This document shows positions 1-64,000 of a stretch of 64,000 bases of DNA, one piece after another. This DNA comes from Patescibacteria group bacterium (GTDB taxonomy: Bacteria > Patescibacteriota > Patescibacteriia > UBA9934 > GWF2-40-263). Made by a program: the position numbers and the translations under genes. How positions within the stretch are numbered: the first letter of the stretch is position 1; each line of letters opens with the position of its first letter. The notes under the pieces are model-generated. The model had not been told where the DNA came from and did not search any database. It worked only from the letters and a program-made list of their open reading frames with translations. Location of the stretch: contig JBBTRQ010000019.1 in NCBI GenBank assembly GCA_038065075.1, positions 9,456 to 73,455 of the forward strand, read 5' to 3'.

Positions 1-213
1 GTCACCCAGGGCTATCATCTCCACCGGGCCATTTGGACGTGTGAGGCACTGGGAATAGAAAGCGATGGCATCTCGGCCACCCTCCAACCCTATATCAAAG
101 AGATTCCGTTTAAGATCCGCGAGATTGGCGCGATCTATAAAATGTTCATCGACTTGTACCTCATAGAGCCGGAGATCATCGGCGGTGAGTTCATCCAAGA
201 CTTGGATCCATAA
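1..213 (+). CDS. C-terminal fragment of a DUF218 (SanA/YdcF-like) protein; the N-terminus lies outside the window
   Basis: Frame 1 reads through from the window edge to TAA at 211-213. The motif 'VTQGYHLHRAIW' resembles the conserved 'VTSxYHMxRA' C-terminal motif of DUF218 proteins. Confidence 0.35.
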   Translation, partial: VTQGYHLHRAIWTCEALGIESDGISATLQPYIKEIPFKIREIGAIYKMFIDLYLIEPEIIGGEFIQDLDP

Positions 214-216
214 CAA

Positions 217-256
217 AAGGCCGCCCCGAGCTAAGTCGAAGGGCGGTCTTTGTTTT
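217..256. terminator. Bidirectional intrinsic terminator hairpin between convergent genes
   Basis: GGCCGCCC-(14 nt)-GGGCGGTC stem followed by TTTGTTTT. Confidence 0.45.
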
Positions 257-1505
257 ACTTCTTGATAAGTTGAATCTCGTCAATGTAGAGAGCCGATCCT
301 TTCGGGAGGCTTCCGAAAAACACGACAAGGTCTTGCACGGTTGATGTTGATTCACGATTGGTGAACTCGTACTCCAGACACTTCCAGGAATCGCTGGCAT
401 TCACGAGCTTGGTGTTCACGACCGAACCGTTCCCGTCAGATCCTGTTTCCTGTGAGAGGTAGAAGCTGACAGACGATTGGCTGGAACTTCCCTGTGCGTA
501 CTTCGCGCGAATCGAGAAGGCATGCTTCGCGTTCTTCTCGAGTTTTCCAGTCGCGATATAGCGCAGTGCCTCATCCGAGAGCTGTGGGCTGGTCGCAACT
601 TCACCGCCTACATAGCCATAACTCCCGTTTGAGAGTCCAAGCGAGTAAGAACCCGCATAGCTCTGGGAAGTCGTGGTCTTGTCGTAAGGAGAAACGGTGG
701 AAGGATAGTCATGCGTACCGTAGTACCAAGCGGCGAGTGAGGAACCGAATCGCAGGTTGTTGTCGCGGGACTCGTTGGACTCGAATCCGATCTTGAACAC
801 ATTTGTTCCACTCGTACCGGCACAGCTGGAGACCGTGTTCGTTGAGGTCGAGCCAGAATTCGTTGTGCCTGAACCGGCAGAGGTCGTGGCGTTCACGTAG
901 GTGAGGTCGAGATCCTGCGCCGCGTAGGCAGTCAAGAGATCCGTCGCCTTGCTAGCGGAGGAGGCCTCAACCAGGATCGGCTTCATAAACGAAACGTTCG
1001 CGCCGGAGTTGCTGATGTTCTTGATCGAAGTCTGCTTGAGGAACACCCGAATCGTCTTGGTGCCACTCACCGTTGGGAAGATGCCATACACGACGTAATC
1101 GGAATCCGATCGTGAGGTTGTCTTTGTTTCCGTGCCCGACAGATATTTCAAAATCTTTCCCTTGCTGTCCAGGTAATACGCGTAGAGATATGGGTTACCT
1201 GAACGATTGCGATCAGACGCGGAATACGAAGTGCGACTATCCGTCTTGTCGGCGTAGGAAGCGATCAAGATATGGGACGAATCGATGTCCTTTGCGCTGA
1301 TGTCCACATAGGCCCATTCACGCTGGGATCCTTCAATCGTTACCTTGTCCGAAGACACCGTTGGAGACCCGTAGGTGCTCCACGTATTGAGGTTTGATGG
1401 CAAGTAGGTCGTCGCCGACGCATGAGCCAAAACCGCTGGTACCGTGCTAAAAAGCACAAAAATGGCCAGCAAAAGGGAGTTCGTAAGACGCATTGAGGCT
1501 GTCAT
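255..1505 (-). CDS. Secreted Ser/Thr-rich protein of unknown function
   Basis: 416-aa ORF with an N-terminal signal peptide (LLLAIFVLFSTVPAVLA) and long S/T/G-rich stretches. No catalytic motif recognised. Confidence 0.5.
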   Translation of the reverse strand: MTASMRLTNSLLLAIFVLFSTVPAVLAHASATTYLPSNLNTWSTYGSPTVSSDKVTIEGSQREWAYVDISAKDIDSSHILIASYADKTDSRTSYSASDRNRSGNPYLYAYYLDSKGKILKYLSGTETKTTSRSDSDYVVYGIFPTVSGTKTIRVFLKQTSIKNISNSGANVSFMKPILVEASSASKATDLLTAYAAQDLDLTYVNATTSAGSGTTNSGSTSTNTVSSCAGTSGTNVFKIGFESNESRDNNLRFGSSLAAWYYGTHDYPSTVSPYDKTTTSQSYAGSYSLGLSNGSYGYVGGEVATSPQLSDEALRYIATGKLEKNAKHAFSIRAKYAQGSSSQSSVSFYLSQETGSDGNGSVVNTKLVNASDSWKCLEYEFTNRESTSTVQDLVVFFGSLPKGSALYIDEIQLIKK

Positions 1506-1545
1506 ATACCCACAACCTAGGCAAAAAATGGAATTTTGTCAAGGA

Positions 1546-2055
1546 TTACGTGACGGAAACGATTTGGTACGTTGCGGCTCCTCCGGGTGTCGTAAGCTCG
1601 ATTTTCTCTCCCACTGACCGTCCCATGAGCCTTGCCCCCAGTGGAGACTTGAAAGAAAGTTTGCCCTTCACAGGGTCGGCCTCCTGTGGACCCACGATAT
1701 AAAACGTCTTGGTTGTCCCTTGGTCGAGCTCCAACACAACGGTCGAACCCATCTGCACAAGCCCGGACGCGCTGGGTTCAATTTCGATAACGACCTTCAG
1801 TTTCTCCTTGATCGTTGTCGCCTGGTCGTGAAGACGGCGCATGCGACCCTTGGCCTCCTGGTACTCGGCGTTCTCGGAGAAGTCCCCGAACTCTCCTGTT
1901 CGTCGAACGTCGGCGATGGCTTGTGGAAGTTCCTCGTCTTGAATCCGCTCGAGCCTCCGCTTCATCTTTTCGATGGCCTCGGGAGTCAAATACAATGGTT
2001 CCTCTTCTTGGAGCGCCTGCTTCATTATTTGTTTGGGACGAAAAGGGAGTTGCAT
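1546..2055 (-). CDS. greA: Transcription elongation factor GreA
   Basis: An N-terminal coiled-coil (LTPEAIEKMKRRLERIQDE ... DFSENAEYQEAK) and a C-terminal FKBP-like domain (SFKSPLGARLMGRSVGEKIEL) match GreA. Confidence 0.85.
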   Translation of the reverse strand: MQLPFRPKQIMKQALQEEEPLYLTPEAIEKMKRRLERIQDEELPQAIADVRRTGEFGDFSENAEYQEAKGRMRRLHDQATTIKEKLKVVIEIEPSASGLVQMGSTVVLELDQGTTKTFYIVGPQEADPVKGKLSFKSPLGARLMGRSVGEKIELTTPGGAATYQIVSVT

Positions 2056-2070
2056 ACGGCCCTAGTATAC

Positions 2071-2107
2071 CCCAAAACAAAACCAGACTCCCTATGAAGT
2101 CTGGTTT
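2071..2107 (-). terminator. Intrinsic terminator downstream of the small acidic ORF
   Basis: AAACCAGACT-ccctatga-AGTCTGGTTT hairpin followed by TTTTGTTTTG on the minus strand. Confidence 0.5.
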
Positions 2108-2234
2108 CTGCGTTCTTTCCAAACTCGATGAGATCGACTTGAACGGGATGCCAGCGCTGGAGCCCTACTAAAACGTAGGGCGACAAGCTGGCAGGGACCC
2201 GTGAGAGGCGAGATCGCGAGTTTGGGGAGAACGT

Positions 2235-2435
2235 CTACCACTCGCCTCCGTCGTCGCCATCACCCATGTCCATCTCCATGTCGACGTCGTCCTTCTCTTC
2301 ATCATCGTCGTCCATGTCCTCCTCGTCCTTGTCCATGTCGTCATCGCCGAACTCGTCGTCCGAGACGAAACTGTATTGATACAGCATAACGTGGTGCTCC
2401 CCTTCGCTCCTGAGGAGCTTTAGAGAGCGGATCAT
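2235..2435 (-). CDS. Small, extremely acidic protein (66 aa; the C-terminal two-thirds is almost entirely D/E)
   Basis: The ORF is followed by a clean intrinsic terminator, which supports it being a real gene. Sequence is DDMDKDEEDMDDDDEEKDD... Confidence 0.35.
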   Translation of the reverse strand: MIRSLKLLRSEGEHHVMLYQYSFVSDDEFGDDDMDKDEEDMDDDDEEKDDVDMEMDMGDGDDGGEW

Positions 2436-2534
2436 TTGTTATGAATTAAGTACCTAAAGCTTAGGTGAAACAATAATACCATCTGTGAACGAGTCCTCAA
2501 GAGGCTGTCAAGGGCTATGGTATGATTCAACAAT

Positions 2535-3119
2535 ATGATAGAGGTTGAAAAGAAATATAGGCTCACACCGGAACAAGAAAAACGACTCCTCGAGGGGGCG
2601 ACGCTCTTGAAGAACAAGACCAACGAGGACGTGTATTTCGACACGGCCGATTTTGCTCTCACGCGACAGGACCACTGGTTACGGACACGCTCCGGGCGGT
2701 GGGAGCTCAAACGCCGTGTACATGAACTGGGACATAAGCTGGGAGGAACCGCCTACGATGAAATTGAGGACGAGCCGGGAATCCGCTCATTCCTTCAGTT
2801 GCCTGAAAAAAATTCCCTCGCGGATGATCTCGCGGATGCCGGATACAAACCGTTTGCTCGTATCGTGAAAGAACGCCGGTCGTATGAGAAGGAAGGTTTC
2901 CACATCGATCTGGACATTTGTGATTTTGGCTATGAGCTCGCGGAGATTGAACTGATGCTCGAACACGAGGACGAGCGGCAGGACGCGCTCAAGCGCATCG
3001 AAAATTTTGCTGACCGTCATGAGCTCGACCGGACACCGGTGCGCGGCAAGATCATCGAGTATCTCTACCGATTCAACCGACCGCACTACGACGCGCTCGT
3101 CGAGGCTGGGGTGATATGA
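2535..3119 (+). CDS. CYTH-domain protein (CyaB/thiamine-triphosphatase-like)
   Basis: N-terminal 'IEVEKKYRL' ExExK motif and the overall size of a CYTH triphosphate tunnel fold. Confidence 0.55.
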   Translation: MIEVEKKYRLTPEQEKRLLEGATLLKNKTNEDVYFDTADFALTRQDHWLRTRSGRWELKRRVHELGHKLGGTAYDEIEDEPGIRSFLQLPEKNSLADDLADAGYKPFARIVKERRSYEKEGFHIDLDICDFGYELAEIELMLEHEDERQDALKRIENFADRHELDRTPVRGKIIEYLYRFNRPHYDALVEAGVI

Positions 3120-4003
3120 GCCCAGCGGCAAAACTTCTGCGCTGGTATCGACAGCATGGACGTCCCCTGCCGTGGCGACGTACACGAGATTCGTATCGCG
3201 TCTTGGTGAGCGAGATCATGCTCCAGCAGACGCAGGTCGACCGCGTCGTCGATTTCTACAAGCGCTGGCTCAAACTTTTTCCGACGTGGAAGACTCTCGC
3301 GCGTGCGACCAATGCTCAAGTCATCCACGCCTGGGCGGGACTGGGATACAACCGTCGAGCACTCATGTTGCGCGATGTTGCTCGATACGTGGTCGAGCAC
3401 GGAGTTCCTCGCACGCAAGAGGCCTGGCTCGCGATCAAAGGCATTGGGCCGTACACCGCCGCGGCCGTGAGTGCGTTCGCACAGAAACAACGCACGCTCC
3501 CCATCGACACCAATATCCGCCGCGTGCTCGGCCGGTTGTTGCTCGGTAAGCCGTTTGCCACGCTCGCGGACGACGAAAAAATCCGCTCGAAAGCCGACTT
3601 TCTCCCGCGCCGAGGCGCGTACTACGACGTCCCCCAGGCGATCTTCGACCTGGCGACCGCGATCTGCCCCAAGAATCCTGATTGTGCACGATGCCCGTTG
3701 CGCAATGACTGCCCCTCTGCCAAGCTATTCCTGCAGGGTCGCGTAACAATCCCCAAACGCTCCGTCGCCGTCGCCTGTGAACACAAGCACCGCAACAAAC
3801 CCTTTCCCGACCGCATCTACCGCGGGCGGATTCTCAAGCTCGTTCGAGAATGGGGTCAGGTCGGGTTATGTGCTTTTGGACGACTCATTGACCCAGACTT
3901 TGATAAAAAACTCGACCAAAAATGGATCGAGGCGATGGTCGAGAGACTCGTTCACGATGGACTTCTCGAACACAAAGGGAATAAACTCACCCTTCACGCA
4001 TGA
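3116..4003 (+). CDS. mutY: A/G-specific adenine DNA glycosylase (MutY / endonuclease III family, HhH-GPD)
   Basis: 'LPWRRTRDSYRVLVSEIMLQQTQV' helix-hairpin-helix region and a C-x6-C-x2-C-x5-C FeS loop (CPKNPDCARCPLRNDCP). The start overlaps the CYTH stop by 4 nt. Confidence 0.8.
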   Translation: MSPAAKLLRWYRQHGRPLPWRRTRDSYRVLVSEIMLQQTQVDRVVDFYKRWLKLFPTWKTLARATNAQVIHAWAGLGYNRRALMLRDVARYVVEHGVPRTQEAWLAIKGIGPYTAAAVSAFAQKQRTLPIDTNIRRVLGRLLLGKPFATLADDEKIRSKADFLPRRGAYYDVPQAIFDLATAICPKNPDCARCPLRNDCPSAKLFLQGRVTIPKRSVAVACEHKHRNKPFPDRIYRGRILKLVREWGQVGLCAFGRLIDPDFDKKLDQKWIEAMVERLVHDGLLEHKGNKLTLHA

Positions 4004-4097
4004 TGACTTTTGTTCACCCCGGTGAGAAAAAGTAATCATCGTCTGCGGACAAAAGTTCGTATATACGAAAAAATGTCCGCATCCTCAATGTCTACCT

Positions 4098-4523
4098 ATG
4101 CATGACTCAATAAAAATCGGCGCTGGGGTCGTTATTATCAAAGATGGAAAAACACTCCTAGCCAAACGCCAAGGCTCACATGCAGAGGGTTGCTATGGTT
4201 CATTGGGTGGTCACGTGGAGTTTGGCGAGAGTCCTGTCGATGCCGTCAAACGCGAAGCACGGGAGGAACTGGGGATCGAGATTGGCAACGTCCAATTTGT
4301 CTCGTGCACCAACATGCGCAAGTACGGCAAGCACTACGTCGACATTTCATTCGTTGCCGAGATTATTTCGGGAGAGCCGACCATCATGGAACCGCACAAG
4401 ATCGAATCGATCGGGTGGTTCCCGCTGGATGATCTGCCTTCTCCTCTCTTTGAGCCCGTCCGCATCGCGCTGGAGGCAATCAAAACCGGGAGTCGATATT
4501 TTGAAGTCAACGAAACCGTATGA
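4098..4523 (+). CDS. NUDIX hydrolase (MutT-like)
   Basis: Nudix box GGHVEFGESPVDAVKREAREELGIE. Confidence 0.75.
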   Translation: MHDSIKIGAGVVIIKDGKTLLAKRQGSHAEGCYGSLGGHVEFGESPVDAVKREAREELGIEIGNVQFVSCTNMRKYGKHYVDISFVAEIISGEPTIMEPHKIESIGWFPLDDLPSPLFEPVRIALEAIKTGSRYFEVNETV

Positions 4524-4930
4524 ACTACTTTATTGCCTCACGTTGGAGGAACCGCGATATACTCGATCCCCTCGTAGAACAGATCCGCGCCGCGGGGCAT
4601 GACGTGTACTACTTCGTCGAGAAGACCATCACCAAACACGCGCGTGAGTTGGAGCCCGAGGAGTACATGAAGCGATACGAGTCGATCAAGAACTGGCGCG
4701 AAGATCCCTATTGCAAAAAAATCTACGAACAGGACCTCTGCGGCCTCAAGGAATGCGAAACGCTCTTGTTGATTCTTCCTGCGGGAAAGTCGGCGCACAT
4801 GGAGGCCGGCATCGCACACGGTCTTGGGAAGCGAACCATTCTTGTGGGCGCGGTCGAGGAAACGGAGAGCCTGTATCTCGCGTTTGATGAATGGTATCCA
4901 AGTATCGAAGAATTCATCGCCTCGCTATGA
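4520..4930 (+). CDS. Nucleoside 2-deoxyribosyltransferase-like protein
   Basis: 'LLILPAGKSAHMEAGIAHGLGKRTIL' resembles the NDT-family C-terminal motif. It overlaps the NUDIX stop. Confidence 0.4.
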   Translation: MNYFIASRWRNRDILDPLVEQIRAAGHDVYYFVEKTITKHARELEPEEYMKRYESIKNWREDPYCKKIYEQDLCGLKECETLLLILPAGKSAHMEAGIAHGLGKRTILVGAVEETESLYLAFDEWYPSIEEFIASL

Positions 4931-5285
4931 CGACATGGCTCAAAGAGGAAAAAGCCGGATCCCGGACCTGACCCCAAAATCGGCAGGATCAAAAAACCAT
5001 CGGCACATGACCGTTGGTTTTTTGTGACTCCACTGAACTAAATTTGGCTCACGGAAGTCGGGTACTGGTTGCCCAGTACGCAGTTTGGACGGAAATCCAG
5101 TCGGAACCGGAGAATCGTCCTCACGTTGCTGCACCCAGTCCGCCGTCGCTCTAGCGAGCTATGGCGGATTTTCAAGGTTTACCGCGGGGTCCTCGCGTTG
5201 CCTCCGAAGAAACAACGGTTCTAGACCCTAAGCCATTGATTTGCCCAAATTAGTTCCATGGAGCTATTTCTAGTGTAGCAAATTA

Positions 5286-5726
5286 TTATTGGGTGCGCAC
5301 GTACTGATGGCTCGTCAAGGGAATGTAGTGCACCTGTACTTCGTTCTGTGTCTGCTCAAATCCCGCCAGCGCCACGGTCGGCTCGTTCGGACTCGAGAGA
5401 AAGTCCTCAACACGAATCGGCGTTACGTCGATAGACGTGGCTGGAGCTTGCGCGACGGACGTCCTGGAGGAAACCGTCTGCGGTCCAATCTCCGGCTCAA
5501 TCGAAACCTGCGCGGCCATGAGCGCGAACACGCCCACCATCATACCTCCAGCAAAGAGCGGCGCGGTATACCCCATCATCCGTTCCCATTGGCTGGCGCG
5601 GTGCTCAAAAAACCGCGAACACAGAAGACTGCGTCGCAATTCATAGCGATGCTCTACGTCGCCGGGGTGCTCCTGGGAACCCATGACTTGTAGGAGCTCT
5701 TCGATGTTGAGGGACTTGCGGGACAT
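5286..5726 (-). CDS. Putative anti-sigma factor with a single TM segment
   Basis: Lies immediately downstream of, and overlaps, the ECF sigma gene. One hydrophobic helix (MMVGVFALMAAQV). Confidence 0.4.
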   Translation of the reverse strand: MSRKSLNIEELLQVMGSQEHPGDVEHRYELRRSLLCSRFFEHRASQWERMMGYTAPLFAGGMMVGVFALMAAQVSIEPEIGPQTVSSRTSVAQAPATSIDVTPIRVEDFLSSPNEPTVALAGFEQTQNEVQVHYIPLTSHQYVRTQ

Positions 5727-6286
5727 AGTTGAGGTTCCACCATCAGTGCCTGAAGTTTTTTCAAGGCTCGATGGATATGTGACTTAATGGTTCCCTCCTT
5801 CATGCCAAGTGTGGTCGCGATCTCTGGAACGGTCATGTGGGAAAAGTAGCGAAGTGTCAGGATGTTCTGTTGCCGGCCGTTGAGCTTTCCCATCATCTCG
5901 CGCAACAAGCCGATTTGGCTCTCGAGTTCTGTCGCGTCCTCTCCCATGCGGTAAGCGATATCTGGACGGAAGTCTTCGCGGCCGATGAGCTCCGGCGCCT
6001 CATCCGTGGTGACCTCCAGAAACTTCGATCGTAGACGGTAGTAATTCCCTACTTGAGCGACGGCGATGGCGAAAAGCCATGACTTGAAGCTCGCGCCTTC
6101 TCGAGGTTTGTATCGATGGAGATTTTTCAGAGCCTGGAAAAACGTTTCGCTCGTCAGGTCCTTGGAAATTTCCGCGTTCCCCGTGCGGTTATACATAAAC
6201 CCAAAAACGGGTTGGTAGTACGTGTCGTACAGCCGCCCGAACGCTTCCGGGTCTGATTGTCCGTTGGCAACCAGGGTTTCTTCCAT
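5654..6286 (-). CDS. ECF-family RNA polymerase sigma factor (sigma-24 type)
   Basis: Region 2 ('YYQPVFGFMYNRTGNAEISKDLTSETFFQAL') and region 4 ('MTVPEIATTLGMKEGTIKSHIHRALKKL'). Start placed at MEETLVANG. A perfect palindrome CTTGTAAGTTACAAG lies just upstream. Confidence 0.8.
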   Translation of the reverse strand: MEETLVANGQSDPEAFGRLYDTYYQPVFGFMYNRTGNAEISKDLTSETFFQALKNLHRYKPREGASFKSWLFAIAVAQVGNYYRLRSKFLEVTTDEAPELIGREDFRPDIAYRMGEDATELESQIGLLREMMGKLNGRQQNILTLRYFSHMTVPEIATTLGMKEGTIKSHIHRALKKLQALMVEPQLCPASPSTSKSSYKSWVPRSTPAT

Positions 6287-6414
6287 AGCTTGTAAGTTAC
6301 AAGTTAGTCGAGTAGCTGACCCATAGCCCATTTATACCATGGGCCAGCAACCCTTTCGACCTTGCACTAGGTAAATCGTAGCACACCTAAAATCGTTGCG
6401 TCTCTCTTTTCAAG

Positions 6415-6443
6415 GAAACAAAAACCCACCAGCGTGTGGTGGG
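6415..6443 (-). terminator. Intrinsic terminator of the high-GC lipoprotein gene
   Basis: CCCACCAGCGTGTGGTGGG hairpin followed by a T-run on the minus strand. Confidence 0.5.
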
Positions 6444-6503
6444 TGCGTGGGGGGTCACATTGGTGCCGATCGGCTCCTAAGTGCCCCCCCGTAGCCTGAC
6501 GAC

Positions 6504-8540
6504 TCAGGGCGTGTGCGGGGTGAAGCCACCGAAGGCGAAGACCCCTCCGCCCTTGTACTCACCGTTGGCGAGGAAGGTTCCGCCATCGCAGGTGACGACG
6601 TACTTCCCGCCGACCTGGGGGCGGGAGCCGTTGACGAACGTGCAGTTCGTCGGCTCCGGCGGCGAGACGACCGCGGGGGTCGCGGTGGGCTCGGTCGTGG
6701 GCGCCTCGAGCTCGGCCGGCACCGGGGTCAGCCGGGGCCAGCGGGAGCACTTGGCCGGGAGCTTCTCGCACAGGAGCGCGAGGCTCGGGGCCATGAGATC
6801 GTCGTACTCGGCGTCGGTGTCGGGGTACAGGGTGATCTCGGGCAGTCCGCGCTCACGGCGGAGGCCCTTTGCCTCGACGTTGATGCGCAGAGCGTCTTTC
6901 GCTCTGCCGAACTCGCCCTCGAGCGCACAGTCGTGGCCGTAGTGGGCGTCGAGACTGCGGCGGAACCGCTCGCGCAACTCGTAGCGCAAGCTCTGCTCCT
7001 CTCCCGGCGTCTGTTCGATGCCGAGCTCCGTGCGGATGGCGGCCTCGCGCGAAGCCGAGACCTCACCGCGGGTCAGAAAGTGGAAGATGTACGCGATCTC
7101 CCGGCGGTACTCGTCGTCGGGGAGCTCCTTGTTCCAGGCCTCCCAGGTGTCTTCCATCTGGGTGTTGGCGCCGCCCTGGAGATCCTCCAGGATCAGCTTC
7201 TGGGTTGAGGTGATGGCACCCACGCTCTGGTAGAACGGGAGGCCCAGCGCGCAGAGCCCGAGCTCCCGCTCGAAGTCGAGCGAGCCGTCCGTCCCCGAGC
7301 GATTCGGGAACGTGTCGAGCATCGCGACCCAGAAGGCCGTGAGCTCGCGGTCGTTCATCGCCCGGACGCGTATGAGGTACGAGGTCAGGAGGTTCCTCTC
7401 CGTCTCATTCTCCCACATGTCCGTACTCCAGCCACTGTAGCTGCCGGGGTCGATACCCAGAATCGTGGTCGCGGGCTCGACCTTCTCCTCGCCCGCGACG
7501 GCCACCGGGAACATCTCGTCGATAGCCTGACGGGTGTGCGCGAAGTAGAGCTCGCGCAGAACCTGGTCGGCGCGGATGAGCTGATAGAGCTCGAGCGTGC
7601 CGGCCACCGGGGTCGAATAGCAGCCTTCGCCGCACTCGATCCAGATGAGGACGTTGGCGGCGGGGAGCTTGAGGTAGCGCGCCGCGTACTCGCGAGCCTT
7701 GACCTTGTCGGTCTTCCCGAGGATGGCGATGTCCGCCACGACGACCTCGGGGCCGAAGTACCGGCCCAAGCCGCTGAAGTCGTCCTTCTCCCAGGCGGTC
7801 ACCTCGCGGTCGAGGAGCTCGACCAGGATCGAGACGTCGCCCTTGAGGGCAAGCTCGCGTATCTGGTACGGGCTGAGGATCTCGGAGATCTCCCAGCCGT
7901 GGGTCTGGGCGATGTGCTTGGCGACGTCGATCTTGCCGTTGAGGAAGGCGTACTGGGCGACGTCCTGCGTACGGATCACCTGGTCGGCGCCGACCATCTT
8001 CTTGGTCGCACGATCGAGCGTGGCCAGATCTCCGGTGTGGACGGCGATCATCGCAACCGCCTTCCACTCGCCTTCCTTCTCGAGCTCGGTCGAGCAACGC
8101 TTGGCGTCCTCGAGCCGGCCCAGCACGATCCAAATCTGGGCGGCCTCCCACTCGCGATCCTGCGCCTCCAACGCGAGCGCCTCGTCGGCGCGTGGCGCGG
8201 GGGCGTCGGTGGTGCCGTAGTCGGTGCCGGGGTCGGCGACCTTCGCGGCGTCCCAGATGCTGGGGTCGCCCAGGATCGGATCGGGCTTCGAGCGGTCGAC
8301 GCGGAAGTCTGCGGTGTAGCGCCAGATGTCACGCGGGTGCGGGACGGCGGCGTCTGCCTCGATCTGGGTGGCGATGCCGGCGCGCCAGGCCTCGACGGCC
8401 GCGGCGTCCATGAAGGTCTTGTCGACCTCGGGCTCGGGCTCCGGCAGAGGCGCCTGGGTGGGCGAGGGCGGGTCGCTCTGGGGCTGGGAGCAGCCAAAGA
8501 GGACGACGAAGATGGCCAAAAACAGGTGTCGAAGGTTCAT
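6504..8540 (-). CDS. Lipoprotein of unknown function in a strongly GC-shifted single-gene island
   Basis: Signal peptide plus lipobox (LFLAIFVVLFGCSQ) and a Pro-rich linker. Codons are dominated by G/C at third positions, unlike the neighbours. Antisense ORFs here are GC shadows. Confidence 0.55.
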   Translation of the reverse strand: MNLRHLFLAIFVVLFGCSQPQSDPPSPTQAPLPEPEPEVDKTFMDAAAVEAWRAGIATQIEADAAVPHPRDIWRYTADFRVDRSKPDPILGDPSIWDAAKVADPGTDYGTTDAPAPRADEALALEAQDREWEAAQIWIVLGRLEDAKRCSTELEKEGEWKAVAMIAVHTGDLATLDRATKKMVGADQVIRTQDVAQYAFLNGKIDVAKHIAQTHGWEISEILSPYQIRELALKGDVSILVELLDREVTAWEKDDFSGLGRYFGPEVVVADIAILGKTDKVKAREYAARYLKLPAANVLIWIECGEGCYSTPVAGTLELYQLIRADQVLRELYFAHTRQAIDEMFPVAVAGEEKVEPATTILGIDPGSYSGWSTDMWENETERNLLTSYLIRVRAMNDRELTAFWVAMLDTFPNRSGTDGSLDFERELGLCALGLPFYQSVGAITSTQKLILEDLQGGANTQMEDTWEAWNKELPDDEYRREIAYIFHFLTRGEVSASREAAIRTELGIEQTPGEEQSLRYELRERFRRSLDAHYGHDCALEGEFGRAKDALRINVEAKGLRRERGLPEITLYPDTDAEYDDLMAPSLALLCEKLPAKCSRWPRLTPVPAELEAPTTEPTATPAVVSPPEPTNCTFVNGSRPQVGGKYVVTCDGGTFLANGEYKGGGVFAFGGFTPHTP

Positions 8541-8657
8541 CGCTGGTCTCCGGAGGGTTACGGGGCGGGAAATGAACACAACACGCAGGCAGGAAGCCCG
8601 CATGAAGGAAACAAAAATACCCTATTTTGGGCATTTTGTCAATGTTTGGACATCAAA

Positions 8658-9335
8658 TTACGTTGAAATATCGTTGAAATCGATAAACTTTACCTCGAGC
8701 GGATCGTTCTCCTCTGGCTGAACCACATGAAACTCGTACAGGCCTGGGAGGTACTCTCGATCCTCGTGAGGGACCTCGCGCATGATGTCCTGAACGAGGC
8801 GTCGTAACTCGACGTCCTCAAAATCGTATTTCCACAGTCCGGTCAGATGATCCTGCCACGCTCGAAGCTCGGGCGTCACGGTTCCGGCACTCACACCGCC
8901 CTGGCCCTGCGTGGTCATCTCGATGATCGCCCGCCCATCTTTTTTCACGACGATGTTCCCACCGAACTTTTCCTCTTCCGTCTCCGCGATGTCCGCCTCC
9001 CAATTCTCTGGATGCTCGCCGACGGTCTGACGCACGAACGCAACGGCTTCCTCAAGTGTCAATTTTGTCTTGCGCACAGGCAGACCCTCTTTAGGCTGCA
9101 AAAAGACAAACAGACGCTTGGAGGGAATCTCGGCGGTCGTCTTTGCGGGGTCGTCGAGAAATTCCTCGACGGAAATATGAACTCGAACATACCGAGGCAA
9201 ATCAAGCTCCTCGAGCGCATCCCAACCTGCCTGTCGAGGTCGATCAAGCTTGCGCGCGAGATCTGGAGCCGCGGACTCAAGTCCCTTGGACCACGCGGCC
9301 ATGCCTTTTCCGATTTGTTCAGATTTTCGTTTCAT
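8658..9335 (-). CDS. Hypothetical protein
   Basis: ORF downstream of rpoD. The start was moved to an internal Met to avoid a 90-nt overlap with rpoD. Confidence 0.35.
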   Translation of the reverse strand: MKRKSEQIGKGMAAWSKGLESAAPDLARKLDRPRQAGWDALEELDLPRYVRVHISVEEFLDDPAKTTAEIPSKRLFVFLQPKEGLPVRKTKLTLEEAVAFVRQTVGEHPENWEADIAETEEEKFGGNIVVKKDGRAIIEMTTQGQGGVSAGTVTPELRAWQDHLTGLWKYDFEDVELRRLVQDIMREVPHEDREYLPGLYEFHVVQPEENDPLEVKFIDFNDIST

Positions 9336-9357
9336 ACAGGCCGTAGCCTGTTTCTCT

Positions 9358-18799: not shown

Positions 18800-20248
18800 T
18801 TAATTTGGAGTCTGCTTGTGCCAATTTGTTCGATTTTGATACGTCGCGCCTATGCGGAAGAGCGTGTACTCATCAAATGGCTTACCGAGAATCTGGAGAC
18901 CAACAGGAAGACCGTCGACAAACCCGCACGGCACGGACATTCCTGGAACGGTCGCGAGGTTGGCGGTCACGGTGTAGATGTCGGCGAGGTACATCGCGAG
19001 CGGATCGTTGAACTTCTCGCCGATGTTCCAGGCGACCGTTGGGCTGGTTGGGCAGACGATCGCGTCGACGTTTTTGAATGCCTCGTCGAAGTCTCGCTTG
19101 ATAAGCGTGCGCACTTTAAGCGCCTTGCGGTAGTACGCATCGTAGTAGCCGGCCGAGAGTGTGTAGGAGCCTAGCATGATGCGGCGTTTCACTTCTGTCC
19201 CGAATCCCTCGCCTCGCGTGCGCTCATACGTCTCCTGCAAGTTCTCTCCCCCCGAGTGGTAGCCGTAGCGGAGTCCATCAAATCGTCCCAGGTTCGAGCT
19301 CGCTTCTGCTGGTTGGATGATGTAGTAGGCCGCGAGCGCGTACTCTGAATGCGGCATGGAGATCTCCTGGATCTTTGCGCCAGCTCGCTCTAATTCCGCG
19401 ATCGCCTCTTGCACGACTGTGGCAACCCGCGAATCCATCCCGCTCGCAAAATATTCTTTTGGTACTCCCAGCGTCATGCCGTCGACGGATTTCTCGATGA
19501 GTGCCGGCACCGTGGTGTTGGACAGTTCTGCGGATGTTCCGTCTTTCGGATCACGACCTTCGATGGCTTCCAAGAGTGTAGCGACATCTTCAACGGTTCG
19601 AGCAAAAGAACCGATCTGGTCCATGCTTGAACTTAATGCCATGAGGCCATAACGAGAAACACGACCGTACGTAGGCTTGAGACCAACGATTCCACACAAC
19701 GAAGCTGGTTGCCGAACCGAACCTCCGGTTTCACTTCCAAGCGCCGCTGGGACAAACCCAGCCGCCACCGCGGCGGCGGATCCTCCGCTCGAGCCGCCAG
19801 GCACCTTCGTTTTATCATACGGATTTTTCACCGGTCCGTAATGTGAGTTCTCATTTGACGAGCCCATGGCAAACTCATCACAGTTCGTTCGGCCGATTAA
19901 AATCGCTCCTGCCTTACGTAACCGCTCAATGGCCGTCGCGTCATACGGTGCCCGATATCCTTCCAAAATCTGCGAGCCCCCCGTTGTCTCCCAACCTTTC
20001 ACAACAATCACATCTTTGGTTCCAACAGGGATCCCCGCGAGTGGCCCAAGAGATTCTCCAGCCGCTCGTCGACGGTCGATCTCAATGGCCTCACTCACGG
20101 CCGTGTCTGAAACAGATAAAAAGGCATGGATGTCACTATCCTGTTCCTTGATTCTGTCGAGGTAACTCTTTGTGAGCGCCTCGGCGGTCAGTTCTCCGCT
20201 CGCGAGCTGGTCGCCCGCTTCTTTGATCGTCAATGTTGATACGTCCAT
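18800..20248 (-). CDS. gatA: Glu-tRNA(Gln) amidotransferase subunit A
   Basis: Amidase signature GGSSGGSAAAVAAG and full-length similarity to GatA. Confidence 0.9.
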   Translation of the reverse strand: MDVSTLTIKEAGDQLASGELTAEALTKSYLDRIKEQDSDIHAFLSVSDTAVSEAIEIDRRRAAGESLGPLAGIPVGTKDVIVVKGWETTGGSQILEGYRAPYDATAIERLRKAGAILIGRTNCDEFAMGSSNENSHYGPVKNPYDKTKVPGGSSGGSAAAVAAGFVPAALGSETGGSVRQPASLCGIVGLKPTYGRVSRYGLMALSSSMDQIGSFARTVEDVATLLEAIEGRDPKDGTSAELSNTTVPALIEKSVDGMTLGVPKEYFASGMDSRVATVVQEAIAELERAGAKIQEISMPHSEYALAAYYIIQPAEASSNLGRFDGLRYGYHSGGENLQETYERTRGEGFGTEVKRRIMLGSYTLSAGYYDAYYRKALKVRTLIKRDFDEAFKNVDAIVCPTSPTVAWNIGEKFNDPLAMYLADIYTVTANLATVPGMSVPCGFVDGLPVGLQILGKPFDEYTLFRIGATYQNRTNWHKQTPN

Positions 20249-20250
20249 AC

Positions 20251-20556
20251 CTATTCGGTTCTGTTTTCAAACACCGCTTGTACTTTTAATAAATCCCCCT
20301 CGCGAGCCGTAAAGTTATCGATCGCGCGACGACGCACATCCGGGTCACACCCCTCGATGACATCCTCGCGGAACACATTCACACTCCCAGCCGCGTGCTG
20401 GAACTCGGGAACGTCATCCGTGTTCAGCTCTTGAAGCTTCTCCACGTAGGACAAAATCGAGCTAAGATCTTCTTGATACTTGACGATGTCCTCTTCCTCT
20501 AAATGAAGGCGGGCGAGCTTGGCAATTTTTAAGACTTCTTCTCTAGAAAACTGCAT
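20251..20556 (-). CDS. gatC: Glu-tRNA(Gln) amidotransferase subunit C
   Basis: ~100 aa, 'EEVLKIAKLARLHLEEED...', immediately upstream of gatA. Confidence 0.8.
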   Translation of the reverse strand: MQFSREEVLKIAKLARLHLEEEDIVKYQEDLSSILSYVEKLQELNTDDVPEFQHAAGSVNVFREDVIEGCDPDVRRRAIDNFTAREGDLLKVQAVFENRTE

Positions 20557-20640
20557 AATCGACGAATTACGAATGTTACGAATATACGAATGGGAAAATT
20601 CTATTCGTAATTCGCATATTCGTATCCCATTCGTAATTAG
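20556..20640. promoter_or_regulatory. Iteron-like array: three direct TTACGAAT-type repeats followed by three inverted ATTCGTAA-type repeats
   Basis: AT-rich 85-bp gap between the ligA stop and the gatC start. Repeats seen are TTACGAAT, TTACGAAT, ATACGAAT, then ATTCGTAA, ATTCGTAT, ATTCGTAA. Confidence 0.4.
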
Positions 20641-20643
20641 CGA

Positions 20644-23477
<2,834 letters not shown>

Positions 23478-23606
23478 ACAGGACGATTATACCAAAAAAC
23501 GAGGCAGAGTGCCTCGTTTTGACGCCCCTTAAAGGGGCTGTGAAGTAGATTATTCACAGGGCCTTTCCTGCCCGCCATAGCTTCAGCGACGGCGGGAGGC
23601 CCGTTT

Positions 23607-24110
23607 CTACTGTGCGCAGATTCCCGCTTCCATACCATCTGGCGTGGCACAATTCACTCCCGCCTGAAGTCCGACCGGTGTGAGAGCATTCTCAAGTTCA
23701 AAATGGATCACGTACGATTCCCCTTCTTTCTGAACGCTGTAGCAAAACGCTCGACGCGAAGGCTCACCGCACGTCACGATTCCCTCAAGTCCGTCCTCGT
23801 ACGTTCCTGGGACGACGCGCAGATACGTCGACTCAGCCGTTGAACAATCCCCGCCGAACCCCTCGGAGCCTAAGCAGGTACTTTGCGTCACGTCGCCCAA
23901 TGGCAGAAGCTCACCATCGGGATAGGCGTTCGCCTCATTGAAGTAATCCTCCAGTGCGGACTGGACGATGCGCACGTTGGCGAGGCGCGAGGCATCCCGC
24001 TGTTTGGACCGTGCCGCGTTGACAGCCAGCGCCGCGAACACGACGACGAGCGCGATGATCGCGATGACGACCAGGAGCTCGACGAGGGTAAACCCTTGTT
24101 GTTTTTTCAT
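23607..24110 (-). CDS. Type IV pilin / pseudopilin
   Basis: Prepilin leader plus N-methylation motif KKQQGFTLVELLVVIAIIAL. Confidence 0.8.
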   Translation of the reverse strand: MKKQQGFTLVELLVVIAIIALVVVFAALAVNAARSKQRDASRLANVRIVQSALEDYFNEANAYPDGELLPLGDVTQSTCLGSEGFGGDCSTAESTYLRVVPGTYEDGLEGIVTCGEPSRRAFCYSVQKEGESYVIHFELENALTPVGLQAGVNCATPDGMEAGICAQ

Positions 24111-24520
24111 AAAGATGTTTTCTCTTCTAAGAGACGTTTTACTTTTTTGACGGCTTCAGATGGAACGAAGTGACCCTTGAGAAGATAGCTATCGACTCCG
24201 GCTTCCTGTGCCTTGAGCAGGGTCTTACGGTCGCCGAGCTTTGCCAAACCGACGATCAGCGTACCGGCTGTCTTGGGATCCGACCGCAGACCGGCGATAA
24301 AACCCGTCGACTCGACCAGCGGCTCCAGGTCCACGATGATGACGTCCGGGTGTACTCGCTTGAGTCGTTTGATGGCGCCCGCGAGGGTCTCTTCCACCCA
24401 CACCTTCCACCCGGCGCTTTCAAATCGATTCGCGTAAATACCGGCATAGTACGCGTCTTGATCAAGCATGAGCAGAGACTTCTTTGCCATACTATTCGAT
24501 CTCTCGCATCGCCAGACCAA
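24107..24520 (-). CDS. Stand-alone response-regulator receiver domain (PilH/PilG-like)
   Basis: CheY-like pattern (LMLDQD...VIIVDLE...K) and ~135 aa, embedded in the pilus operon. Confidence 0.55.
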   Translation of the reverse strand: MVWRCERSNSMAKKSLLMLDQDAYYAGIYANRFESAGWKVWVEETLAGAIKRLKRVHPDVIIVDLEPLVESTGFIAGLRSDPKTAGTLIVGLAKLGDRKTLLKAQEAGVDSYLLKGHFVPSEAVKKVKRLLEEKTSL

Positions 24521-25625
24521 CCGCCACGCTCATGCGCGGGCCGATTTCTTCCAGGACGCTTGCGAGATCTTGTGGAAAGACGACGCGTGCCCAGGGGTCG
24601 CCACGGTAGACGTTGAGGTTGAGCGTCTGCGCCAAATACTCCGTCACGCGCGGCAAGTGAGATGAGCCACCCGTCAAAATAATCTTCTCCACCTTCTTGA
24701 TCAGAGCGAGCTCCATGCCTGCGTACAACTGGAACGCAAATCGAATCTCGTTGATGAGCGGAAGCATGAGCACCTCTAACACCTTTGGAAGATCGCCCGT
24801 GAGTCCCGAGCCTGTCGCTGAAGCGGTGCCCAGGTCGCGCTTGATACGCTCGGCATCCTCTTCTGACAAAGACATCTGTTGCATCACCGCGCGCGTGACG
24901 GTGTCCCCTCCCAACTGGATCGAACGCGACACAAACGGAATCCCCTTCTCCACGATCATGATCGTCGTGCGCTGTGAGCCGATATCAATGACCATGATGG
25001 CCCCTTTGTCTTTTCCAACGAGCGCGCGAACAAGCGCGAGCGATTCCGTGTCGATGGCTTGAAGGTTGAGCTTCGCCGCTTTAAAAATTTCGATGTACTT
25101 CTGGATGAACGACTTGGCCGACCCCGTGACCATCGCGCGAAACTGCTTTTGCTTCCCCTTTTCCATCTCCCCACCCGCCATAGCTTTAGCGACGGCGGGT
25201 TCCCCCTTTTTTCCTTTCTCGGGTTTCTTTTCCTCGTCCAAATACGTCGTCTGGATAATCATCTCGGAAAGGGGCAGTGGCGCGAGCTTCCCAACCTCTG
25301 CGTCCACGGCAGCCTGTTTCGCCCGCGCGTCTTTTCCGTCGGTGAGTGAAAGAATCGTCGCAAACACTCGCGAGGTCGGAAGCGCGGCCATCGCGGAAGT
25401 GGATTTGGTTCCGGCTTCCTTGCACACGCGCGCGAGCAACTCGCCGGTTCGCTTAGGCTGGTCAAACAAAGACTCTCCTGCTTCTTCAACGGGAATCTCC
25501 GCGTATCCGTACGTCATCAAAATGGGCCGACCCTTCTTTGCCTCAAACTCGACGACCTTAATACTGCTAGCGCCGATGTCGACCCCCAAAAAACTTTTTG
25601 GCTGTTTCTTTCCGAACAAGCCCAT
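24492..25625 (-). CDS. pilM: Type IV pilus assembly ATPase-fold protein PilM (actin/FtsA-like)
   Basis: 'FLGVDIGASSIKVVEF' N-terminal actin-fold motif. Contains an in-frame repeat-family-B insertion (GEPAVAKAMAGGE). Confidence 0.75.
   Translation of the reverse strand: MGLFGKKQPKSFLGVDIGASSIKVVEFEAKKGRPILMTYGYAEIPVEEAGESLFDQPKRTGELLARVCKEAGTKSTSAMAALPTSRVFATILSLTDGKDARAKQAAVDAEVGKLAPLPLSEMIIQTTYLDEEKKPEKGKKGEPAVAKAMAGGEMEKGKQKQFRAMVTGSAKSFIQKYIEIFKAAKLNLQAIDTESLALVRALVGKDKGAIMVIDIGSQRTTIMIVEKGIPFVSRSIQLGGDTVTRAVMQQMSLSEEDAERIKRDLGTASATGSGLTGDLPKVLEVLMLPLINEIRFAFQLYAGMELALIKKVEKIILTGGSSHLPRVTEYLAQTLNLNVYRGDPWARVVFPQDLASVLEEIGPRMSVAVGLAMREIE
25174..25199. repeat. Repeat family B copy, inside pilM and in frame
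   Basis: CCCGCCATAGCTTTAGCGACGGCGGG. Family consensus is CCCGCCGTCGCT-N-AGCTATGGCGGG. Other copies at 5140-5167, 16122-16148, 23571-23596, 52585-52610, 53247-53278, 54923-54952. Confidence 0.65.
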
Positions 25626-25647
25626 AGGTAGGAACAGTATAACACAA

Positions 25648-26052
25648 TTAACACCTCTGTTCATCGAGACATTTGTTCACGAGCGCGTCGGCTTCCTTGT
25701 TCTTCTCGCGACGCACGTGCGTGAACGACACGTGGTCAAATTTGTGCAATAAATTCTTCACTTCCAAAAACCGCTTGGCGATTTCCGGATCCTTCACGCG
25801 ATACTCGCCCTTGAGCTGTTTGGTTGCGAGCTCAGAATCCATAAAGAGCGAGACCTGCGTTGCCCCAAGCTTGGCGGCGCGCTCGAGTCCGATGATGATG
25901 GCGGTGTACTCGGCCTGGTTATTCGTCGTCTTGCCAAGATACTTCATCACCTCCGCGATCAGCTCCCCATCTGGCGACTTAATCACCGCTCCGCTCGCGG
26001 CCGGCCCCGGATTCCCTCTCGCCCCACCGTCTGTGTAAATGTGTACGTGCAT
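25648..26052 (-). CDS. rnhA: Ribonuclease HI
   Basis: 'HIYTDGGARGNPGPAASGAV...NQAEYTAII...DSELATKQL...' matches the RNase H fold catalytic residues. Start set at MHVHIY. Confidence 0.8.
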   Translation of the reverse strand: MHVHIYTDGGARGNPGPAASGAVIKSPDGELIAEVMKYLGKTTNNQAEYTAIIIGLERAAKLGATQVSLFMDSELATKQLKGEYRVKDPEIAKRFLEVKNLLHKFDHVSFTHVRREKNKEADALVNKCLDEQRC

Positions 26053-26065
26053 AAATTGCCCCCCG

Positions 26066-26141
26066 TCATTGCGAGGAGGCCATAGGCCGACGAAGCAATC
26101 CTCAAAGATTGCTTCGCTCCCTTCGGTCGCTCGCAATGACG
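26066..26141. repeat. Repeat family C copy (~75-bp long imperfect palindrome)
   Basis: GTCATTGCGAGGAG...GACGAAGCAATC...GATTGCTTCGC...CTCGCAATGAC. Other copies at 52522-52585, 63137-63204 (in frame in uvrA), and a partial copy at 49094-49139. Confidence 0.65.
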
Positions 26142-26144
26142 AGA

Positions 26145-27944
26145 CTAGTGAGTTTGTAAATCTACAATACGAATTTGGAGCTGTCGGTTGCCGTTCCATT
26201 CGTTCACCTGAATCTCGAAGGCGACGTCGATCTGTGCGCCGTACGTCAACTTCGTGATCCAGCTCCCAAATCCAAATCCAATCGCCTCCACCAGTTTACC
26301 AGTTGCCGAAGCTAAACGCAGTTTAAGATGTCCACCGTCACGACCGACCGTTGAAAACGCGGCCACGCTCACGTTGCGCGAGACGAACACCGGAACAGGA
26401 TTCCCCGTTCCAAACGGATGAAAGGCCTGAAGCTCGTCGAACAGCTCCCAGGTAATTTTCTCGAGCGGAATCTCTGCGTCGATCGTGAGTCGCGGTTCGA
26501 GATCCTCTGGCTTCAGTTCTCTCGCGGCAAATTCTTTCATCATCTCCATGGCCTTGTGGAATCGCTCCTCGCCGCTCACGGAAAAACCGCACGCCTGCGG
26601 ATGGCCGCCGAACTTGTCCAAAAACTCGCTGGCATAGTGAAGGGCCTTGGTTACATCAAACCCCTCGATACTCCGACCTGAACCGACAAACTTCTCCCCG
26701 TCTTGTCCCACAACCAATACCGGTCGGTGATACTCGTTCATCAATTTTCCGGCGACGAGACCGACGAGCCCCGCGCCCCAACCTTCCTGATACGCAACGA
26801 TCAACGATTCGCCGATGGCCTCGCCAATCTGCTTCTTTGCCTGCTCAAACATGAGCTGTGAGGCCTTCTGCCGCTCGACGTTGAGTTCATGAAGTCTCAT
26901 CGCCAGCGCTGTCGCGCGCACGTCATCCTCTTCGACGAGCAGATCAAGCGCTTCGCTGGCATGTGTCATGCGACCAGCGGCGTTCAAACGTGGACCAATC
27001 TGGAACCCGATAGAAACCGTGTCGAGCTCCCCAAGTTTTGAACCGGACACGTCGAGGAGTTTCTGAATACCTTTGCGGCGTGTCTTGTTGAGGACGAGGA
27101 GTCCATACTTCTCAAGCACGCGATTCTCACCACGCAGGGGCATCACGTCCGTCACGGTCGCGATCGCCACCAGATCGAGGAGCCATTTCTCATGACCATC
27201 AGGAAATGCCCCTCCACGATTTCGAGCCTCGACAATAAGAGCGCTCGCCAGCTTGAACGCCACGCCCGTTCCGCACAGATGCTTGTTGGGAAACGTTTCG
27301 CCTGGCACCAACGGGTGGATGAGAATGGCGGAAGTCGGGAGCTGTGCGGGCATGGTGTGATGATCACAAACGATCGTGTCGATCCCCAGCGTGGCGCCGC
27401 GGTCGATGGCCGGCTTGTTCGAAATCCCGCAGTCGACCGTGATGACCAGCTCTGTGTTCTCGTGTTCGTTCAAATGCTCGATCGTCTCAATAGACATCCC
27501 ATATCCTTCTTTCTCGCGGTGCGGGATGTACGTCGTGATCTTGGTTTCGTCAAAAGAAGAGATTGCTTCGGTCCCGCCACGCTTCGCTCGCGGCTTCGGC
27601 GTACTCCCTCGCAATGACACAGAACGTAACGCCCGGCAAATCTCCCGCAGGGTCGTGACGAGCACGGCCGTCCCGCACGTGCCGTCCGCATCGTAGTCGC
27701 CGTGAATCGTGATGACCTCAGCCCGCTCGAGAGCTTGGAACACACGCCCCACGGCCCGTTTCATGTGTAAAAAAAGCTCGGGACCAAACGTGTCCCGGCT
27801 CCAATCTGGTCCCAAAAAAATATCCATCTCTCCTTGCGTCTTGAGACCCCGATTCCAGAGCAACTGCAAAATAACGTCGTCGAGTTCAGGAAACTGACGT
27901 TGCACGTCTTGTGAGACTGGTTCCTGAACCATCCAACGTTTCAT
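26145..27944 (-). CDS. recJ: Single-stranded-DNA-specific exonuclease RecJ
   Basis: DHH motif (ITIHGDYDADGTCGTAV) and DHHA1 domain. An extra ~25-aa segment (STPKPRAKRGGTEAISS) resembles a repeat-family-D insertion. Confidence 0.85.
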   Translation of the reverse strand: MKRWMVQEPVSQDVQRQFPELDDVILQLLWNRGLKTQGEMDIFLGPDWSRDTFGPELFLHMKRAVGRVFQALERAEVITIHGDYDADGTCGTAVLVTTLREICRALRSVSLRGSTPKPRAKRGGTEAISSFDETKITTYIPHREKEGYGMSIETIEHLNEHENTELVITVDCGISNKPAIDRGATLGIDTIVCDHHTMPAQLPTSAILIHPLVPGETFPNKHLCGTGVAFKLASALIVEARNRGGAFPDGHEKWLLDLVAIATVTDVMPLRGENRVLEKYGLLVLNKTRRKGIQKLLDVSGSKLGELDTVSIGFQIGPRLNAAGRMTHASEALDLLVEEDDVRATALAMRLHELNVERQKASQLMFEQAKKQIGEAIGESLIVAYQEGWGAGLVGLVAGKLMNEYHRPVLVVGQDGEKFVGSGRSIEGFDVTKALHYASEFLDKFGGHPQACGFSVSGEERFHKAMEMMKEFAARELKPEDLEPRLTIDAEIPLEKITWELFDELQAFHPFGTGNPVPVFVSRNVSVAAFSTVGRDGGHLKLRLASATGKLVEAIGFGFGSWITKLTYGAQIDVAFEIQVNEWNGNRQLQIRIVDLQTH

Positions 27945-29812
27945 GAATCTCGTTTCAGTACTTTTAGGTAGGCGTCTGTTGGAATGCTGACACGCCCTTT
28001 TCCAAGCGCGGCCATCTTTGCCTTTCCTTTTTTCTGTTTCTCGAGAAGCTTGCGCTTACGCGTCACGTCGCCGCCATAGAGGCCGGCTGTCACGTCTTTA
28101 CGCATCGCGGAAATCCGTTCCGAGGCGACGACTTTACCTCCCACGCTCGCTTGCAGTTTGATAACGAAATTCTGACGCGGGATCGTGTCCTTCAACACCG
28201 CGGTGATACGCCGCCCGGCTCGATCTGCTTCGTCGCGGTAGACCAGGGTGGAAAAAGCGTCCACCGGTTCTTCCGCAACCAAGATGTCCATCTTCACCAC
28301 GTCGGCCGGTCGGTAATCAATCACCTCGTAGTTGAGCGACGCGTAGCCAGCCGTGATGCTTTTGAGTTTATCGTAAAAATCCACGATGATCATGGCAAGC
28401 GGAATCTGATAGTGGAGAATGGCACGATCGCCAGCGAGATACTCGGTTGTCTCATACAACCCCCGTCGTTCCTGCATGAGCTGCATAATGGCGCCGATGT
28501 AGGAACTGGGACTGACAATATCGACCTTCACCCATGGTTCACGAATGACCTCGATGTGCGAGGGGTCGGGAAGCTCAAGCGGACTCTTGATCACGATAGT
28601 CTCACCGCGGCGCAGAACCACCTCATACGCCACAGACGGCACTGTCACGACCAGACTCATGTTGAACTCACGCTCAAGTCGCTCTTTGAGAATCTCCAGG
28701 TGCAACATGCCCAGCAGTCCACAACGGAATCCAAAACCCAGCGCCGGCGAGTGCTCGGACTCATAGACCAACGCGGAGTCGTTTAATTTGAGACGCTCAA
28801 TCGCTTCGCGCAAACGATGGAAATCATCACCCTCCTGCGGAAAGACACCGGCGAACACCATCGGTTTGACTTCCTTATAGCCAGGAAGCGCAGGCGGGAG
28901 ATGATCAGCAGGAACGGTAATGGTGTCACCAACTCGACAACCGCTGAGATCCTTGAGTCCGGTGACGATGTACCCAATTTGTCCAGCCTCTAACGTATCA
29001 GCAGATTTGAGAGCCCCCGGCGTGATCGCCCCGGTCTCAAGCACCTGAATGTCGGCGCCGGTGGCGATCATCTTTACCTTTTTGCCTTTGTGCAGGGCGC
29101 CGTCGACGACACGGATATATGCCATCACTCCTCGGTAGTCGTCGTAGAACGAATCAAAAATGAGGGCACGCGTAGGTGCGGCAGGGTCGCCAGACGGAGG
29201 TGGAAACCGTTGGACGATCGCATCAAGCAATTCCATCACCCCCTGTCCCGTCTTTCCACTCACCGCCAAAATCTCCTCGGGCTTACACCCGATAAGGGAC
29301 ACGATCTCAGCCGTGCGCGCTGGGATATCCGCCGCCGGCAGATCAATCTTGTTGAGGACGGGAATGATCTCGAGGTTCTCCTCAAGTGCGAGATACAAGT
29401 TTCCAATCGTCTGCGCCTGCACGCCCTGTGTGGCGTCGACGAGCAAGATCGCTCCCTCCACGGCCGCAAGAGACCGACTCACTTCGTAATTGAAGTCAAC
29501 GTGTCCCGGTGTGTCGATGAGGTTCAGGATGTATGTATCGGGGGGTACTTGCCGATCCAGATGGGATCCCTCGACTCGCTTCGCTCGCTCGGGATGACCC
29601 CCGCCAGAATACTTATAACCCATTCTGGCAGGGGTCAGCTTAATCGTGATCCCGCGCTCGCGTTCGATGTCCATGGAGTCGAGGATTTGCGCCTTCATGT
29701 TGCGTTTGTCTACCGCGCCGGTCAATTCCAAAAGCCGATCCGCGAGGGTCGACTTTCCATGATCGATGTGGGCGATGATACAGAAGTTTCGAATGTGCGC
29801 TTGATCGGCCAT
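27941..29812 (-). CDS. lepA: Elongation factor 4 (LepA)
   Basis: G-domain motifs AHIDHGKST and DTPGHVDF plus a LepA-specific C-terminus. Carries an in-frame repeat-family-D insertion (SGGGHPERAKRVEGSHLDRQVPP) between G1 and G3. Confidence 0.9.
   Translation of the reverse strand: MADQAHIRNFCIIAHIDHGKSTLADRLLELTGAVDKRNMKAQILDSMDIERERGITIKLTPARMGYKYSGGGHPERAKRVEGSHLDRQVPPDTYILNLIDTPGHVDFNYEVSRSLAAVEGAILLVDATQGVQAQTIGNLYLALEENLEIIPVLNKIDLPAADIPARTAEIVSLIGCKPEEILAVSGKTGQGVMELLDAIVQRFPPPSGDPAAPTRALIFDSFYDDYRGVMAYIRVVDGALHKGKKVKMIATGADIQVLETGAITPGALKSADTLEAGQIGYIVTGLKDLSGCRVGDTITVPADHLPPALPGYKEVKPMVFAGVFPQEGDDFHRLREAIERLKLNDSALVYESEHSPALGFGFRCGLLGMLHLEILKERLEREFNMSLVVTVPSVAYEVVLRRGETIVIKSPLELPDPSHIEVIREPWVKVDIVSPSSYIGAIMQLMQERRGLYETTEYLAGDRAILHYQIPLAMIIVDFYDKLKSITAGYASLNYEVIDYRPADVVKMDILVAEEPVDAFSTLVYRDEADRAGRRITAVLKDTIPRQNFVIKLQASVGGKVVASERISAMRKDVTAGLYGGDVTRKRKLLEKQKKGKAKMAALGKGRVSIPTDAYLKVLKRDS
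29564..29600. repeat. Repeat family D copy, inside lepA and in frame
   Basis: GGGATCCCTCGACTCGCTTCGCTCGCTCGGGATGACC. Other copies at 18733-18770, 44121-44180, 44251-44298, 60914-60962, with diverged copies in dus (40447-40490), rimK-like (41645-41682) and recJ. Confidence 0.65.
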
Positions 29813-29870
29813 AATCGCGACTATCCTACCTAAAATAGAAAAGACGCGCTAGTTGCGCGTCTGCGTGGCG

Positions 29871-30170
29871 CTAGGCGAACAGGAGGATCCCGCCGATCAT
29901 GCCGACCACGAAGCTGCAGGCGCTAACGCCGACCCAGACCGTGTGCCATGAGTGCAACCACGGCCATGGATCGGGCGCGGGCTGCAGGGCAGCGAGCGCC
30001 TGAACGGTTACGGTGTCATCGAGCTCGAGCTCGAGAACCTGTTCCTCGACGGGCGGCCGCCAAAACGGCGCCCCGACCGTGTCGTCCGGTCGCATGAGCG
30101 GCTGTGGCTTCTGCGGGACGATCACGTCGACAATCGTGGTCTCTTCTCCCCTTCGCGTCGATGCGTGCAT
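29871..30170 (-). CDS. Hypothetical small protein with a C-terminal TM segment
   Basis: GC-rich ORF at the left edge of the WD40/AAA island. Weak support. Confidence 0.2.
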   Translation of the reverse strand: MHASTRRGEETTIVDVIVPQKPQPLMRPDDTVGAPFWRPPVEEQVLELELDDTVTVQALAALQPAPDPWPWLHSWHTVWVGVSACSFVVGMIGGILLFA

Positions 30171-30262
30171 TGATCCTCCTCAAGATGAATAGCACGGCGA
30201 AAGGATACAGAACCATCGCCAACCAGTCAATCCCAGTTAAGCAACAGGTCTAATATGTTCCC

Positions 30263-30292
30263 TCAAGAAAAGAACCATCAGATGATGGTTCT
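30263..30292 (-). terminator. Intrinsic terminator of WD40 paralog 1
   Basis: AGAACCATC-agat-GATGGTTCT followed by TTTTCTTG on the minus strand. Confidence 0.5.
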
Positions 30293-30320
30293 TTGACGAA
30301 TGTTCCGGACGGCGTTTGTC

Positions 30321-31352
30321 CTACCAGATCGCCGCGGCCAGTGCCTCGGGGGTGAGGATGGTGTTGCGTCCCAAGTCCGGACAACCGAAGTCCAAGAGAC
30401 AGGGGGCATAGCAGTCGGACGATCTTGCCGGACACTGTGTGCGGTTCTTGGAAACCAGCAGTCCCTTGCCATCATCCACGGGGATGACCGCGTCGACCAC
30501 TTCCCAGAAGTCCGTAAGCGCAAGCTCCAGCTGACCATCCGGCCAGCTCATGGCGTGCAGGCAGCCGCCTCCGCGGGTGCCATCCACGACCAAGGTGTCC
30601 CACTGCCCCACGAACAGGGTGTTTCCTGTGAAGATAAGTGCGCGAATCTCTCCGCGTGAGTGAGCGGTGAGCTCCGGCCTGTGGCGTGCCGCTCCAGTCC
30701 TCACGTCCACCAGGTGGATCTGTCCGCCTTGTGTCCCACACAGAAGCTCTCCCTTAGGCGTGAAGGTGAGAGCCCAGATGCTGGAGTCCAGCCGGAGGCT
30801 ATGGAGAGTATGGAATCTGCCATCTCCCTGCCTTGAGAGGATCTTCAGGTATCCATCCCACATCCCCACCGCCAGGATGGAACCGTCTGAAGAGAATGCC
30901 AAGCGCAAGATCTGACCCTCAAACCCCTCGAGGCACCGGAAGGTATCGCTCCCGGGATATCTCAAGAAGAGCACATTCTCGTCACCCCCTGTGGCAAGGA
31001 TGCCGTCCTGGGACAGGGCGAGGTGGTTGACAGACCAACTGGAGCTCACAATCGGTTCACCTCTTTGGCACAGATACTCCACATCCCACTCACGCAGGGT
31101 GTGGTCGTGGCTGCACGAGTAGAGGGTGCGGCCATCAGACGAGAGCGCGAGGCCGGCTACACTGTCGGTATGCCCTTCAAGGACACTACAAACTTCCCCG
31201 GTCTCCACACTCCACAGATGGATACGAGGATCCGCGTTGAATCCCCCGCCCGCCAGTGTCTTCTCGTCCTGGGACAGAGCCAGGCACCAGATCCAGCTAT
31301 TGTGCCCCCTGAACAATCGCCGAGTGGTCGGCTCGGAAACGATGCGGGTCAT
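30321..31352 (-). CDS. WD40 beta-propeller protein (7 repeats), paralog 1, with a conserved Cys-containing C-terminal tail
   Basis: Repeated GH...WD units (GHTDSVAGLALSSDGRTLYSCSHDHTLREWDV etc.). Start set at MTRIVSEPTTRRLF, preceded by AAAGGAGACCACC. C-terminal tail is YAPCLLDFGCPDLGRNTILTPEALAAAIW. Confidence 0.7.
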   Translation of the reverse strand: MTRIVSEPTTRRLFRGHNSWIWCLALSQDEKTLAGGGFNADPRIHLWSVETGEVCSVLEGHTDSVAGLALSSDGRTLYSCSHDHTLREWDVEYLCQRGEPIVSSSWSVNHLALSQDGILATGGDENVLFLRYPGSDTFRCLEGFEGQILRLAFSSDGSILAVGMWDGYLKILSRQGDGRFHTLHSLRLDSSIWALTFTPKGELLCGTQGGQIHLVDVRTGAARHRPELTAHSRGEIRALIFTGNTLFVGQWDTLVVDGTRGGGCLHAMSWPDGQLELALTDFWEVVDAVIPVDDGKGLLVSKNRTQCPARSSDCYAPCLLDFGCPDLGRNTILTPEALAAAIW

Positions 31353-31478
31353 GGTGGTCTCCTTTGAATGAACGTCTTGACCATGAAAGGTCGATGGCTC
31401 GCAGGGGCGAGCGTCAACCTCTCGTGGAAAAGGCCTAACGAGTTGCGTGTCGCTAGGCATGTGGTGGTAGTGCCCGTT
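31353..31478 (-). repeat. Conserved terminator/leader module, copy 1
   Basis: On the minus strand: terminator hairpin GCCTAGCGA..TCGTTAGGCC + TTTTCC, then hairpin GCTCGCCCCTGCGAGC, then AAAGGAGACCACC-ATG. Near-identical copies at 32511-32645, 35310-35457, 36490-36590. Confidence 0.7.
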
Positions 31479-32510
31479 CTACCACCTCGCCGCGGCTCGT
31501 GCCTCGGGAGTGAGGATGGTGTGGCGTCCCAGATCCGGACAACCGAAGTCCAAGAGACAGGGGGCGTAGCGGTCGGGCGACTCGGCCGGACTTTGCGTGC
31601 GGTTCTTGGAGACCAGCAGACTCTGGCCACCATTCACGGGGATGACCGCGTTAACCCATCCCCAGAAGTCCGTAAGTGCAAGCTCCAGCGCACCATCCGG
31701 CCAGCTCACGGCGTGCAGGCGACCGCTTCCGCGGGTGCCATCAGCGACCGAGGTGTCACACTGCCCCACGAGCAGGGAGTTTCGCGTGAACGCGAGCGCG
31801 TGGATCTCTCCGCGTGTGTGAACGGTGAGCTCCGGCCTGTGGCGTGACACTCCCGTCCTCACGTCCACCAGATGGATCTGTCCGCCCTCTGTCCCACACA
31901 GAAGCTCTCCCTCCGGCGTGAAGGTGAGAGCCCAGATGATCGAGTCCAGCTGGAGGCTGTGGAGAGTCTGGAATCTGCAATCTTCCTGCCTTGAGAGGAT
32001 CTTCAGGTGTCCATCCCACATCCCCACCGCCAGGATGGAACCGTCTGAAGAGAGCGCCAAGCGCAAGATCTGACCCTCAAACCTCTCGATACACCGGAAG
32101 GTATGGCTCCCGGGGTTTCTCAAGAAGAGCGTCTTCTCATCACCCCCTGTGGCAAGAGTGCCGTCCTGGGACAGGGCGAGGTGGTTGAAAGGCTGCTTCG
32201 AGCGCAAAGTCGGTTCACCTCTTTGACGCAGATGCTCCATGTCCCACTCGCGCAGAGTGTTGTCGTGGCTGCACGAGTAGAGGGTCTTGTCATCAGGCGA
32301 GAACGCGAGGCCGGTGACACTGTCTGTGTGCCCTTCAAGGACACCACGAACTTCTCCGGTCTCCACGCTCCATAGGTGGATCCGAGGATCTGCTCCTGAA
32401 CCCCCGCCCGCCAGTGTCTTCCCGTCTTGGGACAGAGCAAGGCGCCAGATCCAGCCGAGGTGTCCATTGAACAATCGCCGAGTGGTTGGCTCGGAGATGG
32501 TACGGGTCAT
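31479..32510 (-). CDS. WD40 beta-propeller protein, paralog 2
   Basis: Same architecture and C-terminal tail as paralog 1 (MTRTISEPTTRRLFNGH...). Confidence 0.7.
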   Translation of the reverse strand: MTRTISEPTTRRLFNGHLGWIWRLALSQDGKTLAGGGSGADPRIHLWSVETGEVRGVLEGHTDSVTGLAFSPDDKTLYSCSHDNTLREWDMEHLRQRGEPTLRSKQPFNHLALSQDGTLATGGDEKTLFLRNPGSHTFRCIERFEGQILRLALSSDGSILAVGMWDGHLKILSRQEDCRFQTLHSLQLDSIIWALTFTPEGELLCGTEGGQIHLVDVRTGVSRHRPELTVHTRGEIHALAFTRNSLLVGQCDTSVADGTRGSGRLHAVSWPDGALELALTDFWGWVNAVIPVNGGQSLLVSKNRTQSPAESPDRYAPCLLDFGCPDLGRHTILTPEARAAARW

Positions 32511-32645
32511 GATGGTCTCCTTTGAATGAACGTCTTGACCATGAAAGGTCGATGACTCGCCAGGGGCGAGCGTCAACCTCTCGTGGAAAAGGCCTAGCGA
32601 GAGCGTGTCGCTAGGCGTGCGGCTTGTGAGCCACGTGGTTGGTGA
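32511..32645 (-). repeat. Conserved terminator/leader module, copy 2
   Basis: See copy 1. Confidence 0.7.
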
Positions 32646-35309
32646 CTAATTCGTCACCGATGGCTTAACCGGCGGGATGACCTGCATACGGATGTCAGAC
32701 TCCTCTCCGTGCTGCTTGAGCACCTCCAGCGCCCACTCCACCTCGTCCCGCGCGTTGGCGGGCAGAAGCGCTCTGGAGCGCGCGTTGGCTACGGCCAACA
32801 GGGTCATGCGGGCGATTTGCGTTTGCTGTGCCTGCGGCATGTAATCGCCGATGGCCCAGAGCAGATCATCACGATTCACGCCAGGCTCCCCGTGCGTGTC
32901 GGCGTGCCGGACGATCACCTCGATGTCCGCGCCGGAGAGGCGCTTGGTCTTGTCGGCGAACTCCGTGAAGTCCGTGATGTCCGTGGTGAACCCGCCGCGC
33001 CGAATCATCACGCGGAACAAGGCTTCACGGGTCGTGGCATCGGGCATGAGCACCGGGATGACTTCGTCGCTTCGACCGGCACGCAGCATGGCCGCGTCGA
33101 TGAGATCCGGTCGGTTGCTGGCCGTCATGTAGAACACGCGGCCTCGGATGGTCGGATCGGCGAGGAAGGTCATCCACGCCTGACGCGTCCGGTTGGACAC
33201 ACCCGAGTCGCCGCTGAATCCATCGCGTCCGCCGTCGTTCTGATCGATCTCGTCCTGGAATACCACGCACGGCGCCATCAACCTTACGGCCTCCAGCTGG
33301 TCGTGCACGTTGCGCTCCGATGAGCCAACCCACATCTGTTGAGTGTGGCGAGGGATCAGCAGCAAGAGACCGGAGGCGTGCGCCAACGCCGTCGCCAGCG
33401 CACTCTTGCCGGTACCGGGCGGTCCCAGCAGTGCACACCCCATGGGCACTCGCGAGAGGTCGCCCGTGCGCATGCGCTCGCAGACGTCCAGGAGAAACGT
33501 CTTGACGCCGTCGAGTCCGGCGATGCCGTCAAACCCGTAGGGTGGGTCGATCACCTCAAACAGATGCCCGAAGCGCTCGTTGAGGATGACCAGCCTGTGT
33601 GCGACCACGTCCTTGTGGGACAGCGGCTGGTTGCCGGCCTGCGCGCGACGAAGCAGACGGCGCAGATCGCGGTAGCCCATGTTGCCGGTCAGACGAGCCA
33701 GCTCGACAACCCCCATGGTGGGCGTGTCGAACAACGATTCGTCGTCACGGGTTGCCGTGAGCCGTCGATGCTGCTCGCGCAAGTCGGTTAGTGTCTCGCT
33801 GGAGAGGTTCGGAAGACGAGCCTTGCTGTCTCGCAGTGTCTGCGCCAACTGCTGCGCGATCCGTGTGTGGTCCTCTTGCAGCTCCTGCAACCGACTCACA
33901 GCCGCTGTCGTCAGCCGATCGAGCTCGCTTTGCGCCTCTCGGATCGACGCCGGCTCGCTCGAGCACAGCGCCTCCAAGTTCCGTTGCAGCTCCTCCAGAC
34001 ACTCTGTTGCCTGCTTTCGAGCAAACGGCTTCACCGTTAGGCAAGCGACGTTGTCGGCATTGGCCACGCAGATGTCGGCGTCGTTTGCCTTGAAGCGCAT
34101 CACCAGCAATCCGCCCTCAAAGAAGAATTGGGCGGGGATGCTGGAGTTACGCGAGTCGGTGACCGGCTTGTTCGGGTTCGCCCCGCTGGCGAACTGCACT
34201 CCGCTACGTCTCGTCGCGCTCTTGAGCACAGTGAAGCGCTGTGCCCCACCACGCGAGTCCTGGACACTGACCATATCGCCGGGCGCCAAATTGGCCCAGC
34301 GAGCCTCGTCAAGAGACGCGTCATCGGTCAGGAGAGGATCGCTCCGCAGCTGTGCGCCAAGGGCATCGATCTGCGCTTGGAGATTCGCCAACTGCCCGGC
34401 ATTATCCGCGTTGAGGGACTGCCGCAGAGCCGTAAGCGAGGATCGGCACCGCTTCACGGCCGCCAGATGCCCCTTGTACTCACCGTCTTGCTTGAGGGAC
34501 TTGCGTAGGGCGCTGTGCCGTTCGTCTGCCGTCCGAGCCGCAACGATGTCGTCATTCGCTCGCGCTTGCAGTACTTGGATCTCCTCGGCGATCTGCATCT
34601 CCAGCTCTTGCTGGCGCTGCAGGCCACTGTCCGTCCTACACACCCGGCGCAAGTAAGCCTCACGCTCCGCCTGAAGGGGGGGATCCACCTTGATCAAGCA
34701 GATGGGCGAGCTGCTGTCGCGCAGCATCTGGGGCAACAAGCCGGAAGATCTGGCGCTCATGAGCACCAAATGGCCGACGATCCCAAAGGCATCGTCTTCC
34801 GCCATTCGCCGGATGAGCAACGGCGTACGCGACGACATGGCGCCGGCAGGGGAACTGTCGTCCAGACAGTAGGTGTCGACATTGGGCAGAATCACCGTGA
34901 AGCGAACCGAATCGCCGACGGCGTGCCGCAGCACGTTCATGATCTGCGACAAAGCCCCGGTGGGATCCGTCGTCTGCTCGACCCTCGACGCCACCTGCGC
35001 TCGCGCGCGGGCGATGGGATCGTCAGCTTCACCGGCAGACTGCCGGTTCTTCTTAAGCAGCTCCCCGAACGCCTCATGATCTTCGTCTCTGGGGAAGCTC
35101 AAGCCCAGAGCCGGATCAAACACGACGAAACGACGATCGGGCTCCTGCCTGACCAACGCGTCGAGTACCAGCCGGTGCCAAGGCAACAGCGCCATGGATG
35201 ACGCATCGGTCGTATTGGGGAAGCCGTCTGCGACGTTCCCGTCAAACAGGAAGCAGAAATGGCACCTGGCGCGCTCCTGCTCGAAGGTTCTCATCCAAGA
35301 TGGAGTCAT
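32646..35309 (-). CDS. Large (≈887 aa) protein: N-terminal unknown region + extensive coiled coils + C-terminal classical AAA ATPase domain
   Basis: Walker A GPPGTGKS, Walker B VVFQDEID, second region of homology RPDLIDAAMLRAGRSDEVIPV. Heptad-rich Q/L/A segments lie upstream. Start set at MTPSWMRTFEQ behind GGAGAAGAG. Confidence 0.7.
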   Translation of the reverse strand: MTPSWMRTFEQERARCHFCFLFDGNVADGFPNTTDASSMALLPWHRLVLDALVRQEPDRRFVVFDPALGLSFPRDEDHEAFGELLKKNRQSAGEADDPIARARAQVASRVEQTTDPTGALSQIMNVLRHAVGDSVRFTVILPNVDTYCLDDSSPAGAMSSRTPLLIRRMAEDDAFGIVGHLVLMSARSSGLLPQMLRDSSSPICLIKVDPPLQAEREAYLRRVCRTDSGLQRQQELEMQIAEEIQVLQARANDDIVAARTADERHSALRKSLKQDGEYKGHLAAVKRCRSSLTALRQSLNADNAGQLANLQAQIDALGAQLRSDPLLTDDASLDEARWANLAPGDMVSVQDSRGGAQRFTVLKSATRRSGVQFASGANPNKPVTDSRNSSIPAQFFFEGGLLVMRFKANDADICVANADNVACLTVKPFARKQATECLEELQRNLEALCSSEPASIREAQSELDRLTTAAVSRLQELQEDHTRIAQQLAQTLRDSKARLPNLSSETLTDLREQHRRLTATRDDESLFDTPTMGVVELARLTGNMGYRDLRRLLRRAQAGNQPLSHKDVVAHRLVILNERFGHLFEVIDPPYGFDGIAGLDGVKTFLLDVCERMRTGDLSRVPMGCALLGPPGTGKSALATALAHASGLLLLIPRHTQQMWVGSSERNVHDQLEAVRLMAPCVVFQDEIDQNDGGRDGFSGDSGVSNRTRQAWMTFLADPTIRGRVFYMTASNRPDLIDAAMLRAGRSDEVIPVLMPDATTREALFRVMIRRGGFTTDITDFTEFADKTKRLSGADIEVIVRHADTHGEPGVNRDDLLWAIGDYMPQAQQTQIARMTLLAVANARSRALLPANARDEVEWALEVLKQHGEESDIRMQVIPPVKPSVTN

Positions 35310-35457
35310 GACTCTTCTCCTCGTGTGGTGTGGGTTGGAAATTGAATGAACGTCTTGACCATGAGGGGTCGATGGCTCGCAGGGGCGAGCGTCAACCTCT
35401 CGTGGAAAAGGCCTAGCGAGCAGCGTGTCGCTAGGCATGCGGTGGGTAGTGCCCGTT
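35310..35457 (-). repeat. Conserved terminator/leader module, copy 3
   Basis: See copy 1. Confidence 0.65.
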
Positions 35458-36489
35458 CTACCACACCGCCGCGGCCAGTGCCTCAGGGGTGAGGATGGTG
35501 TTGCGCCCCAGACCCGGATAGCCAAAGTCCAAGAGACAGGGGGCGTAGCGGTCGGACGATCTTGCCGGACACTCCATGCGGTTCTTGGAAACCAGCAGTC
35601 CCTTGCCACCATTCACAGGGATGATCACGTCGACCCCTCCCCAGAAGTCCGTAGGGGCAAGCTCCAGCTGACCATCCGGCCAGCTCATGGCGTGCAGGCG
35701 GCCAAGTCCGCGGGTTCCATCCGTAATCGAAGTATCCTGCTGCCCCACAAGCAGAGCGTTTCGCGTGAACGCAAGCGCGCAGATCTCTCCACGTGTGCGA
35801 ACGGTGAGCTCTGGCCTGTGGCGTGACTCTCCCGTCCTCACGTCCACCAGGTGAATCTGCCCGCCTCCTGTCCCGCATAGGAGCTCTCCATCCGGCGTGA
35901 AGGTGAGCACCCAGATGCTTGAATCCAGCCGGAAGCGGTGGAGAGTCTGGAAGCTGCCATCTTCTTGCCTTGAGAGGACTCGCAGATGGCCGTAAGCCCT
36001 CCCCACCGCCAGGGTGGAACCGTCTGCAGAGAATGCCAGGCACCGGATCCAATTCTCGAACCCCTCGATGCGCTGGACGGTTTTGCTCCCGGGACGTCTC
36101 AAGAAGACAACGCCATCGCCACCTCCTGTGGCGAGTGTGCCGTCCTGGGACAGGGCGAGGTGACTGAGAGTACCCCTCGAACTCACAATCGGTTCACCTC
36201 TTTGGCGCAGATGCTTCACATCCCACTCACGCAGGGTGTGGTCGTAGCTGCACGAGTAGAGGGTGCGGCCATCATGCGAGAACGCGAGGCCGGTGACACT
36301 GTCTGTGTGCCCTTCAAGGACACCACGAACTTCCCCGGTCTCCACGCTCCATAGGTGGATACGAGGATCAAATCCTGAACCCCCGCCTGCCAGTGTCTTC
36401 CCGTCTGGGGACAGAGCAAGGCACCAGATCCAGCTGTTGTGTCCCCTGAACAATCGCCGAGTGGTTGGCTCGGAAACGGTACGGGTCAT
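35458..36489 (-). CDS. WD40 beta-propeller protein, paralog 3
   Basis: MTRTVSEPTTRRLFRGHNSWIWCLALSPDGKTLAGGG... with the same C-terminal tail. Confidence 0.7.
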   Translation of the reverse strand: MTRTVSEPTTRRLFRGHNSWIWCLALSPDGKTLAGGGSGFDPRIHLWSVETGEVRGVLEGHTDSVTGLAFSHDGRTLYSCSYDHTLREWDVKHLRQRGEPIVSSRGTLSHLALSQDGTLATGGGDGVVFLRRPGSKTVQRIEGFENWIRCLAFSADGSTLAVGRAYGHLRVLSRQEDGSFQTLHRFRLDSSIWVLTFTPDGELLCGTGGGQIHLVDVRTGESRHRPELTVRTRGEICALAFTRNALLVGQQDTSITDGTRGLGRLHAMSWPDGQLELAPTDFWGGVDVIIPVNGGKGLLVSKNRMECPARSSDRYAPCLLDFGYPGLGRNTILTPEALAAAVW

Positions 36490-36590
36490 GGTGGTCTCCT
36501 TTGAATGAACGTCTTGACCATGAAAGGTCAACGGCTCACCAGGGGCGAGCGTCGACCTCTCGTGGAAAAGGCCTAGCGAGTTGCGTGTCG
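36490..36590 (-). repeat. Conserved terminator/leader module, copy 4
   Basis: See copy 1. Confidence 0.65.
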
Positions 36591-37193
36591 CTAGGCATGC
36601 GAACCAAGACCCAACAGTCGTAGAACACTGGCGATTCGTCCGTGATCCGTCACGCCGTGCGAGACCACTTGACCGCCATCGATCTCCAGCGCGATGACGC
36701 TGTCCAAATCCTCTGAACGGTATCGCCCTGTCAACAGATGCACTCTCTGGTTACTACTTCCTCGCAGGGGAAGGTTGTCCACGGCCAAGAGTTGCACGAA
36801 CCGACCGTCGATAAGCACGTCCAGTTCTCGCAGAAGTTCGCGCGCCCCATCCGGCGCATGGGCACCGCGCAAGAACTTCCGTGTGTAGCCTGACCAGCAC
36901 AGCACGGACAGACCCTGCTCCTTGGCCGCGTGCGCGATCTGCGCAAGCGCCCGAGCTTGCTCAAAGGGCTCGCCTCCGGAGAAGCTCACGCCTTCGATCC
37001 CGAATCGTTCTTGCGCTTGCGCGATGCATGTGATCAACGCGTCGACAGCGACGAGGTTCCCTCCATCGCCCCAGAGCTCCGGCGTGGTGCAACCATGGCA
37101 GCCGATGGTGCAGCCCTTGACCCAAAGACACAGGCGCTGACCCGGACCCATGGCAGGCGTGCACTCGACCACGCGCCCGACGCGCAGGATCAT
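36591..37193 (-). CDS. Small radical-SAM / 4Fe-4S single-cluster protein of the NrdG / QueE activase type
   Basis: 'GPGQRLCLWVKGCTIGCHGCTTPELW' gives C-x3-C-x2-C in the NrdG/QueE-like context. About 200 aa. Confidence 0.55.
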   Translation of the reverse strand: MILRVGRVVECTPAMGPGQRLCLWVKGCTIGCHGCTTPELWGDGGNLVAVDALITCIAQAQERFGIEGVSFSGGEPFEQARALAQIAHAAKEQGLSVLCWSGYTRKFLRGAHAPDGARELLRELDVLIDGRFVQLLAVDNLPLRGSSNQRVHLLTGRYRSEDLDSVIALEIDGGQVVSHGVTDHGRIASVLRLLGLGSHA

Positions 37194-37402
37194 CCTCCAC
37201 CTCTGACCTTCCCACCGGATGGGACGGGAATGGGCGGAGCGCTTGCGTCGGGCACGTTCATCTCGTCAACACGTCCGCCCAACAACGCCAGGATGGCGCG
37301 CAGGCGTCGAGCCTCCTCCTGGCAGACGCCCGGAAGCGCTTCGACTTGGATGTCCACCGTGCCGTCGCCCTTCACGACGACGATGATCTCTCTGGCGCTC
37401 AT
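37190..37402 (-). CDS. Small protein (70 aa), translationally coupled to the radical-SAM gene
   Basis: 4-nt overlaps on both sides. Ends in a Pro/Gly-rich tail (PPIPVPSGGKVRGGG). Confidence 0.3.
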   Translation of the reverse strand: MSAREIIVVVKGDGTVDIQVEALPGVCQEEARRLRAILALLGGRVDEMNVPDASAPPIPVPSGGKVRGGG

Positions 37403-37965
37403 ACGTCCACCTTTCGGCCGACGATGACCAGGGCGCCGTCGGCTCCGCGCGTTTCCACGATGTCATCGACACAGAGAATCTGCATGGCCGCACGCATCTG
37501 CTGCTCATGAAAGTGACGCCGCAGACAGTCCTTCCACTGTGCAAGCTCGGCAGGGTGGCACTGCTGCGTTCCCGTGTTCCAGAACTGAAAGAAGGTGCCG
37601 TCCTCTCGGATCCCAACCCCCAACTGGAGGAATGTCCCGTTATTGAGCACGCCAAGAACTTCGCCTTGGTCCGGATCGCCGCTCTTGGAGCCGTAGGTGC
37701 TGGCGTTGTCGTAGCTCTTGGCGCATGTGCAACCCATCTCTTGCGCGGCTGCCGCAAGCGCTTGGCGCATGGCGTGGGCACGCACCTCCTGCCAATTGAT
37801 GGCGGCCAGATCCGCATCCTGCGCGCCGATCTGACCTAGTGCGCCCGTGACGGATCCGGCATCGGCGATCTCTCCGATGTGGAGCTTGTGATAGTGCAGA
37901 GACACCTGTCCTCCTGTGGGGAAGGTTATTCCATGGACAAAAGAGACGATTTTTCCCTTTGCCAA
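37399..37965 (-). CDS. Hypothetical protein (188 aa), first gene of the radical-SAM operon
   Basis: No recognisable motif. Overlapping stops and starts indicate an operon. Confidence 0.35.
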   Translation of the reverse strand: MAKGKIVSFVHGITFPTGGQVSLHYHKLHIGEIADAGSVTGALGQIGAQDADLAAINWQEVRAHAMRQALAAAAQEMGCTCAKSYDNASTYGSKSGDPDQGEVLGVLNNGTFLQLGVGIREDGTFFQFWNTGTQQCHPAELAQWKDCLRRHFHEQQMRAAMQILCVDDIVETRGADGALVIVGRKVDV

Positions 37966-38069
37966 GGAGAAACGTTTTTATATCAAAAACGCGAATGTGT
38001 CAATGAAAAATCCCGGACATCTAATCCGAGATATTCTGCTAGAAAGGTCTCTACAATATGATCACCTAC

Positions 38070-39437
38070 CTACCATTCATGACTACTCTGATATTCCGGC
38101 ACGATCACCTCCGTTTTGAGCTTGTGTCGAAGGTGTGTGGCGAAGACCTCCTTGGCCTCCGGATCGCCGTGCACGAGAAAAATCTTTTTTGGAATCTTGC
38201 CGTCTTCGGGCTTGAGCCAGCGCGTGAGCTTGTTCATGTCCGCGTGCGCCGAGAAGGCGCCGATCGCGCTTACTTGCGCGTGCACCTCCACGTCCTCGCC
38301 AAAAATCCGCACCTTCTTCGCCCCTTCGTACAACTTTCGCCCCGTCGTCCCCTGCGCCTGGTAGCCGATGATGAGCAGACGGTTGTTCTTGCCTGGGAGA
38401 TAGCGGATCAGGTGATGCATGATGCGTCCACCCGACATCATCCCGGAACCCGCGACGATAATTTTGGGTGGCACGGCATCGTTGATTGATTTGGACTCTT
38501 CCACAGAGAGAGTCTCGCGCAAATTCGGAAAGCTGAAGAAGTCCTTGTCGGGATCCTTCAGAATGGATTCATCGAATTTCAAAAACTGTTTGAAGTGTCG
38601 GTAGAGCGCCGTAGCCTTAATCGCCATCGGACTATCCAGATAAATCGGGAGCTTCGTGTGGAGGTCTTCTAAAAGAAGTTTGTTGATTTCGTACAGGAGC
38701 TCTTGCGTACGCTCGATCGAAAACGCTGGGATCATCAAGACCCCGCGAAGTTTGATGATATCTTGAATCGCCTCCTTCAACTTGGCTCCGCGCGTGTCCA
38801 TGCCCTCGTGTTCGCGGTGTCCGTAGGTCGATTCGCAGATGACGATGTCCGCATGGGAGATCGGTTCGGTGTCGGGAAGAATCGGCACGTCGTCGTTACC
38901 AATGTCCCCAGAGAAGACCACACGCTCTCCTTGTGCATCCACCGAGATGTAACTTGAGCCCAGCACATGACCCGCTTCATGAAAGACAACGGTCACCCCA
39001 GGCCACAGGTCGATATGCTCATGATAGGTCACGCTTTTGACTTGCGCGAACGCGCGCTCCAGATCTTCGAGTTCGTACAAGACCGAGCTCCCACATTTTT
39101 CTGCTTCTTCCTTCATGATGTGGTGTGCGTCCTCAAGCACCAATTTCGCCAAACCCACGCACGGCTCCACCATGTAGATCGGTCCCGTGAATCCTTCTTT
39201 CACGAGCTTAGGCAGACGCCCGGTGTGGTCGGCATGCGGATGGGAAACAAAAACGGCTTCAATCGCGGAAGCATCGAACTTAAACGCATCCTGGTTCTTG
39301 TTGCCGCACATGTGTTCCCCCTGGAACATGCCGCAATCAAACAGGATCGCGTGCGACTTTTTTTCCGCATCGAGAAACTCTAACCGATGGCATGAGCCCG
39401 TCACCTCCCTCGCGGCCCCATGAAATGAAATGTTCAT
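38070..39437 (-). CDS. Metallo-beta-lactamase fold / beta-CASP ribonuclease (RNase J/CPSF-like)
   Basis: HxHxDH motif (VSHPHADHTG) and beta-CASP region with conserved D/H. 455 aa. Confidence 0.65.
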   Translation of the reverse strand: MNISFHGAAREVTGSCHRLEFLDAEKKSHAILFDCGMFQGEHMCGNKNQDAFKFDASAIEAVFVSHPHADHTGRLPKLVKEGFTGPIYMVEPCVGLAKLVLEDAHHIMKEEAEKCGSSVLYELEDLERAFAQVKSVTYHEHIDLWPGVTVVFHEAGHVLGSSYISVDAQGERVVFSGDIGNDDVPILPDTEPISHADIVICESTYGHREHEGMDTRGAKLKEAIQDIIKLRGVLMIPAFSIERTQELLYEINKLLLEDLHTKLPIYLDSPMAIKATALYRHFKQFLKFDESILKDPDKDFFSFPNLRETLSVEESKSINDAVPPKIIVAGSGMMSGGRIMHHLIRYLPGKNNRLLIIGYQAQGTTGRKLYEGAKKVRIFGEDVEVHAQVSAIGAFSAHADMNKLTRWLKPEDGKIPKKIFLVHGDPEAKEVFATHLRHKLKTEVIVPEYQSSHEW

Positions 39438-39868
39438 AGACGTCTTTCAGAAATGATCTCGAAGGTCGAAAGAACGGCCAGGGAGGCAATAGTCACTTGA
39501 GAGAGCAGGCACACGATGCACCACGCAAAGAGCACGAACGCCTCAAGACTCGTCAGGTATAAGGCAAACGCGAGGCCTCCGTACGAAGCCAGCACAAGAA
39601 ACAACGAGAGACTCTTGTCTTGAGGGTTCTTCCGTTTCATCAACGCGCCAATAAACACCAAAGCATATCCTACGACCCCAATAGCCGCCACCGGAATCTC
39701 GAAGATCTCCGAGTAGGGACCTTGATTCACGATGTCACAACTAAACGTATCGCTCAGGTTGCAGATCGCTCCGGATGTAAAGCCGGTCTTGTGCGCGAGC
39801 GAGTAGGTCGAAAGCACGACCCCAAATAGGGCAAGGCCAATGATCCAGTTAAGACGTGTCTTGTTCAT
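39434..39868 (-). CDS. Vitamin K epoxide reductase (VKOR)-like membrane protein
   Basis: 4-TM protein with Cys pairs, including the CIVC active-site-like motif. Confidence 0.6.
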   Translation of the reverse strand: MNKTRLNWIIGLALFGVVLSTYSLAHKTGFTSGAICNLSDTFSCDIVNQGPYSEIFEIPVAAIGVVGYALVFIGALMKRKNPQDKSLSLFLVLASYGGLAFALYLTSLEAFVLFAWCIVCLLSQVTIASLAVLSTFEIISERRL

Positions 39869-39871
39869 ACG

Positions 39872-40261
39872 CTACGGCAGGGCGCATCCTGACTCTTGCG
39901 CCAGAGTTTCCAGACTCTGTTCACCGCTTGCCCGCGATCCATCCGAGAACTCCCAGGTTGGATAGCCCTGGATCCCCGCATCTTGGCACGTCTGATTCAT
40001 GGTGCGCGCGGCCGTCGAACACTCAATGTAATTCACGTTGTCGAACGCGCTCCCAAAAAGATCTTTTTGATTCTCACAATGCGGACACCACCACGCTCCG
40101 TACATCGTCACCCCGGCGGTGGTCAGGCACCCAGCGAACTCATCGTACGGTGATGGGGCACTCTGGCCGACAGAGCTATTGGCGGCAAAGACAATCAAAC
40201 CCACAACCACCAGCACCGCGGCTCCATACAAATAATAAGAGGATTGTTTCGACTTAGACAT
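39872..40261 (-). CDS. Thioredoxin-fold protein (VKOR partner)
   Basis: N-terminal TM anchor and a WCPHC redox motif. Confidence 0.6.
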   Translation of the reverse strand: MSKSKQSSYYLYGAAVLVVVGLIVFAANSSVGQSAPSPYDEFAGCLTTAGVTMYGAWWCPHCENQKDLFGSAFDNVNYIECSTAARTMNQTCQDAGIQGYPTWEFSDGSRASGEQSLETLAQESGCALP

Positions 40262-40338
40262 ATGCGCCTAGTATACTTGATAAAAATCGATTTTTCGAGT
40301 AGCCTCGATCCGTTACCTGTAGTGAGCAACGTCGAACT

Positions 40339-41445
40339 ATGAAGCTTGACTGGTCACAACTCCCCCGACCCATCATCGCGCTCTCCCCCATGGCCGACAT
40401 GACGGACAGTGCGTTTTGTCGTGTTGTTCGAGCCATCGAACAACACGACCCTGAGCGATCCCGAGCTTGTCGAGGGGGAGTCGAAGGGTGCAGGCAGGTT
40501 GTTCTCTTCCGCGAGATGGTCTCCGCTGAGGCAGTCGTGCGCGGCAACGACAAGACACTCAACATGACCGACATCCACCCTGACGAGCGGCCGCTCGTGC
40601 AACAGCTCTTTGGAAGCGACCCGCAGACGATGGCAGAGGCGGCGCGTATCATCCAAGAGCAACACCACCCTGAGGGCTTCGACGTAAACATGGGATGTCC
40701 CGTGTACAAGATCGTACACAACTTCAACGGCGCGGCGCTCATGAAGGAACCAGAGCTCGCGACGAAGATCATCCAAGCGATGAAAGCCTCTACGACCGTT
40801 CCACTCTCGATCAAGATCCGTACCGGCTGGGATGACCCTCGTGAGTGCATCGAGTTTTCAAAAGTCGTGGAAGCGGCAGGCGCCGACCTCATCACCCTGC
40901 ACGGTCGAACAAAGTCCCAAGGTTACTCGGGACAGTCGGATTGGAACCTGATTGGCGAGGTGAAGAAGGGCCTTTCGATTCCCCTCTTGGCCAACGGCGA
41001 TATCCACACACCTCCATTGACTTTGAAAGCGCTGGAAACAACGGGAGCCGACGGCGTCTTGATTGCGCGAGGAGCGCTTGGCAACCCGTGGATTTTTTCT
41101 CAGATCGAGGATCTTCTCGGAGGCCGGGAGCCCAAGGCGGTGACACTTGAGGAACGCGTGCGGGTTGTGAAACAACATCTCGTGTATCACATCGAGCAAT
41201 ACGGGGACCCCTCGACGGGGCTCGGGGCGGGACGCGGCGTGGTCACATTCCGAAAACATCTCTCGTGGTACTTCCGCGGGATCAATGGCGCCAAGCCGTA
41301 TAAGGACCGATTACACACGGCCACGACGAGCAAAGAGATCAACATGATTCTGGGCGAGATGTTACTCGAGGGACTCGTGGACGGACTCTCGACTCGTGAC
41401 GCCCTGCATCCTCAAGCGGCAGAACGCGCCTTCATGAAGAAATAA
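40339..41445 (+). CDS. dus: tRNA-dihydrouridine synthase
   Basis: 'ALSPMADMTDSAFCRVV' FMN-binding TIM-barrel N-terminus and length. Carries a diverged repeat-family-D insertion (HDPERSRACRGGVEG). Preceded by the conserved leader. Confidence 0.75.
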   Translation: MKLDWSQLPRPIIALSPMADMTDSAFCRVVRAIEQHDPERSRACRGGVEGCRQVVLFREMVSAEAVVRGNDKTLNMTDIHPDERPLVQQLFGSDPQTMAEAARIIQEQHHPEGFDVNMGCPVYKIVHNFNGAALMKEPELATKIIQAMKASTTVPLSIKIRTGWDDPRECIEFSKVVEAAGADLITLHGRTKSQGYSGQSDWNLIGEVKKGLSIPLLANGDIHTPPLTLKALETTGADGVLIARGALGNPWIFSQIEDLLGGREPKAVTLEERVRVVKQHLVYHIEQYGDPSTGLGAGRGVVTFRKHLSWYFRGINGAKPYKDRLHTATTSKEINMILGEMLLEGLVDGLSTRDALHPQAAERAFMKK

Positions 41446-41470
41446 TACTTGTAGTGAGCAACGTCGAACT

Positions 41471-42421
41471 ATGACCATCGGCATCCTCATTTTCTCCGAG
41501 CCACGCGACGAAGTGTACACAGGCGTTGACCGTCTTGTTTCAGCTGGACAAGCGGCAGGCCACACCGTCGTCAAACTCTACGAGCCGCACCTCTCTTTCC
41601 TGTGTCATCCCGTCTTCGACTCCGAGGTCGCTCAGACTCGAGGAGAGCGAGCAGAGCGAGCCGAGGGATCTCCTCACGTCGCGACAATCCTTCACGAGGG
41701 CCAACCGCTTCCAAAACTCGATATCATCATCTCGCGACCGAACTTCGTCGAGGAACCGAGCCTGCGCACCTATGCCGTCCAGATGTTGGAGCGGGCTGGC
41801 TACCGAGTTATCAACGGCCGCCCTGGGTACACCTGGGCAAAAAATAAGCTCACGCAACACGTGTTATTTGCACAGCATGACCTCCCCTGTCCGCGTTGGG
41901 GAATCGCCCGTAGACCGGAAGATACCGTCGCGATCGCGAAGACCATCGGATTCCCGGTGATCGTAAAAGTGGCGTTTGGCACGCACGGCAAGGGCGTGTT
42001 CCTGGCCAAGGACGAGGAGTCTCTCTGGCCGATTGTGGACTATCTGGGTATCCGTGATGGGAACCCTATGATCGTTGAAGAGTTTATCGCGGAGGCTCGG
42101 TCGAGTGACCTGCGAGCATTCGTCATTGGCGGTGAGGTCGTCGGGGCGATGCAGAGAACAGCCGCGGTCGGAGACACGCGAGCAAACACCTCCAGCGGCG
42201 GAACAGGATCGCCGATTGAACTCACACAAGCGGAACAAGCTCTGGCGATCCGCGCCGCCAAGGTGTTTGACCTTGAAATCGCTGGCGTGGATCTCATTCG
42301 TTCAAAACAGGGTCCTCTCCTGCTCGAAGTAAATGGAAACCCCGGCTTCCGAGAACTCGAAAAGGTCACGAGCCTCGACATCGCTCACAAGATCATTGAC
42401 TACGCGGTCGGTCAGTCGTAA
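41471..42421 (+). CDS. ATP-grasp enzyme, RimK-like (alpha-L-glutamate ligase family)
   Basis: ATP-grasp motifs (FPVIVKVAFGTHGKGVFL ... LEVNGNPGF). Carries a diverged repeat-family-D insertion (GERAERAEGS). Preceded by the conserved leader. Confidence 0.65.
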   Translation: MTIGILIFSEPRDEVYTGVDRLVSAGQAAGHTVVKLYEPHLSFLCHPVFDSEVAQTRGERAERAEGSPHVATILHEGQPLPKLDIIISRPNFVEEPSLRTYAVQMLERAGYRVINGRPGYTWAKNKLTQHVLFAQHDLPCPRWGIARRPEDTVAIAKTIGFPVIVKVAFGTHGKGVFLAKDEESLWPIVDYLGIRDGNPMIVEEFIAEARSSDLRAFVIGGEVVGAMQRTAAVGDTRANTSSGGTGSPIELTQAEQALAIRAAKVFDLEIAGVDLIRSKQGPLLLEVNGNPGFRELEKVTSLDIAHKIIDYAVGQS

Positions 42422-42461
42422 TTGGGGTCAGGTCTGTACGTGAACTTTTAAGTGTATGGAT

Positions 42462-43496
42462 CTAGTCCCTCCTCTGCTTAATAGCTGTTCTTCGTGATGG
42501 CACAATAACAACGGGGTAGTCAGTTAATGCCCGAGCCTCGTCTACCACACCCCGTTCTAATATGACATCCTCCGGGGATATAAAATAGACAAAACTCGTC
42601 TTGTACGGTTCGGCAGGATTTTTTCCGGCGTAAAGACAGAGTCGCAAATAGGTTTCCAAAAAATGTTTTGGGTCGTATGACGGTTCTGTATACTCGACTG
42701 GATTGCGCCCTCCATCACCCAAAGCACTATCATTCGACAACTGTGCAGACCTAAGTTCTACTCGGCCGTCTTGTTGAATAATTTCGTACACGTCATGAGC
42801 GGGCCCTCGTCCCTTAACGCCGAGATCGTTTAGCACGTTCGTAACGCTATCACTACTAACGGCACCTCTAAAATACAAAACAAAGCGACTCCCCTCGAAA
42901 AGCTTAAATGAAGCTGGCAATGCCTTCAGAGTAGCAAGCGTGTTTAGCATCTCTTCTAACTTACCTGAACGCAAGGCATTCAATAGGTCTTTAGATTCAA
43001 TGTAGTATTTGTAATCCTGAGGCACGCTAGGCACCTCAGACTGTTTTTCAACCTCATAGTAACGGCCAAACTCACTATCATGAAAATGATAATCCCTAAC
43101 AAAGTCTTTATAAAGCTGGCCTATCTCTTTTCGCTCAGCTGAAGTCAGTTCTTCCAGACTTTCCAAACTATGTCGTTGTAAAAAATCTTGATGAAGCCAC
43201 CTAGGCAGTGCAATCTTTGGTGCGGGCCCCCGAAAAAAAGGAGTGTGACGAATGTAAACTCCACCAATAAAACCCGTATTTGCTAACTGGCTTACGAAGC
43301 GTTCAATCTTCGGATCTTTAATTGCCTCGTCTGGATCCGCATCGAGCAAAGAAAGAAAATGGGCTACTTCGCGTGCCGATTCGTTAAATTGTTCAGGAAA
43401 CTCAACATGATTTTCTGTCTCAATCTTCAGTCCACGATTCTCTGAGCCGTCTTCTCTAGACGACCTCGATTCATATTCTTTATGTCTCCGTAACAT
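42462..43496 (-). CDS. Hypothetical protein (344 aa) in an AT-shifted segment next to tRNA-Gln
   Basis: No recognisable domain. Composition differs from its neighbours. Confidence 0.4.
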   Translation of the reverse strand: MLRRHKEYESRSSREDGSENRGLKIETENHVEFPEQFNESAREVAHFLSLLDADPDEAIKDPKIERFVSQLANTGFIGGVYIRHTPFFRGPAPKIALPRWLHQDFLQRHSLESLEELTSAERKEIGQLYKDFVRDYHFHDSEFGRYYEVEKQSEVPSVPQDYKYYIESKDLLNALRSGKLEEMLNTLATLKALPASFKLFEGSRFVLYFRGAVSSDSVTNVLNDLGVKGRGPAHDVYEIIQQDGRVELRSAQLSNDSALGDGGRNPVEYTEPSYDPKHFLETYLRLCLYAGKNPAEPYKTSFVYFISPEDVILERGVVDEARALTDYPVVIVPSRRTAIKQRRD

Positions 43497-43604
43497 AAGT
43501 GAATAGTTATCTGCTATTTAGGAAAGTCTATCGATCTGAACTAAAGATTCACTGCAAGAGATGGTAGGTCTCCACCGTCCACTTCTTAAGATATACTATA
43601 CAAC

Positions 43605-43634
43605 AAAAACAGATCGCACTAGCGATCTGTTTTT
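43605..43634. terminator. Bidirectional terminator hairpin downstream of tRNA-Gln
   Basis: ACAGATCGC-acta-GCGATCTGT flanked by A5 and T5. Confidence 0.55.
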
Positions 43635-43636
43635 GT

Positions 43637-43710
43637 TGGTTCCCGAGCAGGGATTCGAACCCCGATTAGCTGATTCAGAGTCAGCTGTCCTGCCCTTAGA
43701 CGACTCGGGA
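43637..43710 (-). tRNA. tRNA-Gln (anticodon CTG), CCA encoded
   Basis: Reverse complement has acceptor TCCCGAG/CTCGGGA, anticodon loop CTCTGAA, T-loop GGTTCGAATCC, and a 3' ACCA. Confidence 0.75.
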
Positions 43711-43770
43711 GTATCATTGGAGAACGGCGAAAGAGTAACATTCACGTGCCTCATCGTCAACGAACCCTCT

Positions 43771-45333
43771 TTACACAACACTCCCACCAAACTCCTGCAG
43801 AAGCTCGCCGACGGTATCGTCTGCCTGCACACCGATCTTTTTCTGAATCGCCTTCACTCGCAAACGCTTCCCAAGAACTTGTTCGAAGACCCCTTCAATC
43901 AGTTTACGATTTTTGTCTTGATTCACCGCCTCCACGTAGAGACCATACTCAAACCCGAGTTCCACCCGCTCGCCCTCGACGCCAGAAACTTCACATCCCT
44001 GCATCATCATGGGCAGTGACGCGTTACACGACTTGATCTGTTCGTACACTTCCGGCCATTTGTTCTTCACCTCCTCGAGGCTGATAACGGGGACGGAGTC
44101 GAAGACGGTGTCGACGGCCTCGAGATCCCTCGACTCCCCTTCGACTCGCTTCGCTCGCTCAGGGTCGCTCGGGATGACACATACTGGTTTGGGCTGCGAC
44201 TCCACTCGGCTTGAAACAACCTCCTGCTTCTTAAAATCCTGTGGCTCGACTCGAGATCCCTCGGCTCGGTCGTCGGACGACCTCGCTCGGGATGACACAG
44301 AGGAAGAGACCCCACACACGTTGATAATGGCGAGCTCAACCGGAAGTTGCGGGATGTTCTCGCTGTATCGAGCCCGTTGTGCCTCTAGCAGGTGCTCGAT
44401 GGCAGACTGGAGAAACCCGACGTCAAACGTCCCGGTCCCCCCAACAGACTCAAGCAACCGATCCCGCAACCACGAAATCGTCTCGGAAACAAAGTTTCGG
44501 AGGTCGACACCTTGTTCGAGAGACTCGTTGAGTTGCGTGATGGCCTGCGCGGCGTTGTGTGACTGAAGGGACGAAACAAACTGTTCAATCAAAACGGTTT
44601 GCGTGGCTGGGAGAACCAACGACGCCTCCTTCATGCCGATTTCCTTATCCCCCAATGAGAGGACCTGTCCCAGAAGACTCTCGGCATCGCGAGCGCATCC
44701 ACCGCTGTGTCGCGCAATCTCTCGTAGAACCGCCTCATCGACCTTCACGCCTTCCTCTTTGACGATCCCTTTCATGCGCGCCACAAGCCCATCAACAGAA
44801 ATACGCTTGAAGTCGAATCGCTGACAGCGACTGATAATGGTCTCGGGAACCTTGTGGATCTCGGTCGTTGCCAGGATAAACACCACATGCGCGGGCGGCT
44901 CCTCGAGCGTTTTCAACAGCGCGTTGAACGCCGACGTCGACAGCATGTGTACCTCGTCGATGATATACACTTTCTTCTTCAATACGTTGGGAGCAAATCG
45001 AACCGAGTCGATGATGGTCTCCCTCACGTTCTCCACGCCGGTATTGGACGCCGCATCAATTTCGTACACATCAAGCGCCTGACCACTCGCGATCGACACG
45101 CAGGCCTCACACGTATTACACGGCTCGTTCTTCTTGGGCGAAAGACAATTCACCAGCTTGGCGATGAGCCGAGCCGTTGTTGTTTTTCCCACACCTCGCG
45201 GACCCGTAAACAAATAGGCGTGAGCGATGGAGCCCGTCGCCTGTTGGTTCTGGATGGTCCGAACCACATGCTCCTGCCCGCTCACCTCCTGAAATGTTTT
45301 GGGTCGATAGGTGCGATAAATCGCCTGTCCCAT
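43771..45333 (-). CDS. dnaX: DNA polymerase III subunit gamma/tau
   Basis: Walker A GPRGVGKTT, DEVHML, Zn-binding CNTCEAC. The linker carries two in-frame family-D repeat copies (PERAKRVEGESRDLE ...). Confidence 0.85.
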   Translation of the reverse strand: MGQAIYRTYRPKTFQEVSGQEHVVRTIQNQQATGSIAHAYLFTGPRGVGKTTTARLIAKLVNCLSPKKNEPCNTCEACVSIASGQALDVYEIDAASNTGVENVRETIIDSVRFAPNVLKKKVYIIDEVHMLSTSAFNALLKTLEEPPAHVVFILATTEIHKVPETIISRCQRFDFKRISVDGLVARMKGIVKEEGVKVDEAVLREIARHSGGCARDAESLLGQVLSLGDKEIGMKEASLVLPATQTVLIEQFVSSLQSHNAAQAITQLNESLEQGVDLRNFVSETISWLRDRLLESVGGTGTFDVGFLQSAIEHLLEAQRARYSENIPQLPVELAIINVCGVSSSVSSRARSSDDRAEGSRVEPQDFKKQEVVSSRVESQPKPVCVIPSDPERAKRVEGESRDLEAVDTVFDSVPVISLEEVKNKWPEVYEQIKSCNASLPMMMQGCEVSGVEGERVELGFEYGLYVEAVNQDKNRKLIEGVFEQVLGKRLRVKAIQKKIGVQADDTVGELLQEFGGSVV

Positions 45334-45338
45334 AGTTC

Positions 45339-45957
45339 CTATTGATTCAATCTCTCAAGCGCCGCCCACACAGAGGTTCCTCCGCTTGGTACGAGGATCA
45401 CAACTTCATCTCCCAAAATTCCTTTGAAGTATGAAACACTCGCCGCAAGGACTTTATACACGTCTTCCTCTACCTGGACAATCGGTTCCTGTGTGGACGA
45501 ATCGATCCCGAGTCTTCCGACCAAGCGACGACGTTCCACCGGGCCGATCTGCTTGAAGACATAACTCCCGTCAGGCTTCACCATGAGCTTCAACATGTCC
45601 CCTTCAACGAGCTTGGACTTGGACGCATAGTTCTCTGGAACGTTGTAACGCACCCCATCCGCGCCGACCATCCCCTGTCCGTCAAACACGCCTTCGATCA
45701 CGCGCATGCCCATGCCGGACTCCAATTCAGACTCGTCCAGTTTTTTGCGTGAGACGAAGTCGACCATCTGCCGCGTCGCGCGCGCCGTGTCTCCTTCCTC
45801 TAACAGCTCAATCACGTGACTGAGGTTGTCACGCGTTTGCTTGAGCATCTGCAGAGCCAACCGCTGACGAGCATCGCCGTGCTCGCGGGTATTGGCGTGA
45901 ATTTCCACGTCCGGCTCCATCTCGAAATCAATTGTCTCCTCTTCGATATCGTGCATA
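45339..45957 (-). CDS. Hypothetical protein (~205 aa)
   Basis: Start placed at MHDIEEE, just behind a repeat-family-A copy that supplies GGAGG. The longer ORF would overlap the upstream gene by ~100 nt. Confidence 0.4.
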
Positions 45958-45966
45958 CCTCCGGTT

Positions 45967-46000
45967 CCCCTCCTTTTCAAGGAGGGGCTAGGGGTGGTTA
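45967..46000. repeat. Repeat family A copy in the 5' leader of 45339-45957
   Basis: CCCCTCCTTTTCAAGGAGGGGCTAGGGGTGGTTA. Confidence 0.65.
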
Positions 46001-46005
46001 AAATT

Positions 46006-48564
46006 TTAAAACTCACTCGCCTCTGGCATAGCTGGCGTCGCCCCACCACGATTCCCCAATGCGGTGCGTTCCATAATCTCGGCTTCGACAATCGAACGGT
46101 CACGGCCATACTTGAGGCGCGACAATTCCTTAATCGCGGTGGCGAGTTCCACGTCCCCTTTTGGTGGAGGCGTGAAGTTCATGGTGAATGGCTTCTGTTG
46201 GGCGTTGTCCACGATCATTTTAACGTACCAGGTGAATTTATCCGAATTGATCAGATCGTAGCCGGAAAACTCGGGCGAATAAATCTTCCCGAGCGTCTCC
46301 ACGTCCTCCGGTCCAATACGCGCGACAAAGTTCGTCCCGACGTTGCCGAACACGGCATCCTTAATCTTCGTGTCGTTATTTTTCACGAGTTGGCCGATGT
46401 ATTGGTGGGCGATGATGAGGTTCAGACGGTACTTACGCGCTTCAGACAGAATCGTCGCGATCGAATCGGTAATGTAGTTTTGAAACTCGTCGATGTAGAG
46501 ATAGAAGTCATGACGCTGATCCTCCGGCAAATCGGCTCGCGTGAGCGCGGCCATCTGAAGTTTCGAGACGATCACCAGACCGAGAAGCTCCGCGTTCACG
46601 TCTCCGGTTTTTCCCTTGGAGAGGTTCACGAGCAGAATCTTCTTGTTGTCCATGACTTCGCGGAAGTTGAAACTCGACCTACTCTGGCCGATGATGTTTC
46701 GCATCATCTCATTCTCAACGAAACGACCGACTTTGGACACGAGGTAGCCCATCATCTCGGATTTGTGATAGTCACTGGTGTTATCGATTTCATCTTCCCA
46801 GAACGAGCGCACCACGGGATCCTTCAGCTTCGCGCGCCACATATCCTGGAACTTCTTGTCCGTCACCATGCGCGGAATCTCAGCGATGGTTCCAGGGTTT
46901 TCCGGGTCGGACATGAGGGTGAGCATGAAGTTACGCATCTGGTGCTCGAACATCGGACCGATCATCTCTGGTGGAAACAGCTTGTAAAAAACAGAGATCA
47001 TTTCCTGCACGGCAAAATCTTTCATGGCGTCGTTTGGCGCCTCGAGCATATTGAGCCCCATAGGCCGTTCCATGTCCGACGGATTGAACACAATCACATC
47101 GTCCACACGATCCTTGGGGATGTTCGCCAAAATAAGTTCGATGAGATCCCCGTGCGGCTCCACCACGGCCACACCGTGACCGGCCTTGATATCCTGAATC
47201 GCCAACGCCGCAATGAGTTGCGACTTACCGGAACCAGACTTGCCCACGACATACATGTGCCGTGTGCGGTCGACCGACTTCATCCAGATCGGCGTCTTGA
47301 TGCCACGGAACATGTTATAGCCAAGCTCGATGTCGCCATCCTCTGGCCCAGGAATACCAGATGGTGCAGGACCTTTGCGCGCCCCGAGCCACTTGATGTT
47401 GGGCGTCTCTGTCCATGGCAAAGGCAGATGCCACAAACTCGCCATTTCCTCCGCGTTGAGAACGATTGTGTTGCTCTCGTTGAATCCGCGATAGATAAAG
47501 TCGCGGATAATACGCTTCTTGCGGCGCGGGACAACCTTCACGAACGAATTGCCGTACTCGTAGATATTGTACTGCGCGAACGCGTTAAGCATGTTCTGCA
47601 AAAGCGTCTGGGCGTTTGTGGCGGACCTAGAGGACGTCACGAGCCGAATGCACACATCCATCCCCGCCTTGCTCGCTTTTGTTTGCAGTCCCTTCACGAT
47701 CTGATCCTCCAGAGGTGAGAGTCGATATTCTTTTTCTGGTTCCTGCGGCTTGTCTCCCCCAAACCCCGTGAGCTCGGCCAAATTCGACTTGGACTTCTTC
47801 TTTCCCGCGATCGCCTCCTCCAGCTTCATGCCTTGCATCATGTTGGTGGCGATCTTCACGCCCTTCTTGCGCCACTTGCCATACGAAGAACGCACCAGGA
47901 ACTGGAATGCCGCTCCGTCGCCCTCGGGAATTTTGGAGAGCACGTTTGTGATGGCGTTGAGGGGATCCTTCTCCAACTCTGTATAGGTCTTGATCGGGAA
48001 GGCGTTTTGGCGTCGAAAAACCAGATGACTTCCTAAAATGTACCCCTCAGGCTGAAAGATATTGTAGTCCTCGACTTCTTCCGTGTAGGCGTCTGGATAG
48101 GCGGCCGAGAGTTGCTGTTCGACGAATTCGCGCAATTCAACCGGCGCACTCACGTAAAACTTGATGAGCTTCTTCTCGACGACGATCTCAAACGAAAACT
48201 CATCGTGCCGTCCCAGGAGCCAGGCTCTGAATCCGTGCTGGGCCGTCAATCCACCGACTGATGAAAAAAACGATTCCGCTGCCGCGATCCCCTCATGTAC
48301 TTGATCTTTCGTGGGACCACGCTCGCTCTCCTCCTCATGACGGAATTTCGGCAGGGTCACCAACAGCGTCACTCGACGAAACGTGGCCTGTTTGGCAAGG
48401 GATATTCGTCGAAGAAAAAATCTCACCACAAACAACAGTCCAACAACAATGGCGAGTCCGAGCACGACCCACAAAATCACCCCGGCAATAAAAAGATCCC
48501 CCTGGGCCGCGGCGCGCACGGGATCCGGTTGTGTCTGAAGTCCGAACTGAAAGAGGTACATCAC
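46006..48564 (-). CDS. VirB4/TraC-like (HerA/FtsK superfamily) ATPase with an N-terminal membrane anchor
   Basis: N-terminal TM helices, Walker A GKSGSGKS and Walker B-like 'LYIDEFQN'. 852 aa. Confidence 0.6.
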   Translation of the reverse strand: MMYLFQFGLQTQPDPVRAAAQGDLFIAGVILWVVLGLAIVVGLLFVVRFFLRRISLAKQATFRRVTLLVTLPKFRHEEESERGPTKDQVHEGIAAAESFFSSVGGLTAQHGFRAWLLGRHDEFSFEIVVEKKLIKFYVSAPVELREFVEQQLSAAYPDAYTEEVEDYNIFQPEGYILGSHLVFRRQNAFPIKTYTELEKDPLNAITNVLSKIPEGDGAAFQFLVRSSYGKWRKKGVKIATNMMQGMKLEEAIAGKKKSKSNLAELTGFGGDKPQEPEKEYRLSPLEDQIVKGLQTKASKAGMDVCIRLVTSSRSATNAQTLLQNMLNAFAQYNIYEYGNSFVKVVPRRKKRIIRDFIYRGFNESNTIVLNAEEMASLWHLPLPWTETPNIKWLGARKGPAPSGIPGPEDGDIELGYNMFRGIKTPIWMKSVDRTRHMYVVGKSGSGKSQLIAALAIQDIKAGHGVAVVEPHGDLIELILANIPKDRVDDVIVFNPSDMERPMGLNMLEAPNDAMKDFAVQEMISVFYKLFPPEMIGPMFEHQMRNFMLTLMSDPENPGTIAEIPRMVTDKKFQDMWRAKLKDPVVRSFWEDEIDNTSDYHKSEMMGYLVSKVGRFVENEMMRNIIGQSRSSFNFREVMDNKKILLVNLSKGKTGDVNAELLGLVIVSKLQMAALTRADLPEDQRHDFYLYIDEFQNYITDSIATILSEARKYRLNLIIAHQYIGQLVKNNDTKIKDAVFGNVGTNFVARIGPEDVETLGKIYSPEFSGYDLINSDKFTWYVKMIVDNAQQKPFTMNFTPPPKGDVELATAIKELSRLKYGRDRSIVEAEIMERTALGNRGGATPAMPEASEF

Positions 48565-49085
48565 AGGTCTGGATTTCGTTTTTTTTCTTCTTCGGTCACG
48601 AGCAAAATCTTGTCAGTCTTAATCTTTGCCTCCTGCTCGAGGAAAAACCGGTTCACGCCAGGAATAATCTTGAGCCATCCGCGGATGAGGGCGAACACTT
48701 TCTTGGCGTTAACCTTCGCGGTGCTGACTAACTGTCGGATCTTTGAACGGGTCTCTTCTCCCTTCTGCCGAAACTCCGCCTGCTTATCCGGCGGCATGGC
48801 GACATAGAGATCCTTGAGATCTTCCTCGAGGATGTCGTCGATCTCCTCTTCGAGACGGTCTACTGGCTTCACGGCAACGGGAGTTTTCCGCGTTGTGACG
48901 AGCTGAGGCTCTTGTGGCGTTTCTCCCTCTGGGGTCGACTCTGGTTGTGGGGCTTCACCTTCAACAGGTTGTTCCACCGCCGACTGCCCAACTTCAATCT
49001 CCGGAGCACGCTCCGGTGTCTTTGATACCTCTGTGATTTCCGGAACCTTATTCAACCCTTCCTGTTTTGGTAGGTCATTTGCCAT
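48561..49085 (-). CDS. Hypothetical acidic/Pro-rich protein
   Basis: Start placed after the partial family-C repeat at 49094-49139. Confidence 0.3.
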   Translation of the reverse strand: MANDLPKQEGLNKVPEITEVSKTPERAPEIEVGQSAVEQPVEGEAPQPESTPEGETPQEPQLVTTRKTPVAVKPVDRLEEEIDDILEEDLKDLYVAMPPDKQAEFRQKGEETRSKIRQLVSTAKVNAKKVFALIRGWLKIIPGVNRFFLEQEAKIKTDKILLVTEEEKKRNPDL

Positions 49086-49251
49086 ACTGTTTGTCATTGC
49101 GAGGAGCCCTGAGCCTGTCGAAGGGCGACGAAGCAATCTCTCCTTTCTCGCATGGATAGTTTACCATATTTTCTTTGCTGGCTGGGCATAAAAAGAAACA
49201 CCCCGCGAGACAGCGAGCCATCCGTTAGGATGTTTCTCGCCGACCGCGGGG

Positions 49252-49626
49252 TCAGCTGCGTGGGTTCTTGAGGAAGCGGCGGATCAGCACCACCGACCAG
49301 ATGGTCGGGACCATGCTGGCGAACATGCCGCTGGCCTGCATCCAGTCGTCGTGCTGGACGCCGTTGAGCGCGAGGCTCACCTGGATGAACAGGAAGAGCC
49401 CGTACATCTGCAGGGAGTGGCCATCTCCGCGTCCGGACTTCCAGAGCTGGAAGGTCTGGGTCGCCAGGCCGTAGGCGTTGAGCCAGCCGCCGATGAAGAC
49501 GATGGCCGTGACGAGGATCCAGAACAACTCTCCCATGAGGATGTTCTGGTGCCAAGCGATCCAGAGGGCTCCTACCAAAATTCCGATGACAAATCCGATG
49601 AGATTTTGTCTGATGAAGAGCTTCAC
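49252..49626 (-). CDS. SemiSWEET/PQ-loop-like small membrane protein (GTG start behind AAGGAG)
   Basis: 3 TM helices and 'TFQLWKSGRGDGHSLQMYGL' PQ-loop-like motif. Confidence 0.35.
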   Translation of the reverse strand: MKLFIRQNLIGFVIGILVGALWIAWHQNILMGELFWILVTAIVFIGGWLNAYGLATQTFQLWKSGRGDGHSLQMYGLFLFIQVSLALNGVQHDDWMQASGMFASMVPTIWSVVLIRRFLKNPRS

Positions 49627-49639
49627 GACGTACTCCTTT

Positions 49640-49939
49640 TCAATAGGTGATGTACTGCCAGACGAGGACGATGCTGGCCAACAGGCCCAGCACGTCCGCG
49701 GGAAGCAGGTACCAGGCGCGGGCGCTGGCCTGGTACGGGATGCGCACGGCGTAGAGCACGAGCGCGACGACGATGAGCACGGGGTCGATCCCGCACTCGT
49801 GCGCCTTCCAGTTCTTGATGATCTGGGACGGGAAGCCCAGGAGAACCATCCCGATCCCACAGGCGAGCGTCAGCTTGCCGAGCCGAGCCTTCCAGGGCTC
49901 GAGCCGCAGAGCGATCTGCTCGGCGAGGTTCTTGGCCAT
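49640..49939 (-). CDS. SemiSWEET/PQ-loop-like small membrane protein
   Basis: 'GFPSQIIKNWKAHECGIDP' PQ-loop motif and 3 TM helices. Start at MAKNLAEQ. Confidence 0.4.
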   Translation of the reverse strand: MAKNLAEQIALRLEPWKARLGKLTLACGIGMVLLGFPSQIIKNWKAHECGIDPVLIVVALVLYAVRIPYQASARAWYLLPADVLGLLASIVLVWQYITY

Positions 49940-50101
49940 GGGGACTCCGGGTTGAGGGGTTCGACGACTTCGCGGATCGATGGATCGAAACGCAAATCGA
50001 CCTTGGATAATACACGAAAAAGCCGAAAAGTCAAGAGAAATGGCACGATCCAAACCAAAAACCAGCCGTTTCTGGCTGGTTCTGTGGATGTCGGTAGTCG
50101 A

Positions 50102-50422
50102 TTATTCAACGGCCTGTGGAAAAAGCCGAATGCTACGCACATGTTCAATCTCTTCTATGGGTGCGACCTTGTGTCGTTCGAGAAGATCGAGAATCAAGTT
50201 CACCTTTTGGTCTTCTTTTCGTTGGCGGCTCACGGTCACACCCTCGATATCCGCAAACCCTTCAGACATCTTGTCGATCATGTGCAACTGAAACTCTCTA
50301 AACTCCTGCTTTGTTAGCATCTGCCCCATCTGCTCCCTAATTAAATCAAATTGCTTCTGTGTCTCAGAAGATGAAGCGTTGATCGCCTCGAGGATATCGT
50401 TTGTGGAAACCTGATCGTTCAT
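50102..50422 (-). CDS. Hypothetical protein (106 aa)
   Basis: ORF only. Confidence 0.3.
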   Translation of the reverse strand: MNDQVSTNDILEAINASSSETQKQFDLIREQMGQMLTKQEFREFQLHMIDKMSEGFADIEGVTVSRQRKEDQKVNLILDLLERHKVAPIEEIEHVRSIRLFPQAVE

Positions 50423-50455
50423 ACGCGTTTATTTTAGATGAACACGAACGTATTG

Positions 50456-51876
50456 TCACGTACCTTTTTTCACGAACGAACCCGTTTCCCCATCCTCGAC
50501 GGAGTAGCCTAGCTCTGCAATACGGGCGCGGAGCTCGTCGGAGCGTGACCAGTCTTTTTGTTTACGAACAGCCTCTCTTTCTTCCACGAGCAGACGAACA
50601 TCATGTGGAATCTCCAAAGGCTTGTTGATATATTCATCAAGTCTCAAACCAAGCACTCGATCCATCTGTAATAAAGCCGCACTTTTACCAGATGTCGGGA
50701 TATTGTGATGAATCAGATCCCACAAAACTGACAATGCTCGAGGCGTATTCAGGTCGTCATTGAGCTCCTGCATGAACTGCAACACATGGCCACTAGCACC
50801 ACCTAAATCTCCTGGAGCATCCCATGCTCTTACGACTTGACGAATTCTGTCCAAAGCGAATTGTGCCCCTTCAAGTGCGTCGAAAGAAAAATTGAGTTTT
50901 GATCGATAGTGACCCTCCAAGACGAATAAACGAAACGCGAGAGGGTCGAAGCCACGTGCAACCAAGTCGTCGATCGTGTAGAGATTGCCCAGCGACTTGC
51001 TCATCTTGCCACCCTCGACCGTGAGGAACTCGTTGTGCATCCAGACATTCGCCTCGAGCACGTTCTCCGCGCCCATGGTCTGAGCGATCTCATTCTCGTG
51101 GTGCACCGCGATATGGTCGACACCGCCTGTGTGGATATCAAACGGGACATCCAGATACTTGAGCGACATGGCAGAACACTCGATGTGCCAACCAGGGAAC
51201 CCCTTACCCCACGGTGACTCCCACTCCATCAACCGTTCATGCGGTTGATGTCCTGAGCCGTGAGCCTGTCGAACGGTCGAAGGGCTAAATTTCCACAGCG
51301 CAAAGTCCGTCGCGTTGCGTTTCTCCCCCATCTCGACTCGTGCGCCTGCTTTCTTCTCCTCCGACTTTTGGCCAGAGAGTCTCCCGTACTCGGCGAGTTT
51401 ACTTGTATCAAAGTAAATCCCATCGCTGGTCTTGTAGGTGTAGCCGTTCTTCTCGAGCGCCTCGATCATCTCAATCTGCTCGGCAATGTGATCGGTCGCC
51501 TTTGGATAGATGTTGGCCGGCTTGATGTTGAGCGCCTCCAAATCTTTCTTGAACGCCGACGTGTAAAACTCGGCGATCTCATACGCCGTCTTCCCTTCCC
51601 GTTTCATCGCCACGATCATCTTGTCCTCGCCCTCGTCCTCGTCACTCGTCAAATGCCCGACGTCGGTGATGTTCATGACCTGCTTCACCTCATAGCCGCC
51701 CAGCTCGAGCGTGCGACGCAAGATGTCGGCGAACAAAAAACTCCGCATGTTCCCGATGTGTGCAAACCAATACACCGTCGGGCCACAGCTATACATCCCG
51801 ACTTTCCCCTCGTGGATAGGTTTGAGTTCCTCTTTCTGGCGATTCAGTGTGTTGTAGAGATGGATCATACGACGAT
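50456..51876 (-). CDS. cysS: Cysteinyl-tRNA synthetase
   Basis: HIGH (HIGNMRSF) and KMSKS motifs, Zn-binding Cys. Start set at MIHLYNTLN. Confidence 0.9.
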
Positions 51877-51947
51877 CAGTATATCGTCTGCCCATCAAAA
51901 ACAAAAGGCGTCTTGACCGACGACTTTGATAAAATTCCTTATGAGCA

Positions 51948-52502
51948 TTAATCCTTCTCACCTCCCCCGAATACCGCCATCGCAATGACGGGAAGTGTCA
52001 CCCAAATCGCCCGTGCAATATCACTCATGAAAATCGTTTGCGTAAATGGCGAAAGAATGTTGGCGAGATCCGCGGGAAAAAATGAAAGTGTGACGCTAAT
52101 CAACAATCCGACGTGCAGGAACGAATAGATCATCACCTGCCAAAATTTTCCTTGTGAGGTCGCATGGCCAAACGCCTTCATGAGAGCGGAGTGCGACAGG
52201 AAGAAGAAGAGCAAGATGAACACGCCCAGGAACACCGAGACACGCAGTGCGAACGTATCATTGAGCGAGATGCCGGCGCTGTCCACGTCCGTCAAAAACG
52301 GCATGTAATTCACGATCGCGAGCGCCATGTAGATCGAGACCAGGATCACAATGATGCGATCACGTCCCAACGACACGCCGTAGATAAGCGACGCCACGAC
52401 AAAAAAGAGAATAATAAAAAGATCCCAGGTGGGCTCGAGCCAGTTCACGCTGTTGACCGCATTAAGGACGGTCTCCTGATCGAAAATCGCTGTTTGGAAC
52501 AT
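51948..52502 (-). CDS. CvpA-like membrane protein
   Basis: 4 TM helices, ~180 aa, CvpA-like topology. Confidence 0.35.
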   Translation of the reverse strand: MFQTAIFDQETVLNAVNSVNWLEPTWDLFIILFFVVASLIYGVSLGRDRIIVILVSIYMALAIVNYMPFLTDVDSAGISLNDTFALRVSVFLGVFILLFFFLSHSALMKAFGHATSQGKFWQVMIYSFLHVGLLISVTLSFFPADLANILSPFTQTIFMSDIARAIWVTLPVIAMAVFGGGEKD

Positions 52503-52646
52503 ATCCTCCTAAAGGTGCCTCGTCATTGCGAGGGAGCGTAGCGACCGAAGCAATCTTTCATCGAAGGATTGCTTCGCTGGCGCTCCCGCCGTCGCTAAAG
52601 CTATGGCGGGCAGGCGCAATGACACAGACTTGATGGAAACAGTATA

Positions 52647-53243
52647 TCACCTGGTCGTACCGCGAGCGAGAACGCGGTCGAGAAGATCCGACTCATCTGC
52701 TCTGAGAGTCGCAAGCGCGATCTGAACAGAACCACCGAAGTCGATGTCTCTACCCTCAAGCTGTGCCAGCGCCACGGCCGTCGCCCGATGGTGACCTTCA
52801 ATACAGACAATGCGATCAGTTCCTTCGAGTCGCAGGCCGAAAAAGGTCGTCGATGGTGGGAAGTGTGCCATGAGAGAAGCAACTTTCCCGTGCGCATGAA
52901 GAGGAACAGCTTGTTCGGGCACGCGGACGAGGTCGGCAAACGTATGACGATTAGGCGCCGGGAGTTTTGATTGCCAGCCGGAGAATGGTCCAACGAGCAT
53001 GGCAGGAATCTCTTTCATGGGGTCAGTGAACTCGAAAAGATTCCACTCTCTCGCTGACGCATCGATCTGGTCTCCCGTAAACCGCCGCCACGATTCCCAA
53101 TCCGGCCAGCCCTTTAAGACCGTCGCACAGTGAACCCAGCCTGGATCACTTCCCTCGCGCTGTTTCCAATCCTGAAATATTTCTTCCCACGTTATGGGAC
53201 GAATGAGGTTGAGCATAACGGTTCGATCATAGCATGAAACCAA
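52647..53243 (-). CDS. Hypothetical protein
   Basis: ORF only. Confidence 0.3.
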   Translation of the reverse strand: MVSCYDRTVMLNLIRPITWEEIFQDWKQREGSDPGWVHCATVLKGWPDWESWRRFTGDQIDASAREWNLFEFTDPMKEIPAMLVGPFSGWQSKLPAPNRHTFADLVRVPEQAVPLHAHGKVASLMAHFPPSTTFFGLRLEGTDRIVCIEGHHRATAVALAQLEGRDIDFGGSVQIALATLRADESDLLDRVLARGTTR

Positions 53244-53392
53244 AAACCCGCCGTCGCTCCATGAGGAGCTATGGCGGGCGGACAGCCCTCTTCAGGCTGC
53301 TTTGGTGGTGCTCTGACTATTTGACCGCCTCTTGGGAGTATGCCTTACTAGGGTCGCGCGTCGATTCAGGCGTGTGACAACCGGAGAGTAAC

Positions 53393-54850
53393 GTGAGGAC
53401 TTCCCTCGTTCGATTCAATTCGGAAAACGTGCCCGTGCACACGACGGACTACCGCTTCCGGCGCTTCTTCAACTGGTTCCCGCTCGGGCTCGGCTACGCG
53501 AGCCTGATGTTCATGCGCTACAGCCTGAACCCGGCCAAGAGCGCGCTGGGCGACAAGCTCATGGACATCAAGCAGTTCGGCTTCATCTTCGGGGTGGGCG
53601 CCTTCCTCTACTTCGTCGGCATGATGATCAACGGCCCGCTGGTCGACCGCAAGGGCGGCCGCTGGGGCATGATCACTGGTGTGACGGGAGCGGGTCTGGC
53701 GAACCTGGTGATGGGCGCCGTGGTCTACGGCGTGATGGTGCGCGGCTGGACGGTGTCGCTGTTCTGGTCGTTGCTCATCCTCTACGGTGTCAACATGTTC
53801 TTCCAGAGCCTGGGGGCCATGTCGATCGTGACCACGAAGATGCCGTGGTTCCATGTGCGCGAGCGCGGAACCTTCGGCTTCATCTTCGGGGTGATGATCA
53901 GCCTGGGGATCTACTTCGCCTTCGACTGGGGCTATGCGATCCGCACGGTCACGCGCGCTTCCGGCGTCGTCCTGGAAAACCTCGGTCTGACCGAGACGGC
54001 CTTCTTCCACCTGCTGGGCGCGGCCAACTCCGGCATCGACGCCAACTGGTGGCTGTTCCTCTTCCCGCCGCTCTTCGCGATCCCGTGGCTGGTGGCCATG
54101 GTGATCTGGCTCCGCAACCTGCCCTCCGATGCCGGATTCGCCAACTTCGAGACCGGCGACCAGCACGTCGCGGACCGCACGCTCGGCCTGTGGGAGATGA
54201 TCAAGACAATCGCCCACGATCCGCGTCACCGCGTCCTGCTCGTCATCTGCTTGATCGAGTTCTGCTCGGGCACGATCCGCAACGGCGTGTTCCAGTACTA
54301 CCCGCAGTTCGCGAGCTCGGTCGGGTTCTACAAGGACTTCTTCCTGACCGCCAACTGGGGCCTGTGCCTGATGATCTGCGGGATCACCGGCGGCTTCATG
54401 ACCGGGTGGATCTCGGACAGGTTCTTCAACTCCCGCCGCGGCCCCATGGTCCTGATCTCCTACGGCCTGATGATCGCGGCGGTCATCATGATCCTCTCCT
54501 CGCTGGGCAACAACGCGCTGGGCGTCGGATCGATGATCACCGCCGTGGGCGTGCTGATCGTGGCCACCTGCATCATCGGCGTGCACGGCATCCTCTCGGG
54601 AACGGCCGCCGGCGACTTCTCCGGCACGAAGAACACGGGCAAGGCCGTGGGCATCGTGGACGGGTGCGTCTACCTCGGCACCGGCCTGCACTCGATCCTC
54701 ATGGGCTATGCGCTCTCCACCGGCGAAGCGGCCAAGAACCCCGCGACCTGGATCGGTTGGCCCGTCGCCATCCTGCCCTTCGTGGTGATCGGCGGCCTCC
54801 TCGCCTGGAAGATCCGCCACGCCTTCCCGACGGCTTCGCGCGCCCACTAG
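53393..54850 (+). CDS. MFS-type transporter in a very GC-rich single-gene island
   Basis: ~12 predicted TM helices. Strongly GC-shifted. Flanked by direct copies of repeat family B at 53236-53290 and 54912-54960. Confidence 0.5.
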   Translation: MRTSLVRFNSENVPVHTTDYRFRRFFNWFPLGLGYASLMFMRYSLNPAKSALGDKLMDIKQFGFIFGVGAFLYFVGMMINGPLVDRKGGRWGMITGVTGAGLANLVMGAVVYGVMVRGWTVSLFWSLLILYGVNMFFQSLGAMSIVTTKMPWFHVRERGTFGFIFGVMISLGIYFAFDWGYAIRTVTRASGVVLENLGLTETAFFHLLGAANSGIDANWWLFLFPPLFAIPWLVAMVIWLRNLPSDAGFANFETGDQHVADRTLGLWEMIKTIAHDPRHRVLLVICLIEFCSGTIRNGVFQYYPQFASSVGFYKDFFLTANWGLCLMICGITGGFMTGWISDRFFNSRRGPMVLISYGLMIAAVIMILSSLGNNALGVGSMITAVGVLIVATCIIGVHGILSGTAAGDFSGTKNTGKAVGIVDGCVYLGTGLHSILMGYALSTGEAAKNPATWIGWPVAILPFVVIGGLLAWKIRHAFPTASRAH

Positions 54851-55000
54851 CGCAAGGATCGATCGCTCCCTCACGCCGCCTCCACTACGCACAGGGGCGG
54901 TCTTTATTTTGCAAACCAAAAACCCGCCGTCGCTCTAGCGAGCTATGGCGGGCGGGCAGCTTACTCGGCGCAGGCTAAAGCCTGCGGCTACCTGGGAGGA

Positions 55001-55369
55001 CTATTCCGCCATGGCGAGGGCGGGTTCGCCACCAGAGATATAGTTTGGCATCTCGGCCTCGACGAAGCCCAACATCTTCACGGACTTCGACACATGGTCG
55101 AGTGATTGGCTCTTGCGCGTCTCAAGTTCAAGGTTCTGATTCATGAGCGAAAGTTCATTGAGCTGTGTCTCGAGCTCGCGGATTTGATAGCCCTGCGAGA
55201 TCGACGCGTTCACCTGAATGATGTACGCCACAACCATGAGGGCGACGATCGCGAGGGAAACAATGTTTAACGCAACAACATGATTGCCGATCCACACACG
55301 CACGCTGATGCGGCGGGTGAGTTCATGCGTTGGCGAAAAAACAGCCGTTTGTATTGCAACTGGGGACAT
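55001..55369 (-). CDS. ftsL: FtsL-like cell-division protein
   Basis: Single TM helix plus coiled coil. Sits directly downstream of rsmH, as in dcw clusters. Confidence 0.45.
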   Translation of the reverse strand: MSPVAIQTAVFSPTHELTRRISVRVWIGNHVVALNIVSLAIVALMVVAYIIQVNASISQGYQIRELETQLNELSLMNQNLELETRKSQSLDHVSKSVKMLGFVEAEMPNYISGGEPALAMAE

Positions 55370-55417
55370 AAGCGACAGAGGTGGGGTCTCTATCGGATCT
55401 TGTGGATCCTCCTTAAA

Positions 55418-56284
55418 TTAGATTTTCTCTGCCACACGGAGCTTGGCACTGCGCGCTCGAGGATTCTCGAGCCGCTCTTCACGTGAGGCAATCACCGGTC
55501 GCTTCGTCACTACCTTGAGGGTCGGGGTGCGTTTAAAAAACTGTTTGATGATCCGATCCTCAAGGGAGTGGAAGCTGATGATCGCCAGGCGACCACCGGG
55601 GTTTAGTAAATTCACACACTCTGGAAGCACACGCTCTAACTCTCCTAATTCGTCGTTCACGGCAATTCTCAAGGCTTGGAACACTTTCGTCGCAGGATGG
55701 ATCTTGCCGTGCCGTCGTGTCGTGGACGCGATGAGTTCAGCAAGTTGGGTCGTGCGAGTAATGGGGTTCTTGTCTCGAGAACGGACGATGAGACGAGCGA
55801 ACGGTCGAGCATTGAGCTCTTCGCCGTACTGTCTGAAAATCCTCGCCAGCTCTTCTTCGGGCCAGGTATTCACAATCTCTTGTGCTGTCAGAGACTGTGA
55901 CTGGTCGTAGCGCATGTCTAGCGGTCCATCATTCTGGAAAGAGAATCCACGAGCTGGGTCGTCCACATGGACGGAAGAAAACCCCAGATCAAGAAGGATC
56001 GCGTTGACATGAGTAAATCCGTGAGCATAAGCGTGGGTTCGAACATGGGCATAGCTATCGTGCACGAGCACCACAGCAGAACCGAATCCAGAAAGACGTT
56101 CACGCGCCATTTCGAGATTCGCGGCATCACGATCGATGCCTAGGAGACGGCCGCCAGGAAGGACGCGCGGCAATAGGGTCGCCGCGTGCCCTCCCAGCCC
56201 CACAGTGCCGTCTATCAAAAGTGATTTCGGCTCCGGTTTGAGATAGTTGCTTACCTCGTCGAGGAGAACAGGTTTATGTTGCAT
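55418..56284 (-). CDS. rsmH: 16S rRNA (cytosine1402-N4)-methyltransferase
   Basis: SAM-MTase motifs (GTVGLGGHA ... DLGFSS) and position after mraZ. Confidence 0.85.
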   Translation of the reverse strand: MQHKPVLLDEVSNYLKPEPKSLLIDGTVGLGGHAATLLPRVLPGGRLLGIDRDAANLEMARERLSGFGSAVVLVHDSYAHVRTHAYAHGFTHVNAILLDLGFSSVHVDDPARGFSFQNDGPLDMRYDQSQSLTAQEIVNTWPEEELARIFRQYGEELNARPFARLIVRSRDKNPITRTTQLAELIASTTRRHGKIHPATKVFQALRIAVNDELGELERVLPECVNLLNPGGRLAIISFHSLEDRIIKQFFKRTPTLKVVTKRPVIASREERLENPRARSAKLRVAEKI

Positions 56285-56382
56285 AAAATTCTGCCTCCTA
56301 TTGGTTGCCGAGGGTTGGAGCTCCGTTTAGGGAAAAGGTTCAGTTAAACCCCAAATGGCACTCCAAGCCTCGACTCCCAATC

Positions 56383-56814
56383 CTAGATTCCCAGCTCGCC
56401 TAACTTCTCGGCGACGGAATCGGCGTCGGTTTCCACCTGGTGCTTGTAGGTCTCCCACTTCTGCTCGTCCCAAATCTCGAGACGATTATAGAGACCGGCA
56501 ATGACCGCACTCTTGGCGAGCGTTGCATACGAACGCAGGTACTCCGGGAGGACGATCCTTCCCTGTTTGTCCAAGTCGACATCCATAGCACCCGCAAGCA
56601 TGAGTCGGGCGAAGGCGCGACTGTTGGACTGCCCCAGGGGCAAACCAGCGAGTTTCTCGGCAAGCTTGCCCCACTCCTCCTTGGGGAACAGGAAAAGGGA
56701 CGCATCTAAGCCTCGCGTCACAACGGCCCCCTTTGCGAGGCTCTTACGAAACTTTGTGGGTATCGCAAGACGTCCTTTTTCGTCTATCGCATGTTTATAC
56801 TCGCCTATAAACAT
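56383..56814 (-). CDS. mraZ: Transcriptional regulator MraZ
   Basis: Start MFIGEYKHAIDEKGRLAIP with duplicated MraZ halves. Confidence 0.8.
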   Translation of the reverse strand: MFIGEYKHAIDEKGRLAIPTKFRKSLAKGAVVTRGLDASLFLFPKEEWGKLAEKLAGLPLGQSNSRAFARLMLAGAMDVDLDKQGRIVLPEYLRSYATLAKSAVIAGLYNRLEIWDEQKWETYKHQVETDADSVAEKLGELGI

Positions 56815-57025
56815 AATTCGATGGGGCCGTTGCTTGGCAGGAGTTAAATAAAAGTGAGCACCACCCTGAGCGAGGTCGCAGTGCGACCGAGTCGAAGGGC
56901 AGTCCCCACTTTTCTCCACCTGGAACCATTTTATTCCACCCTGTGACACGGGTCAACCAAAGTTACCCACAGTTGTGTACTAAAAAAGCCCGGTTTCCCG
57001 GGCGAAATCTATATCTCTGGATCTC

Positions 57026-57649
57026 TCAAACAAGCCCATTGATAACGCACGAATAAATTCCTCGAATCTTCCTTTGGATGGAATCATCCTCCAACATTTC
57101 CTCCGCATTCTTCATGACCCCATCGATCACCTCCGTGTTCGAGCTCAGGGTCACCCAGAAATTTCGGTAATGATCGAGCGTCGGGGACTGCTGATAGAGC
57201 GTTCGTTGAATCTGGGCATACGCGTTCATCACAGCAAGGTCTTCGTTGTTTGGTCGTTGAGGAAATTGGATATCGAGGATCATCCCCACATCCCCATTCA
57301 TCGACTGATAGCTTTGTAAATCCTCAACAACTTTTGCCGCGGAGATGAACTGCCAAACATGATTCCCTTGCTGTGTCTTCTCTTCCGGCCACTGGGAGAG
57401 CCCGACGTATTGCGGATGTGCGAGTCGGTCGTAGGTCAAATGCGTCGCCCACCCTTTCTCAAAGTCCGACAGTCCAGACGCAAACGGATCTTGTGGACTC
57501 GACCCAGCATGTGTGAGGTTTCGGTGGAGTTTGGTCATGTATCGAGAATCAGGATAGATCGTTCCAGCGTAATAGGCGGCTTCGTCGACAACTCCAAGAC
57601 GATCTTTCAGGTCTCGCGCGAATCGAACATGTGTGAGTTCCATGGCCAT
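57026..57649 (-). CDS. Hypothetical protein
   Basis: ORF only. Confidence 0.3.
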   Translation of the reverse strand: MAMELTHVRFARDLKDRLGVVDEAAYYAGTIYPDSRYMTKLHRNLTHAGSSPQDPFASGLSDFEKGWATHLTYDRLAHPQYVGLSQWPEEKTQQGNHVWQFISAAKVVEDLQSYQSMNGDVGMILDIQFPQRPNNEDLAVMNAYAQIQRTLYQQSPTLDHYRNFWVTLSSNTEVIDGVMKNAEEMLEDDSIQRKIRGIYSCVINGLV

Positions 57650-57650
57650 A

Positions 57651-57899
57651 CTAAATCACGACACGAACAATCGCATACACCGCGATCGCGCACCAGATGA
57701 GGTTCAGGACGGCGGGCTGATAGTTTTTATCGGCGAGTGCATCGATGACAATACCTGCACCACCCACGAGGTTCAATACGTGATACCCCACTGACGTCGA
57801 TTCGAGAATATCAAAACTGAGAAGCGCATACGCTAACAGGATGGATAGCACCCCGACCCACCCAGCAAACTCCGTAAGGGACTCTTGGAACTTCGTCAT
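57651..57899 (-). CDS. Small membrane protein (82 aa)
   Basis: Two TM helices. Adjacent to and overlapping the uvrC stop. Confidence 0.3.
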   Translation of the reverse strand: MTKFQESLTEFAGWVGVLSILLAYALLSFDILESTSVGYHVLNLVGGAGIVIDALADKNYQPAVLNLIWCAIAVYAIVRVVI

Positions 57900-59338
57900 A
57901 CTCTTTTCAATAACTTTTTAGATCTCAATGTACGGTGATATCTTACCGCAAATCGGTGCGCTTCGTCGCGGGCTTTTTGGAAGAGCTCCTTGCCGCGCAC
58001 CGCGACTCGGGCGAGCTCCTCGTTGGAGCGGTCGAACACAAGCCGATCCTGCTTGCGATCAAACCCCTTGGCGAGTCCGACAATCGGCACCTTTACGCCA
58101 AGTTCATCCAGGACGGCTTGGACACGATTCACTTGTGGTAGTCCCCCATCGATGACCATGACCTGCGGAAGGTCCCAGATTCGCTGTGCACTCCCACCCC
58201 CCTTTATCCCCTCTTCGACCGCGAGCTCAGAGTCGAGCGACCCTCGGGCAGGGGGGAGTGCGCGTCGGAGTCTCCTCCTCATCATCTCCTCCATCATCGC
58301 CACATCGTTTGGCCCCACGACCGTCTTGATCTTGAACTTACGGTACTTATCCTTTACTGGCTTCCCCTCCTCGAATACCACCATCGAGCCCGTGGCCGAC
58401 GTTCCAGAAATATTACTGATATCGTACGCCTCAATGCGGCCTTCGAGGTTGATCGTCCCATCCTGGGGTTCACGCGAGAACGGAAGGTCGTGGTCCTCCC
58501 GAGAAAGCAGAGCGATGTCTTGAATGTGCCGGAGCGCGCCCAGTCGTCGCCGATAGACAGCGGCATCCTCGAATCGTAACTCTTTGGCGGCACGCTTCAT
58601 CTCGCGCTCCAGTTCCCGCTCGAGCTTGAGTTTCTTTCCATCGAAAAACGTGATGAGTTGCCGGATGTATCGTTGGTACTCCGTCCTCGAGATCACACCG
58701 CGACACACGCCAGGACACTTCCCGATCTGCGAGTTGAAACATCCTCGCATCCGGCCGGTAACTTCCGGCGGCTCACACGTCGACCAAGGAATGATGCGAC
58801 GGATCATCTCAAGGGCGATCTTCAGCGAATGCCCGCTCGTGTACGGCCCGAAAATTCGAAGGAACTTCCCCAAACTTCTCGAGCCCCTTACTCCTTTTAA
58901 TCCTCCTACTCCTCCTACTCCTCTCCCCCACGGATTCACGCCCATCTGCCTAAGCTCGTGTCCGCGAATCAACAGCGGCTTGGGGAACGGTTCACTGGTG
59001 ATGACAAGGAATAGAAACGTCTTGTCGTCGCGTGCCAAGATGTTGTACTTGGGAAGTAGCGCCTTGATCTTGTTGGCCTCCAGCACCAGCGCCTCGATCA
59101 CGGTAGGCGTCTCGATGTAATCAATGCGGGCGATCTGGCCGACCATCTCTTCAATCCGCCTTCCCGCCCTGAGCGAAGTCGAAGGGTCGTGAGCTTTCGA
59201 CCAATAAGATCCGACCCGCCGCTTGAGCGACGTCGCCTTCCCCACGTATAGAAGCCGACCAGAATCGTCAAAATACAAGTACACCCCGGGGGCGTCCGGG
59301 AGTTCTGTATTCTTGATCTTGATCGATGGAGGAATCAC
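57896..59338 (-). CDS. uvrC: Excinuclease ABC subunit C
   Basis: GIY-YIG (GVYLYFDDSGRLLYVGKATSLKRRVGSY), UvrBC-interaction region and RNase H-like domain. Contains a Gly/Arg-rich insertion (NPWGRGVGGVGGLKGVRG). Confidence 0.85.
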   Translation of the reverse strand: MIPPSIKIKNTELPDAPGVYLYFDDSGRLLYVGKATSLKRRVGSYWSKAHDPSTSLRAGRRIEEMVGQIARIDYIETPTVIEALVLEANKIKALLPKYNILARDDKTFLFLVITSEPFPKPLLIRGHELRQMGVNPWGRGVGGVGGLKGVRGSRSLGKFLRIFGPYTSGHSLKIALEMIRRIIPWSTCEPPEVTGRMRGCFNSQIGKCPGVCRGVISRTEYQRYIRQLITFFDGKKLKLERELEREMKRAAKELRFEDAAVYRRRLGALRHIQDIALLSREDHDLPFSREPQDGTINLEGRIEAYDISNISGTSATGSMVVFEEGKPVKDKYRKFKIKTVVGPNDVAMMEEMMRRRLRRALPPARGSLDSELAVEEGIKGGGSAQRIWDLPQVMVIDGGLPQVNRVQAVLDELGVKVPIVGLAKGFDRKQDRLVFDRSNEELARVAVRGKELFQKARDEAHRFAVRYHRTLRSKKLLKRV

Positions 59339-59434
59339 AGCTAAGCTGTAAACGTAATTTCTGGTAGCCGCAGGCTTCAGCCTGCGCCGAACGCGGGCTA
59401 ATGCCCGCGGCTACCGTTAACTCTAGCATTTCTT

Positions 59435-64000: not shown

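What the first reader, a model, noticed from the sequence alone, without database searches (positions are those of the whole stretch)
25174..25199. Family-B palindromic repeat inserted in frame in pilM
The 26-bp element CCCGCCATAGCTTTAGCGACGGCGGG lies inside the pilM coding region and is read as ...GEPAVAKAMAGGE... The intergenic copy between pilD and the pilin gene (23571-23596) would encode the same PAVAxAMAG peptide in one frame. This is a third repeat family that is tolerated inside a coding sequence.
Basis: seen in the sequence. Interest (0 to 1): 0.5.

Follow-up and report, generated by a model that had tools for sequence, protein, structure and literature searches.

The report
Mobile hairpin repeat inside pilM gene
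A 26-base hairpin-forming repeat has been copied into a floppy, dispensable loop of a pilus-assembly gene in an uncultured Uhrbacterium and is translated as about ten extra amino acids; in-frame insertions like this are known, but hairpins with the same stem sequence occur in many distant bacterial phyla.

Summary
CCCGCCATAGCTTTAGCGACGGCGGG lies at 25174-25199 inside pilM (minus strand) and is read as GEPAVAKAMAGGE.

It belongs to a hairpin family with seven copies in the window. The arms are conserved (CCCGCCGTCGCT / AGCTATGGCGGG) and the apex varies. Six copies are intergenic.

The pilM copy sits in a Lys/Glu-rich loop that varies greatly in length among orthologues and is predicted to be disordered. 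Of 120 orthologues, 119 lack it, including those 91-96% identical.

One orthologue from a different clade carries the element at the same place. Its empty-site relatives show an exact 30-nt insertion, so there were most likely two independent gains. The copy downstream of the pilin gene is also an insertion relative to a relative.

Exact arms also occur in at least 111 stretches of species-representative genomes from a dozen phyla. They often lie just after tRNA genes, once form helix P3 of RNase P RNA, and lie in frame in other proteins.

No transposase is linked to the element. The Y1 transposases of relatives are flanked by different repeats. No Rfam family or paper matched. The mobilising mechanism and the cross-phylum identity remain unexplained.

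The parts
25174..25199 (-). Hairpin element E, the copy inside pilM. The sense (minus) strand reads CCCGCCGTCGCTAAAGCTATGGCGGG and is translated PAVAKAMAG.
   Evidence: as RNA it folds to -16.1 kcal/mol, z -4.4
25167..25199 (-). Probable inserted unit: E plus the 3' tail TGGG (30 nt, 25170-25199), or E plus TGGGGAG (33 nt) if GGGGA is a target duplication.
   Evidence: By analogy with the exact 30-nt insertion (E + CGAG) seen in L001 against the empty sites of L125 and L126. The 3' tail consensus is C-R-R-G in 123 copies. No close empty site is available for the window lineage, so the boundary is inferred.
24492..25625 (-). pilM gene. The start at 25625 (MGLFGKK) is taken from the orthologues; the longest ORF runs to 25664.
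   Evidence: Pfam PilM_2 and FtsA; orthologue alignment; PDB 5EOX and 2YCH by sequence and by fold
25146..25241 (-). DNA for the hypervariable Lys/Glu-rich loop of PilM (about residues 129-160), which hosts the element.
   Evidence: Loop length varies from about 0 to 40 aa among 48 orthologues. pLDDT is below 50 for residues 132-158, between strands 122-128 and 161-170.
23571..23596 (-). E copy (loop GA) in the 3' untranslated region of the pilin gene.
23557..23613 (-). 57-nt insertion relative to L001 and L002 (ACAGTAGAAACGGGCCT-E-CAGGAAAGGCCCTG). It replaces the last pilin codon and supplies the stop codon (TAG, 23607-23609). It is followed by a canonical terminator.
   Evidence: alignment A3; sequence; fold -35.3 kcal/mol
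5139..5168 (+). E copy with a compensatory T...A closing pair (TCCGCCGTCGCT-CTAGCG-AGCTATGGCGGA). Intergenic, followed by TTTTCAAGG.
16122..16148 (+). E copy (loop CAG) between two convergent genes.
52585..52610 (+). E copy identical to the pilM copy, nested inside a larger palindrome of the GTCATTGCGAG family (52519-52625).
53247..53278 (+). E copy with an extended apex (CCATGAGG), preceded by AAACCAAAAA. Intergenic.
54923..54952 (+). E copy with an extended apex (CTAGCG), between convergent genes. On the minus strand it is followed by TTTTTGGTTT.
   Evidence: the terminator-like scan hit overlaps it

Best explanation
The element is one copy of a dispersed, REP-like hairpin repeat. The core is a 26-nt imperfect palindrome. 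The inserted unit is about 30 nt once a short 3' tail is included.

What is shown. The element was copied into pilM. The same unit was inserted without any other change at the equivalent place in a related Uhrbacterium. The target is purine-rich DNA that encodes a Lys/Glu-rich surface loop of PilM. That loop is predicted to be disordered, and its length and sequence are free to vary.

Why it is tolerated. A 30-nt unit is a multiple of three. In this orientation and phase it has no stop codon. It therefore adds PAVAKAMAG(G) to a loop that accepts almost anything, including other palindromes in other lineages.

What is inferred. The pilM copy is a passenger with no role in pilus assembly. The selected or propagated property of the family is the hairpin itself, in single-stranded DNA or RNA. 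Intergenic copies sit at gene 3' ends and after tRNA genes, often followed by a T-run. There they probably act as terminator or 3'-end-protecting hairpins. Copies spread by a trans-acting activity that has not been identified. Candidates are a hairpin-recognising single-strand DNA enzyme (HUH type) or microhomology-guided template switching. The Y1 transposase found in relatives is not that activity.
For: Seven copies in 64 kb, with inner arms identical in all seven and only the closing pair changed in one, against 0.19 expected. One copy has a compensatory T...A closing pair. In 28 of 30 distinct apical inserts of at least 5 nt the ends pair and extend the stem: mean 1.93 extra pairs, against 0.67 +/- 0.15 in shuffles. 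Of 120 PilM orthologues, 119 lack the segment. L001 (filled) equals L125 and L126 (empty) plus exactly 30 nt. The NJ tree places the two carriers in different clades, each surrounded by non-carriers. The pilin 3' copy is absent from L001 and L002. The loop is hypervariable and has pLDDT 32-36. The fold is PilM. Other palindromes occupy the same loop in L133 and L134. The same peptide is encoded in frame in a Saccharibacteria Mur ligase and a Verrucomicrobiota TIR/TPR protein. Six of the seven window copies are intergenic. A T-rich tract follows the element in 25 of 123 copies in one orientation and in 1 of 123 in the other.
Against: No mobilising enzyme was found. The window has no Y1 transposase. 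Only 1 of 111 loci with the element has one within 8 kb. The Y1 genes of relatives are flanked by unrelated GGGGTCAGGTCT inverted repeats.

Inserted lengths differ (30, 30 or 33, and 57 nt). The flanking direct repeats are short and unequal (GAG; GGGGA). This does not fit a classical transposase.

Two independent hits at the same codon are unlikely under random insertion. They imply target preference, strong filtering, or recombination.

Identical 24-nt arms in a dozen phyla are not what vertically inherited REP/REPIN populations show.

The simple terminator scan does not call the pilM or pilin copies.
Confidence: 0.75

Rival explanations
1. The hairpin is a functional RNA module with a conserved partner, for example a protein that reads the G+C stem and its 3x3 internal loop. 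Under this view sequence identity across phyla reflects constraint. New copies arise by retro-insertion or recombination of hairpin-ended RNA or DNA fragments such as tRNA 3' trailers. The pilM copy would be an accidental landing of such a module.
For: Both non-Watson-Crick positions are kept in all copies. Variants found nearby keep a purine-rich 3x3 loop (GAA/GAA, GUA/GUA). The element starts 4 nt after the called end of at least 12 tRNA genes of seven specificities in Bacteroidota and Patescibacteria. It forms P3 of an RNase P RNA, which also carries two related hairpins. UUCG-type apices occur.
Against: No Rfam family matches. Both orientations occur relative to transcription within the window. 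Occurrence among genomes is sporadic, and copy density differs greatly between related Uhrbacteria: 0-1 per 20 kb against 7 per 64 kb. The search for exact arms biases the sample towards apparent constraint.
Confidence: 0.12
2. The insertion matters for pilM itself. Either the PAVAKAMAG peptide changes the PilM loop, or the -16 kcal/mol hairpin in the mRNA tunes translation or decay of the pilM-pilin transcript. A third possibility is that it terminates antisense transcription: on the + strand the hairpin is followed by TTCCCCCTTTTTT.
For: The element landed at the same codon in two lineages. A second copy lies 1.6 kb away in the pilin 3' UTR of the same gene cluster. The hairpin is stable.
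Against: 119 of 120 orthologues manage without it. The loop is predicted disordered and is filled with unrelated sequence or other palindromes elsewhere. All neighbouring genes are on the minus strand, so no + strand transcript obviously needs terminating. In strain L002 the only pilM difference from L001 is a stem-breaking synonymous change in the element.
Confidence: 0.08
3. The segment is ancestral to this group of PilM proteins and was deleted in most lineages, so it is not an insertion.
For: A hairpin flanked by short direct repeats in slippage-prone purine-rich DNA is easily deleted. L004 has a much shorter loop consistent with deletion.
Against: It would need many independent losses on the tree. 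These include precise ones that restore the junction seen in the outgroup L125. The arms are identical to unrelated intergenic copies.
Confidence: 0.05

Closest known systems
REP elements (repetitive extragenic palindromes), including the GTAG- and CGTC-tagged super-families of Di Nocera et al. 2013 (PMC3733652)
   Same: It is a 20-40 bp imperfect palindrome with many dispersed copies, mostly just downstream of genes. Loops vary and have self-complementary inner parts. G-T pairs and fixed mismatches occur in the stem. Some copies lie inside genes and are read in frame. Some families are shared by distant taxa. As with CGTC REPs, no dedicated transposase is known.
   Different: There is no unpaired terminal GTAG or CGTC tag. 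CGTC lies inside the stem, and the conserved flank is a 3' C-R-R-G tail. Copies are singletons rather than dimers. No link to a RAYT gene was found. Its sequence strings and the peptide motifs searched were not found in that paper's supplementary tables. The window's other family (CGTCATTGCGAG...) does look like a CGTC-type REP.
Rickettsia palindromic elements (RPE; Ogata and colleagues, from my own knowledge and as summarised in PMC3733652)
   Same: Palindromic repeats inserted in frame in housekeeping protein genes, and also in RNA genes. They are tolerated because they land in surface regions.
   Different: RPE-1 elements are roughly 100-150 bp and restricted to Rickettsia. This element is 26-30 nt, has a different sequence, and occurs in many phyla.
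REPIN/RAYT systems (Bertels and Rainey; as described in the abstracts of 10.1101/2020.06.25.170514 and 10.1101/2024.10.14.618302)
   Same: Short hairpin repeats that replicate within a genome.
   Different: REPINs are doublets, are tied to a single-copy RAYT gene flanked by them, and are inherited vertically. Here copies are single hairpins, no RAYT is linked, and identical arms cross phylum boundaries.
Intrinsic (Rho-independent) terminators
   Same: A G+C-rich hairpin. In one orientation about a fifth of copies are followed by a T-run, notably after tRNA genes.
   Different: Terminator hairpins are not normally identical in sequence between genes or phyla. The pilM and pilin copies lack a U-tract in the transcribed orientation.

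Membership tests
REP (generic definition) | Imperfect palindrome of 20-40 bp able to form a stem-loop | tested here: met
   26-36 nt. RNA fold -16.1 kcal/mol (sense strand) and -13.5 kcal/mol (other strand).
REP (generic definition) | Many dispersed copies, mostly extragenic and near gene 3' ends | tested here: met
   Seven copies in 64 kb, six intergenic. The whole genome is not available.
GTAG / CGTC tagged REP super-families (PMC3733652) | Unpaired GTAG or CGTC motif at one end; CGTC stems start with A-T pairs and end with a CCA-like tail | tested here: not met
   The arms begin CCCGCC. CGTC lies inside the stem. The flank consensus is 3' C-R-R-G. Definitions.
REPtron / REPIN-RAYT | A RAYT (Y1 HUH transposase) gene flanked by the same repeats | tested here: not met
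   There is no Y1 homologue in the window. Y1_Tnp genes in relatives (L001, L127, L129, L132) are flanked by GGGGTCAGGTCT-type inverted repeats, matching the GGGGWSAS motif of the 'TIRYT' class, and not by this element. Only 1 of 111 loci has a Y1-like ORF. A RAYT elsewhere in the genome cannot be excluded.
MITE | Terminal inverted repeats plus a fixed-length target-site duplication, derived from a parent IS | tested here: inconclusive
   Flanking direct repeats are GAG (L001) and GGGGA (window). Both can also be read as no duplication plus a 4-nt tail. No parent IS was seen. At 26-30 nt the size is far below that of usual MITEs.
Rickettsia palindromic elements | In-frame insertion into protein genes at tolerated sites | tested here: met
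   PilM loop; Mur ligase and TIR/TPR protein elsewhere.
Rickettsia palindromic elements | RPE sequence families, about 100-150 bp, in Rickettsia | tested here: not met
   The element is 26-30 nt. The host is Candidatus Uhrbacteria, by the names of the homologues.
Intrinsic terminator | G+C-rich hairpin directly followed by a U-tract on the transcribed strand | tested here: not met
   This applies to the pilM copy. The sense strand continues UGGGGAGAUGG. Only the antisense strand has TTCCCCCTTTTTT. It is not called by the scan. Across the family the feature is met in 25 of 123 copies.
PilM (host gene) | Actin-like ATPase fold of PilM/FtsA, encoded in a type IV pilus gene cluster | tested here: met
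   Pfam PilM_2 E 2.7e-35. Foldseek to 5EOX and 2YCH, E 1e-24 to 1e-27, TM 0.6-0.76. The neighbours are a pilin and a prepilin peptidase.

The most novel reading that the evidence does not exclude
The 26-30-nt hairpin is a self-contained, horizontally spreading unit, among the smallest mobile units known. It would be mobilised in trans by a widespread activity that has not been identified. It would insert without a fixed target duplication at purine-rich sites, directly after tRNA acceptor ends and into the apices of existing helices, including RNase P RNA P3. That would explain why the same 24 arm bases occur in a dozen phyla. Alternatively, it is a conserved RNA module read by a near-universal protein.
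Probability: 0.2. Interest if true: 0.8.

Novelty: new variant of a known kind. Interest (0 to 1): 0.55.

Why it matters
For pilM itself the result is modest. It marks a loop of PilM as structurally dispensable. It also shows that in Uhrbacteria, whose genomes are small, palindromic repeats remodel even core proteins (PilM, RecJ, LepA). Annotators and structure predictors should be aware of this.

The wider point is the family. Hairpins with one fixed stem sequence sit after tRNA genes, inside RNase P RNA, in 3' UTRs and in protein loops, in organisms from Patescibacteria to Acidobacteriota. No transposase or RNA family is attached to it. If it is mobile across phyla, or bound by a common factor, it offers a tractable entry to an old question: what REP-like elements are for and how they move. 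The empty and filled sites are clean, and the unit is only 30 nt.

Tried and rejected
Rfam. The gathering-threshold search of the whole window and the permissive search of 52400-55100 found no family at any copy.

Literature by sequence. A full-text search for the four 12-mers returned only unrelated primer matches. No paper in the library links extragenic palindromes with Patescibacteria/CPR.

RAYT hypothesis. Relative L001 has a Y1_Tnp gene beside lepA. It and its homologues are flanked by a different inverted repeat, and their contigs hold 0-1 copies of the element. An HMM built from these proteins finds nothing in the window and one ORF in 111 loci. Rejected for this enzyme family.

Enriched neighbouring gene. 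All-against-all clustering of 1336 ORFs from 111 loci found no family in more than 5 loci. Small GIY-YIG ORFs occur in 5 loci but are not consistently adjacent. Rejected.

Isolate plasmids and phages. There is no true match in PLSDB or INPHARED. Nine IMG/VR contigs do carry the element.

Fixed target-site duplication. The repeats are unequal (GAG versus GGGGA), so this was not accepted.

GTAG/CGTC membership. Not met.

Assembly artefact. Rejected. The P0007 allele occurs in three independent assemblies, one of them with a SNP in the element.

Full report
**1. The observation**

The 26-mer CCCGCCATAGCTTTAGCGACGGCGGG is at 25174-25199. Allowing up to 3 mismatches, it occurs three times in the window: 23571-23596 (one mismatch), 25174-25199, and 52585-52610 on the other strand. 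None of 100 dinucleotide-preserving shuffles gave a match.

It lies inside the minus-strand ORF 24492..25664, which reads ...EKGKKGEPAVAKAMAGGEMEKGKQ.... That ORF is PilM:
- Pfam PilM_2, E 2.7e-35.
- The best solved relatives by sequence are P. aeruginosa and T. thermophilus PilM.
- The predicted structure matches 5EOX, 2YCH and 3JC8 (Foldseek E 1e-22 to 1e-27, TM 0.6-0.76), ahead of FtsA and MreB.
- The neighbours are a response-regulator-like gene, a pilin with an N-terminal methylation motif, and a prepilin peptidase.

Names attached to homologues place the organism in Candidatus Uhrbacteria, in the Patescibacteria/CPR.

**2. The family in the window**

A looser pattern shows that the conserved parts are the two arms, CCCGCCGTCGCT and AGCTATGGCGGG. 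They are separated by 2-8 variable bases (AA, GA, CAG, CTAGCG, CCATGAGG). This pattern gave 7 matches against 0.19 expected, six of them members of the family. A mismatch-tolerant scan adds a seventh family member at 5139-5168. Its outermost C-G pair is replaced by T-A on both sides, which is a compensatory change.

All seven copies keep the same two non-Watson-Crick positions: G.U and C.U on one strand, A.C and A.G on the other. As RNA the sense-strand version folds to -16.1 kcal/mol (z -4.4) and the other strand to -13.5 kcal/mol.

Six copies are intergenic:
- Between convergent genes: 16122 and 54923.
- In the pilin 3' UTR: 23571.
- Nested in a larger palindrome of another family: 52585.
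- In other spacers: 5139 and 53247.

Only the pilM copy is coding.

**3. Is it an insertion?**

I aligned 47 of the 120 best PilM orthologues with the window protein. The element falls between the conserved QTTYLDEE and KQKQFR motifs. This is a Lys/Glu-rich stretch whose length ranges from almost nothing to about 40 residues.

A motif scan of all 120 proteins found the peptide in only one, P0007 (KVEPAVAEAMAGEKV). The closest relatives of the window protein lack it: P0003 96%, P0002 93%, P0001 91% identity.

The AlphaFold model gives pLDDT 32-36 for residues 132-158, between two strands at 122-128 and 161-170. In the HMMER alignment this corresponds to a short loop of P. aeruginosa PilM (...DFEVQGLSARNPERVDVLL...). 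The site is therefore an expanded, disordered surface loop. From published PilM structures I take it to lie in the 1C-type subdomain. That assignment comes from my own knowledge and was not tested here.

**4. A second, independent insertion**

P0007 occurs in three independent assemblies. Its DNA (L001) differs from the empty sites of L125 and L126 by exactly 30 nt:
- Filled: GGTGGAG|CCCGCCGTCGCTGAAGCTATGGCGGGCGAG|AAGGTGG
- Empty: GGTGGAG|AAGGTGG (L125; L126 has GGGGGAG|AAGGTGA at the same junction)

This is shown.

In an NJ tree built without the loop columns, the window groups with P0003, P0001, P0002 and P0004. P0007 groups with P0015. Both clades otherwise lack the element. Two gains are far more parsimonious than one gain followed by many precise losses.

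Both insertions follow a K-G/V-E codon triplet, have the same orientation, and are in the same phase. In the window the unit is either E+TGGG (30 nt) or E+TGGGGAG (33 nt, with GGGGA repeated). No close empty site was available to decide between these.

In strain L002 the only difference from L001 across pilM is a synonymous, stem-breaking C-to-A change inside the element.

**5. Other gains and the tolerance of the loop**

The copy in the pilin 3' UTR is also an insertion. Relative to L001 and L002 the window has 57 extra bases: E with flanks that extend the hairpin. They replace the last pilin codon and supply the stop codon. They lie upstream of a conserved canonical terminator.

The PilM loop of other Uhrbacteria carries other palindromes. 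L133 has TCTGGCCTGAAGGCCGGATCCGGCTTAGCTGGA, read as SGLKAGSGLAG. L134 has SDPKIGSLPDRQAGG.

In the window, RecJ carries a 23-residue in-frame insertion from the GTCATTGCGAG-type family that three orthologues lack. LepA has repeat-like peptides at a variable site. The repeat in the RNase H ORF lies upstream of the real start codon.

**6. Distribution beyond this genome**

I scanned one genome per GTDB species for the exact arms with 0-12 bases between them. By record titles these include:
- Patescibacteria: Uhr-, Nomura-, Zambryski- and Vogelbacteria, Paceibacterota, Saccharibacteria.
- Verrucomicrobiota, Lentisphaerae and Kiritimatiellaeota.
- Planctomycetota.
- Bacteroidota.
- Alpha- and Gammaproteobacteria.
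- Desulfobacterota.
- Bdellovibrio.
- Acidobacteriota.
- Nitrospiraceae.
- Methylomirabilota.
- Fimbriimonadaceae.

Some hits lie in megabase contigs. Two lie in records not labelled as MAGs, presumably isolate genomes: Chryseolinea sp. H1M3-3 and Opitutaceae D2-102. Nine IMG/VR contigs carry the element. No isolate plasmid or phage record does.

Among 123 non-redundant copies:
- The apex is AA or GA in most.
- Longer apices nearly always pair at their ends: 28 of 30, with a mean of 1.93 extra pairs against 0.67 +/- 0.15 in shuffles.
- The 3' flank has the consensus C-R-R-G, with C in 89 of 123 copies.
- The 5' flank is purine-rich.
- A T-rich tract follows the element in 25 copies in one orientation and in 1 copy in the other.

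Because the scan required exact arms, it says nothing about how many diverged copies exist. Variants found nearby keep the CCCGCC/GGCGGG foot and a purine-rich 3x3 interior.

**7. Notable contexts elsewhere**

tRNA genes. In at least twelve loci the element begins 4 nt after the end of a tRNA gene as called by ARAGORN. By my reading of the sequences this is 5-6 nt after the discriminator base, with a spacer CCTTCG or CTTCG. The tRNAs are Ser, Met, Tyr, Val, Ala, Pro and Trp. The loci are from Bacteroidota, where the element is followed by CTTTTT, and from Patescibacteria, where it is followed by ATTCG. Two Bacteroidales loci have only a tRNA-Met 3' fragment followed by the element.

RNase P RNA. 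In a Deltaproteobacteria MAG the element is helix P3 of a class A RNase P RNA (263 bits). Two related hairpins occupy other peripheral positions of the same RNA.

Other proteins. The peptide PAVA(K/E)AMAG is encoded in frame in a Saccharibacteria Mur ligase, within the span of the C-terminal domain match. It is also encoded in a linker of a TIR/TPR protein of Oleiharenicola. In a Nomurabacteria gyrB it sits at the extreme 5' end, where it may instead be a 5' leader.

**8. What moves it?**

A Y1_Tnp gene lies beside lepA in L001. Some JGI records name homologues 'RayT'. Four such genes are each flanked by inverted GGGGTCAGGTCT-type repeats. This matches the GGGGWSAS motif of the 'TIRYT' class of Di Nocera et al.. 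They are not flanked by this element, and their 18-21-kb neighbourhoods hold 0-1 copies of it.

The window has no homologue, and 1 of 111 loci has one. No other gene family is enriched near the element.

The unequal inserted lengths and the short microhomologies fit two ideas. One is a hairpin-recognising single-strand enzyme that leaves no duplication. The other is microhomology-guided template switching from another copy. I cannot separate these.

**9. Comparison with what is known**

The closest description is the REP class as surveyed by Di Nocera et al. 2013 (PMC3733652). These are short imperfect palindromes, mostly downstream of genes. They have modular loops, sometimes lie in frame inside genes, and are sometimes shared by distant taxa. 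For CGTC REPs no transposase is known.

This element lacks their defining terminal GTAG or CGTC tag. Its sequence strings and the peptide motifs I searched for do not appear in their tables. The window's other family (CGTCATTGCGAG...) does look like their CGTC type.

In-frame palindromes are classic in Rickettsia (RPE), but those elements are several times longer.

I therefore file this as a new variant of a known kind. The pilM insertion is ordinary in principle. The family's fixed sequence across phyla and its precise placement after tRNAs and in RNase P RNA are not explained.

**10. Verdict**

- The best explanation is a passenger insertion of a REP-like hairpin into a disordered PilM loop (confidence 0.75).
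- Open questions are the mobilising activity, the reason for the recurrent hit at one codon, and the cross-phylum identity.

Noticed in passing
window 27540-27640 (within recJ, 26145..27944, minus strand; approximate): RecJ has a 23-residue in-frame insertion (RSVSLRGSTPKPRAKRGGTEAIS) that is absent from three orthologues. It derives from the other palindrome family (GTCATTGCGAG-type, resembling CGTC-tagged REPs).
   Followed up: partly
window 29500-29620 (within lepA, 27941..29812, minus strand; approximate): LepA has a variable segment (GGGHPERAKRVEGSHLDRQVPPD). Orthologues carry different repeat-like peptides at the same site, for example PSPRLRWTGWEGGGSEGRGG in L001.
   Followed up: partly
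window 26053-26199: The first 49 codons of the RNase H ORF (containing [20 protein letters not shown]) are missing from all orthologues. The real start is probably the M of MHVHIYTDGG, so this repeat copy is intergenic rather than coding.
   Followed up: partly
L036 2050-2508: A Deltaproteobacteria RNase P RNA has the exact element as helix P3. It also has two related hairpins (CCCGCCUACGCUUCGGCUACGGCGAG and CCCGCCGAAGCCUUGGCGAAGGCGGG) at other peripheral positions.
   Followed up: partly
L009, L020, L028, L050, L061, L063, L068, L085, L087, L101, L104, L105: The element starts 4 nt after the called 3' end of tRNA genes of seven specificities, in two distant phyla. L044 and L066 show only a tRNA-Met 3' fragment followed by the element, as at the attachment sites of integrated elements.
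   Followed up: partly
L001 3267-4109; L127, L129 and L132 at about 10001-10850: 280-aa Y1_Tnp genes of Uhrbacteria sit in different genomic contexts. Each is flanked by inverted GGGGTCAGGTCT-type repeats, matching the GGGGWSAS motif of the 'TIRYT' class. The window has one such 12-mer but no such gene.
   Followed up: partly
L133 and L134, pilM loop: Other Uhrbacteria carry different palindromic sequences in the same PilM loop (SGLKAGSGLAG; SDPKIGSLPDRQAGG). The loop is therefore a recurrent landing site.
   Followed up: partly
window 63705-63769: Rfam match to DUF3800-IX RNA (59 bits; gathering score 36.8).
   Followed up: no
window 30321-36531: Three paralogous genes of about 1.1 kb (83-91% DNA identity, 357-379 aa) flank a 988-aa gene that appears, by eye, to encode an AAA-type ATPase. 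The region has a higher G+C content (0.62).
   Followed up: no
L036, L044, L056, L087, L105: Small GIY-YIG-like ORFs recur in 5 of 111 loci that carry the element. They are often near tRNA genes but are not consistently adjacent to the hairpin.
   Followed up: partly
window 54965-54992 and 59363-59390: Another hairpin pair (CGCAGGCTAAAGCCTGCG / CGCAGGCTTCAGCCTGCG) has the same GC-UAAA/UUCA-GC apex style as the element.
   Followed up: no

Follow-up and report, generated by a model that had tools for sequence, protein, structure and literature searches.

The work of Ogata et al. from 2000 and 2002 is said to have described RPEs as palindromic repeats that occupy in-frame positions in numerous unrelated genes, often essential ones, and are translated with the protein fold undisturbed; RPE-1 is reportedly about 100–150 bp long and confined to Rickettsia. 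The repeat studied here, family D, was found in a Candidatus Uhrbacteria genome, the tiny genome of a groundwater bacterium. Like RPE-1, it is a palindromic repeat that lies in frame in essential genes and in a small genome, yet it falls outside that family, as its unit is shorter (33–60 nt), its sequence is different, its host belongs to the CPR, and near-identical copies occur in many phyla. The genomes of CPR/Patescibacteria are about 1 Mb in size and are regarded as streamlined. Nonetheless, the window, which is the whole 64-kb stretch of DNA analysed here, carried about 18 REP-type units of one superfamily, with at least two further palindromic families alongside.

The CGTC-tagged REP superfamily (Di Nocera, De Gregorio and Rocco 2013, BMC Genomics 14:522, PMC3733652) includes RPE-4 and RPE-6 of Rickettsia conorii and dRS3 of Neisseria. 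In the available portion of that survey, these repeats have a CGTC tag, with the variants TGTC and CCTC, and an unpaired tail of about 3 nt with the consensus CCA, and the four published families have a plain stem of 8–9 bp with a loop of 4–5 nt. Copies were reported there from five phyla, the intragenic ones notably in replication and repair genes (uvrA, uvrB, recB, and dnaE), and no transposase flanked by CGTC repeats was recorded. REPINs consist of GTAG-type REPs, lie almost entirely outside genes, and are associated with a single-copy RAYT gene that the repeats flank (Bertels and Rainey 2011, PMC3116915). MITEs inside bacterial genes have also been described, as far as the accessible parts of these reports show (Delihas 2007, PMC2229807; Coxiella MITEs, PMC5896051; review, PMC10969869).

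Anatomy and fold of the repeat units

All the family D copies claimed by a first-pass annotation of this DNA were found in place by repeat inspection and with a covariance model. The 12-mer GCTCGGGATGAC occurred exactly five times in the window, compared to about 0.01 occurrences expected from base composition, and a scan with a covariance model trained on copies from other genomes returned 13 units at E<1e-3. More than half of the approximately 18 units were translated within conserved proteins, namely LepA, DnaX, RecJ, UvrA, Dus, a RimK-like ligase, and an M23 peptidase (Table 1).

Table 1. Repeat units and related segments in the window
Feature	Position	Strand	Remarks
Family D unit, intergenic lgt-gatA, left arm of inverted dimer	18680..18724	+	dimer z −5.8
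Family D unit, intergenic lgt-gatA, right arm of inverted dimer	18733..18769	-	covariance model, 50 bits
Sister-type inverted dimer, recJ-rnhA spacer	26064..26141	.	TCAT-TGC...GCA-ATC; folding z −6.3
Sister-type unit with long inner part, recJ	27559..27619	-	in frame; 23-aa insert RSVSLRGSTPKPRAKRGGTEAIS
Entire variable lepA loop segment	29528..29611	-	28 codons vs 3 in closest orthologue (net +75 nt); DNA alignment to empty site in L001
Family D unit, lepA	29563..29599	-	encodes HPERAKRVEGS; tag GGTC, inner hairpin GCGAAGC; best covariance-model match in window, 55 bits, E 5e-13
Decayed family D unit, dus	40447..40495	+	read as HDPERSRACRGGVEG; covariance-model E 0.11
Composite family D unit, RimK-like ATP-grasp ligase	41603..41672	+	read as CHPVFDSEVAQTRGERAERAEGSP; stands in place of ancestral turn 'DGN'; orthologue alignment
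Composite family D unit, dnaX linker	44122..44181	-	read as VIPSDPERAKRVEGESRDL; nested second D-like unit 44138–44163 in loop
Family D unit, dnaX linker	44253..44297	-	read as VSSRARSSDDRAEGS; inner hairpin GGTCGTC/GACGACC
Single sister-type unit, spacer	49092..49140	+	5ʹ of 174-aa gene
Sister-type inverted dimer, spacer	52521..52624	.	right unit's loop holds nested CCCGCC...GGCGGG repeat
Degenerate D-like unit 5ʹ of mraZ	56862..56898	+	covariance-model E 0.03
Inverted partner in M23 gene	60874..60922	+	CTC/GAG stem variant; reverse reading LDSSSASSESLEMT; overlaps 60915 unit at GATC; dimer z −4.1
Family D unit, M23 peptidase	60915..60961	-	N-terminal tether directly behind lipobox Cys; read as VIPSGATEGSEVEGS; 51 bits
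Sister-type inverted dimer, uvrA	63137..63205	.	in frame; folding z −6.8

The family D unit takes the form (T/C)GTC-AT-CCC-GAGCGA, a variable inner hairpin, and GAGTCGA-GGG-AT-C. The unpaired tag (T/C)GTC is followed by a 5-bp outer stem beginning with AT (ATCCC/GGGAT) and by a conserved inner module, GAGCGA/GAGTCGA, which is rich in mismatches, has two Watson–Crick pairs, and can, to judge by its sequence, pair as tandem G.A, GC/CG, and tandem G.A. The inner hairpin varies freely from 0 to about 30 nt and is often a GCGAAGC mini-hairpin, and the whole unit measures 26–57 nt across copies. When the tags were read directly, TGTC was found at 18680, 18733, 27561, 41605, 44124, 44255, 60876, and 60917, and CGTC at 26066, 26107, 52523, 63139, and 63178, while the lepA unit had GGTC. 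At the untagged end, a C comes right after the stem, then TC, CC, or TG, which differ by lineage. Units were single or arranged as inverted dimers, and the tags faced outward in all five dimers of the window.

A sister type has the compensating stem TCAT-TGC...GCA-ATC and was found in recJ, uvrA, and spacers. Family D had been proposed as a second, independent family; this was not borne out, since it is related to the TGC/GCA repeats of the window and is one stem variant of a cross-phylum superfamily. An independent assembly (L143) was 99.957% identical to the window over 20,951 bp without indels, which excludes an assembly artefact. In the comparison with this sole near-identical strain, no presence/absence difference of units was found.

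The outer triplet covaried, with at least eight Watson–Crick types. Complementary triplets were present in 61 of the 125 matches other than CCC/GGG; about 10 would be expected, and 1000 shuffles gave 19 at most. Stem columns 5/36 (A-U) and 6/35 (U-A) were invariant in 37 sequences. Among long inner segments with unrelated sequences, 37 of 57 had folds markedly better than those of shuffles (z<−1.64), with a mean z of −2.2, and pair counts were above those of slid controls. The palindromic folding assumed in the first-pass annotation held for the inverted dimers, which were strong hairpins (z −4 to −6.8); the single unit was only weakly palindromic, with a folding z of about 0 under nearest-neighbour rules, and was not thermodynamically exceptional. 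An Rfam scan of the window at the gathering score placed no family on any unit. For the dimer at 18640–18820, the sole match at E≤10 had 12 bits and was dismissed as spurious.

The units share with the CGTC REPs, as the survey describes them (PMC3733652), an unpaired CGTC/TGTC tag, a stem starting with AT, inverted dimers with outward tags, several stem variants within one genome, and in-frame genic copies in replication and repair genes (here dnaX, recJ, and uvrA). In the short tail, the first C agrees with CCA and the remainder varies by lineage. In contrast to the plain stem of the published families, there is a 5-bp stem, the GAGCGA/GAGTCGA mismatch module, and a variable inner hairpin here. 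The encoded peptides begin alike: VIPAKAGI, SFPRKRES, and the reverse ...DSRFRGND in the CGTC REPs compared to VIPS..., SSRA..., and the reverse ...PRDD here. The order within dimers, a forward unit and then a reverse one, is that of the published dimer peptides of R. conorii (SFLRKQES...DSRFRGND) and R. palustris (PMC3733652). The earlier label "RPE-like" finds support in the tag and in the termini GTCAT...ATC, common to the units and to the CGTC REPs including Rickettsia RPE-4 and RPE-6, whose termini were deduced from the peptides that the published families encode. As far as the survey's description and these peptides tell, family D is not among the four described CGTC families.

In-frame copies and the sites they occupy

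The lepA loop with the insertion is located at the tip of a beta-hairpin in the G domain, with the RGITIK motif on one side and DTPGH on the other. In an AlphaFold2 model of LepA, the insert lies between strands 61–67 and 93–100, with pLDDT<50 at residues 71–88, and it is predicted to be disordered at the hairpin tip. The peptide was missing from 119 of the 120 closest proteins, in which the loop mostly has 16 aa compared to 41 aa in the window, and the loop was 25 aa longer than in orthologues of 88–92% identity. This orthologue comparison indicates a lineage-specific in-frame insertion whose peptide is not conserved among the 120 closest proteins. The insertion, first put at about 20 aa, was thus real, and its size was revised: the net gain is 25 aa (75 nt), and the unit itself accounts for 33–37 nt, or 11–12 aa. 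As the 75-nt insertion is twice the unit length, 42 nt lie beyond the unit; a decayed dimer partner and an older G-run/C-run palindrome were considered for these, and neither gave a convincing fit.

The linker of dnaX, which holds two units, was hypervariable across orthologues. The copy in the M23 gene was present as an inverted pair, 60874–60922(+) and 60915–60961(−), instead of the one unit first annotated. For the RimK-like ligase, there is a 24-aa insert in the window, the turn 'DGN' stands instead in orthologues of about 292 aa, and the copy is missing from most orthologues. This copy had been called diverged; it exists as a full composite unit with intact termini. D-type units occurred at one RimK-like turn in three lineages, which could reflect one old insertion with repeated precise loss instead of recurrent gain. 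The dus copy was, as previously judged, recognisable yet decayed, and a full inverted D dimer was found at the matching site of the dus orthologue in L002.

The recJ copy had likewise been annotated as diverged family D. The repeat is present and belongs to the sister type, and its 23-aa insert was missing in two syntenic orthologues. The neighbouring recJ-rnhA spacer site was empty in L001 and held another repeat family in L002. The unit upstream of mraZ is non-coding, because the true start is M46 of the long ORF.

Reading frames were unbroken through the copies in lepA, dnaX, the M23 gene, the RimK-like gene, and dus, in agreement with the first-pass claim that every intragenic copy keeps the frame. 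Survivorship in intact essential genes would, however, lead to such frame preservation in any case. Five of the six frames of the unit were open; however, 33% of composition-matched shuffles equalled that (P=0.33), and open frames were therefore rejected as a sign of design. One and the same DNA unit was read in three forward frames (HPERAKRVEGS, VSSRA..., and VIPS...) and in reverse (...SLEMT), and occurred in spacers too, indicating that conservation acts at the DNA level and not on the peptide. Copies retained in genes occupy places that tolerate extra residues: beta-hairpin turns in lepA, the RimK-like gene, and dus, the linker between domains in dnaX, and the lipoprotein tether in the M23 gene. 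The comparisons show that the insertions exist, that they are specific to a lineage and keep the frame, and that the stem covaries.

Distribution and linked genes

More than 15 bacterial phyla contributed at least 120 genome stretches with the shared termini; IMG/VR held 17 stretches, and a few phage contigs carried the termini too. The type was present in Patescibacteria, Verrucomicrobiota, Acidobacteriota, Gemmatimonadota, Planctomycetota, Omnitrophota, Clostridia, and others, and the tags of copies in other phyla were mostly TGTC, CGTC, or GGTC. This identity of termini across phyla widens the range of CGTC-type REPs well past the five phyla given for 2013 in the survey's available part (PMC3733652). 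Two units were located in the uvrA gene of a Chthoniobacterales genome (L078). When the consensus unit was searched with BLAST against collections of plasmid and phage records, no match was obtained.

No transposase was found in the roughly 53 kb of the contig that are annotated, nor beside the units at 120 loci when all ORFs within 2.5 kb were clustered all against all, which would fit the survey's account of CGTC REPs (PMC3733652). The only recurrent gene families beside the units at these loci were ABC/UvrA-type ATPases. A small GIY-YIG gene was considered as the linked enzyme; it abuts units at two loci, too few for an association. Unit pairs 3.4–3.6 kb apart on phage contigs, considered as transposon ends, proved to be separate in-frame insertions in the terminase large subunit and a neighbouring 895-aa ORF. 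Literature searches with the sequence strings of the repeat returned unrelated primers only, and a search for palindromic in-frame repeats in CPR genomes found no description in Patescibacteria.

Origin and mode of spread

The repeat and its in-frame copies are real, although phenomena of this kind are already known; the host is a CPR bacterium. Family D probably belongs, as a short hairpin repeat of REP type, to the CGTC/TGTC-tagged superfamily that also includes RPE-4/RPE-6 and dRS3, and it has copies that lie in frame in genes. Its copies landed in the few spacers and in genes of the Uhrbacteria genome, and the genic copies would be transcribed and translated within the host protein, probably as neutral passengers. 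The units may have spread in the form of folded single-stranded DNA on which a non-adjacent enzyme acts in trans, as has been suggested for REPs at large, and purifying selection would purge all copies but those that keep the frame and lie at the protein surface. The data sharpen the question of what moves CGTC-type REPs without answering it.

A wider reading, which we regard as unlikely, is that the GTCAT-NNN-GAGCG...TCGA-NʹNʹNʹ-ATC units form one pan-bacterial, horizontally moving hairpin replicator that has no transposase of its own, relies for its copying on a ubiquitous activity of the host that acts on folded single-stranded DNA, and prefers the apical loops of existing hairpins and a few reused sites. 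The preference for apical loops would account for the nested units. Such a replicator would be one of the main sources from which essential proteins of gene-dense CPR genomes gain new loops and linkers, and it would offer a concrete system for how CGTC REPs and RPEs spread.

Inverted dimers predominate (five dimers) and the hairpin fold is conserved, which would suit REPs of the GTAG class that are copied as dimers by a domesticated tyrosine (HUH) transposase of the IS200-like kind with a single-copy gene, the REPIN-RAYT type. RAYTs are described as handling REPs as single-stranded hairpins (PMC3116915, and the part of PMC3733652 that treats them), and REPINs likewise occur as inverted doublets forming long hairpins, in many copies per genome and as populations of sequence variants (PMC3116915). 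However, the tag here is CGTC/TGTC and not GTAG, many copies are intragenic, and no Y1 transposase or RAYT was found in the annotated stretch. The absence of any transposase at the 120 loci, and from the flanks of CGTC repeats in the survey's available account (PMC3733652), also speaks against this origin, which makes it quite unlikely for family D.

We consider it improbable that the units, instead of being selfish or neutral insertions, are maintained by selection because they act as signals in RNA or DNA, such as terminators, protein-binding sites, or hairpins that stabilise mRNA. The spacer copies do lie between co-directional genes near the end of the upstream gene, where published REPs are placed as well according to the survey's available part (PMC3733652), and the fold is conserved across phyla. 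Against this, Rfam gave no match, more than half of the window copies are coding and use different frames, the occupants of orthologous sites change fast among relatives with other repeat families substituting there, and the inspected copies have no U-tract for intrinsic termination.

A classical MITE, that is, a deletion derivative of an IS moved by a DDE transposase via terminal inverted repeats with target-site duplications, is very improbable. The element is short, multicopy, and non-coding, its inverted dimers resemble long terminal inverted repeats, and in-frame bacterial MITEs that add peptides as small non-autonomous repeats are known, as the accessible parts of three reports indicate (PMC2229807, PMC5896051, PMC10969869). 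However, single units are common, asymmetric, and tagged at one end only, and the terminal inverted repeats, target-site duplications, and IS derivation that these reports give for MITEs are not evident for family D. When filled and empty sites of lepA, recJ, and the recJ-rnhA spacer were compared, no unambiguous target-site duplication was found, and no parent IS or transposase was found near the copies. Moreover, covariation preserves the stem as its sequence drifts, which suggests recognition of the fold rather than of the terminal sequence.

It is extremely improbable that HPERAKRVEGS was gained or kept as a functional motif for what the peptide does in proteins: lepA and dnaX both encode the peptide, and dus and the RimK-like gene encode similar strings, but the unit is read in three forward frames and in reverse and also lies in spacers, the closest orthologues are without the peptide, the insert is predicted to be disordered, and the host proteins are mutually unrelated.

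Many odd insertions in CPR proteins may accordingly be repeat DNA and not adaptations, and both annotators and structure predictors should learn to recognise them. The tolerated sites were reused, as other palindromic families occupied these protein turns in other Uhrbacteria.

Sequence and fold of the family D unit

All copies of family D listed in the first-pass annotation are present in the window; its finding was real and its interpretation essentially right. The unit reads (T/C)GTC-AT-CCC-GAGCGA, an inner part, then GAGTCGA-GGG-AT-C(TC), written here on the strand that most host genes use for coding. The 12-mer GCTCGGGATGAC occurs exactly five times, compared to about 0.01 calculated from base composition. 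When a covariance model trained solely on copies from other organisms was run on the window, 13 units were recovered at E<1e-3, with the lepA copy as the top match (55 bits). The host genes were confirmed by Pfam as encoding LepA, DnaX, M23 peptidase, RimK-type ATP-grasp ligase, RecJ and UvrA, and the window LepA clusters with Candidatus Uhrbacteria. A second, independent assembly from ENA (L143) matched 20,951 bp of the window at 99.957% identity with 0 indels, spanning the dnaX, RimK-like and dus copies; therefore, the repeats are not assembly artefacts. No presence/absence polymorphism of the repeats was found in this 20,951 bp comparison.

Of the palindromic folds pointed to earlier, those of inverted dimers are exceptional (z -4.1 to -6.8) and those of single units are not (z about 0, nearest-neighbour energy). 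The three variable outer-stem positions were Watson-Crick matched in 61/125 non-CCC/GGG cases, compared to about 10 expected with shuffled partners (maximum 19 in 1000 shuffles). Across an alignment of 37 sequences, pairing is seen in 92.8% of cells, versus 24-48% with partners slid by 1-3 columns; its outer triplet was pre-selected as complementary, so the 61/125 count, in which complementarity was not demanded of the cases, is the unbiased stem test. There were at least eight outer-stem types: CCC/GGG, TGC/GCA, TCC/GGA, CCT/AGG, TCT/AGA, CTC/GAG, CTT/AAG and TTC/GAA. Long inner segments of unrelated sequence folded markedly better than shuffles in 37 of 57 cases (z<-1.64; mean z -2.2). In one possible drawing of the conserved GAGCGA/GAGTCGA module, G-C and C-G are flanked on each side by tandem G.A, and GCGAAGC is the commonest inner hairpin; both this module and this hairpin would be unusually stable in DNA.

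Copies inside genes

Family D is conserved as DNA, not as peptide. It is read as HPERAKRVEGS in lepA, VSSRA... in dnaX, VIPS... in dnaX and the M23 peptidase gene, and, in reverse, ...SLEMT in the latter, and copies are also intergenic. Five of the six frames of the unit are open, which 33% of composition-matched shuffles equal, so open frames are not a designed property and this idea was rejected. Surviving intragenic copies do keep the frame, as had been pointed out, but this is no special sign, as selection on essential genes predicts likewise.

Comparison with orthologues shows that the intragenic copies are lineage-specific insertions. The LepA segment from RGITIK to DTPGH has 41 aa in the window; of the 120 closest orthologues, most have 16 aa ('LTPARMSYKGHTLNLI'), among them those that are 88-92% identical, and the D peptide is absent from the other 119. 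In DNA, 28 codons stand against 3 in the closest relative (net +75 nt), and the 42 nt beyond the repeat unit fit neither a decayed dimer partner nor an older G-run/C-run palindrome convincingly. In the AlphaFold2 model (mean pLDDT 69) the insert lies at a β-hairpin tip between strands 61-67 and 93-100, with pLDDT <50 for residues 71-88. The RimK-like ligase carries 24 aa in place of the turn 'DGN' of its ~292-aa orthologues, and the RecJ insert (23 aa, 69 nt) is absent from both syntenic relatives. In dus the window copy is decayed; at the equivalent position, a complete inverted D dimer (CHPDDQREEGSPHLEIPRRFTPRDDRG) is found in the relative L002. The DnaX linker proved hypervariable, those of relatives being packed with sister-type dimers (VIAS...PRNDE), and the M23 peptidase copies lie in the tether directly after the lipobox cysteine.

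The same β-turns and the DnaX linker hold differing repeat-encoded peptides across Uhrbacteria (LepA P0002-P0120, RimK-like P0122-P0240, DnaX P0242-P0300), so that the entry of repeats into protein loops seems to be a general feature of the lineage. The LepA turn of other Uhrbacteria carries other palindromic families (e.g., TPPSPPLVRGG, GNREQETGIREQERGQ and SKSPVPSP), and the RimK-like turn is occupied by D units in three lineages and by other families in three or more others. The relative L001 has an empty recJ-rnhA spacer; L002 has a CCCCTCC...GGAGGGG pair there, and the window a sister-type pair. The simplest reading of this re-use is a high insertion flux, with selection leaving few tolerated positions; a true target preference is a possible alternative. 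Separately, the single intragenic units (lepA, dnaX (2), RimK-like, dus and recJ) all run tag-to-tail on the coding strand (6/6), on either DNA strand, with P about 0.03-0.05 in this small sample.

Distribution, known relatives and spread

Family D had been considered independent, which did not stand: the window holds a sister type, TCAT-TGC...GCA-ATC, whose outer stem differs in a compensating way (in the recJ-rnhA spacer, recJ, uvrA and two more spacers), and the termini are common to many phyla. In a scan of species-representative genomes, exact D termini were found in at least 120 stretches (about 2 expected by chance, an estimate), from Verrucomicrobiota, Gemmatimonadota, Acidobacteriota, Planctomycetota, Omnitrophota, Clostridia, Bacteroidales, Rhodothermales, Kiritimatiellae, Victivallales, Alpha- and Gammaproteobacteria, Rickettsiales, Oligoflexales, Roizmanbacteria and Uhrbacteria. 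IMG/VR yielded 17 stretches, and plasmid and phage record collections gave 0 matches. By a crude test, 110/146 units in other genomes lie outside long ORFs.

Di Nocera et al. 2013 (PMC3733652) recognised two superfamilies of repetitive extragenic palindromes (REPs), one tagged GTAG and the other CGTC. CGTC repeats are described there as having a CGTC/TGTC/CCTC tag, an AT-starting stem and a 3-nt tail; they form mostly inverted dimers, some copies lie in frame within genes, notably those for replication and repair, and no transposase is associated with them. Members include R. conorii RPE-4/RPE-6 and Neisseria dRS3. The peptides listed there (VIPAKAGI, SFPRKRES and ...DSRFRGND) back-translate to GTCAT...ATC ends identical to those of family D, as far as ends can be inferred from peptides. 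Family D shares the tag, AT-stem, dimers and intragenic copies, but departs from the 8-9 bp stem and 4-5 nt loop. Its best place is within the CGTC superfamily, as a new member with a more elaborate structure; "RPE-like" thus fits its behaviour, although it is not one of the Rickettsia elements. Elements of this kind were known before. What is new is that the host is a CPR bacterium whose genome is very small, that the architecture is composite, with stem types that covary, and that identical termini span such a breadth of phyla; the literature searched yielded no description of such repeats in Patescibacteria.

Family D inserts, is read through, has a constrained fold, turns over rapidly between relatives and is widely distributed. 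It may spread as folded single-stranded DNA through a trans-acting enzyme, and the added peptides are probably neutral. No transposase was found within ~53 kb of annotated contig, none recurred beside units at 120 loci elsewhere, and filled versus empty sites (lepA, recJ, recJ-rnhA spacer) revealed no clear target-site duplication. Small GIY-YIG nuclease genes directly adjoin D-type units at unrelated loci; an association was not called because there are just two.

Other repeats and features

The 35-nt motif (Table) may be a common leader or promoter. The CCCCTCCTTTTCAAGGAGGGG/TTGGGGGTGG family also occurs in the LepA loop and recJ-rnhA spacer of relatives.

Coordinates of features in the window and in other unit-bearing stretches
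Stretch	Position	Strand	Feature
Window	44122-44181		composite, one unit nested in the loop of another
Window	52565-52624		TGC/GCA unit with nested repeat in its loop
Window	41603-41672		composite, one unit nested in the loop of another
Window	41200-41230		dus (residues ~290-298), 8-aa insertion STGLGAGR vs L002 Dus, possibly another repeat
Window	22169-22207, 45964-46002, 62571-62609		separate palindromic family, CCCCTCCTTTTCAAGGAGGGG then TTGGGGGTGG; last copy in frame in uvrA
Window	23567-23598, 25174-25199, 52585-52614, 54923-54954; also 16112, 53237		hairpin family CCCGCCGTCGCTAAAGCTATGGCGGG; one copy nested within the TGC/GCA unit
Window	15293-15327, 40307-40341, 41439-41473		35-nt motif (...TACTTGTAGTGAGCAACGTCGAACTATG); last bases are the start codons of three plus-strand genes, among them dus and RimK-like ligase
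Window	16746-16774 / 16799-16827		perfect 29-nt inverted repeat, 24-nt spacer, AT-rich, intergenic
Window	30318-31460, 31476-32576, 35455-36531		three WD40 β-propeller paralogues, ~85% identical (DNA), flanking the AAA ATPase
Window	32646-35612		882-aa AAA ATPase
Window	63705-63769	+	Rfam DUF3800-IX RNA (RF02968), 59 bits, above threshold; adjoins DUF3800 gene crossing window end, upstream of uvrA
L008	4732-5108		small GIY-YIG nuclease gene
L036	1873-2256		small GIY-YIG nuclease gene
L078	2938-7998	+	long UvrA of Chthoniobacterales MAG, two D-type units
L134	9959-11593	-	IMG/VR phage terminase large subunit, D-type unit in frame
L134	6794-9481	-	895-aa ORF beside terminase gene (IMG/VR contig), D-type unit in frame

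Follow-up and report, generated by a model that had tools for sequence, protein, structure and literature searches.

Ycf46, Ycf35 and DUF2997 are housekeeping genes of cyanobacteria and plastids, and DUF2997 and Ycf35 cluster with the ferredoxin Fed7. The AAA, DUF1257 and DUF2997 families of the module described here are those of the cyanobacterial and plastid Ycf46-like, Ycf35 and DUF2997 genes. The original prediction for this locus, made from the DNA letters, had likened it to the ternary conflict systems described by Aravind and colleagues, a resemblance that does not hold: the vWA, MoxR and STAND components and the recognizable effector of those systems are all missing from the cassette, leaving no defining component in common, and the paper on ternary systems mentions neither DUF1257, DUF2997 nor NrdG. 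The same prediction did not recognize the combination as a described system, and indeed no description was found in the searchable literature, and none of Pfam, NCBIfam and PADLOC lists the module as a system.

A compositionally foreign operon

The window (the whole 64,000-nucleotide stretch analyzed, from a Patescibacteria group bacterium) contains a single GC-shifted operon of eight genes on the minus strand at positions 29,871-37,905 (Table 1). Seven of these genes had been predicted, at the correct positions, and a 99-aa ORF was added here as the eighth. The GC content of the island is 0.616 compared with 0.547 for the remainder of the window, and its tetranucleotide distance is double that of every other 8-kb segment. 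GC3 runs from 0.69 to 0.82 in the island and from 0.63 to 0.69 in the genes on either side, in agreement with the earlier remark that the island's codons are richer in G/C than those of its neighbors; these shifts in composition mark the operon as foreign, as had been proposed. An AT-rich gap, expected at both edges, is present upstream (GC 0.41) and not downstream (GC 0.52). The flanks are the two genes proposed, lepA and an RNase J-like gene with metallo-beta-lactamase, Beta-Casp and RMMBL domains. NODE_560 (33.7 kb), from an independent ENA assembly, follows the window colinearly for 19.4 kb across both island junctions, with 99.88% identity overall and no differences within the island, which argues against the assembly chimera considered earlier. 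The island is genuine: a single operon that was acquired horizontally. Its 99-aa ORF is island-like in composition (GC 0.657, GC3 0.82), and gene calls on the ENA assembly include it as well; it had no family matches in Pfam, NCBIfam or PADLOC, no counterpart was seen at other loci, and its membership of the system is uncertain.

Table 1. Features of the island and its boundaries (positions in the window).
Feature	Position	Strand	Remarks
Terminator-like hairpin and T-run	29842..29862	-	Closes the operon
99-aa ORF	29871..30170	-	Final ORF before the terminator; C-terminal hydrophobic (TM) helix
WD40 paralog 1, 343 aa	30321..31352	-	PF00400, 1.5e-27
Structured leader element, copy 4	31353..31478	-	Upstream of WD40-1
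WD40 paralog 2, 343 aa	31479..32510	-	PF00400, 6.2e-30
Structured leader element, copy 3	32511..32645	-	Upstream of WD40-2
AAA+ ATPase, 887 aa	32646..35309	-	Classical AAA domain (PF00004, 4.2e-22), residues 620-805
Structured leader element, copy 2	35310..35457	-	Upstream of the AAA gene
WD40 paralog 3, 343 aa	35458..36489	-	PF00400, 2.6e-30
Structured leader element, copy 1	36490..36590	-	Upstream of WD40-3
Radical SAM enzyme, 200 aa	36591..37193	-	Glycyl-radical-enzyme activase type (NrdG/PflA-like); defining enzyme of the module
Y, 70 aa	37190..37402	-	Overlaps X and the radical SAM gene by 4 nt each
X, 168 aa	37399..37905	-	First gene of the operon; conserved core component
Terminator-like hairpin	38010..38032	-	3' of the RNase J-like gene, in the AT-rich gap; upstream boundary of the island

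Core proteins

The radical SAM enzyme, described earlier as NrdG/QueE-like, is confirmed as NrdG-like: it matches PF13353 (Fer4_12; 1.7e-31) and, at 91 bits and thus below the 126-bit cut-off, TIGR02491 (NrdG). Its CX3CX2C motif (residue 28), GGEP motif (residue 73) and N-terminal GPGxR are invariant in 38 homologues, and its nearest solved relative is the PFL-activating enzyme (4.5e-17); T4 NrdG is ~40% identical over the core. Homologues numbered 1,583, and the source databases label them 'anaerobic ribonucleoside-triphosphate reductase activating protein'. Domains of NrdD or other glycyl-radical enzymes were absent from the operon and from eight further large ORFs scanned elsewhere in the window.

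The 887-aa protein carries the C-terminal classical AAA domain that had been proposed, within an active module (residues 584-866) that has Walker A GPPGTGKS (629), Walker B (682), the pore loop WVG (660), RAGRSD (743) and arginine fingers. The AF2 model (pLDDT 81.6) places a degenerate D1-like domain lacking Walker A at residues 1-223, followed by a helical stalk (residues 227-323 and 429-522) with a beta domain (346-427) at its tip. The predicted coiled coil is therefore not N-terminal in the model but forms a stalk inserted ahead of the active AAA module, behind a degenerate AAA-like domain at the N-terminus. The top Foldseek matches were p97, Cdc48, NVL and Rix7, and the N-domain profile matched the D1 of Rix7/NVL weakly (2.4e-4). 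The protein is a Cdc48/p97-like ATPase with an inactive D1, an inserted stalk and a live D2 whose pore loop is intact, and is not Mpa/PAN-like as suggested earlier. Full-length relatives fall into 24 representative clusters.

X would be 188 aa long, as originally given, if the TTG at 37,965 were used, but the likeliest start is the ATG at 37,905 (168 aa), since homologues of X begin MS(R)HY. These homologues (160-203 aa) occupy the same gene position in 12 loci of the candidate phyla radiation (CPR) and share the MS start, W38 and G85/G96 as invariant residues. X had no matches in Pfam, NCBIfam or PADLOC; when aligned by hhalign with canonical DUF1257-like proteins, only its C-terminal 52 columns matched, at an E value of 0.044 that is not significant, and X may possibly be a divergent DUF1257. 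In Y, an N-domain resembling DUF2997 and holding a single invariant Cys is joined through a Pro-rich linker to a basic, Gly-rich tail that ends ...GGKVRGGG. Pfam alone does not recognize the CPR Y proteins, and hhalign matches them to canonical DUF2997 proteins with a probability of 90% (E 1.6e-6), identifying Y by profile similarity as a divergent DUF2997.

WD40 paralogs and leader elements

The prediction of three WD40 paralogs of near-equal length with a common tail is borne out: Pfam and NCBIfam recognize the three proteins as WD40, all three genes are 1,032 nt, with ~85% DNA and 75-78% protein identity, and all three proteins carry the tail YAPCLLDFG[CY]P.LGR.TILTPEA. The paralogs form a gene-conversion mosaic with dN/dS of 0.45-0.49 and patches near 1; values below 1 are no proof of diversifying selection. 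A structured leader element of two hairpins precedes each WD40 gene and the AAA gene. Its four copies, where none is expected by chance, are confined to the island, and their shared 32-nt core varies by one base at most; the copy upstream of WD40-1 folds at -45.9 kcal/mol (z -5.3) and is 94% identical to that upstream of the AAA gene.

The C-terminal extension is the best-conserved part of these otherwise fast-diverging proteins. In the arrays of paralogous partners (clients), bodies are 20-76% identical and the last 28 residues 40-89%, and in 26 ORFs the motif φφDFGxPN[LF]G stands 16-21 residues before the C-terminus, with no match in 46,669 other residues. This conservation is consistent with the earlier suggestion of a common docking partner. 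The tail is, however, partly structural and not a docking peptide alone, since LLDFG sits where the final WD-like blade has its x-W-D-x strand; the conservation of LLDFG in CPR may for that reason be structural.

Conservation of the cassette in CPR

X, Y, the radical SAM enzyme and an AAA of the 887-aa type recur together at 12 or more further Patescibacteria/Uhrbacteria loci, with the same order and 4-nt overlaps in L003, L005, L099-L102, L107, L108 and L110; L092 and L096/97 also carry these core genes. Eight of these loci also encode one to eight paralogous repeat proteins in tandem, most of them WD40, whose C-terminal extensions are conserved (six WD40 copies in L099, four in L100, at least five in L102, eight in L091 and one in L005). 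The pairing of WD40 with AAA genes is conserved across genomes, and WD40 proteins, which had seemed out of place in a CPR-like gene set, recur with the cassette in Uhrbacteria. The core stands without WD40 in five CPR loci (L003, L101/L107, L108, L110), and in L092 another repeat protein takes the place of WD40 and ends in ...RFDEAFV, where the WD40 clients of L099 end in ...LDEAFV. X-Y-radical SAM-AAA is the invariant unit; WD40s are optional and replaceable. The cassette lies at different chromosomal sites in different genomes, with one site common to L101/L107 and another to L005/L108.

A wider module outside CPR

The same radical SAM subfamily is widespread in Melainabacteria, Bacillaceae, Actinobacteria, Planctomycetes, archaea and plasmids, where its neighbors are a 540-aa AAA, DUF1257-like and DUF2997 proteins and membrane ComEA-type HhH proteins. 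AAA, DUF1257-like, DUF2997 and a tailed client occur together in 37 of 67 non-CPR loci, and a tailed ORF lies directly upstream of the radical SAM gene in 41. The tail ends R-x-φ-D-φ-COOH (an R-x-x-D-x motif) in 60 of 67 ComEA-type clients and 49 of 57 AAAs, and in one of 789 other ORFs. At L018, Pfam confirmed DUF2997 (PF11211, 3e-13), DUF1257 (weakly) and HHH_3. Residues 555-862 of the window AAA are 29% identical to the canonical 545-aa AAA (7e-21); the CPR AAAs lack the canonical tail, and 13 of 24 end in Asn. The window cassette is the CPR lineage variant of a wider radical SAM/AAA/DUF1257/DUF2997 module. The CPR and R-x-φ-D-φ tails need not be homologous.

Function of the module

The core comprises four proteins, an activase-like radical SAM enzyme, a Cdc48/p97-like AAA+, a DUF2997-type Y and a possibly DUF1257-type X. 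Around it stand tailed partners in variable number, whose C-terminal ends are conserved and whose folds depend on lineage (WD40 or other repeats in CPR, membrane-anchored ComEA-type HhH elsewhere). We consider exchangeable tailed partners on a radical SAM/AAA core to be the best model of the module, and probably the correct one. In this model the WD40 paralogs would be exchangeable targeting or client subunits, each variable propeller binding a different ligand, and the conserved extension would be their link to the common core, by analogy with the C-terminal peptide that tethers the SspB adaptor to ClpX. The AAA ring would thread or remodel a polypeptide, and the radical SAM enzyme would abstract a hydrogen atom from a protein substrate, most plausibly one of the flexible tails encoded just ahead of its own gene: in CPR that of Y, with [KR]-V-x-G-G, and in other lineages those ending in R-x-φ-D-φ-COOH.

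By its distribution the module leans, tentatively, towards an accessory or conflict role, with accessory signs in the foreign composition, the differing chromosomal sites, carriage on plasmids, and the dN/dS patches and gene conversion of the WD40 genes. It is possible, though we think it rather unlikely, that the module is an anti-phage or conflict system in which the WD40s are diversifying sensors of invaders, the AAA acts as the switch and the effector is either the radical SAM enzyme itself or radical damage. Tandem, copy-variable and fast-diverging arrays with gene conversion fit such a system, as do the foreign island, the canonical cassette on Bacillus, Arthrobacter, Rhodococcus and cyanobacterial plasmids, the proteobacterial plasmids on which a homologous radical SAM gene lies close to ardA with an AAA_2 ATPase, a PIN protein and a giant AAA, and the weak similarity of the AAA domain to IetA. 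However, the cassette contains no nuclease, TIR, protease, pore-forming or other recognizable effector, its specific proteins have no PADLOC match, it is neither a ternary vWA-MoxR nor a STAND system, its core persists free of WD40 in CPR, overall dN/dS is below 1, and synteny is kept within Uhrbacteria sublineages and in many Gastranaerophilales, where the module lies beside aroA and lptF/G-type genes.

The lack of an effector or toxin, the conserved synteny, the common sites and the Ycf46/Ycf35/DUF2997 housekeeping genes argue for housekeeping remodeling over defense. A housekeeping machine for protein remodeling or quality control related to cyanobacterial Ycf46/Ycf35, in which the tailed proteins serve as physiological substrates or as anchors to membrane or DNA and depend for their function on a post-translational modification made by the radical SAM enzyme, is nevertheless a tentative alternative that we doubt. 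It draws on the shared families and the Fed7 clustering, the intact pore loop, and the constant place of the cassette in many Melainabacteria, next to aroA, lptF/G-type and ATP synthase genes; it is at odds with a distribution that is patchy outside Melainabacteria and Uhrbacteria, with plasmid carriage and foreign composition, and with client numbers that vary from 0 to 8 between close relatives.

An improbable third reading is Pup- or ubiquitin-like tagging, with Y as a small modifier bearing a flexible Gly-Gly tail, the p97-like AAA recognizing tagged proteins, and the radical SAM enzyme replacing a ligase or activating the tail by glycyl-radical chemistry. Y has a suitable size (~70 aa) and a disordered basic tail, its gene is translationally coupled to that of the radical SAM enzyme, and Gly is final or within two residues of the end in 10 of 12 tails, four of which end in a GGG run. 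The motif [KR]-V-x-G reads through Y in five of 12 loci compared (the window, L009, L099, L102, L108) and resembles the glycyl-radical fingerprint R-V-x-G-[YF] (PROSITE PS00850), and a SAMP2-like Ubl ending in GG adjoins the L003 cassette. Against this, the core has no E1, PafA, ATP-grasp ligase or deconjugating peptidase, the tails of L096, L100 and L101 lack Gly-Gly, those of canonical DUF2997 proteins are acidic and likewise lack it, and we know of no precedent for an exposed glycyl radical on a flexible tail. Finally, an ordinary NrdG or RiPP-type maturase merely adjoining unrelated WD40 and AAA genes, or a chimera, is very improbable: the top NCBIfam match, the database names and the T4 NrdG identity point to NrdG, but the score is below cut-off, no NrdD was found in the operon or in the eight further ORFs scanned, SPASM and RRE domains, a transporter and a protease are lacking, the independent assembly spans both junctions, and the gene context contradicts it, the order with AAA, X and Y being conserved across phyla and one Uhrbacteria genome having two radical SAM copies, each within its own cassette.

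The island of the window is thus not an isolated oddity but one example of a module that is widespread yet undescribed.

The island and its assembly

The island consists of eight consecutive minus-strand genes, which the ORF list places between an RNase J-like gene and lepA; the first three, X, Y and an NrdG/PflA-like radical SAM gene (rSAM), are joined by 4-nt overlaps (X/Y and Y/rSAM). The WD40, NrdG-like and classical AAA assignments of the original prediction were reproduced by both Pfam and NCBIfam. X, Y and the last ORF (orf99) gave no match in Pfam, NCBIfam or PADLOC, even at E-values up to 10 or with all homologues, and Rfam returned nothing credible within the island.

Coordinates of the island genes, flanking genes, terminator-like hairpins and structured leaders
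Feature	Coordinates	Strand	Length	Assignment or position
RNase J-like gene	38,070-39,437			upstream flank
terminator-like hairpin	38,032-38,010	-		3' of RNase J-like gene
X	37,399-37,905	-	168 aa from ATG	
Y	37,190-37,402	-	70 aa	
radical SAM (rSAM)	36,591-37,193	-	200 aa	Fer4_12/NrdG-like (Pfam, NCBIfam)
structured leader	36490-36590	-		5' of WD40-3
WD40-3	35,458-36,489	-	343 aa	WD40 (Pfam, NCBIfam)
structured leader	35310-35457	-		5' of AAA
AAA	32,646-35,309	-	887 aa	classical AAA (Pfam, NCBIfam)
structured leader	32511-32645	-		5' of WD40-2
WD40-2	31,479-32,510	-	343 aa	WD40 (Pfam, NCBIfam)
structured leader	31353-31478	-		5' of WD40-1
WD40-1	30,321-31,352	-	343 aa	WD40 (Pfam, NCBIfam)
orf99	29,871-30,170	-	99 aa	
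terminator-like hairpin	29,862-29,842	-		island end
lepA	27,941-29,812			downstream flank

The compositional shift suspected from the sequence was borne out: GC content is 0.616 in the island and 0.547 in the remainder of the window, GC3 is elevated, and in tetranucleotide composition the island is twice as distant as any other 8-kb segment. A chimeric assembly, which had been considered as an explanation, is unlikely, since the ENA assembly NODE_560 is colinear with the window over 19.4 kb (99.88% identity) and all 24 differences between the two lie outside the island. These differences are clustered, with 15 falling in a 143-nt stretch (25918-26060) of an RNase H-like gene and five in a 71-nt stretch (42336-42406) of a RimK-like gene. 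GC-rich patches (0.61-0.66) also occur at 6504-8603 and 53366-54919 (minus strand), corresponding to large ORFs of 699 and 517 aa, respectively, that lack a Pfam match. Elsewhere in the window, an 852-aa protein (46006-48564, minus strand) has VirD4/TrwB-type coupling-protein domains, so that this small genome encodes a component of type IV secretion or DNA transfer.

A four-gene core recurs in CPR genomes with variable clients

A word-indexed search with the whole AAA protein returned generic AAA matches only and no close full-length relatives. An exhaustive search with its first 620 residues recovered 24 full-length representative clusters of 850-980 aa. The rSAM protein had 1,583 homologues, the nearest of which (44-57% identity) were from Patescibacteria/Uhrbacteria; a protein identical to the window rSAM is assigned at NCBI to a 'Patescibacteria group bacterium' MAG. 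Examination of related loci indicated that the X-Y-rSAM-AAA cassette recurs in CPR genomes (L003, L005, L092, L096/97, L099, L100, L101, L102, L107, L108 and L110), with X of 160-203 aa, Y of 69-75 aa, rSAM of about 200 aa and AAA of 700-924 aa (one split into 306 and 577 aa).

In eight loci other than the window, tandem paralogous partner genes, here termed clients, adjoin or flank the AAA gene. WD40 clients are present in eight copies in L091, six in L099, at least five in L102, four in L100, two in L096/97 and one each in L005 and L093 (the latter a 4-kb contig), and the clients of L092 are seven copies of another protein, about 230 aa long, with a W.SHPQGVVI...LLNG repeat. Five loci (L003, L101, L107, L108 and L110) have no clients, and L005 and L108 share the same flanking genes but differ in whether a WD40 gene is present. 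Co-occurrence of WD40 and AAA genes in other genomes, whose lack the original prediction had named as one refutation, is therefore real, and the WD40 proteins are accessory to the four-gene core.

In L003, which lacks WD40 genes, five genes follow AAA (11474-15938): a 509-aa protein without assignment, a 161-aa fragment that appears ThiF/E1-like by eye, a SAMP2-like ubiquitin-like protein of 94 aa (Pfam, 4e-5) with the ending ...QGG, a 500-aa protein with a HEMAHG zincin motif and a 142-aa protein without assignment. The five genes may constitute a ubiquitin-like conjugation module beside a Cdc48-like ATPase.

The CPR cassette is a variant of a widespread module

A scan of genomes with the rSAM alignment yielded 80 loci, from which neighbouring ORFs were clustered and representatives searched against Pfam; our definition of the module draws on 67 non-CPR loci and about 13 from CPR. 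Hosts among the 80 loci include Melainabacteria/Gastranaerophilales, Bacillaceae, Paenibacillus, Clostridia, Actinobacteria, Planctomycetes, Myxococcota, cyanobacteria and methanogens. The non-CPR, or canonical, cassette contains at least one membrane protein with a ComEA-type HHH_3 domain, rSAM, an AAA protein of about 540 aa, a DUF1257-like protein (PF06868, 3.5e-3) and a DUF2997 protein (PF11211, 3e-13), and all four partners were found in 37 of 67 loci. A tailed ORF lies immediately 5' of rSAM in 41 of 67 loci. The helix-hairpin-helix (HhH) proteins end in [GE]-R-x-[VIL]-D-[LFIYW]-COOH in 60 of 67 cases and the AAA proteins in S-R-G-G-R-[AT]-[LIV]-D-[FV]-COOH in 49 of 57, a pattern present in only one of 789 other ORFs. 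The cassette is plasmid-borne in B. cereus/thuringiensis, Arthrobacter/Paenarthrobacter, Rhodococcus and cyanobacteria, where its annotation is generic only.

Two alignments tie the CPR form to the canonical form. Y, which has no match in Pfam alone, aligned to the canonical DUF2997 set with an hhalign probability of 90% (E 1.6e-6), and AAA residues 555-862 aligned to the canonical AAA proteins with an E-value of 7e-21, family-specific segments included. The window AAA has the family-specific GDSG(V/T)S segment and a non-catalytic N-domain; the N-domain profiles match weakly (E 0.038) but in register, and intermediate families exist. The window rSAM is 36-56% identical to module members across phyla, with invariant motifs. 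For X, the hhalign match to DUF1257, over the C-terminal 52 columns only (E 0.044), is no more than suggestive of a DUF1257-type protein, and Pfam gives no match; its structural model (pLDDT 81.5) is an α+β sandwich, for which a fold search found no PDB neighbour that was informative. Finally, the R-x-φ-D-φ-COOH tail is absent from the CPR clients, which have a different conserved C-terminal extension, and from the window AAA, which ends ...SVTN, so the window represents a variant rather than a canonical member.

Two further arrangements were noted. L109 (356-10636) encodes a 540-aa AAA ending ...QGGRTRDRV, a Upf1-like helicase (1,192 aa), proteins of 562 and 687 aa without assignment, and 73-aa and 160-aa proteins followed by rSAM, with a Ser/Thr kinase and a SWI2/SNF2 helicase nearby. 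On Acinetobacter pNDM1_010055 (L105, 1-7573) and Moellerella pW18-2-a (L106, 1-7576), a different set of five genes ends with an rSAM homologue of about 190 aa, and its other members encode a giant protein with an AAA domain, a protein of 720-800 aa with a PIN domain, a 370-aa protein without assignment and an AAA_2 (Clp-type) ATPase of 617-620 aa; the Moellerella set is close to ardA. This set looks like a separate, possibly defence-type, rSAM/ATPase system.

Conserved client tails and structured leaders

The three WD40 genes of the window are about 85% identical in DNA sequence, with dN/dS values of 0.45-0.49 and some stretches near 1. Synonymous divergence among them is mosaic (dS of 0.09 for WD40-2/WD40-3 at codons 1-80, 0.04 for WD40-1/WD40-2 at codons 141-180 and about 0.1 for WD40-1/WD40-3 at codons 261-320), pointing to gene conversion between the paralogs.

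Within a locus, the median identity of client bodies is 20-76%, compared to 40-89% for the last 28 residues. The motif φφ-D-F-G-x-P-N-[LF]-G occurs 16-21 residues before the end of 26 CPR ORFs and has no other occurrence in the neighbouring ORFs (46,669 residues). Reading of the repeats in the window WD40 proteins places the LLDF of this motif in WD-like blade seven, at the x-W-D-x strand, where earlier blades have IHLWSV, LREWDV and IHLVDV; its conservation is therefore at least partly structural. For the same reason, a homology of the CPR φφDF core to the canonical ...φφDF-COOH tail, which we had considered, is no longer counted as evidence. The extreme C-termini are locus-specific and independent of fold (...EALAAAIW in the window and ...EEALLYI, ...ELPV, ...DASFG and ...DEAFV elsewhere), with ...DEAFV occurring both in L099, whose clients are WD40 proteins, and in L092, whose clients are not. 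One Uhrbacteria genome (GCA_026395055.1) holds the cassettes of both L005 and L100; their AAA proteins are only 33% identical, yet the clients of both end in ...[ED]LPV, indicating that the extreme C-terminal peptide tracks the genome or client lineage, not the AAA protein.

A structured element of about 100 nt lies 5' of WD40-3, AAA, WD40-2 and WD40-1 and, in the window, is confined to these four copies. It is better conserved than the neighbouring coding DNA, a 32-nt core is identical in three copies, and one copy has a predicted fold of -45.9 kcal/mol (z -5.3). Its layout comprises a GC hairpin, a C/U-rich tract, a second hairpin, GAAAG and a TTC.TT.CA box before the ribosome binding site; two-hairpin intergenic elements of other sequence but the same layout precede client or AAA genes in L091, L099, L100 and L102. 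These leaders could be attenuators, processing sites or regulator-binding sites. Integron attC-like sites were rejected, as an integrase is lacking and the cassettes are paralogous to one another. Mechanical ORFs extend 5' through the leaders (32646-35612, 988 aa; 30321-31460, 379 aa; 31479-32576, 365 aa; 35458-36531, 357 aa), and the repeated segment ...PFPREVDARPCEPST.HGQDVHS that they would encode is a translated leader rather than protein, as gene callers and homologues favour the shorter starts.

The AAA protein resembles Cdc48 with an inserted stalk

The window AAA retains Walker A, Walker B, a WVG pore loop and the SRH arginines. In an AF2 model (pLDDT 81.6), residues 1-223 form a D1-like α/β domain without a P-loop, 227-323 two long helices going up, 346-427 a β-domain and 429-522 the returning helices, after which comes the AAA module. 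The top Foldseek ranks were p97, Cdc48, NVL and Rix7, with some alignments of about 870 columns, and the N-domain profile matched Rix7/NVL D1 weakly. Because of this ranking and profile match, the protein is Cdc48-like with an inserted stalk and not, as originally supposed, Mpa/PAN-like with a coiled-coil N-terminus: in the model the D1-like domain comes first and the coiled coil is an internal stalk, whereas Mpa/ARC and PAN start with a coiled coil, after which come OB domain(s) and a single AAA module. Scores against Mpa/PAN families were far below cut-off (TIGR03689, 31 vs 505; PAN, 101 vs 500), the HbYX/GQYL proteasome-docking motif is absent (AAA ends ...PVKPSVTN) and the operon has no proteasome genes.

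As with Cdc48/p97, actinobacterial Cpa and archaeal VAT, the module AAA is of the classical type, its pore loop is aromatic-hydrophobic-Gly and it has SRH arginines, its best structural matches span both AAA domains, and its accessory proteins have short peptides that would serve for docking. Nevertheless, it differs from Cdc48/p97 in that D1 of the window AAA lacks Walker A, there is no N-terminal double-psi-barrel domain, D1 is separated from D2 by an inserted stalk (about 300 aa) that bears a β-domain, TIGR01243 scores 109.6 bits against a cut-off of about 802-803, and there is no ubiquitin/proteasome context. A terminal Asn was observed in 13 of 24 long-form CPR-type AAA proteins (P0001, P0130-P0152) and in several shorter relatives (P0154-P0163), the preceding tail being otherwise unconserved; canonical AAA proteins end GGR.φDφ.

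The radical SAM protein is an activase homologue

The N-terminal GPGxR, CX3CX2C and GGEP motifs are invariant in rSAM, as expected of an activase. The best solved relative is the PFL-activating enzyme (4.5e-17), and T4-type NrdG is about 40% identical, but rSAM falls under every NCBIfam cut-off (TIGR02491, 91.4 bits vs 126.1). As with PflA/NrdG activases, rSAM is encoded beside its presumed target protein, with a short exposed peptide as the candidate target; unlike them, it is always coupled to an AAA+ ATPase. No NrdD/glycyl-radical domain was found in the eight operon proteins or in eight other large window ORFs scanned.

The glycyl-radical fingerprint is R-[IVT]-[CSA]-G-Y (PROSITE PS00850). 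In contrast to glycyl-radical pairs, the module has neither a PFL-like barrel nor an R-V-x-G-[YF] loop in a catalytic domain, and in the operon only the short [KR]-V-x-G-G tail of Y resembles such a loop. The canonical tails (R-x-φ-D-φ-COOH) have Asp at the position of the radical Gly, and the CPR candidate is a terminal [KR]-V-x-G-G on a 70-aa protein. Reading R-x-φ-D-φ as a glycyl-radical loop with Asp for Gly was downgraded to a lead, since agreement with the PROSITE fingerprint is confined to the Arg and the aromatic position. Features of radical SAM RiPP clusters are lacking: Pfam and NCBIfam detected no SPASM/twitch or RRE domain, short precursors, protease or exporter.

Comparison to known systems

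The original prediction likened the island to the ternary NTP-dependent conflict systems, which likewise combine repeat-domain proteins (β-propeller or TPR) with an AAA+ NTPase and include one subtype with a radical SAM effector (Kaur, Burroughs, Iyer, Aravind, eLife 2020; PMC7159879). This resemblance did not extend to the defining components, which are a MoxR AAA+ and a vWA protein together with effector domains and a third component of the VMAP, iSTAND, FtsH or propeller-vWA type. Pfam found no vWA, MoxR or STAND domain in the operon, the module lacks the vWA-MoxR pair, VMAP, a STAND NTPase and an effector-associated domain, and its AAA is of the classical clade; the text of PMC7159879 contains no DUF1257, DUF2997 or NrdG-like enzymes. 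For IetAS, there was only a domain-level IetA match (53 bits against a cut-off of 510) and no IetS subtilase-type protease. A preprint on a DUF4130/DNA-repair rSAM pair proved unrelated.

Adaptor tethering in bacterial AAA+ proteases, such as that of SspB to ClpX by the XB peptide, is a parallel in organization, in that a variable substrate-binding body ends in a short conserved peptide by which it would dock on the ATPase, with several adaptors per hub. However, the module has no protease partner and its adaptors are tandem-amplified repeat proteins. The canonical module is built from the three families of cyanobacterial and plastid Ycf46 (AAA), Ycf35 (DUF1257) and DUF2997, the CPR X and Y being too diverged for Pfam. 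DUF2997 and Ycf35 are neighbours in cyanobacteria; in one such cluster the neighbour is the ferredoxin Fed7, with no radical SAM or tailed client listed.

Thus, the defining features of NrdG/NrdD, glycyl-radical pairs, Mpa/PAN, bona fide Cdc48, IetAS, RiPP and ternary systems are lacking, no curated model of NCBIfam release 20 (2026) names any cassette-specific protein, and the module is not described in the searchable open literature (our scope being indexed papers). From its absence from Pfam, NCBIfam (2026), PADLOC (2023) and that literature, we rate the module as outside the known kinds of system, in accord with the initial impression that it was not a described one. Were it described in a non-indexed paper, the window cassette would represent a new CPR form of the system described there.

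Proposed mechanism and role

The module has a conserved four-protein core, variable tailed partners and intact catalytic motifs. In the mechanism that we propose, the clients would be targeting or client subunits tethered via their C-terminal ends, AAA would thread polypeptide, and rSAM would abstract hydrogen from a protein segment, as its activase relatives do. The most likely rSAM substrates would be the tails encoded immediately upstream, with the Y tail as the CPR candidate and the R-x-φ-D-φ tail as the canonical one. [KR]-V-x-G is readable in the Y tails of 5 of 12 loci, and the partial likeness of both tails to the glycyl-radical fingerprint is a lead only. In its fullest form, the proposal is a hitherto unrecognised protein-targeting pathway across CPR, Firmicutes, Actinobacteria, Melainabacteria, archaea and plasmids. 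An activase homologue would act by radical chemistry on short tails at protein C-termini (R-x-φ-D-φ-COOH, or a terminal [KR]-V-x-G-G of a DUF2997 carrier), a Cdc48-like unfoldase would be coupled to this step, and repeat or DNA-binding proteins specific to each lineage would be its exchangeable targeting subunits. We regard this pathway as possible but on balance improbable; if true, it would amount to a radical-based equivalent of tagging by degrons or ubiquitin-like proteins.

As to what the module serves, we give an accessory or conflict role and a housekeeping role roughly equal weight. The compositional shift of the island, the varying insertion sites, plasmid carriage, the variable copy number of the client arrays and, on proteobacterial plasmids, the pairing of a homologous rSAM close to ardA with AAA_2, PIN and giant AAA proteins speak for an accessory or conflict role. 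Against it, the module has no effector domain and is not in PADLOC, its synteny is kept in Gastranaerophilales and within Uhrbacteria, and it is kin to the cyanobacterial housekeeping genes Ycf46, Ycf35 and DUF2997. To our knowledge, no function has been established for these three families.

If the model holds, glycyl-radical activases would not be limited to the activation of metabolic enzymes; a large activase sister group would, jointly with an AAA+ unfoldase, target the C-terminal tails of proteins that are not enzymes, which would constitute a new post-translational chemistry in bacterial protein targeting. It would also account for the WD40 arrays, of up to about 10 kb, that reduced CPR genomes maintain. 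The frequency of the tail motifs in canonical loci, together with the Bacillus and Arthrobacter plasmid versions, makes the question testable in cultivable hosts, and the model would provide a first functional handle on Ycf46, Ycf35 (DUF1257) and DUF2997, which have long been orphan genes of cyanobacteria and plastids.

Follow-up and report, generated by a model that had tools for sequence, protein, structure and literature searches.

The C-terminal tail of tandem WD40 paralogs in a Patescibacteria AAA/radical SAM gene cluster

Organization of the gene cluster

The window, that is, the whole stretch of 64,000 nucleotides analyzed here, contains a gene cluster on the minus strand that is conserved in Patescibacteria. 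Its first gene encodes a protein of 188 aa (37399-37965). The second, a core gene of the cluster, encodes a 70-aa protein ending in GGG (37190-37402) and overlaps both flanking genes by 4 nt. No Pfam or PDB match was obtained for either protein. A kinship of the 70-aa protein with ubiquitin or Pup was considered and rejected, because the clusters L015 and L016 lack the GG end and in L014 a Lys comes after it. The third gene (36591-37193), also a core gene, encodes an NrdG-like radical SAM protein of 200 aa (Pfam Fer4_12, E=2e-31); its best match, the NCBIfam model NrdG, stays with 91 bits below the 126-bit cut-off. Three WD40 genes and the gene of an AAA ATPase are located downstream, all on the minus strand. 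WD-A (30321-31352, NCBI tag AAB413_03155), WD-B (31479-32510, AAB413_03160), and WD-C (35458-36489, AAB413_03180) were assigned from their open reading frames, alignment, and database matches (exact for WD-A). Each encodes a protein of 343 aa that starts with MTR and is preceded by an AAGGAG Shine-Dalgarno site. WD-A is a seven-bladed WD40 propeller, to which WD-B and WD-C are 79% and 77% identical, respectively. The Pfam WD40 model PF00400 matches the three proteins with E-values from 8e-28 (WD-A) to 2e-30, and the CDC20/Fizzy WD40 model of Pfam also scores all of them, under its cut-off. Signal peptides were not found at their N-termini.

The AAA ATPase (32646-35309, minus strand, 887 aa) combines an N-terminal domain and a classical-clade AAA module (Pfam AAA, E=4e-22) with a middle part that is coiled-coil and beta-rich. 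Judged by its sequence motifs, it has an intact Walker A (GPPGTGKS at 629) and Walker B (681), an aromatic pore loop (MWVG, around 659), and Arg fingers, with RAGR at 743. The CDC48, PAN, and FtsH models match as well, all under their family cut-offs. The protein is 36% identical over 874 aa to the AAA protein of cluster L014 (E=5e-159), and a homologue of its N-terminal part is present in L004. Neither a TPR family nor a PDZ domain was detected in the cluster proteins of the window that were scanned, the cluster includes no peptidase gene, and 20S proteasome genes were not seen.

Four copies of an intergenic cassette, recognized by alignment and by an exact 32-nt core, are located on the minus strand upstream of WD-A (31353-31463, core 31403-31434), WD-B (32511-32622), the AAA gene (35310-35441), and WD-C (36490-36598). 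The layout comprises a hairpin and UUUU directly after it, a second long hairpin, AAGGAG, and the ATG. For the copy upstream of WD-B, an RNA fold of -56.7 kcal/mol was calculated (z = -6.5). The radical SAM gene ends in the first hairpin arm of the copy upstream of WD-C, where its stop codon is located. No Rfam family matched the cassette.

In related genomes, the cluster comprises genes for a ~180-aa protein, a ~70-aa protein, an NrdG-like radical SAM protein, an AAA ATPase of ~880 aa, and 0-6 WD40 paralogs (up to six or more in several lineages). The gene order is the same around the radical SAM homologues of L009-L016, which are ~50% identical, and of L004; the clusters L009 and L013 are devoid of WD40 genes. 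Radical SAM, WD40, and AAA genes are grouped in several lineages, which bears out the link between the WD40 proteins and the AAA gene on which an earlier note on this DNA had relied. Tail-bearing WD40s were seen only beside radical SAM/AAA genes, where contigs were long enough. In PADLOC, matches were limited to IetA and TRIP13, through a generic resemblance of AAA domains, and to a weak hit for radical SAM/viperin, which gives no grounds to assign the cluster to a known defence system. No description of the cluster was found in the literature and family libraries searched.

Propeller fold and extent of the tail

All three WD40 proteins share a C-terminal segment, which reads KNRTQCPARSSDCYAPCLLDFGCPDLGRNTILTPEALAAAIW in WD-A. 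Its occurrence in 3/3 proteins agrees with the earlier note, whereas its length is 42 residues instead of ~45. The sequence pattern quoted for all three does not exactly fit WD-B, which has KNRTQSPAESPDRY, or WD-C, which has KNRMEC, and the Cys residues in the tails number 4, 2, and 2, where 4, 2, and 3 had been given. The tail motif was not found on other open reading frames of the window.

The AlphaFold model of WD-A has a pLDDT of 89.5 and that of the orthologue P0004 (46% identical to WD-A) one of 87.6. In Foldseek, WD-A matches the seven-bladed propellers WDR5, G-beta, and TLE1 at TM 0.72-0.76. Strand pairings were deduced from the DSSP strand count of the predicted models. The WD-A model reaches 28 strands (7 blades x 4, d-a-b-c register) only if blade 7 is credited with CLLD (C318-D321) as strand c and with the N-terminal strand 9-13 as strand d; residues 301-317 would then form its b-c loop. 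The model of P0004 agrees with this assignment, and both predicted structures contain seven four-stranded blades closed by the N-terminal strand. The segment YAPCLLD of WD-A and its counterpart YAPALHD of P0004 are modelled as a beta-strand (block pLDDT 82 and 78, respectively), and the distant member P0157 has a canonical CIWDF at the strand-c site. According to the models, the first half of the reported tail is the last strand of the propeller. The whole tail had been placed after the seventh blade, with YAPCLLDFG as a post-propeller core; in both models, KNRT to YAPCLLD sits inside blade 7, and the core turns out to be the kind of blade closure that the earlier note had itself named as speaking against its proposal. 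A repeat HMM derived from the first six repeats in five members of the family gave only insignificant fragments in the C-terminal 72 residues, with DGKGLLV matched to strand b. Because it missed the degenerate seventh repeat, repeat 7 could not be placed by sequence alone. The alignments of a PDB profile search covered blades 1-3 only and nothing on the C-terminus.

Residues 302-322 of WD-A are encoded at 30387-30449 (minus strand, as are all segments of this paragraph). On the basis of the DSSP assignment and the count of 28 strands, KNRT would end strand b and open the b-c loop of blade 7, and YAPCLLDF would hold strand c. Residues 323-343 (30324-30386) are the putative post-propeller tail, delimited by pLDDT, the family motif, and dN/dS; in it, the remainder of DFGxPxLGR (up to R329) precedes a linker (330-338) and the final AAAIW. 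The blade-7 loop with strand c and the post-propeller tail correspond to 31545-31607 and 31482-31544 in WD-B, which ends in AAARW, and to 35524-35586 and 35461-35523 in WD-C, which ends in AAAVW. Only G323-W343 (~21 residues) appear to extend beyond the propeller, with pLDDT values mostly <55 that fall from 53 to 33 in WD-A. In both models, confidence is low for the last ~20 residues (pLDDT 33-53).

Within the window, conservation alone is uninformative. The three paralogs are 77-79% identical overall, 74% of the tail positions are invariant compared to 69% in the whole protein, and 34% of all 42-residue segments are conserved at least as well as the tail. The special conservation ascribed to it is hence not apparent here, and the tail is no outlier. 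Its dN/dS (0.25-0.39; 0.20-0.42 for the post-propeller 21 residues) is below the overall value of ~0.5, in a range shared with other well-kept segments. Residues 121-165 display a dN/dS of ~1.0-1.4, which is compatible with diversifying receptor surfaces. The codons of the AAA run (GCC GCG GCG) and the Trp codon TGG are identical in WD-A, WD-B, and WD-C.

Terminal peptides in related genomes

A profile of the C-terminal 88 residues, compared with 1.8 billion proteins, retrieved only a handful of relatives, all of them WD40s with the same tail; an occurrence on non-WD40 proteins, for which the earlier note had proposed to look, did not emerge. No relative was found when species-representative genomes were scanned with the AAA N-domain and the WD40 C-terminus, and a metagenome scan added one short contig. 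Among 21 cluster-type WD40s, 20 share a [DN]-F core in an equivalent position, which in most of them is part of the fuller motif [DN]-F-x-x-x-[NDQ]-[LFI]-G-[RK]. The Gly of [NDQ]-[LFI]-G-[RK] is kept in 19/21 tails, 11-16 residues from the C-terminus in the flexible region. The motif is followed by 8-14 residues and then by a genome-specific end, which is AAAxW in the window and LDEAFV, [ED]LPV, or A[IL]xI in other genomes. One paralog of L014 has lost the DFG motif and retained the end LDDRFV. Four paralogs beside L013 with FLAVRK-like ends were considered as non-WD40 carriers of such a tail and discarded, since this motif recurs inside a duplicated domain and is hence not a tail.

In related clusters, 4-6 of the last six residues are retained even among WD40 paralogs with an identity of only 20-30% (LD[EAD]xFV; I.[ED]LPV). 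At ~25% body identity, 67% of the last five residues are shared in pairs from the same genome (n=19) versus 14% in pairs from different genomes (n=156). The terminal codons in these genomes differ synonymously, which demonstrates selection at the peptide level, and the motif is kept where the downstream DNA differs. Gene conversion via the repeated intergenic cassettes as the source of the identity within genomes was rejected on the strength of these two observations. Conservation in homologues, which the earlier note had proposed to check, is seen for the family-wide [DN]-F motif and for the ends within a genome, whereas between genomes the end differs. A terminal Trp is not a general feature, since Trp is found four residues before the end in most close relatives and distant ones end in V or I. 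In contrast, the argument that the variable Cys residues speak against an obligate metal site was confirmed: no Cys is invariant in comparisons of 5, 8, or 21 sequences, and none is conserved outside this genome.

Assembly GCA_026395055.1 harbors two clusters whose AAA proteins are 35% identical and thereby as distant as cross-genome pairs, and 5/5 linked WD40s end in [ED]LPV. Because AAA proteins this divergent go with the same end, the terminal motif follows the genome and not a particular AAA, which cuts against the AAA ATPase as the sole receptor.

Possible roles of the tail and known systems

We propose that the 42-residue tail consists of a propeller-associated part (302-329) and of a linker with a terminal peptide (330-343). 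In blade 7, KNRT to YAP would form the b-c loop and CLLD the strand c that closes the ring with the N-terminal strand 9-13. The D-F-G-x-P-x-L-G-R turn after strand c is a signature of the WD40s linked to the cluster, and residues 330-343 would provide a flexible linker followed by the hydrophobic AAA[I/R/V]W-COOH as a lineage-specific recognition element. The tandem paralogs might be interchangeable, diversifying receptor subunits, each tethered to a single shared partner by the C-terminal peptide that they have in common. This partner is most likely the co-encoded AAA unfoldase of ~880 aa, which is the leading candidate receptor for the tails. Of the docking peptide suggested earlier, the placement of 45 residues after blade 7 is not supported; the extreme C-terminus does behave like a recognition or docking peptide in that divergent paralogs keep their end. 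The two-part tail, with the terminal peptide tethering WD40 receptors to a shared partner, probably the AAA, is our tentative preference, at a probability that falls a little short of even.

The WD40 proteins could also be substrates, whose disordered, non-polar C-terminus of ~20 residues is gripped by the AAA pore or by a housekeeping protease for unfolding or turnover. Disorder and length in both models suit engagement by a pore, such as that of the AAA with its aromatic loop MWVG; the C-termini are hydrophobic in all lineages, and LAAA in the tails of the window proteins is reminiscent of ssrA. However, LAA is not terminal in the window proteins, and the cluster is devoid of a peptidase gene. 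Strongly diversified paralog arrays suit receptors more than substrates, and the strictly kept acidic residues of LDEAFV and [ED]LPV suggest recognition by a specific pocket; we regard a degron as unlikely. Another possibility is that the AAA is not the receptor and that the peptide is recognized by a genome-wide factor from outside the cluster, for example a protease or chaperone of the PDZ type or a factor for localisation or export. The persistence of one motif across the two clusters with 35%-identical AAAs would agree with this. Most ends fit hydrophobic-x-hydrophobic-COOH, which is typical of PDZ class II ligands (AIW, AFV, LPV, IYI, LLI, AAM, and LRF conform, LIT does not). Nevertheless, a candidate partner was not found, the WD40s have no signal peptide, and those with this tail were seen only in the vicinity of radical SAM/AAA genes where contigs sufficed; we regard an outside reader as quite unlikely.

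It is very unlikely that the tail is nothing but a blade closure with a short leftover, its apparent conservation stemming from recent tandem duplication. The identity of the window paralogs (77-79%), the inconspicuous conservation of their tail, their shared AAA and Trp codons, and YAPCLLDFG as strand c of blade 7 would all be accounted for. The terminal peptide already contradicts this explanation, as paralogs with 20-30% identity elsewhere keep their last 5-6 residues with synonymous changes, and the low dN/dS of the post-propeller residues is also against it. An intramolecular clasp, in which the tail folds onto its own propeller as a pseudo-ligand of the top face or as a lock at the junction of blades 7 and 1, would agree with the family-wide turn directly after the closure strand, and folding back had been raised as an alternative in the earlier note. 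Neither AlphaFold model places the last ~20 residues with confidence, though, and the bodies are too divergent to each conserve a genome-specific pocket, so that we give autoinhibition very little probability. The tail as a substrate of the adjacent radical SAM enzyme, with a glycyl radical or another modification arising at the near-invariant Gly (G328), we consider extremely unlikely. An enzyme that resembles glycyl-radical activases is encoded by a core gene of the cluster, the window contains no NrdD or other glycyl-radical enzyme, and the Gly is in a flexible region near the C-terminus. The tail motif, however, fails the RVxG[FYW] fingerprint, expected ~25 residues from the C-terminus and absent from the long open reading frames of the window. 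Moreover, the radical SAM gene persists in clusters without WD40s, and 4-nt overlaps tie it to the genes of the 70-aa and 180-aa proteins, which are likelier partners.

Although Patescibacteria genomes are tiny, several lineages retain many WD40 paralogs beside one AAA and one radical SAM gene. If the terminal peptide tethers these propellers, its genome-specific form on divergent proteins offers an experimental handle: deletion or exchange of 5-6 residues would be expected to disable or redirect the system, which would reveal the receptor and, by way of the propellers, their targets. The reading of such tails is also corrected by the models, which predict half of this one to be the closing strand of the propeller. 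The wider picture is speculative and markedly improbable as a whole: WD40 arrays, AAA, NrdG-like radical SAM protein, and the two small proteins might constitute an undescribed machine, widespread among Patescibacteria, for immunity or host interaction. Radical SAM chemistry, directed at the 70-aa protein or at the near-invariant Gly in the tail of the WD40s, would be coupled to the remodelling of proteins by the AAA, and the rapidly diversifying WD40s would be a repertoire of plug-in receptors, each attached through its genome-specific C-terminal peptide.

Several known systems resemble parts of the proposed tether. SspB is an adaptor that is tethered to the N-domain of ClpX by its XB peptide, a short conserved sequence at the C-terminus, on a flexible linker. 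The WD40s share the layout of a low-pLDDT linker and 5-6 terminal residues conserved among paralogs of 20-30% identity, whereas SspB is a single non-propeller gene in contrast to the arrays of 2-6 diversified WD40s, the cluster has no ClpP-type peptidase, and binding to the AAA is postulated here. The HbYX motif of proteasomal ATPases and activators is a hydrophobic C-terminal tripeptide that enters pockets of the partner ring. The ends described here are likewise short and hydrophobic, but AIW, ARW, and AVW have no penultimate Tyr (IYI occurs in one remote paralog only), and with the peptide on the non-ATPase the direction is reversed. The ssrA degron (LAA-COOH) is added by tmRNA and recognized by ClpX or ClpA; it is similar in its disordered, Ala-rich tail with a non-polar end and in the LAAA of the window tails. 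It differs in that I-W or V-W follows LAAA here, WD-B has RAAARW, the ends of other lineages are quite different, and the peptide is genome-encoded. In SCF F-box/WD40 receptors, many divergent propellers are attached to a common core by one small conserved anchor, the N-terminal F-box of ~40 residues. The logic of receptors with a common anchor would be the same, with a C-terminal peptide of 5-6 residues as the anchor and an AAA core in a bacterium.

In Cdc20 and Cdh1 of the APC/C, the WD40 domain (168-471 and 172-473, respectively) is followed by the IR tail (492-499 and 483-496; PMC5717348). The ends differ from Ile-Arg, being I-W, R-W, or V-W in the window and F-V, P-V, Y-I, or L-I elsewhere, and they vary between genomes; no TPR (Apc3-like) receptor or C-box was found here, and the candidate partner is an AAA instead of an E3 ligase. 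Common to both is a seven-bladed WD40 receptor with a flexible tail of ~10-20 residues, the last residues of which dock in a pocket of the core machine in the APC/C and would do so in the Patescibacteria cluster.

Gene organization of the WD40/AAA locus

The region 30321-36489 comprises four minus-strand genes, which encode three WD40 paralogs of 343 amino acids (WD-A, 30321-31352; WD-B, 31479-32510; WD-C, 35458-36489) and an AAA ATPase of 887 amino acids (32646-35309). The latter has an N-domain (1-190) and a beta-rich middle region (about 330-430), and its Walker motifs and Arg fingers are intact, with MWVG as the pore loop. The WD40 proteins start with MTR and the AAA protein with MTPSW, and a Shine-Dalgarno motif precedes each start codon, reading AAGGAG in the WD40 genes and GGAG in the AAA gene. 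The longer ORFs obtained by automatic listing arise from read-through of a repeated upstream cassette and are artefacts. The database entries for the 343-aa forms are hypothetical proteins of a Patescibacteria MAG. Upstream of the WD40/AAA genes, three minus-strand genes with 4-nt overlaps (36591-37965) encode a 188-aa protein, a 70-aa protein ending in GGG, and an NrdG-like radical SAM enzyme (36591-37193).

The intergenic cassette (approximately 105-130 nt, minus strand; 31353-31463, 32511-32622, 35310-35441, and 36490-36598) precedes each of the three WD40 genes and also the AAA gene, which is unrelated to them. Three of the four copies share an identical 32-nt core, from which the remaining copy deviates by one mismatch. 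A 9-bp hairpin is followed by UUUU, a long second hairpin, and the ribosome-binding site; the RNA has a predicted fold of -56.7 kcal/mol (z = -6.5) and no match in Rfam. Immediately downstream of WD-A, a 99-aa ORF without family match (29871-30170, minus strand) carries a GAGGAGG ribosome-binding site, encodes a hydrophobic C-terminal segment, and is followed by a terminator-like hairpin (29842-29862). The G+C content of the cluster stretch (30001-38000) is 0.60-0.63 compared to 0.53-0.57 on either side, and the stretch could be a horizontally acquired island. It is flanked by lepA/recJ on one side and a metallo-beta-lactamase-fold gene on the other.

Tracing outward from the radical SAM gene revealed a conserved cluster in several Patescibacteria assemblies (loci L009-L016), of which no published description was found in the literature searched. 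It consists of genes for a 160-199-aa protein, a 69-72-aa protein, an NrdG-like radical SAM enzyme (about 200 aa), and an AAA ATPase (705-904 aa; two genes in L011), with zero to six or more WD40 genes before or after the AAA gene. The gene order in the window is that of the cluster, and the window AAA ATPase is 36% identical to that of L014 over 874 residues. The small proteins have no match in Pfam or PDB; one Cys and an LLG are invariant in the 70-aa family. The Uhrbacteria-type assembly GCA_026395055.1 harbors two cluster copies (L011 and L015). Their AAA proteins share only 35% identity, and one of the two is split into 306-aa and 577-aa genes. The L009 cluster lacks WD40 genes; five genes (11474-15938; 509, 161, 94, 500, and 142 aa) without Pfam hits come after its AAA gene, and the QGG terminus of the 94-aa product is reminiscent of ubiquitin-like proteins. 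Repeated hairpin cassettes analogous to those of the window also occur in L014 and L015, where they follow the WD40 genes.

Close relatives of the WD40 proteins are very rare (P0004, P0005, and L008 from one organism, several Hainich groundwater contigs, and P0157), and their genes likewise occur in tandem arrays. The ends of the 1386-bp contig L001 (1-46 and 1341-1386) repeat each other with one base different, indicating that P0004-type WD40 genes also form a tandem array, which was collapsed by the assembler. In L004, the C-terminal part of a radical SAM protein with 40% identity to the 36591-37193 product is encoded ahead of the WD40 gene, which is followed by an inserted Fic-domain gene on the opposite strand (1326-2402) and a homologue of the window AAA N-domain (34% identity, E = 5e-20).

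The end of the propeller

In the AlphaFold model of WD-A (pLDDT 89.5), 28 beta-strands follow the classical d-a-b-c register, with residues 9-13 as the N-terminal closure strand. Blade 7 is built from strands 289-292, 297-300, and 318-321; C318-D321 (CLLD, block pLDDT 82) thus represents strand c, and residues 301-317 (KNRT..SSDCYAP) an enlarged b-c loop. The model of the P0004 orthologue (46% identical) agrees, with YLLTPKN as b strand and YAPALHD as c strand, and at the same site P0157, the most divergent of the close relatives, shows CIWDF, the canonical WD signature. Foldseek matches were seven-bladed WD40s. The repeat HMM failed to detect the degenerate seventh repeat, so the blade-7 assignment rests on these two models. 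According to them, the first half of the 42-residue tail, which the earlier note had placed after the seventh blade, closes the propeller in the ordinary way and adds a turn that is a signature of the family. Only G323-W343 extends past the propeller, and pLDDT drops from 53 to 33 along this segment.

The 42-residue stretch itself was found in all three WD40s, but the pattern quoted for it fails at WD-B (QS, PAESPD) and WD-C (KNRM), and its Cys counts, given as 4, 2, and 3, were 4, 2, and 2 on recounting. The paralogs share 77%-79% identity over the whole protein. Invariant positions make up 74% of the tail versus 69% of the whole protein, and 34% of all stretches of 42 residues equal or exceed it in conservation. 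The tail has a dN/dS ratio of 0.25-0.39, compared to about 0.5 for the entire protein. It is thus translated and under constraint, but no outlier, and its conservation inside the window is uninformative. A dN/dS of about 1.0-1.4 was obtained in blades 3-4 (residues 121-165; 30858-30992 in WD-A, and the equivalents in WD-B and WD-C) versus 0.2-0.5 elsewhere in comparisons among the three paralogs, so that selection on this one sector of the propeller may be relaxed or diversifying.

Terminal peptides of cluster-type WD40 proteins

The motif hydrophobic-x-[ILV]-[LFYMW]-[DN]-F occurs at the same place in 20 of 21 cluster-type WD40s and continues in most of them with x-x-x-[NDQ]-[LFI]-G-[RKNST]. 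It is followed by 8-14 variable residues and a genome-specific end: AAA[I/R/V]W in the window, PPWAAM in the P0004 group, PDWLIT and PPWLRF in Hainich contigs, LD[E/A/D]xFV in five L014 paralogs, I.[E/D]LPV in five paralogs of L015 and L011, and A[I/L]xI in two of L016. No Cys is conserved in the tails compared. The paralogs within L014 and L015 are only 20%-30% identical in their bodies, yet four to six of their last six residues are identical; LDDRFV is retained in an L014 paralog from which the DFG motif has been lost. Across all pairs whose bodies are about 25% identical, the last five residues are 67% identical within a genome (n = 19) versus 14% between genomes (n = 156). Gene conversion via the repeated cassettes is countered by synonymous differences in the terminal codons and by the preservation of the motif even where the downstream DNA is unrelated; these sequence patterns point to selection on the peptide instead.

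Candidate receptors and known parallels

The last 14 or so residues are a flexible linker followed by a selected, lineage-specific hydrophobic C-terminal peptide, a pattern as expected for divergent WD40 subunits that would plug into one shared partner. The docking peptide proposed in the earlier note is partly supported, and the underlying observation partly confirmed: docking-type evidence was obtained in other genomes and not in the window, and it concerns the last five to six residues rather than the YAPCLLDFG core.

The co-encoded AAA ATPase is the obvious candidate receptor through guilt by association. However, all five WD40s of both GCA_026395055.1 clusters end in [ED]LPV despite the low identity of the two AAA proteins, so the receptor could instead be a genome-wide factor, or both AAAs would need to have retained one and the same pocket. 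After docking, a degron or pore-engagement role of the tail is the next best explanation, and the models do not favour a tail folded back on its own propeller. That the radical SAM enzyme modifies the tail is an interesting reading of low probability; the glycyl-radical fingerprint is absent.

Docking through the terminal peptide would be a new form of a known principle, within a cluster for which the literature searched gave no description. The SspB XB peptide and F-box receptors are known parallels for divergent subunits that join a shared partner. Cdc20 and Cdh1, with their IR tails, provide another (PMC5717348).

What the first reader, a model, noticed from the sequence alone, without database searches (positions are those of the whole stretch)
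31353..36590. Near-identical ~125-nt terminator/leader module precedes each WD40 gene and the AAA gene
Four copies of the module occur, at 31353-31478, 32511-32645, 35310-35457 and 36490-36590. Read on the minus strand, each copy has a strong terminator hairpin (GCCTAGCGA-loop-TCG(C/T)TAGGCC + TTTTCC), then a TTGACG-containing stretch, then a perfect hairpin GCTCGC-CCCT-GCGAGC, then a canonical SD (AAAGGAGACCACC-ATG). The coding sequences between the modules differ: the WD40 genes share ~330 codons, while the AAA gene is unrelated to them. A module kept this similar around different genes points to a functional cis-acting unit, or to gene conversion. The function could be an autonomous promoter plus a structured 5' UTR, such as an RNA thermometer, riboregulator or attenuator. 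Each gene would then be an insulated transcription unit under shared regulation.
Basis: seen in the sequence. Interest (0 to 1): 0.7.

Follow-up and report, generated by a model that had tools for sequence, protein, structure and literature searches.

The report
Conserved two-hairpin RNA spacer between operon genes
The four near-identical ~110-nt spacers are real and belong to a previously undescribed family of structured RNA "punctuation marks" that sits at every gene junction of a rare operon of Patescibacteria (radical-SAM enzyme, large AAA ATPase, many WD40 propeller paralogs); they probably act on the mRNA (ends, stability, translation) and not as promoters.

Summary
Four minus-strand copies (36596-36487, 35436-35307, 32616-32508, 31458-31350) are about 95% identical. 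The WD40 genes between them differ at dS 0.25-0.32.

The anatomy needs correcting. The module is a 9-bp GC hairpin (H1) that abuts one long 22-bp hairpin (H2). A single-stranded box GUUCAUUCAA follows, then SD and ATG.

The same architecture, with different sequence, occupies essentially every junction of homologous clusters (p170-p70-rSAM, AAA, 2-8 propellers) in about 13 other Patescibacteria/Uhrbacteria contigs.
- A covariance model built without any window sequence finds exactly the four window modules (29-33 bits; next hit 11 bits).
- 19 of 26 pairs show compensatory changes.
- G·U outnumbers A·C, so the sense strand is the folded one.
- There is no Rfam match, no sigma-70 promoter, and no SD sequestration.
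- The only canonical promoter lies upstream of the first gene, whose 5' UTR also carries a hairpin plus a similar box (exact motif in relatives, loose in the window).

Best reading: an intercistronic RNA module that gives each cistron its own protected 3' and 5' ends and a shared 5' UTR signal. The exact mechanism is untested.

The parts
36487..36596 (-). Module copy 1 (radical-SAM gene to WD40-A). H1 36596-36571, of which the 5' arm 36596-36588 contains the rSAM stop codon. H2 36570-36513. Box GTTCATTCAA 36510-36501. SD GGAG 36499-36496. ATG 36489-36487.
   Evidence: Covariance model R2 scores 32.4 bits, E 4e-6.
35307..35436 (-). Module copy 2 (WD40-A to AAA gene). H1 35436-35411. H2 35410-35354. 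Box 35351-35342. A 21-nt extra spacer follows. SD 35320-35317. ATG 35309-35307.
   Evidence: R2 scores 29.4 bits, E 2.4e-5. The part covered by contig L094 (86 nt, from within H2 to just before the ATG) is 100% identical there, although the CDS is 96.2% identical.
32508..32616 (-). Module copy 3 (AAA gene to WD40-B). H1 32616-32592. H2 32591-32534. Box 32531-32522. SD 32520-32517. ATG 32510-32508.
   Evidence: R2 scores 31.6 bits, E 6.4e-6.
31350..31458 (-). Module copy 4 (WD40-B to WD40-C). H1 31458-31433. H2 31432-31376. Box 31373-31364. SD 31362-31359. ATG 31352-31350.
   Evidence: R2 scores 33.5 bits, E 2.1e-6.
37975..38003 (-). The only canonical promoter of the cluster: TTGACA, 17 nt, TAAAAA. 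It is followed by a 5' UTR with a pyrimidine/purine hairpin and a loose copy of the box (GUCUCUUUUG), then GGAGG and the GTG start of p168.
   Evidence: Sequence and fold. The same layout, with exact GTTCTTTCAA-type boxes, occurs in L087, L093 and L100.
37399..37905 (-). p168, the first gene of the cluster. It has no known family and is conserved in all homologous clusters (171-192 aa).
   Evidence: Gene call in L001. Alignment A9. No Pfam, NCBIfam, PADLOC or PDB match.
37190..37402 (-). p70, a small conserved protein whose ends overlap both neighbouring genes. Its C-terminus is of the K/R-V-x-G-G type.
36591..37193 (-). NrdG-like radical-SAM activase (200 aa). Its stop codon lies inside H1 of module 1.
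   Evidence: Pfam Fer4_12, E 1.7e-31. NCBIfam NrdG scores 91 bits, below its cut-off.
35458..36489 (-). WD40-A, 343 aa.
   Evidence: Pfam WD40. Paralog comparison.
32646..35309 (-). AAA ATPase, 887 aa. A classical CDC48/FtsH-type AAA module (residues 620-805) follows a 600-aa N-terminal region found only in this small family.
   Evidence: In one search, 24 full-length-type relatives were found among 1.84 billion representative proteins.
31479..32510 (-). WD40-B, 343 aa.
30321..31352 (-). WD40-C, 343 aa, the last gene of the cluster.
30265..30292 (-). End of the cluster: an unrelated hairpin AGAACCATC-ATCT-GATGGTTCT followed by TTTCTT. There is no H2 and no box.
   Evidence: Read in the sequence. 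The last genes of L087, L090 and L100 likewise end with an ordinary hairpin plus a long T-run.

Best explanation
The module is a conserved, sense-strand RNA element that punctuates one polycistronic mRNA. The operon is transcribed from the single promoter upstream of p168.

At every junction after the radical-SAM gene the RNA folds into two abutting hairpins. H1 is a very stable GC hairpin close to the upstream stop codon. H2 is a 16-24-bp helix whose base pairs a pyrimidine strand (CUUUUCC...) with a purine strand (...GGUCAAG / GGGAAAG) and usually carries a C·A mismatch. H2 is followed by a single-stranded box GUUCWUUYCAA and then the SD.

I infer that H1 serves as the 3' end and 3'-exonuclease barrier of the upstream cistron, possibly with weak termination. 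I infer that H2 plus the box serves as the protected 5' end and common leader of the downstream cistron. These ends would arise either by an endonucleolytic cut at or near the H1/H2 joint or the box, or simply because both helices stop exonucleases. Each cistron would then decay and be translated as its own unit, with all units sharing one signal (the conserved helix base and the box) read by the same trans-acting factor.

Shown here: the structure, its conservation, the strand, and its restriction to this operon. Inferred: everything about cleavage, stability and the factor.
For: 1. Structure. z-scores run from -3.6 to -6.2. H1 plus H2 is predicted in every junction of all clusters.
2. Conservation in homologous clusters with different sequence: L003, L004, L005, L087, L090, L091, L092, L093, L098, L100, L104 and L105.
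3. A covariance model built only from other clusters finds all four window modules full length on the gene strand at 29-33 bits. The next hit in 64 kb scores 11 bits. No convincing hit falls outside the cluster in any locus: the best are 8-14 bits with E above 1.
4. Covariation. Within one genome (L087, 9 copies), 9 of 26 pairs have compensatory changes. Across 5 clusters, 90.9% of cells are paired against 75.3% in shuffles (0 of 500 reach it), 19 of 26 pairs change on both sides, and slid controls give 38-49%.
5. Strand. There are 58 G·U against 16 A·C cells outside the one conserved C·A position, and the orientation always follows the genes.
6. Selection. Module divergence is about 0.05 against dS 0.25-0.32 in the flanking paralogs. 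In the nearest strain the differences fall only in the H1 loop.
7. The primary 5' UTR of the first gene carries the GTTCHTTYMA box downstream of a canonical promoter in L087, L093 and L100, preceded by a predicted hairpin in L093 and L100; the window has the hairpin but only a loose GUCUCUUUUG version of the box. H2 plus the box therefore looks like the leader unit and H1 like the trailer unit.
8. The box is specific to the cluster. In the window, 4 of 5 matches are the modules, and the motif is enriched on the sense strand of the other clusters.
Against: There are no transcript data, so neither cleavage nor termination nor stability has been observed.

H1 and H2 abut with 0-1 nt between them, which leaves no obvious single-stranded target for RNase Y/E-type enzymes at the joint.

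A pure exonuclease barrier would not need the sequence conservation seen in the helix base and in the box. A specific binding factor, so far unidentified, is implied.

The covariation counts were made on alignments fitted to the model, which favours the structure.

The copies within the window show only wobble-type changes and no double compensatory change.
Confidence: 0.5

Rival explanations
1. The module is the binding platform for a regulator that belongs to the system, for example p168, p70, the AAA protein or a propeller. The conserved helix base with its C·A mismatch, together with the GUUCWUUYCAA box just upstream of every SD, would be bound by one protein. That protein would switch translation or stability of all cistrons together, as an autoregulatory or stoichiometry control. 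This overlaps with the best explanation: same RNA, different primary purpose.
For: Sequence, and not only pairing, is conserved across clusters whose AAA proteins are only 26-34% identical. UUU at columns 56-58, the pair G63-C122 (29 of 30) and the pair A64-U121 (26 of 30) are nearly invariant, and so is the box. The box is absent from housekeeping leaders in the 64-kb window. It also sits in the first gene's leader in L087, L093 and L100, so most or all genes of the operon would be covered.
Against: No protein of the cluster has a recognisable RNA-binding domain. There are no matches in Pfam, NCBIfam, PADLOC or PDB profiles, and the structure models were unusable. The distance from box to SD varies from 1 to more than 40 nt, with whole extra hairpins inserted in some clusters. 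That is unusual for a translational operator.
Confidence: 0.2
2. Each module is a terminator followed by an internal promoter and a structured leader, so each gene is a separate, co-regulated transcription unit.
For: A GC-rich hairpin followed by T-rich sequence lies after each stop codon. Leader elements are shared with the primary 5' UTR. An unconventional sigma factor or promoter type cannot be excluded by consensus scans.
Against: No -35/-10 pair occurs in any module, although these organisms use textbook TTGACA-17-TAAAAA/TATTAT promoters at the operon start and at a tRNA gene. The conserved blocks are separated by variable lengths. The TTGACG of the window is not conserved in relatives. 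The region upstream of H2, where a promoter would have to lie, is H1 itself and differs completely between clusters. The T-run is short, is not conserved as a U-run (CUUCCCAC in L091), and is not called terminator-like.
Confidence: 0.12
3. The module acts as DNA. It would be a hairpin-forming repeat that serves as substrate for recombination or replication slippage and drives expansion, contraction or shuffling of the propeller gene array (an attC-like or repeat-mediated cassette system).
For: Propeller copy number varies from 2 to 8 between clusters. The modules flank each unit. Assemblies break inside them. Several relatives have further tandem hairpin repeats in the same spacers. A G·T bias would also fit a folded single DNA strand.
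Against: None of the loci read contains a gene with integrase or recombinase Pfam domains within the flanks shown (gene tables). There are no R-box-like AAC/GTT core sites. The 'cassettes' are paralogs of one gene. The module also separates single-copy genes (rSAM to propeller, propeller to AAA). It is tightly coupled to stop codon, SD and ATG, and the box is also in the primary leader. Homologous recombination between any 100-nt repeat would give copy-number change as a side effect without being the selected function.
Confidence: 0.07
4. There is no function. The similarity is only the residue of recent tandem duplication and gene conversion.
For: The three WD40 genes are tandem paralogs. Within the window no double compensatory change is seen.
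Against: The module is 5-6 times more conserved than synonymous sites of the adjoining genes. It flanks non-homologous genes. It is kept with covariation in clusters of distant organisms, including nine diverged copies within L087.
Confidence: 0.03

Closest known systems
RNase III processing hairpins between the early genes of phage T7 (R0.3, R0.5, R1, R1.1, R1.3). Recalled from established knowledge, not tested here.
   Same: A family of similar, imperfect, roughly 20-bp hairpins with internal mismatches is repeated at successive gene junctions of one polycistronic transcript. They leave each mRNA with a structured end.
   Different: There is no sequence or Rfam relationship. Here there are two abutting hairpins plus a conserved single-stranded box. 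Cleavage is not shown. The host is a Patescibacterium, not a phage: no viral contig carries the module pattern or the AAA N-terminal family.
Intercistronic stabiliser hairpins (REP/BIME in malE-malF; the pufA-pufL hairpin of Rhodobacter), which protect the upstream segment from 3' exonucleases. Established knowledge.
   Same: A stable GC hairpin sits just after a stop codon inside an operon, in gene orientation, and is expected to set differential or segmental mRNA stability.
   Different: REP elements are dispersed genome-wide. This module occurs only inside one operon: there are no other hits in the 64-kb window or in any flank. It also carries a downstream leader part.
5'-terminal stem-loop mRNA stabilisers of Gram-positive-type decay systems (ermC and aprE leaders; cryIIIA STAB-SD). 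Established knowledge.
   Same: A hairpin at or near the 5' end, followed by a short single-stranded element upstream of the SD. The first gene's leader starts with such a hairpin right after the predicted start in the window, L093 and L100. Genes for RNase Y (L091) and a beta-CASP RNase J-like enzyme (window) show that this type of decay machinery exists in these organisms.
   Different: For the internal copies a 5' end at H2 would first have to be made by processing, which is unproven. The purine strand resembling an SD is paired, not free.
Intrinsic (Rho-independent) terminators used as internal attenuators of operons.
   Same: H1 is a GC-rich hairpin followed by U residues, downstream of a stop codon.
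   Different: The U-run is only 2-7 nt and is not conserved as a U-run. It is always the 5' strand of the next helix. It is not called by the consensus scan in the window. The true ends of the clusters use different hairpins with longer T-runs.
Integron attC sites and other repeat-punctuated cassette arrays.
   Same: A similar 60-140-nt imperfect palindromic element occurs after each gene of a co-oriented array. Copies are nearly identical within a genome and different between genomes.
   Different: There is no integrase, no R''/R' core sites, paralogous rather than unrelated genes, two separate hairpins rather than one, and tight coupling to SD and start codon.

Membership tests
Any Rfam 15 RNA family | A match to a curated covariance model at or near its gathering score | tested here: not met
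   The gathering scan of the window gives only 2 tRNAs and DUF3800-IX elsewhere. Permissive scans of a module and of L003-L005 give only chance-level hits with E above 0.3.
Intrinsic terminator | A GC-rich stem-loop directly downstream of a stop codon | tested here: met
   H1 is 9 bp with 6-7 G-C pairs. It lies 0-29 nt after the stop codon, or overlaps it.
Intrinsic terminator | A run of U (at least 5 of 8) immediately after the stem, free to form the weak rU:dA hybrid | tested here: not met
   The window has CTTTTCCA, which is 4 T. None of the modules is listed by the terminator scan. Relatives range from CUUCCCAC (L091) to UCUUUUCUU (L087). The run is the 5' strand of H2 in all folds.
Intrinsic terminator | Transcripts actually end there | not testable with these tools
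   This needs 3'-end mapping.
Sigma-70-type promoter | -35 and -10 hexamers with a 16-18 nt spacer, conserved in homologous positions | tested here: not met
   No site lies in the modules. The TTGACG is not conserved in other clusters. Canonical promoters are seen only upstream of the first gene.
RNA thermometer or SD-sequestering riboregulator | The SD or start codon is paired in the conserved structure | tested here: not met
   The SD is unpaired in the centroid fold of all four copies (a weak 2-bp contact appears in two of the four MFE folds). The consensus structure ends before the box.
Transcription attenuator or riboswitch | Mutually exclusive terminator and antiterminator helices, with a conserved core in loops and junctions | tested here: not met
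   H2 lies downstream of H1 and shares no stem nucleotides with it. The conserved nucleotides are in the basal helix, while the apex and the loops vary freely.
RNase III-type intercistronic processing site | An imperfect double helix of roughly two turns in the transcript | tested here: met
   H2 has 22 bp in the window and 16-19 bp in relatives, with positioned 1x1 mismatches.
RNase III-type intercistronic processing site | Cleavage by RNase III in vivo or in vitro | not testable with these tools
   No transcript-end or enzymatic data are available.
Dispersed repeat (REP/BIME, MITE) | Many copies scattered over the genome, in both orientations | tested here: not met
   Only the four copies occur in 64 kb. 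No copies occur in the 10-kb flanks of 10 other clusters. All copies are in gene orientation. The rest of the source genome could not be scanned.
Integron attC array | An integrase gene, R''/R' core sites (RYYYAAC...GTTRRRY), and unrelated cassettes | tested here: not met
   No gene with integrase or recombinase Pfam domains appears in the gene tables of the loci. No such core sites are seen in the module sequence. The genes are paralogs.
Upstream ORF / leader peptide | A conserved short reading frame | tested here: not met
   The window has ATG GTC AAG ... TGA overlapping the WD40 start. The frame relative to the box differs in L003, L004 and L090, and the ATG is absent in most L087, L100 and L093 copies (sequences).

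The most novel reading that the evidence does not exclude
The operon carries its own RNA 'punctuation code'. The repeated H1-H2-box module would be recognised and cut or bound by a dedicated factor encoded in the same cluster (p168, p70, or the AAA/propeller machinery), in the way Cas6 reads CRISPR repeats or ToxN reads ToxI repeats. The same repeats would let the propeller array expand and contract. Together this would give a self-contained system that controls the dosage of a diversifying family of WD40 paralogs in ultra-small Patescibacteria.
Probability: 0.12. Interest if true: 0.8.

Novelty: new variant of a known kind. Interest (0 to 1): 0.55.

Why it matters
Almost nothing is known about how gene expression is organised in Patescibacteria (CPR), which cannot be cultured alone.

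This is a clear, covariation-supported, family-specific RNA element with about 45 instances in about 13 clusters, and it is absent from Rfam. It marks a conserved but uncharacterised operon: an NrdG-like radical-SAM activase, two unknown small proteins, an AAA ATPase of about 900 aa with an orphan N-terminal region, and 2-8 diverging WD40 propellers.

The finding gives a ready-made search model for the system. It explains why these loci assemble badly, because contigs break in the repeat. It also offers a testable example of operon punctuation by a repeated two-hairpin module.

If a dedicated reader protein exists, it would be a new RNA-protein recognition pair.

Tried and rejected
1. Rfam scans, both gathering and permissive, found nothing.
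2. Promoter and terminator consensus scan: no module site was found.
3. Leader-peptide idea from the ATG in CTCATGG: rejected, because neither the frame nor the ATG is conserved.
4. Alternative pairing of the box with the SD or with the purine strand of H2: it fits some clusters (L093, L100) but not the window, where the box abuts the SD. Dropped.
5. attC, MITE and REP readings were rejected (see the membership test).
6. Protein search of one genome per species (GTDB) with the whole AAA alignment was swamped by generic AAA motifs. It gave only four distant, shorter relatives without propellers, rSAM or module.
7. The third word-indexed protein search, run with the alignment, returned only the query itself.
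8. Viral collections hold neither the module pattern nor the AAA N-terminal family.
9. Mistake corrected: searches used ORF 37266-37817, an overlapping wrong-frame ORF. The real genes are p168 (37399-37905) and p70 (37190-37402). The correct proteins have no family matches.
10. Structure prediction of p168 from a single sequence gave pLDDT 41. It is unusable, so no fold search was run.
11. Literature searches found no description of the cluster or the motif.
Full report
**1. What is in the window**

On the minus strand the region holds one co-oriented cluster:
- p168 (37905-37399) and p70 (37402-37190).
- An NrdG-like radical-SAM activase (37193-36591; Pfam Fer4_12, E 1.7e-31).
- WD40-A (36489-35458).
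- An 887-aa AAA ATPase (35309-32646).
- WD40-B (32510-31479) and WD40-C (31352-30321).

The first three genes overlap end to start. The alignment of the four copies, the repeat finder (family D6) and exact parsing give these extents: 36596-36487, 35436-35307, 32616-32508 and 31458-31350.

The 96-nt cores are about 94-95% identical. The three WD40 genes are 84-86% identical in DNA and 76-79% in protein, with dS 0.25-0.32 and dN/dS about 0.5. The spacer is therefore much better conserved than the silent sites next to it.

After WD40-C there is no module. A different hairpin with a T-run follows, then a 99-codon ORF, lepA and recJ. The source is a Patescibacteria MAG with locus tags AAB413_03155 to 03180.

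**2. Corrected anatomy**

Folding each copy (MFE -41.7 to -51.5 kcal/mol, z -3.6 to -6.2, no shuffle as good) shows two abutting hairpins.
In copy 1 it contains the stop codon of the radical-SAM gene.
- H2 starts at the very next base. CUU..CCA.GAGAGGUUGA.GCUCGC pairs with GCGAGC..UCGACCUUUC.UGG..AAG. The 'U-tract' CUUUUCC is therefore the 5' strand of H2, the 'TTGACG' is inside the stem, and the 'perfect hairpin' is only its tip.
- The elements after H2 are AC, the box GUUCAUUCAA, and then SD and ATG. In front of the AAA gene a 21-nt longer spacer comes before the SD.

The consensus scan finds no promoter-like and no terminator-like site in any module.

Among the four copies there are 11 variable columns. 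Four are unpaired, six are G-C/G·U switches that keep the pair, and one breaks a pair. There is no double compensatory change inside the window.

**3. Related clusters**

The AAA protein has a 600-aa N-terminal region with very few relatives. A full HMMER pass over 1.84 billion representative proteins gave 38 hits, of which about two dozen are full length, 25-34% identical and 850-980 aa long. Sources name them Candidatus Uhrbacteria or Patescibacteria.

I looked up their contigs and those of the closest WD40 relatives. All have the same cluster: p170-190, p68-85 and a radical-SAM protein of about 200 aa, then an array of 2-8 propeller genes with one AAA gene embedded. L087 has 3 + AAA + 5, L105 has 5 + AAA + at least 1, and L090 has AAA + 4. 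The flanking genes are ordinary housekeeping genes.

In all of them essentially every junction after the radical-SAM gene carries H1 abutting H2, then the box, then the SD, but with different sequence:
- L003-L005: CUUUUCCACGAG - stem - CUCAUGGGAAAG.
- L090: CUUUUACACGAAC - stem - GUUCAUGAGAAAG.
- L087: CUCUUUUCUUGAAG - stem - CAUCAAAGAAAGA.
- L100 and L098: CCUUUCUGCGC - stem - GCACCGAAAGG.
- L093: CCUUUCUGCGAAA - stem - UUUCACCGGAAG.
- L091: CUUCCCACGCCGCG - stem - CGCUGCGUGGGAGG.

The exceptions are two short spacers in L091 (31 and 48 nt) and the degenerate L092 cluster, which lack it.

The last gene of each cluster ends with an ordinary hairpin and a long T-run, without H2.

Several contigs start or stop inside the module (L003, L005, L006, L094). 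This is the behaviour expected of a repeat that breaks assemblies.

More distant, shorter AAA relatives found in the species-representative genome collection have no propellers, no radical-SAM gene and no module.

**4. Statistical support**

- RNAalifold on the nine L087 copies alone predicts 26 pairs, 9 of them with compensatory changes.
- A covariance model from those nine (R1) finds modules in L100, L098, L093, L090 and L004.
- A second model (R2) was built from 16 copies of five clusters, none of the window type. It finds the modules of L003-L005, L091, L092, L104 and L105.
- With filters off, R2 finds the four window modules at 29.4-33.5 bits (E 2e-6 to 2e-5). The next hit in the whole window scores 11.2 bits.
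- No hit with E below 1 lies outside a cluster junction on the sense strand. Antisense hits are partial and come from the palindromic H2.
- On the 16-sequence alignment, 90.9% of cells pair against 75.3% in column shuffles (0 of 500 reach it). 19 of 26 pairs change on both sides (shuffle mean 10.9). Sliding the partner by 1-3 columns drops pairing to 38-49%. The caveat is that this alignment was fitted to the model.
- In 30 sense-strand copies from 9 clusters there are 599 Watson-Crick, 58 G·U and 35 A·C cells. Nineteen of the A·C cells sit at one position, which is C·A in 19 copies, U-A in 10 and C-G in 1.

The excess of G·U over A·C, together with the fixed orientation, means that the sense strand is the folded one. 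RNA is the simplest reading.

**5. What it is not**

- It is not in Rfam.
- It is not a promoter. There are no hexamer pairs, the spacing between the conserved blocks varies, and the place where a promoter for H2 would have to lie is H1 itself, which differs between clusters. These organisms use textbook promoters elsewhere. TTGACA-17-TAAAAA sits upstream of p168 in the window (38003-37975) and upstream of the first gene in L087, L093 and L100. TTGACG-17-TATTAT sits at a tRNA gene in L090.
- It is not a thermometer or SD-masking element, because the SD is unpaired.
- It is not a classical attenuator or riboswitch. H2 is downstream of H1 and shares no stem with it, and the apex is the variable part.
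- It is not a leader peptide, because neither the frame nor the ATG is conserved.
- It is not a dispersed repeat and not an attC array. It is found only in the cluster, no integrase is present, and the genes are paralogs.
- It is at best a weak terminator. The U-run is 4 nt in the window, 2-3 nt in GC-rich relatives, and always paired.

**6. A clue to function**

The box GUUCWUUYCAA is the most sequence-conserved element across clusters. In the window the pattern GTTCHTTYMA occurs five times, and four of these are the modules. In the other loci it is concentrated on the sense strand of the cluster.

It also occurs in the primary 5' UTR of the first gene in three relatives. There a canonical promoter is followed, near the predicted start, by a small hairpin (predicted in L093 and L100) and then by the box (GTTCTTTTCA in L087, GTTCTTTCAA in L093, GTTCTTTACC in L100). 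The window leader has the hairpin but only a loose version of the box, GUCUCUUUUG, which does not match the search pattern.

'Hairpin + box + SD' is therefore the common leader unit of most or all genes in the operon, and H1 is the trailer unit of the preceding gene. These bacteria have Gram-positive-type decay enzymes: an RNase Y gene in L091 and a beta-CASP RNase J-like gene next to the window cluster. In that setting, terminal hairpins are known to protect mRNA ends.

**7. Interpretation**

I am about 85-90% confident that this is a selected, sense-strand RNA structure specific to this operon. The most economical mechanism is operon punctuation. H1 protects or defines the 3' end of the upstream cistron. 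H2 and the box protect or define the 5' end and the leader of the downstream cistron. This would happen either after an endonucleolytic cut or by stopping exonucleases. I give this about 40-50%.

The sequence conservation of the helix base, the C·A position and the box argues that one trans-acting factor reads all copies. It could be a housekeeping RNase or a protein of the cluster, but none of the cluster proteins has a recognisable RNA-binding domain.

None of the RNA-level steps has been observed. Transcript-end mapping would decide between them.

**8. Novelty and verdict**

The kind of element is known: structured intercistronic elements such as T7 RNase III sites, REP stabilisers and 5' stem-loop stabilisers. 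This family is undescribed. Its layout is unusual because the two helices abut, the pyrimidine run is used as a helix strand, a conserved box is shared with the primary leader, and one copy sits at nearly every junction. It marks an uncharacterised operon restricted to Patescibacteria. Interest is moderate to good, and I rate it a new variant of a known kind.

Noticed in passing
window 37190-37402 (-), and A10 (L087 5500-5709, L090 9090-9305, L091 7769-7996, L093 7960-8166): The 70-aa protein encoded just before the NrdG-like radical-SAM activase ends in a conserved P-x-I-P-N-G-V-P...G-K/R-V-x-G-G tail. That tail recalls both a glycyl-radical site (R-V-x-G) and a ubiquitin-like GG end. The protein could be the activase's substrate.
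   Followed up: partly
window 30321-36489 (-); L087 6586-18688; L105 34-9646; L091 8748-19568: The WD40 propeller genes form tandem arrays of 2-8 diverging paralogs. In the window dN/dS is about 0.5 and the proteins are 76-79% identical. The copy number and the position of the AAA gene within the array differ between organisms.
   Followed up: partly
window 32646-35309 (-): The 600-aa N-terminal region of the AAA ATPase is nearly an orphan. It has about two dozen full-length relatives among 1.84 billion representative proteins, all from Patescibacteria/Uhrbacteria-type sources.
   Followed up: yes
L003 1-100 and 2879-3050; L095; L093 14143-14330 and 9919-10000; L097 4290-4480; L098 2880-3030; L092 7775-7990: In several relatives the same spacers have also accumulated arrays of other short tandem hairpin repeats. 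Examples are 14- and 17-nt units that pair with each other and extend H1 in L003, and six copies of a 33-nt unit AAACACAGGGTCGGGAAACCCGATGTTTGT in L093. These junctions appear to be hot spots for hairpin repeats.
   Followed up: no
L093 10001-10220: The AAA gene call of 983 aa in this contig seems extended too far upstream. A full module lies at 10074-10149, inside the called ORF. A 910-aa version of the same protein exists in the same cluster of sequences.
   Followed up: partly
window 63705-63769 (+): A confident Rfam match to the DUF3800-IX RNA motif (59.1 bits; gathering score 36.8).
   Followed up: no
window 12995-13051 and 15046-15102; tRNA at 15081-15165 (-): A 57-nt direct repeat (81% identical) has its second copy overlapping the 3' end of a tRNA gene. 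It brackets about 2 kb with three minus-strand ORFs (250, 145 and 134 aa). This looks like a small element inserted at a tRNA, although no integrase is present.
   Followed up: partly
window 52507-52557 and 63123-63173: Two copies (75% identical) of a 51-nt element containing CGTCATTGCGAGG...CGAAGCAATC. Its nature was not examined.
   Followed up: no
window 38070-39437 (-): A beta-CASP/RMMBL (RNase J or CPSF-like) ribonuclease gene lies directly upstream of the cluster in the window, but not next to the homologous clusters elsewhere. It is probably housekeeping and not part of the system.
   Followed up: partly
window 37266-37817 (-): A 183-codon ATG ORF overlaps p168 and p70 in another frame on the same strand. 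It is listed by the mechanical ORF finder but is not the gene. Homologs align only to the 37399-37905 and 37190-37402 frames.
   Followed up: yes
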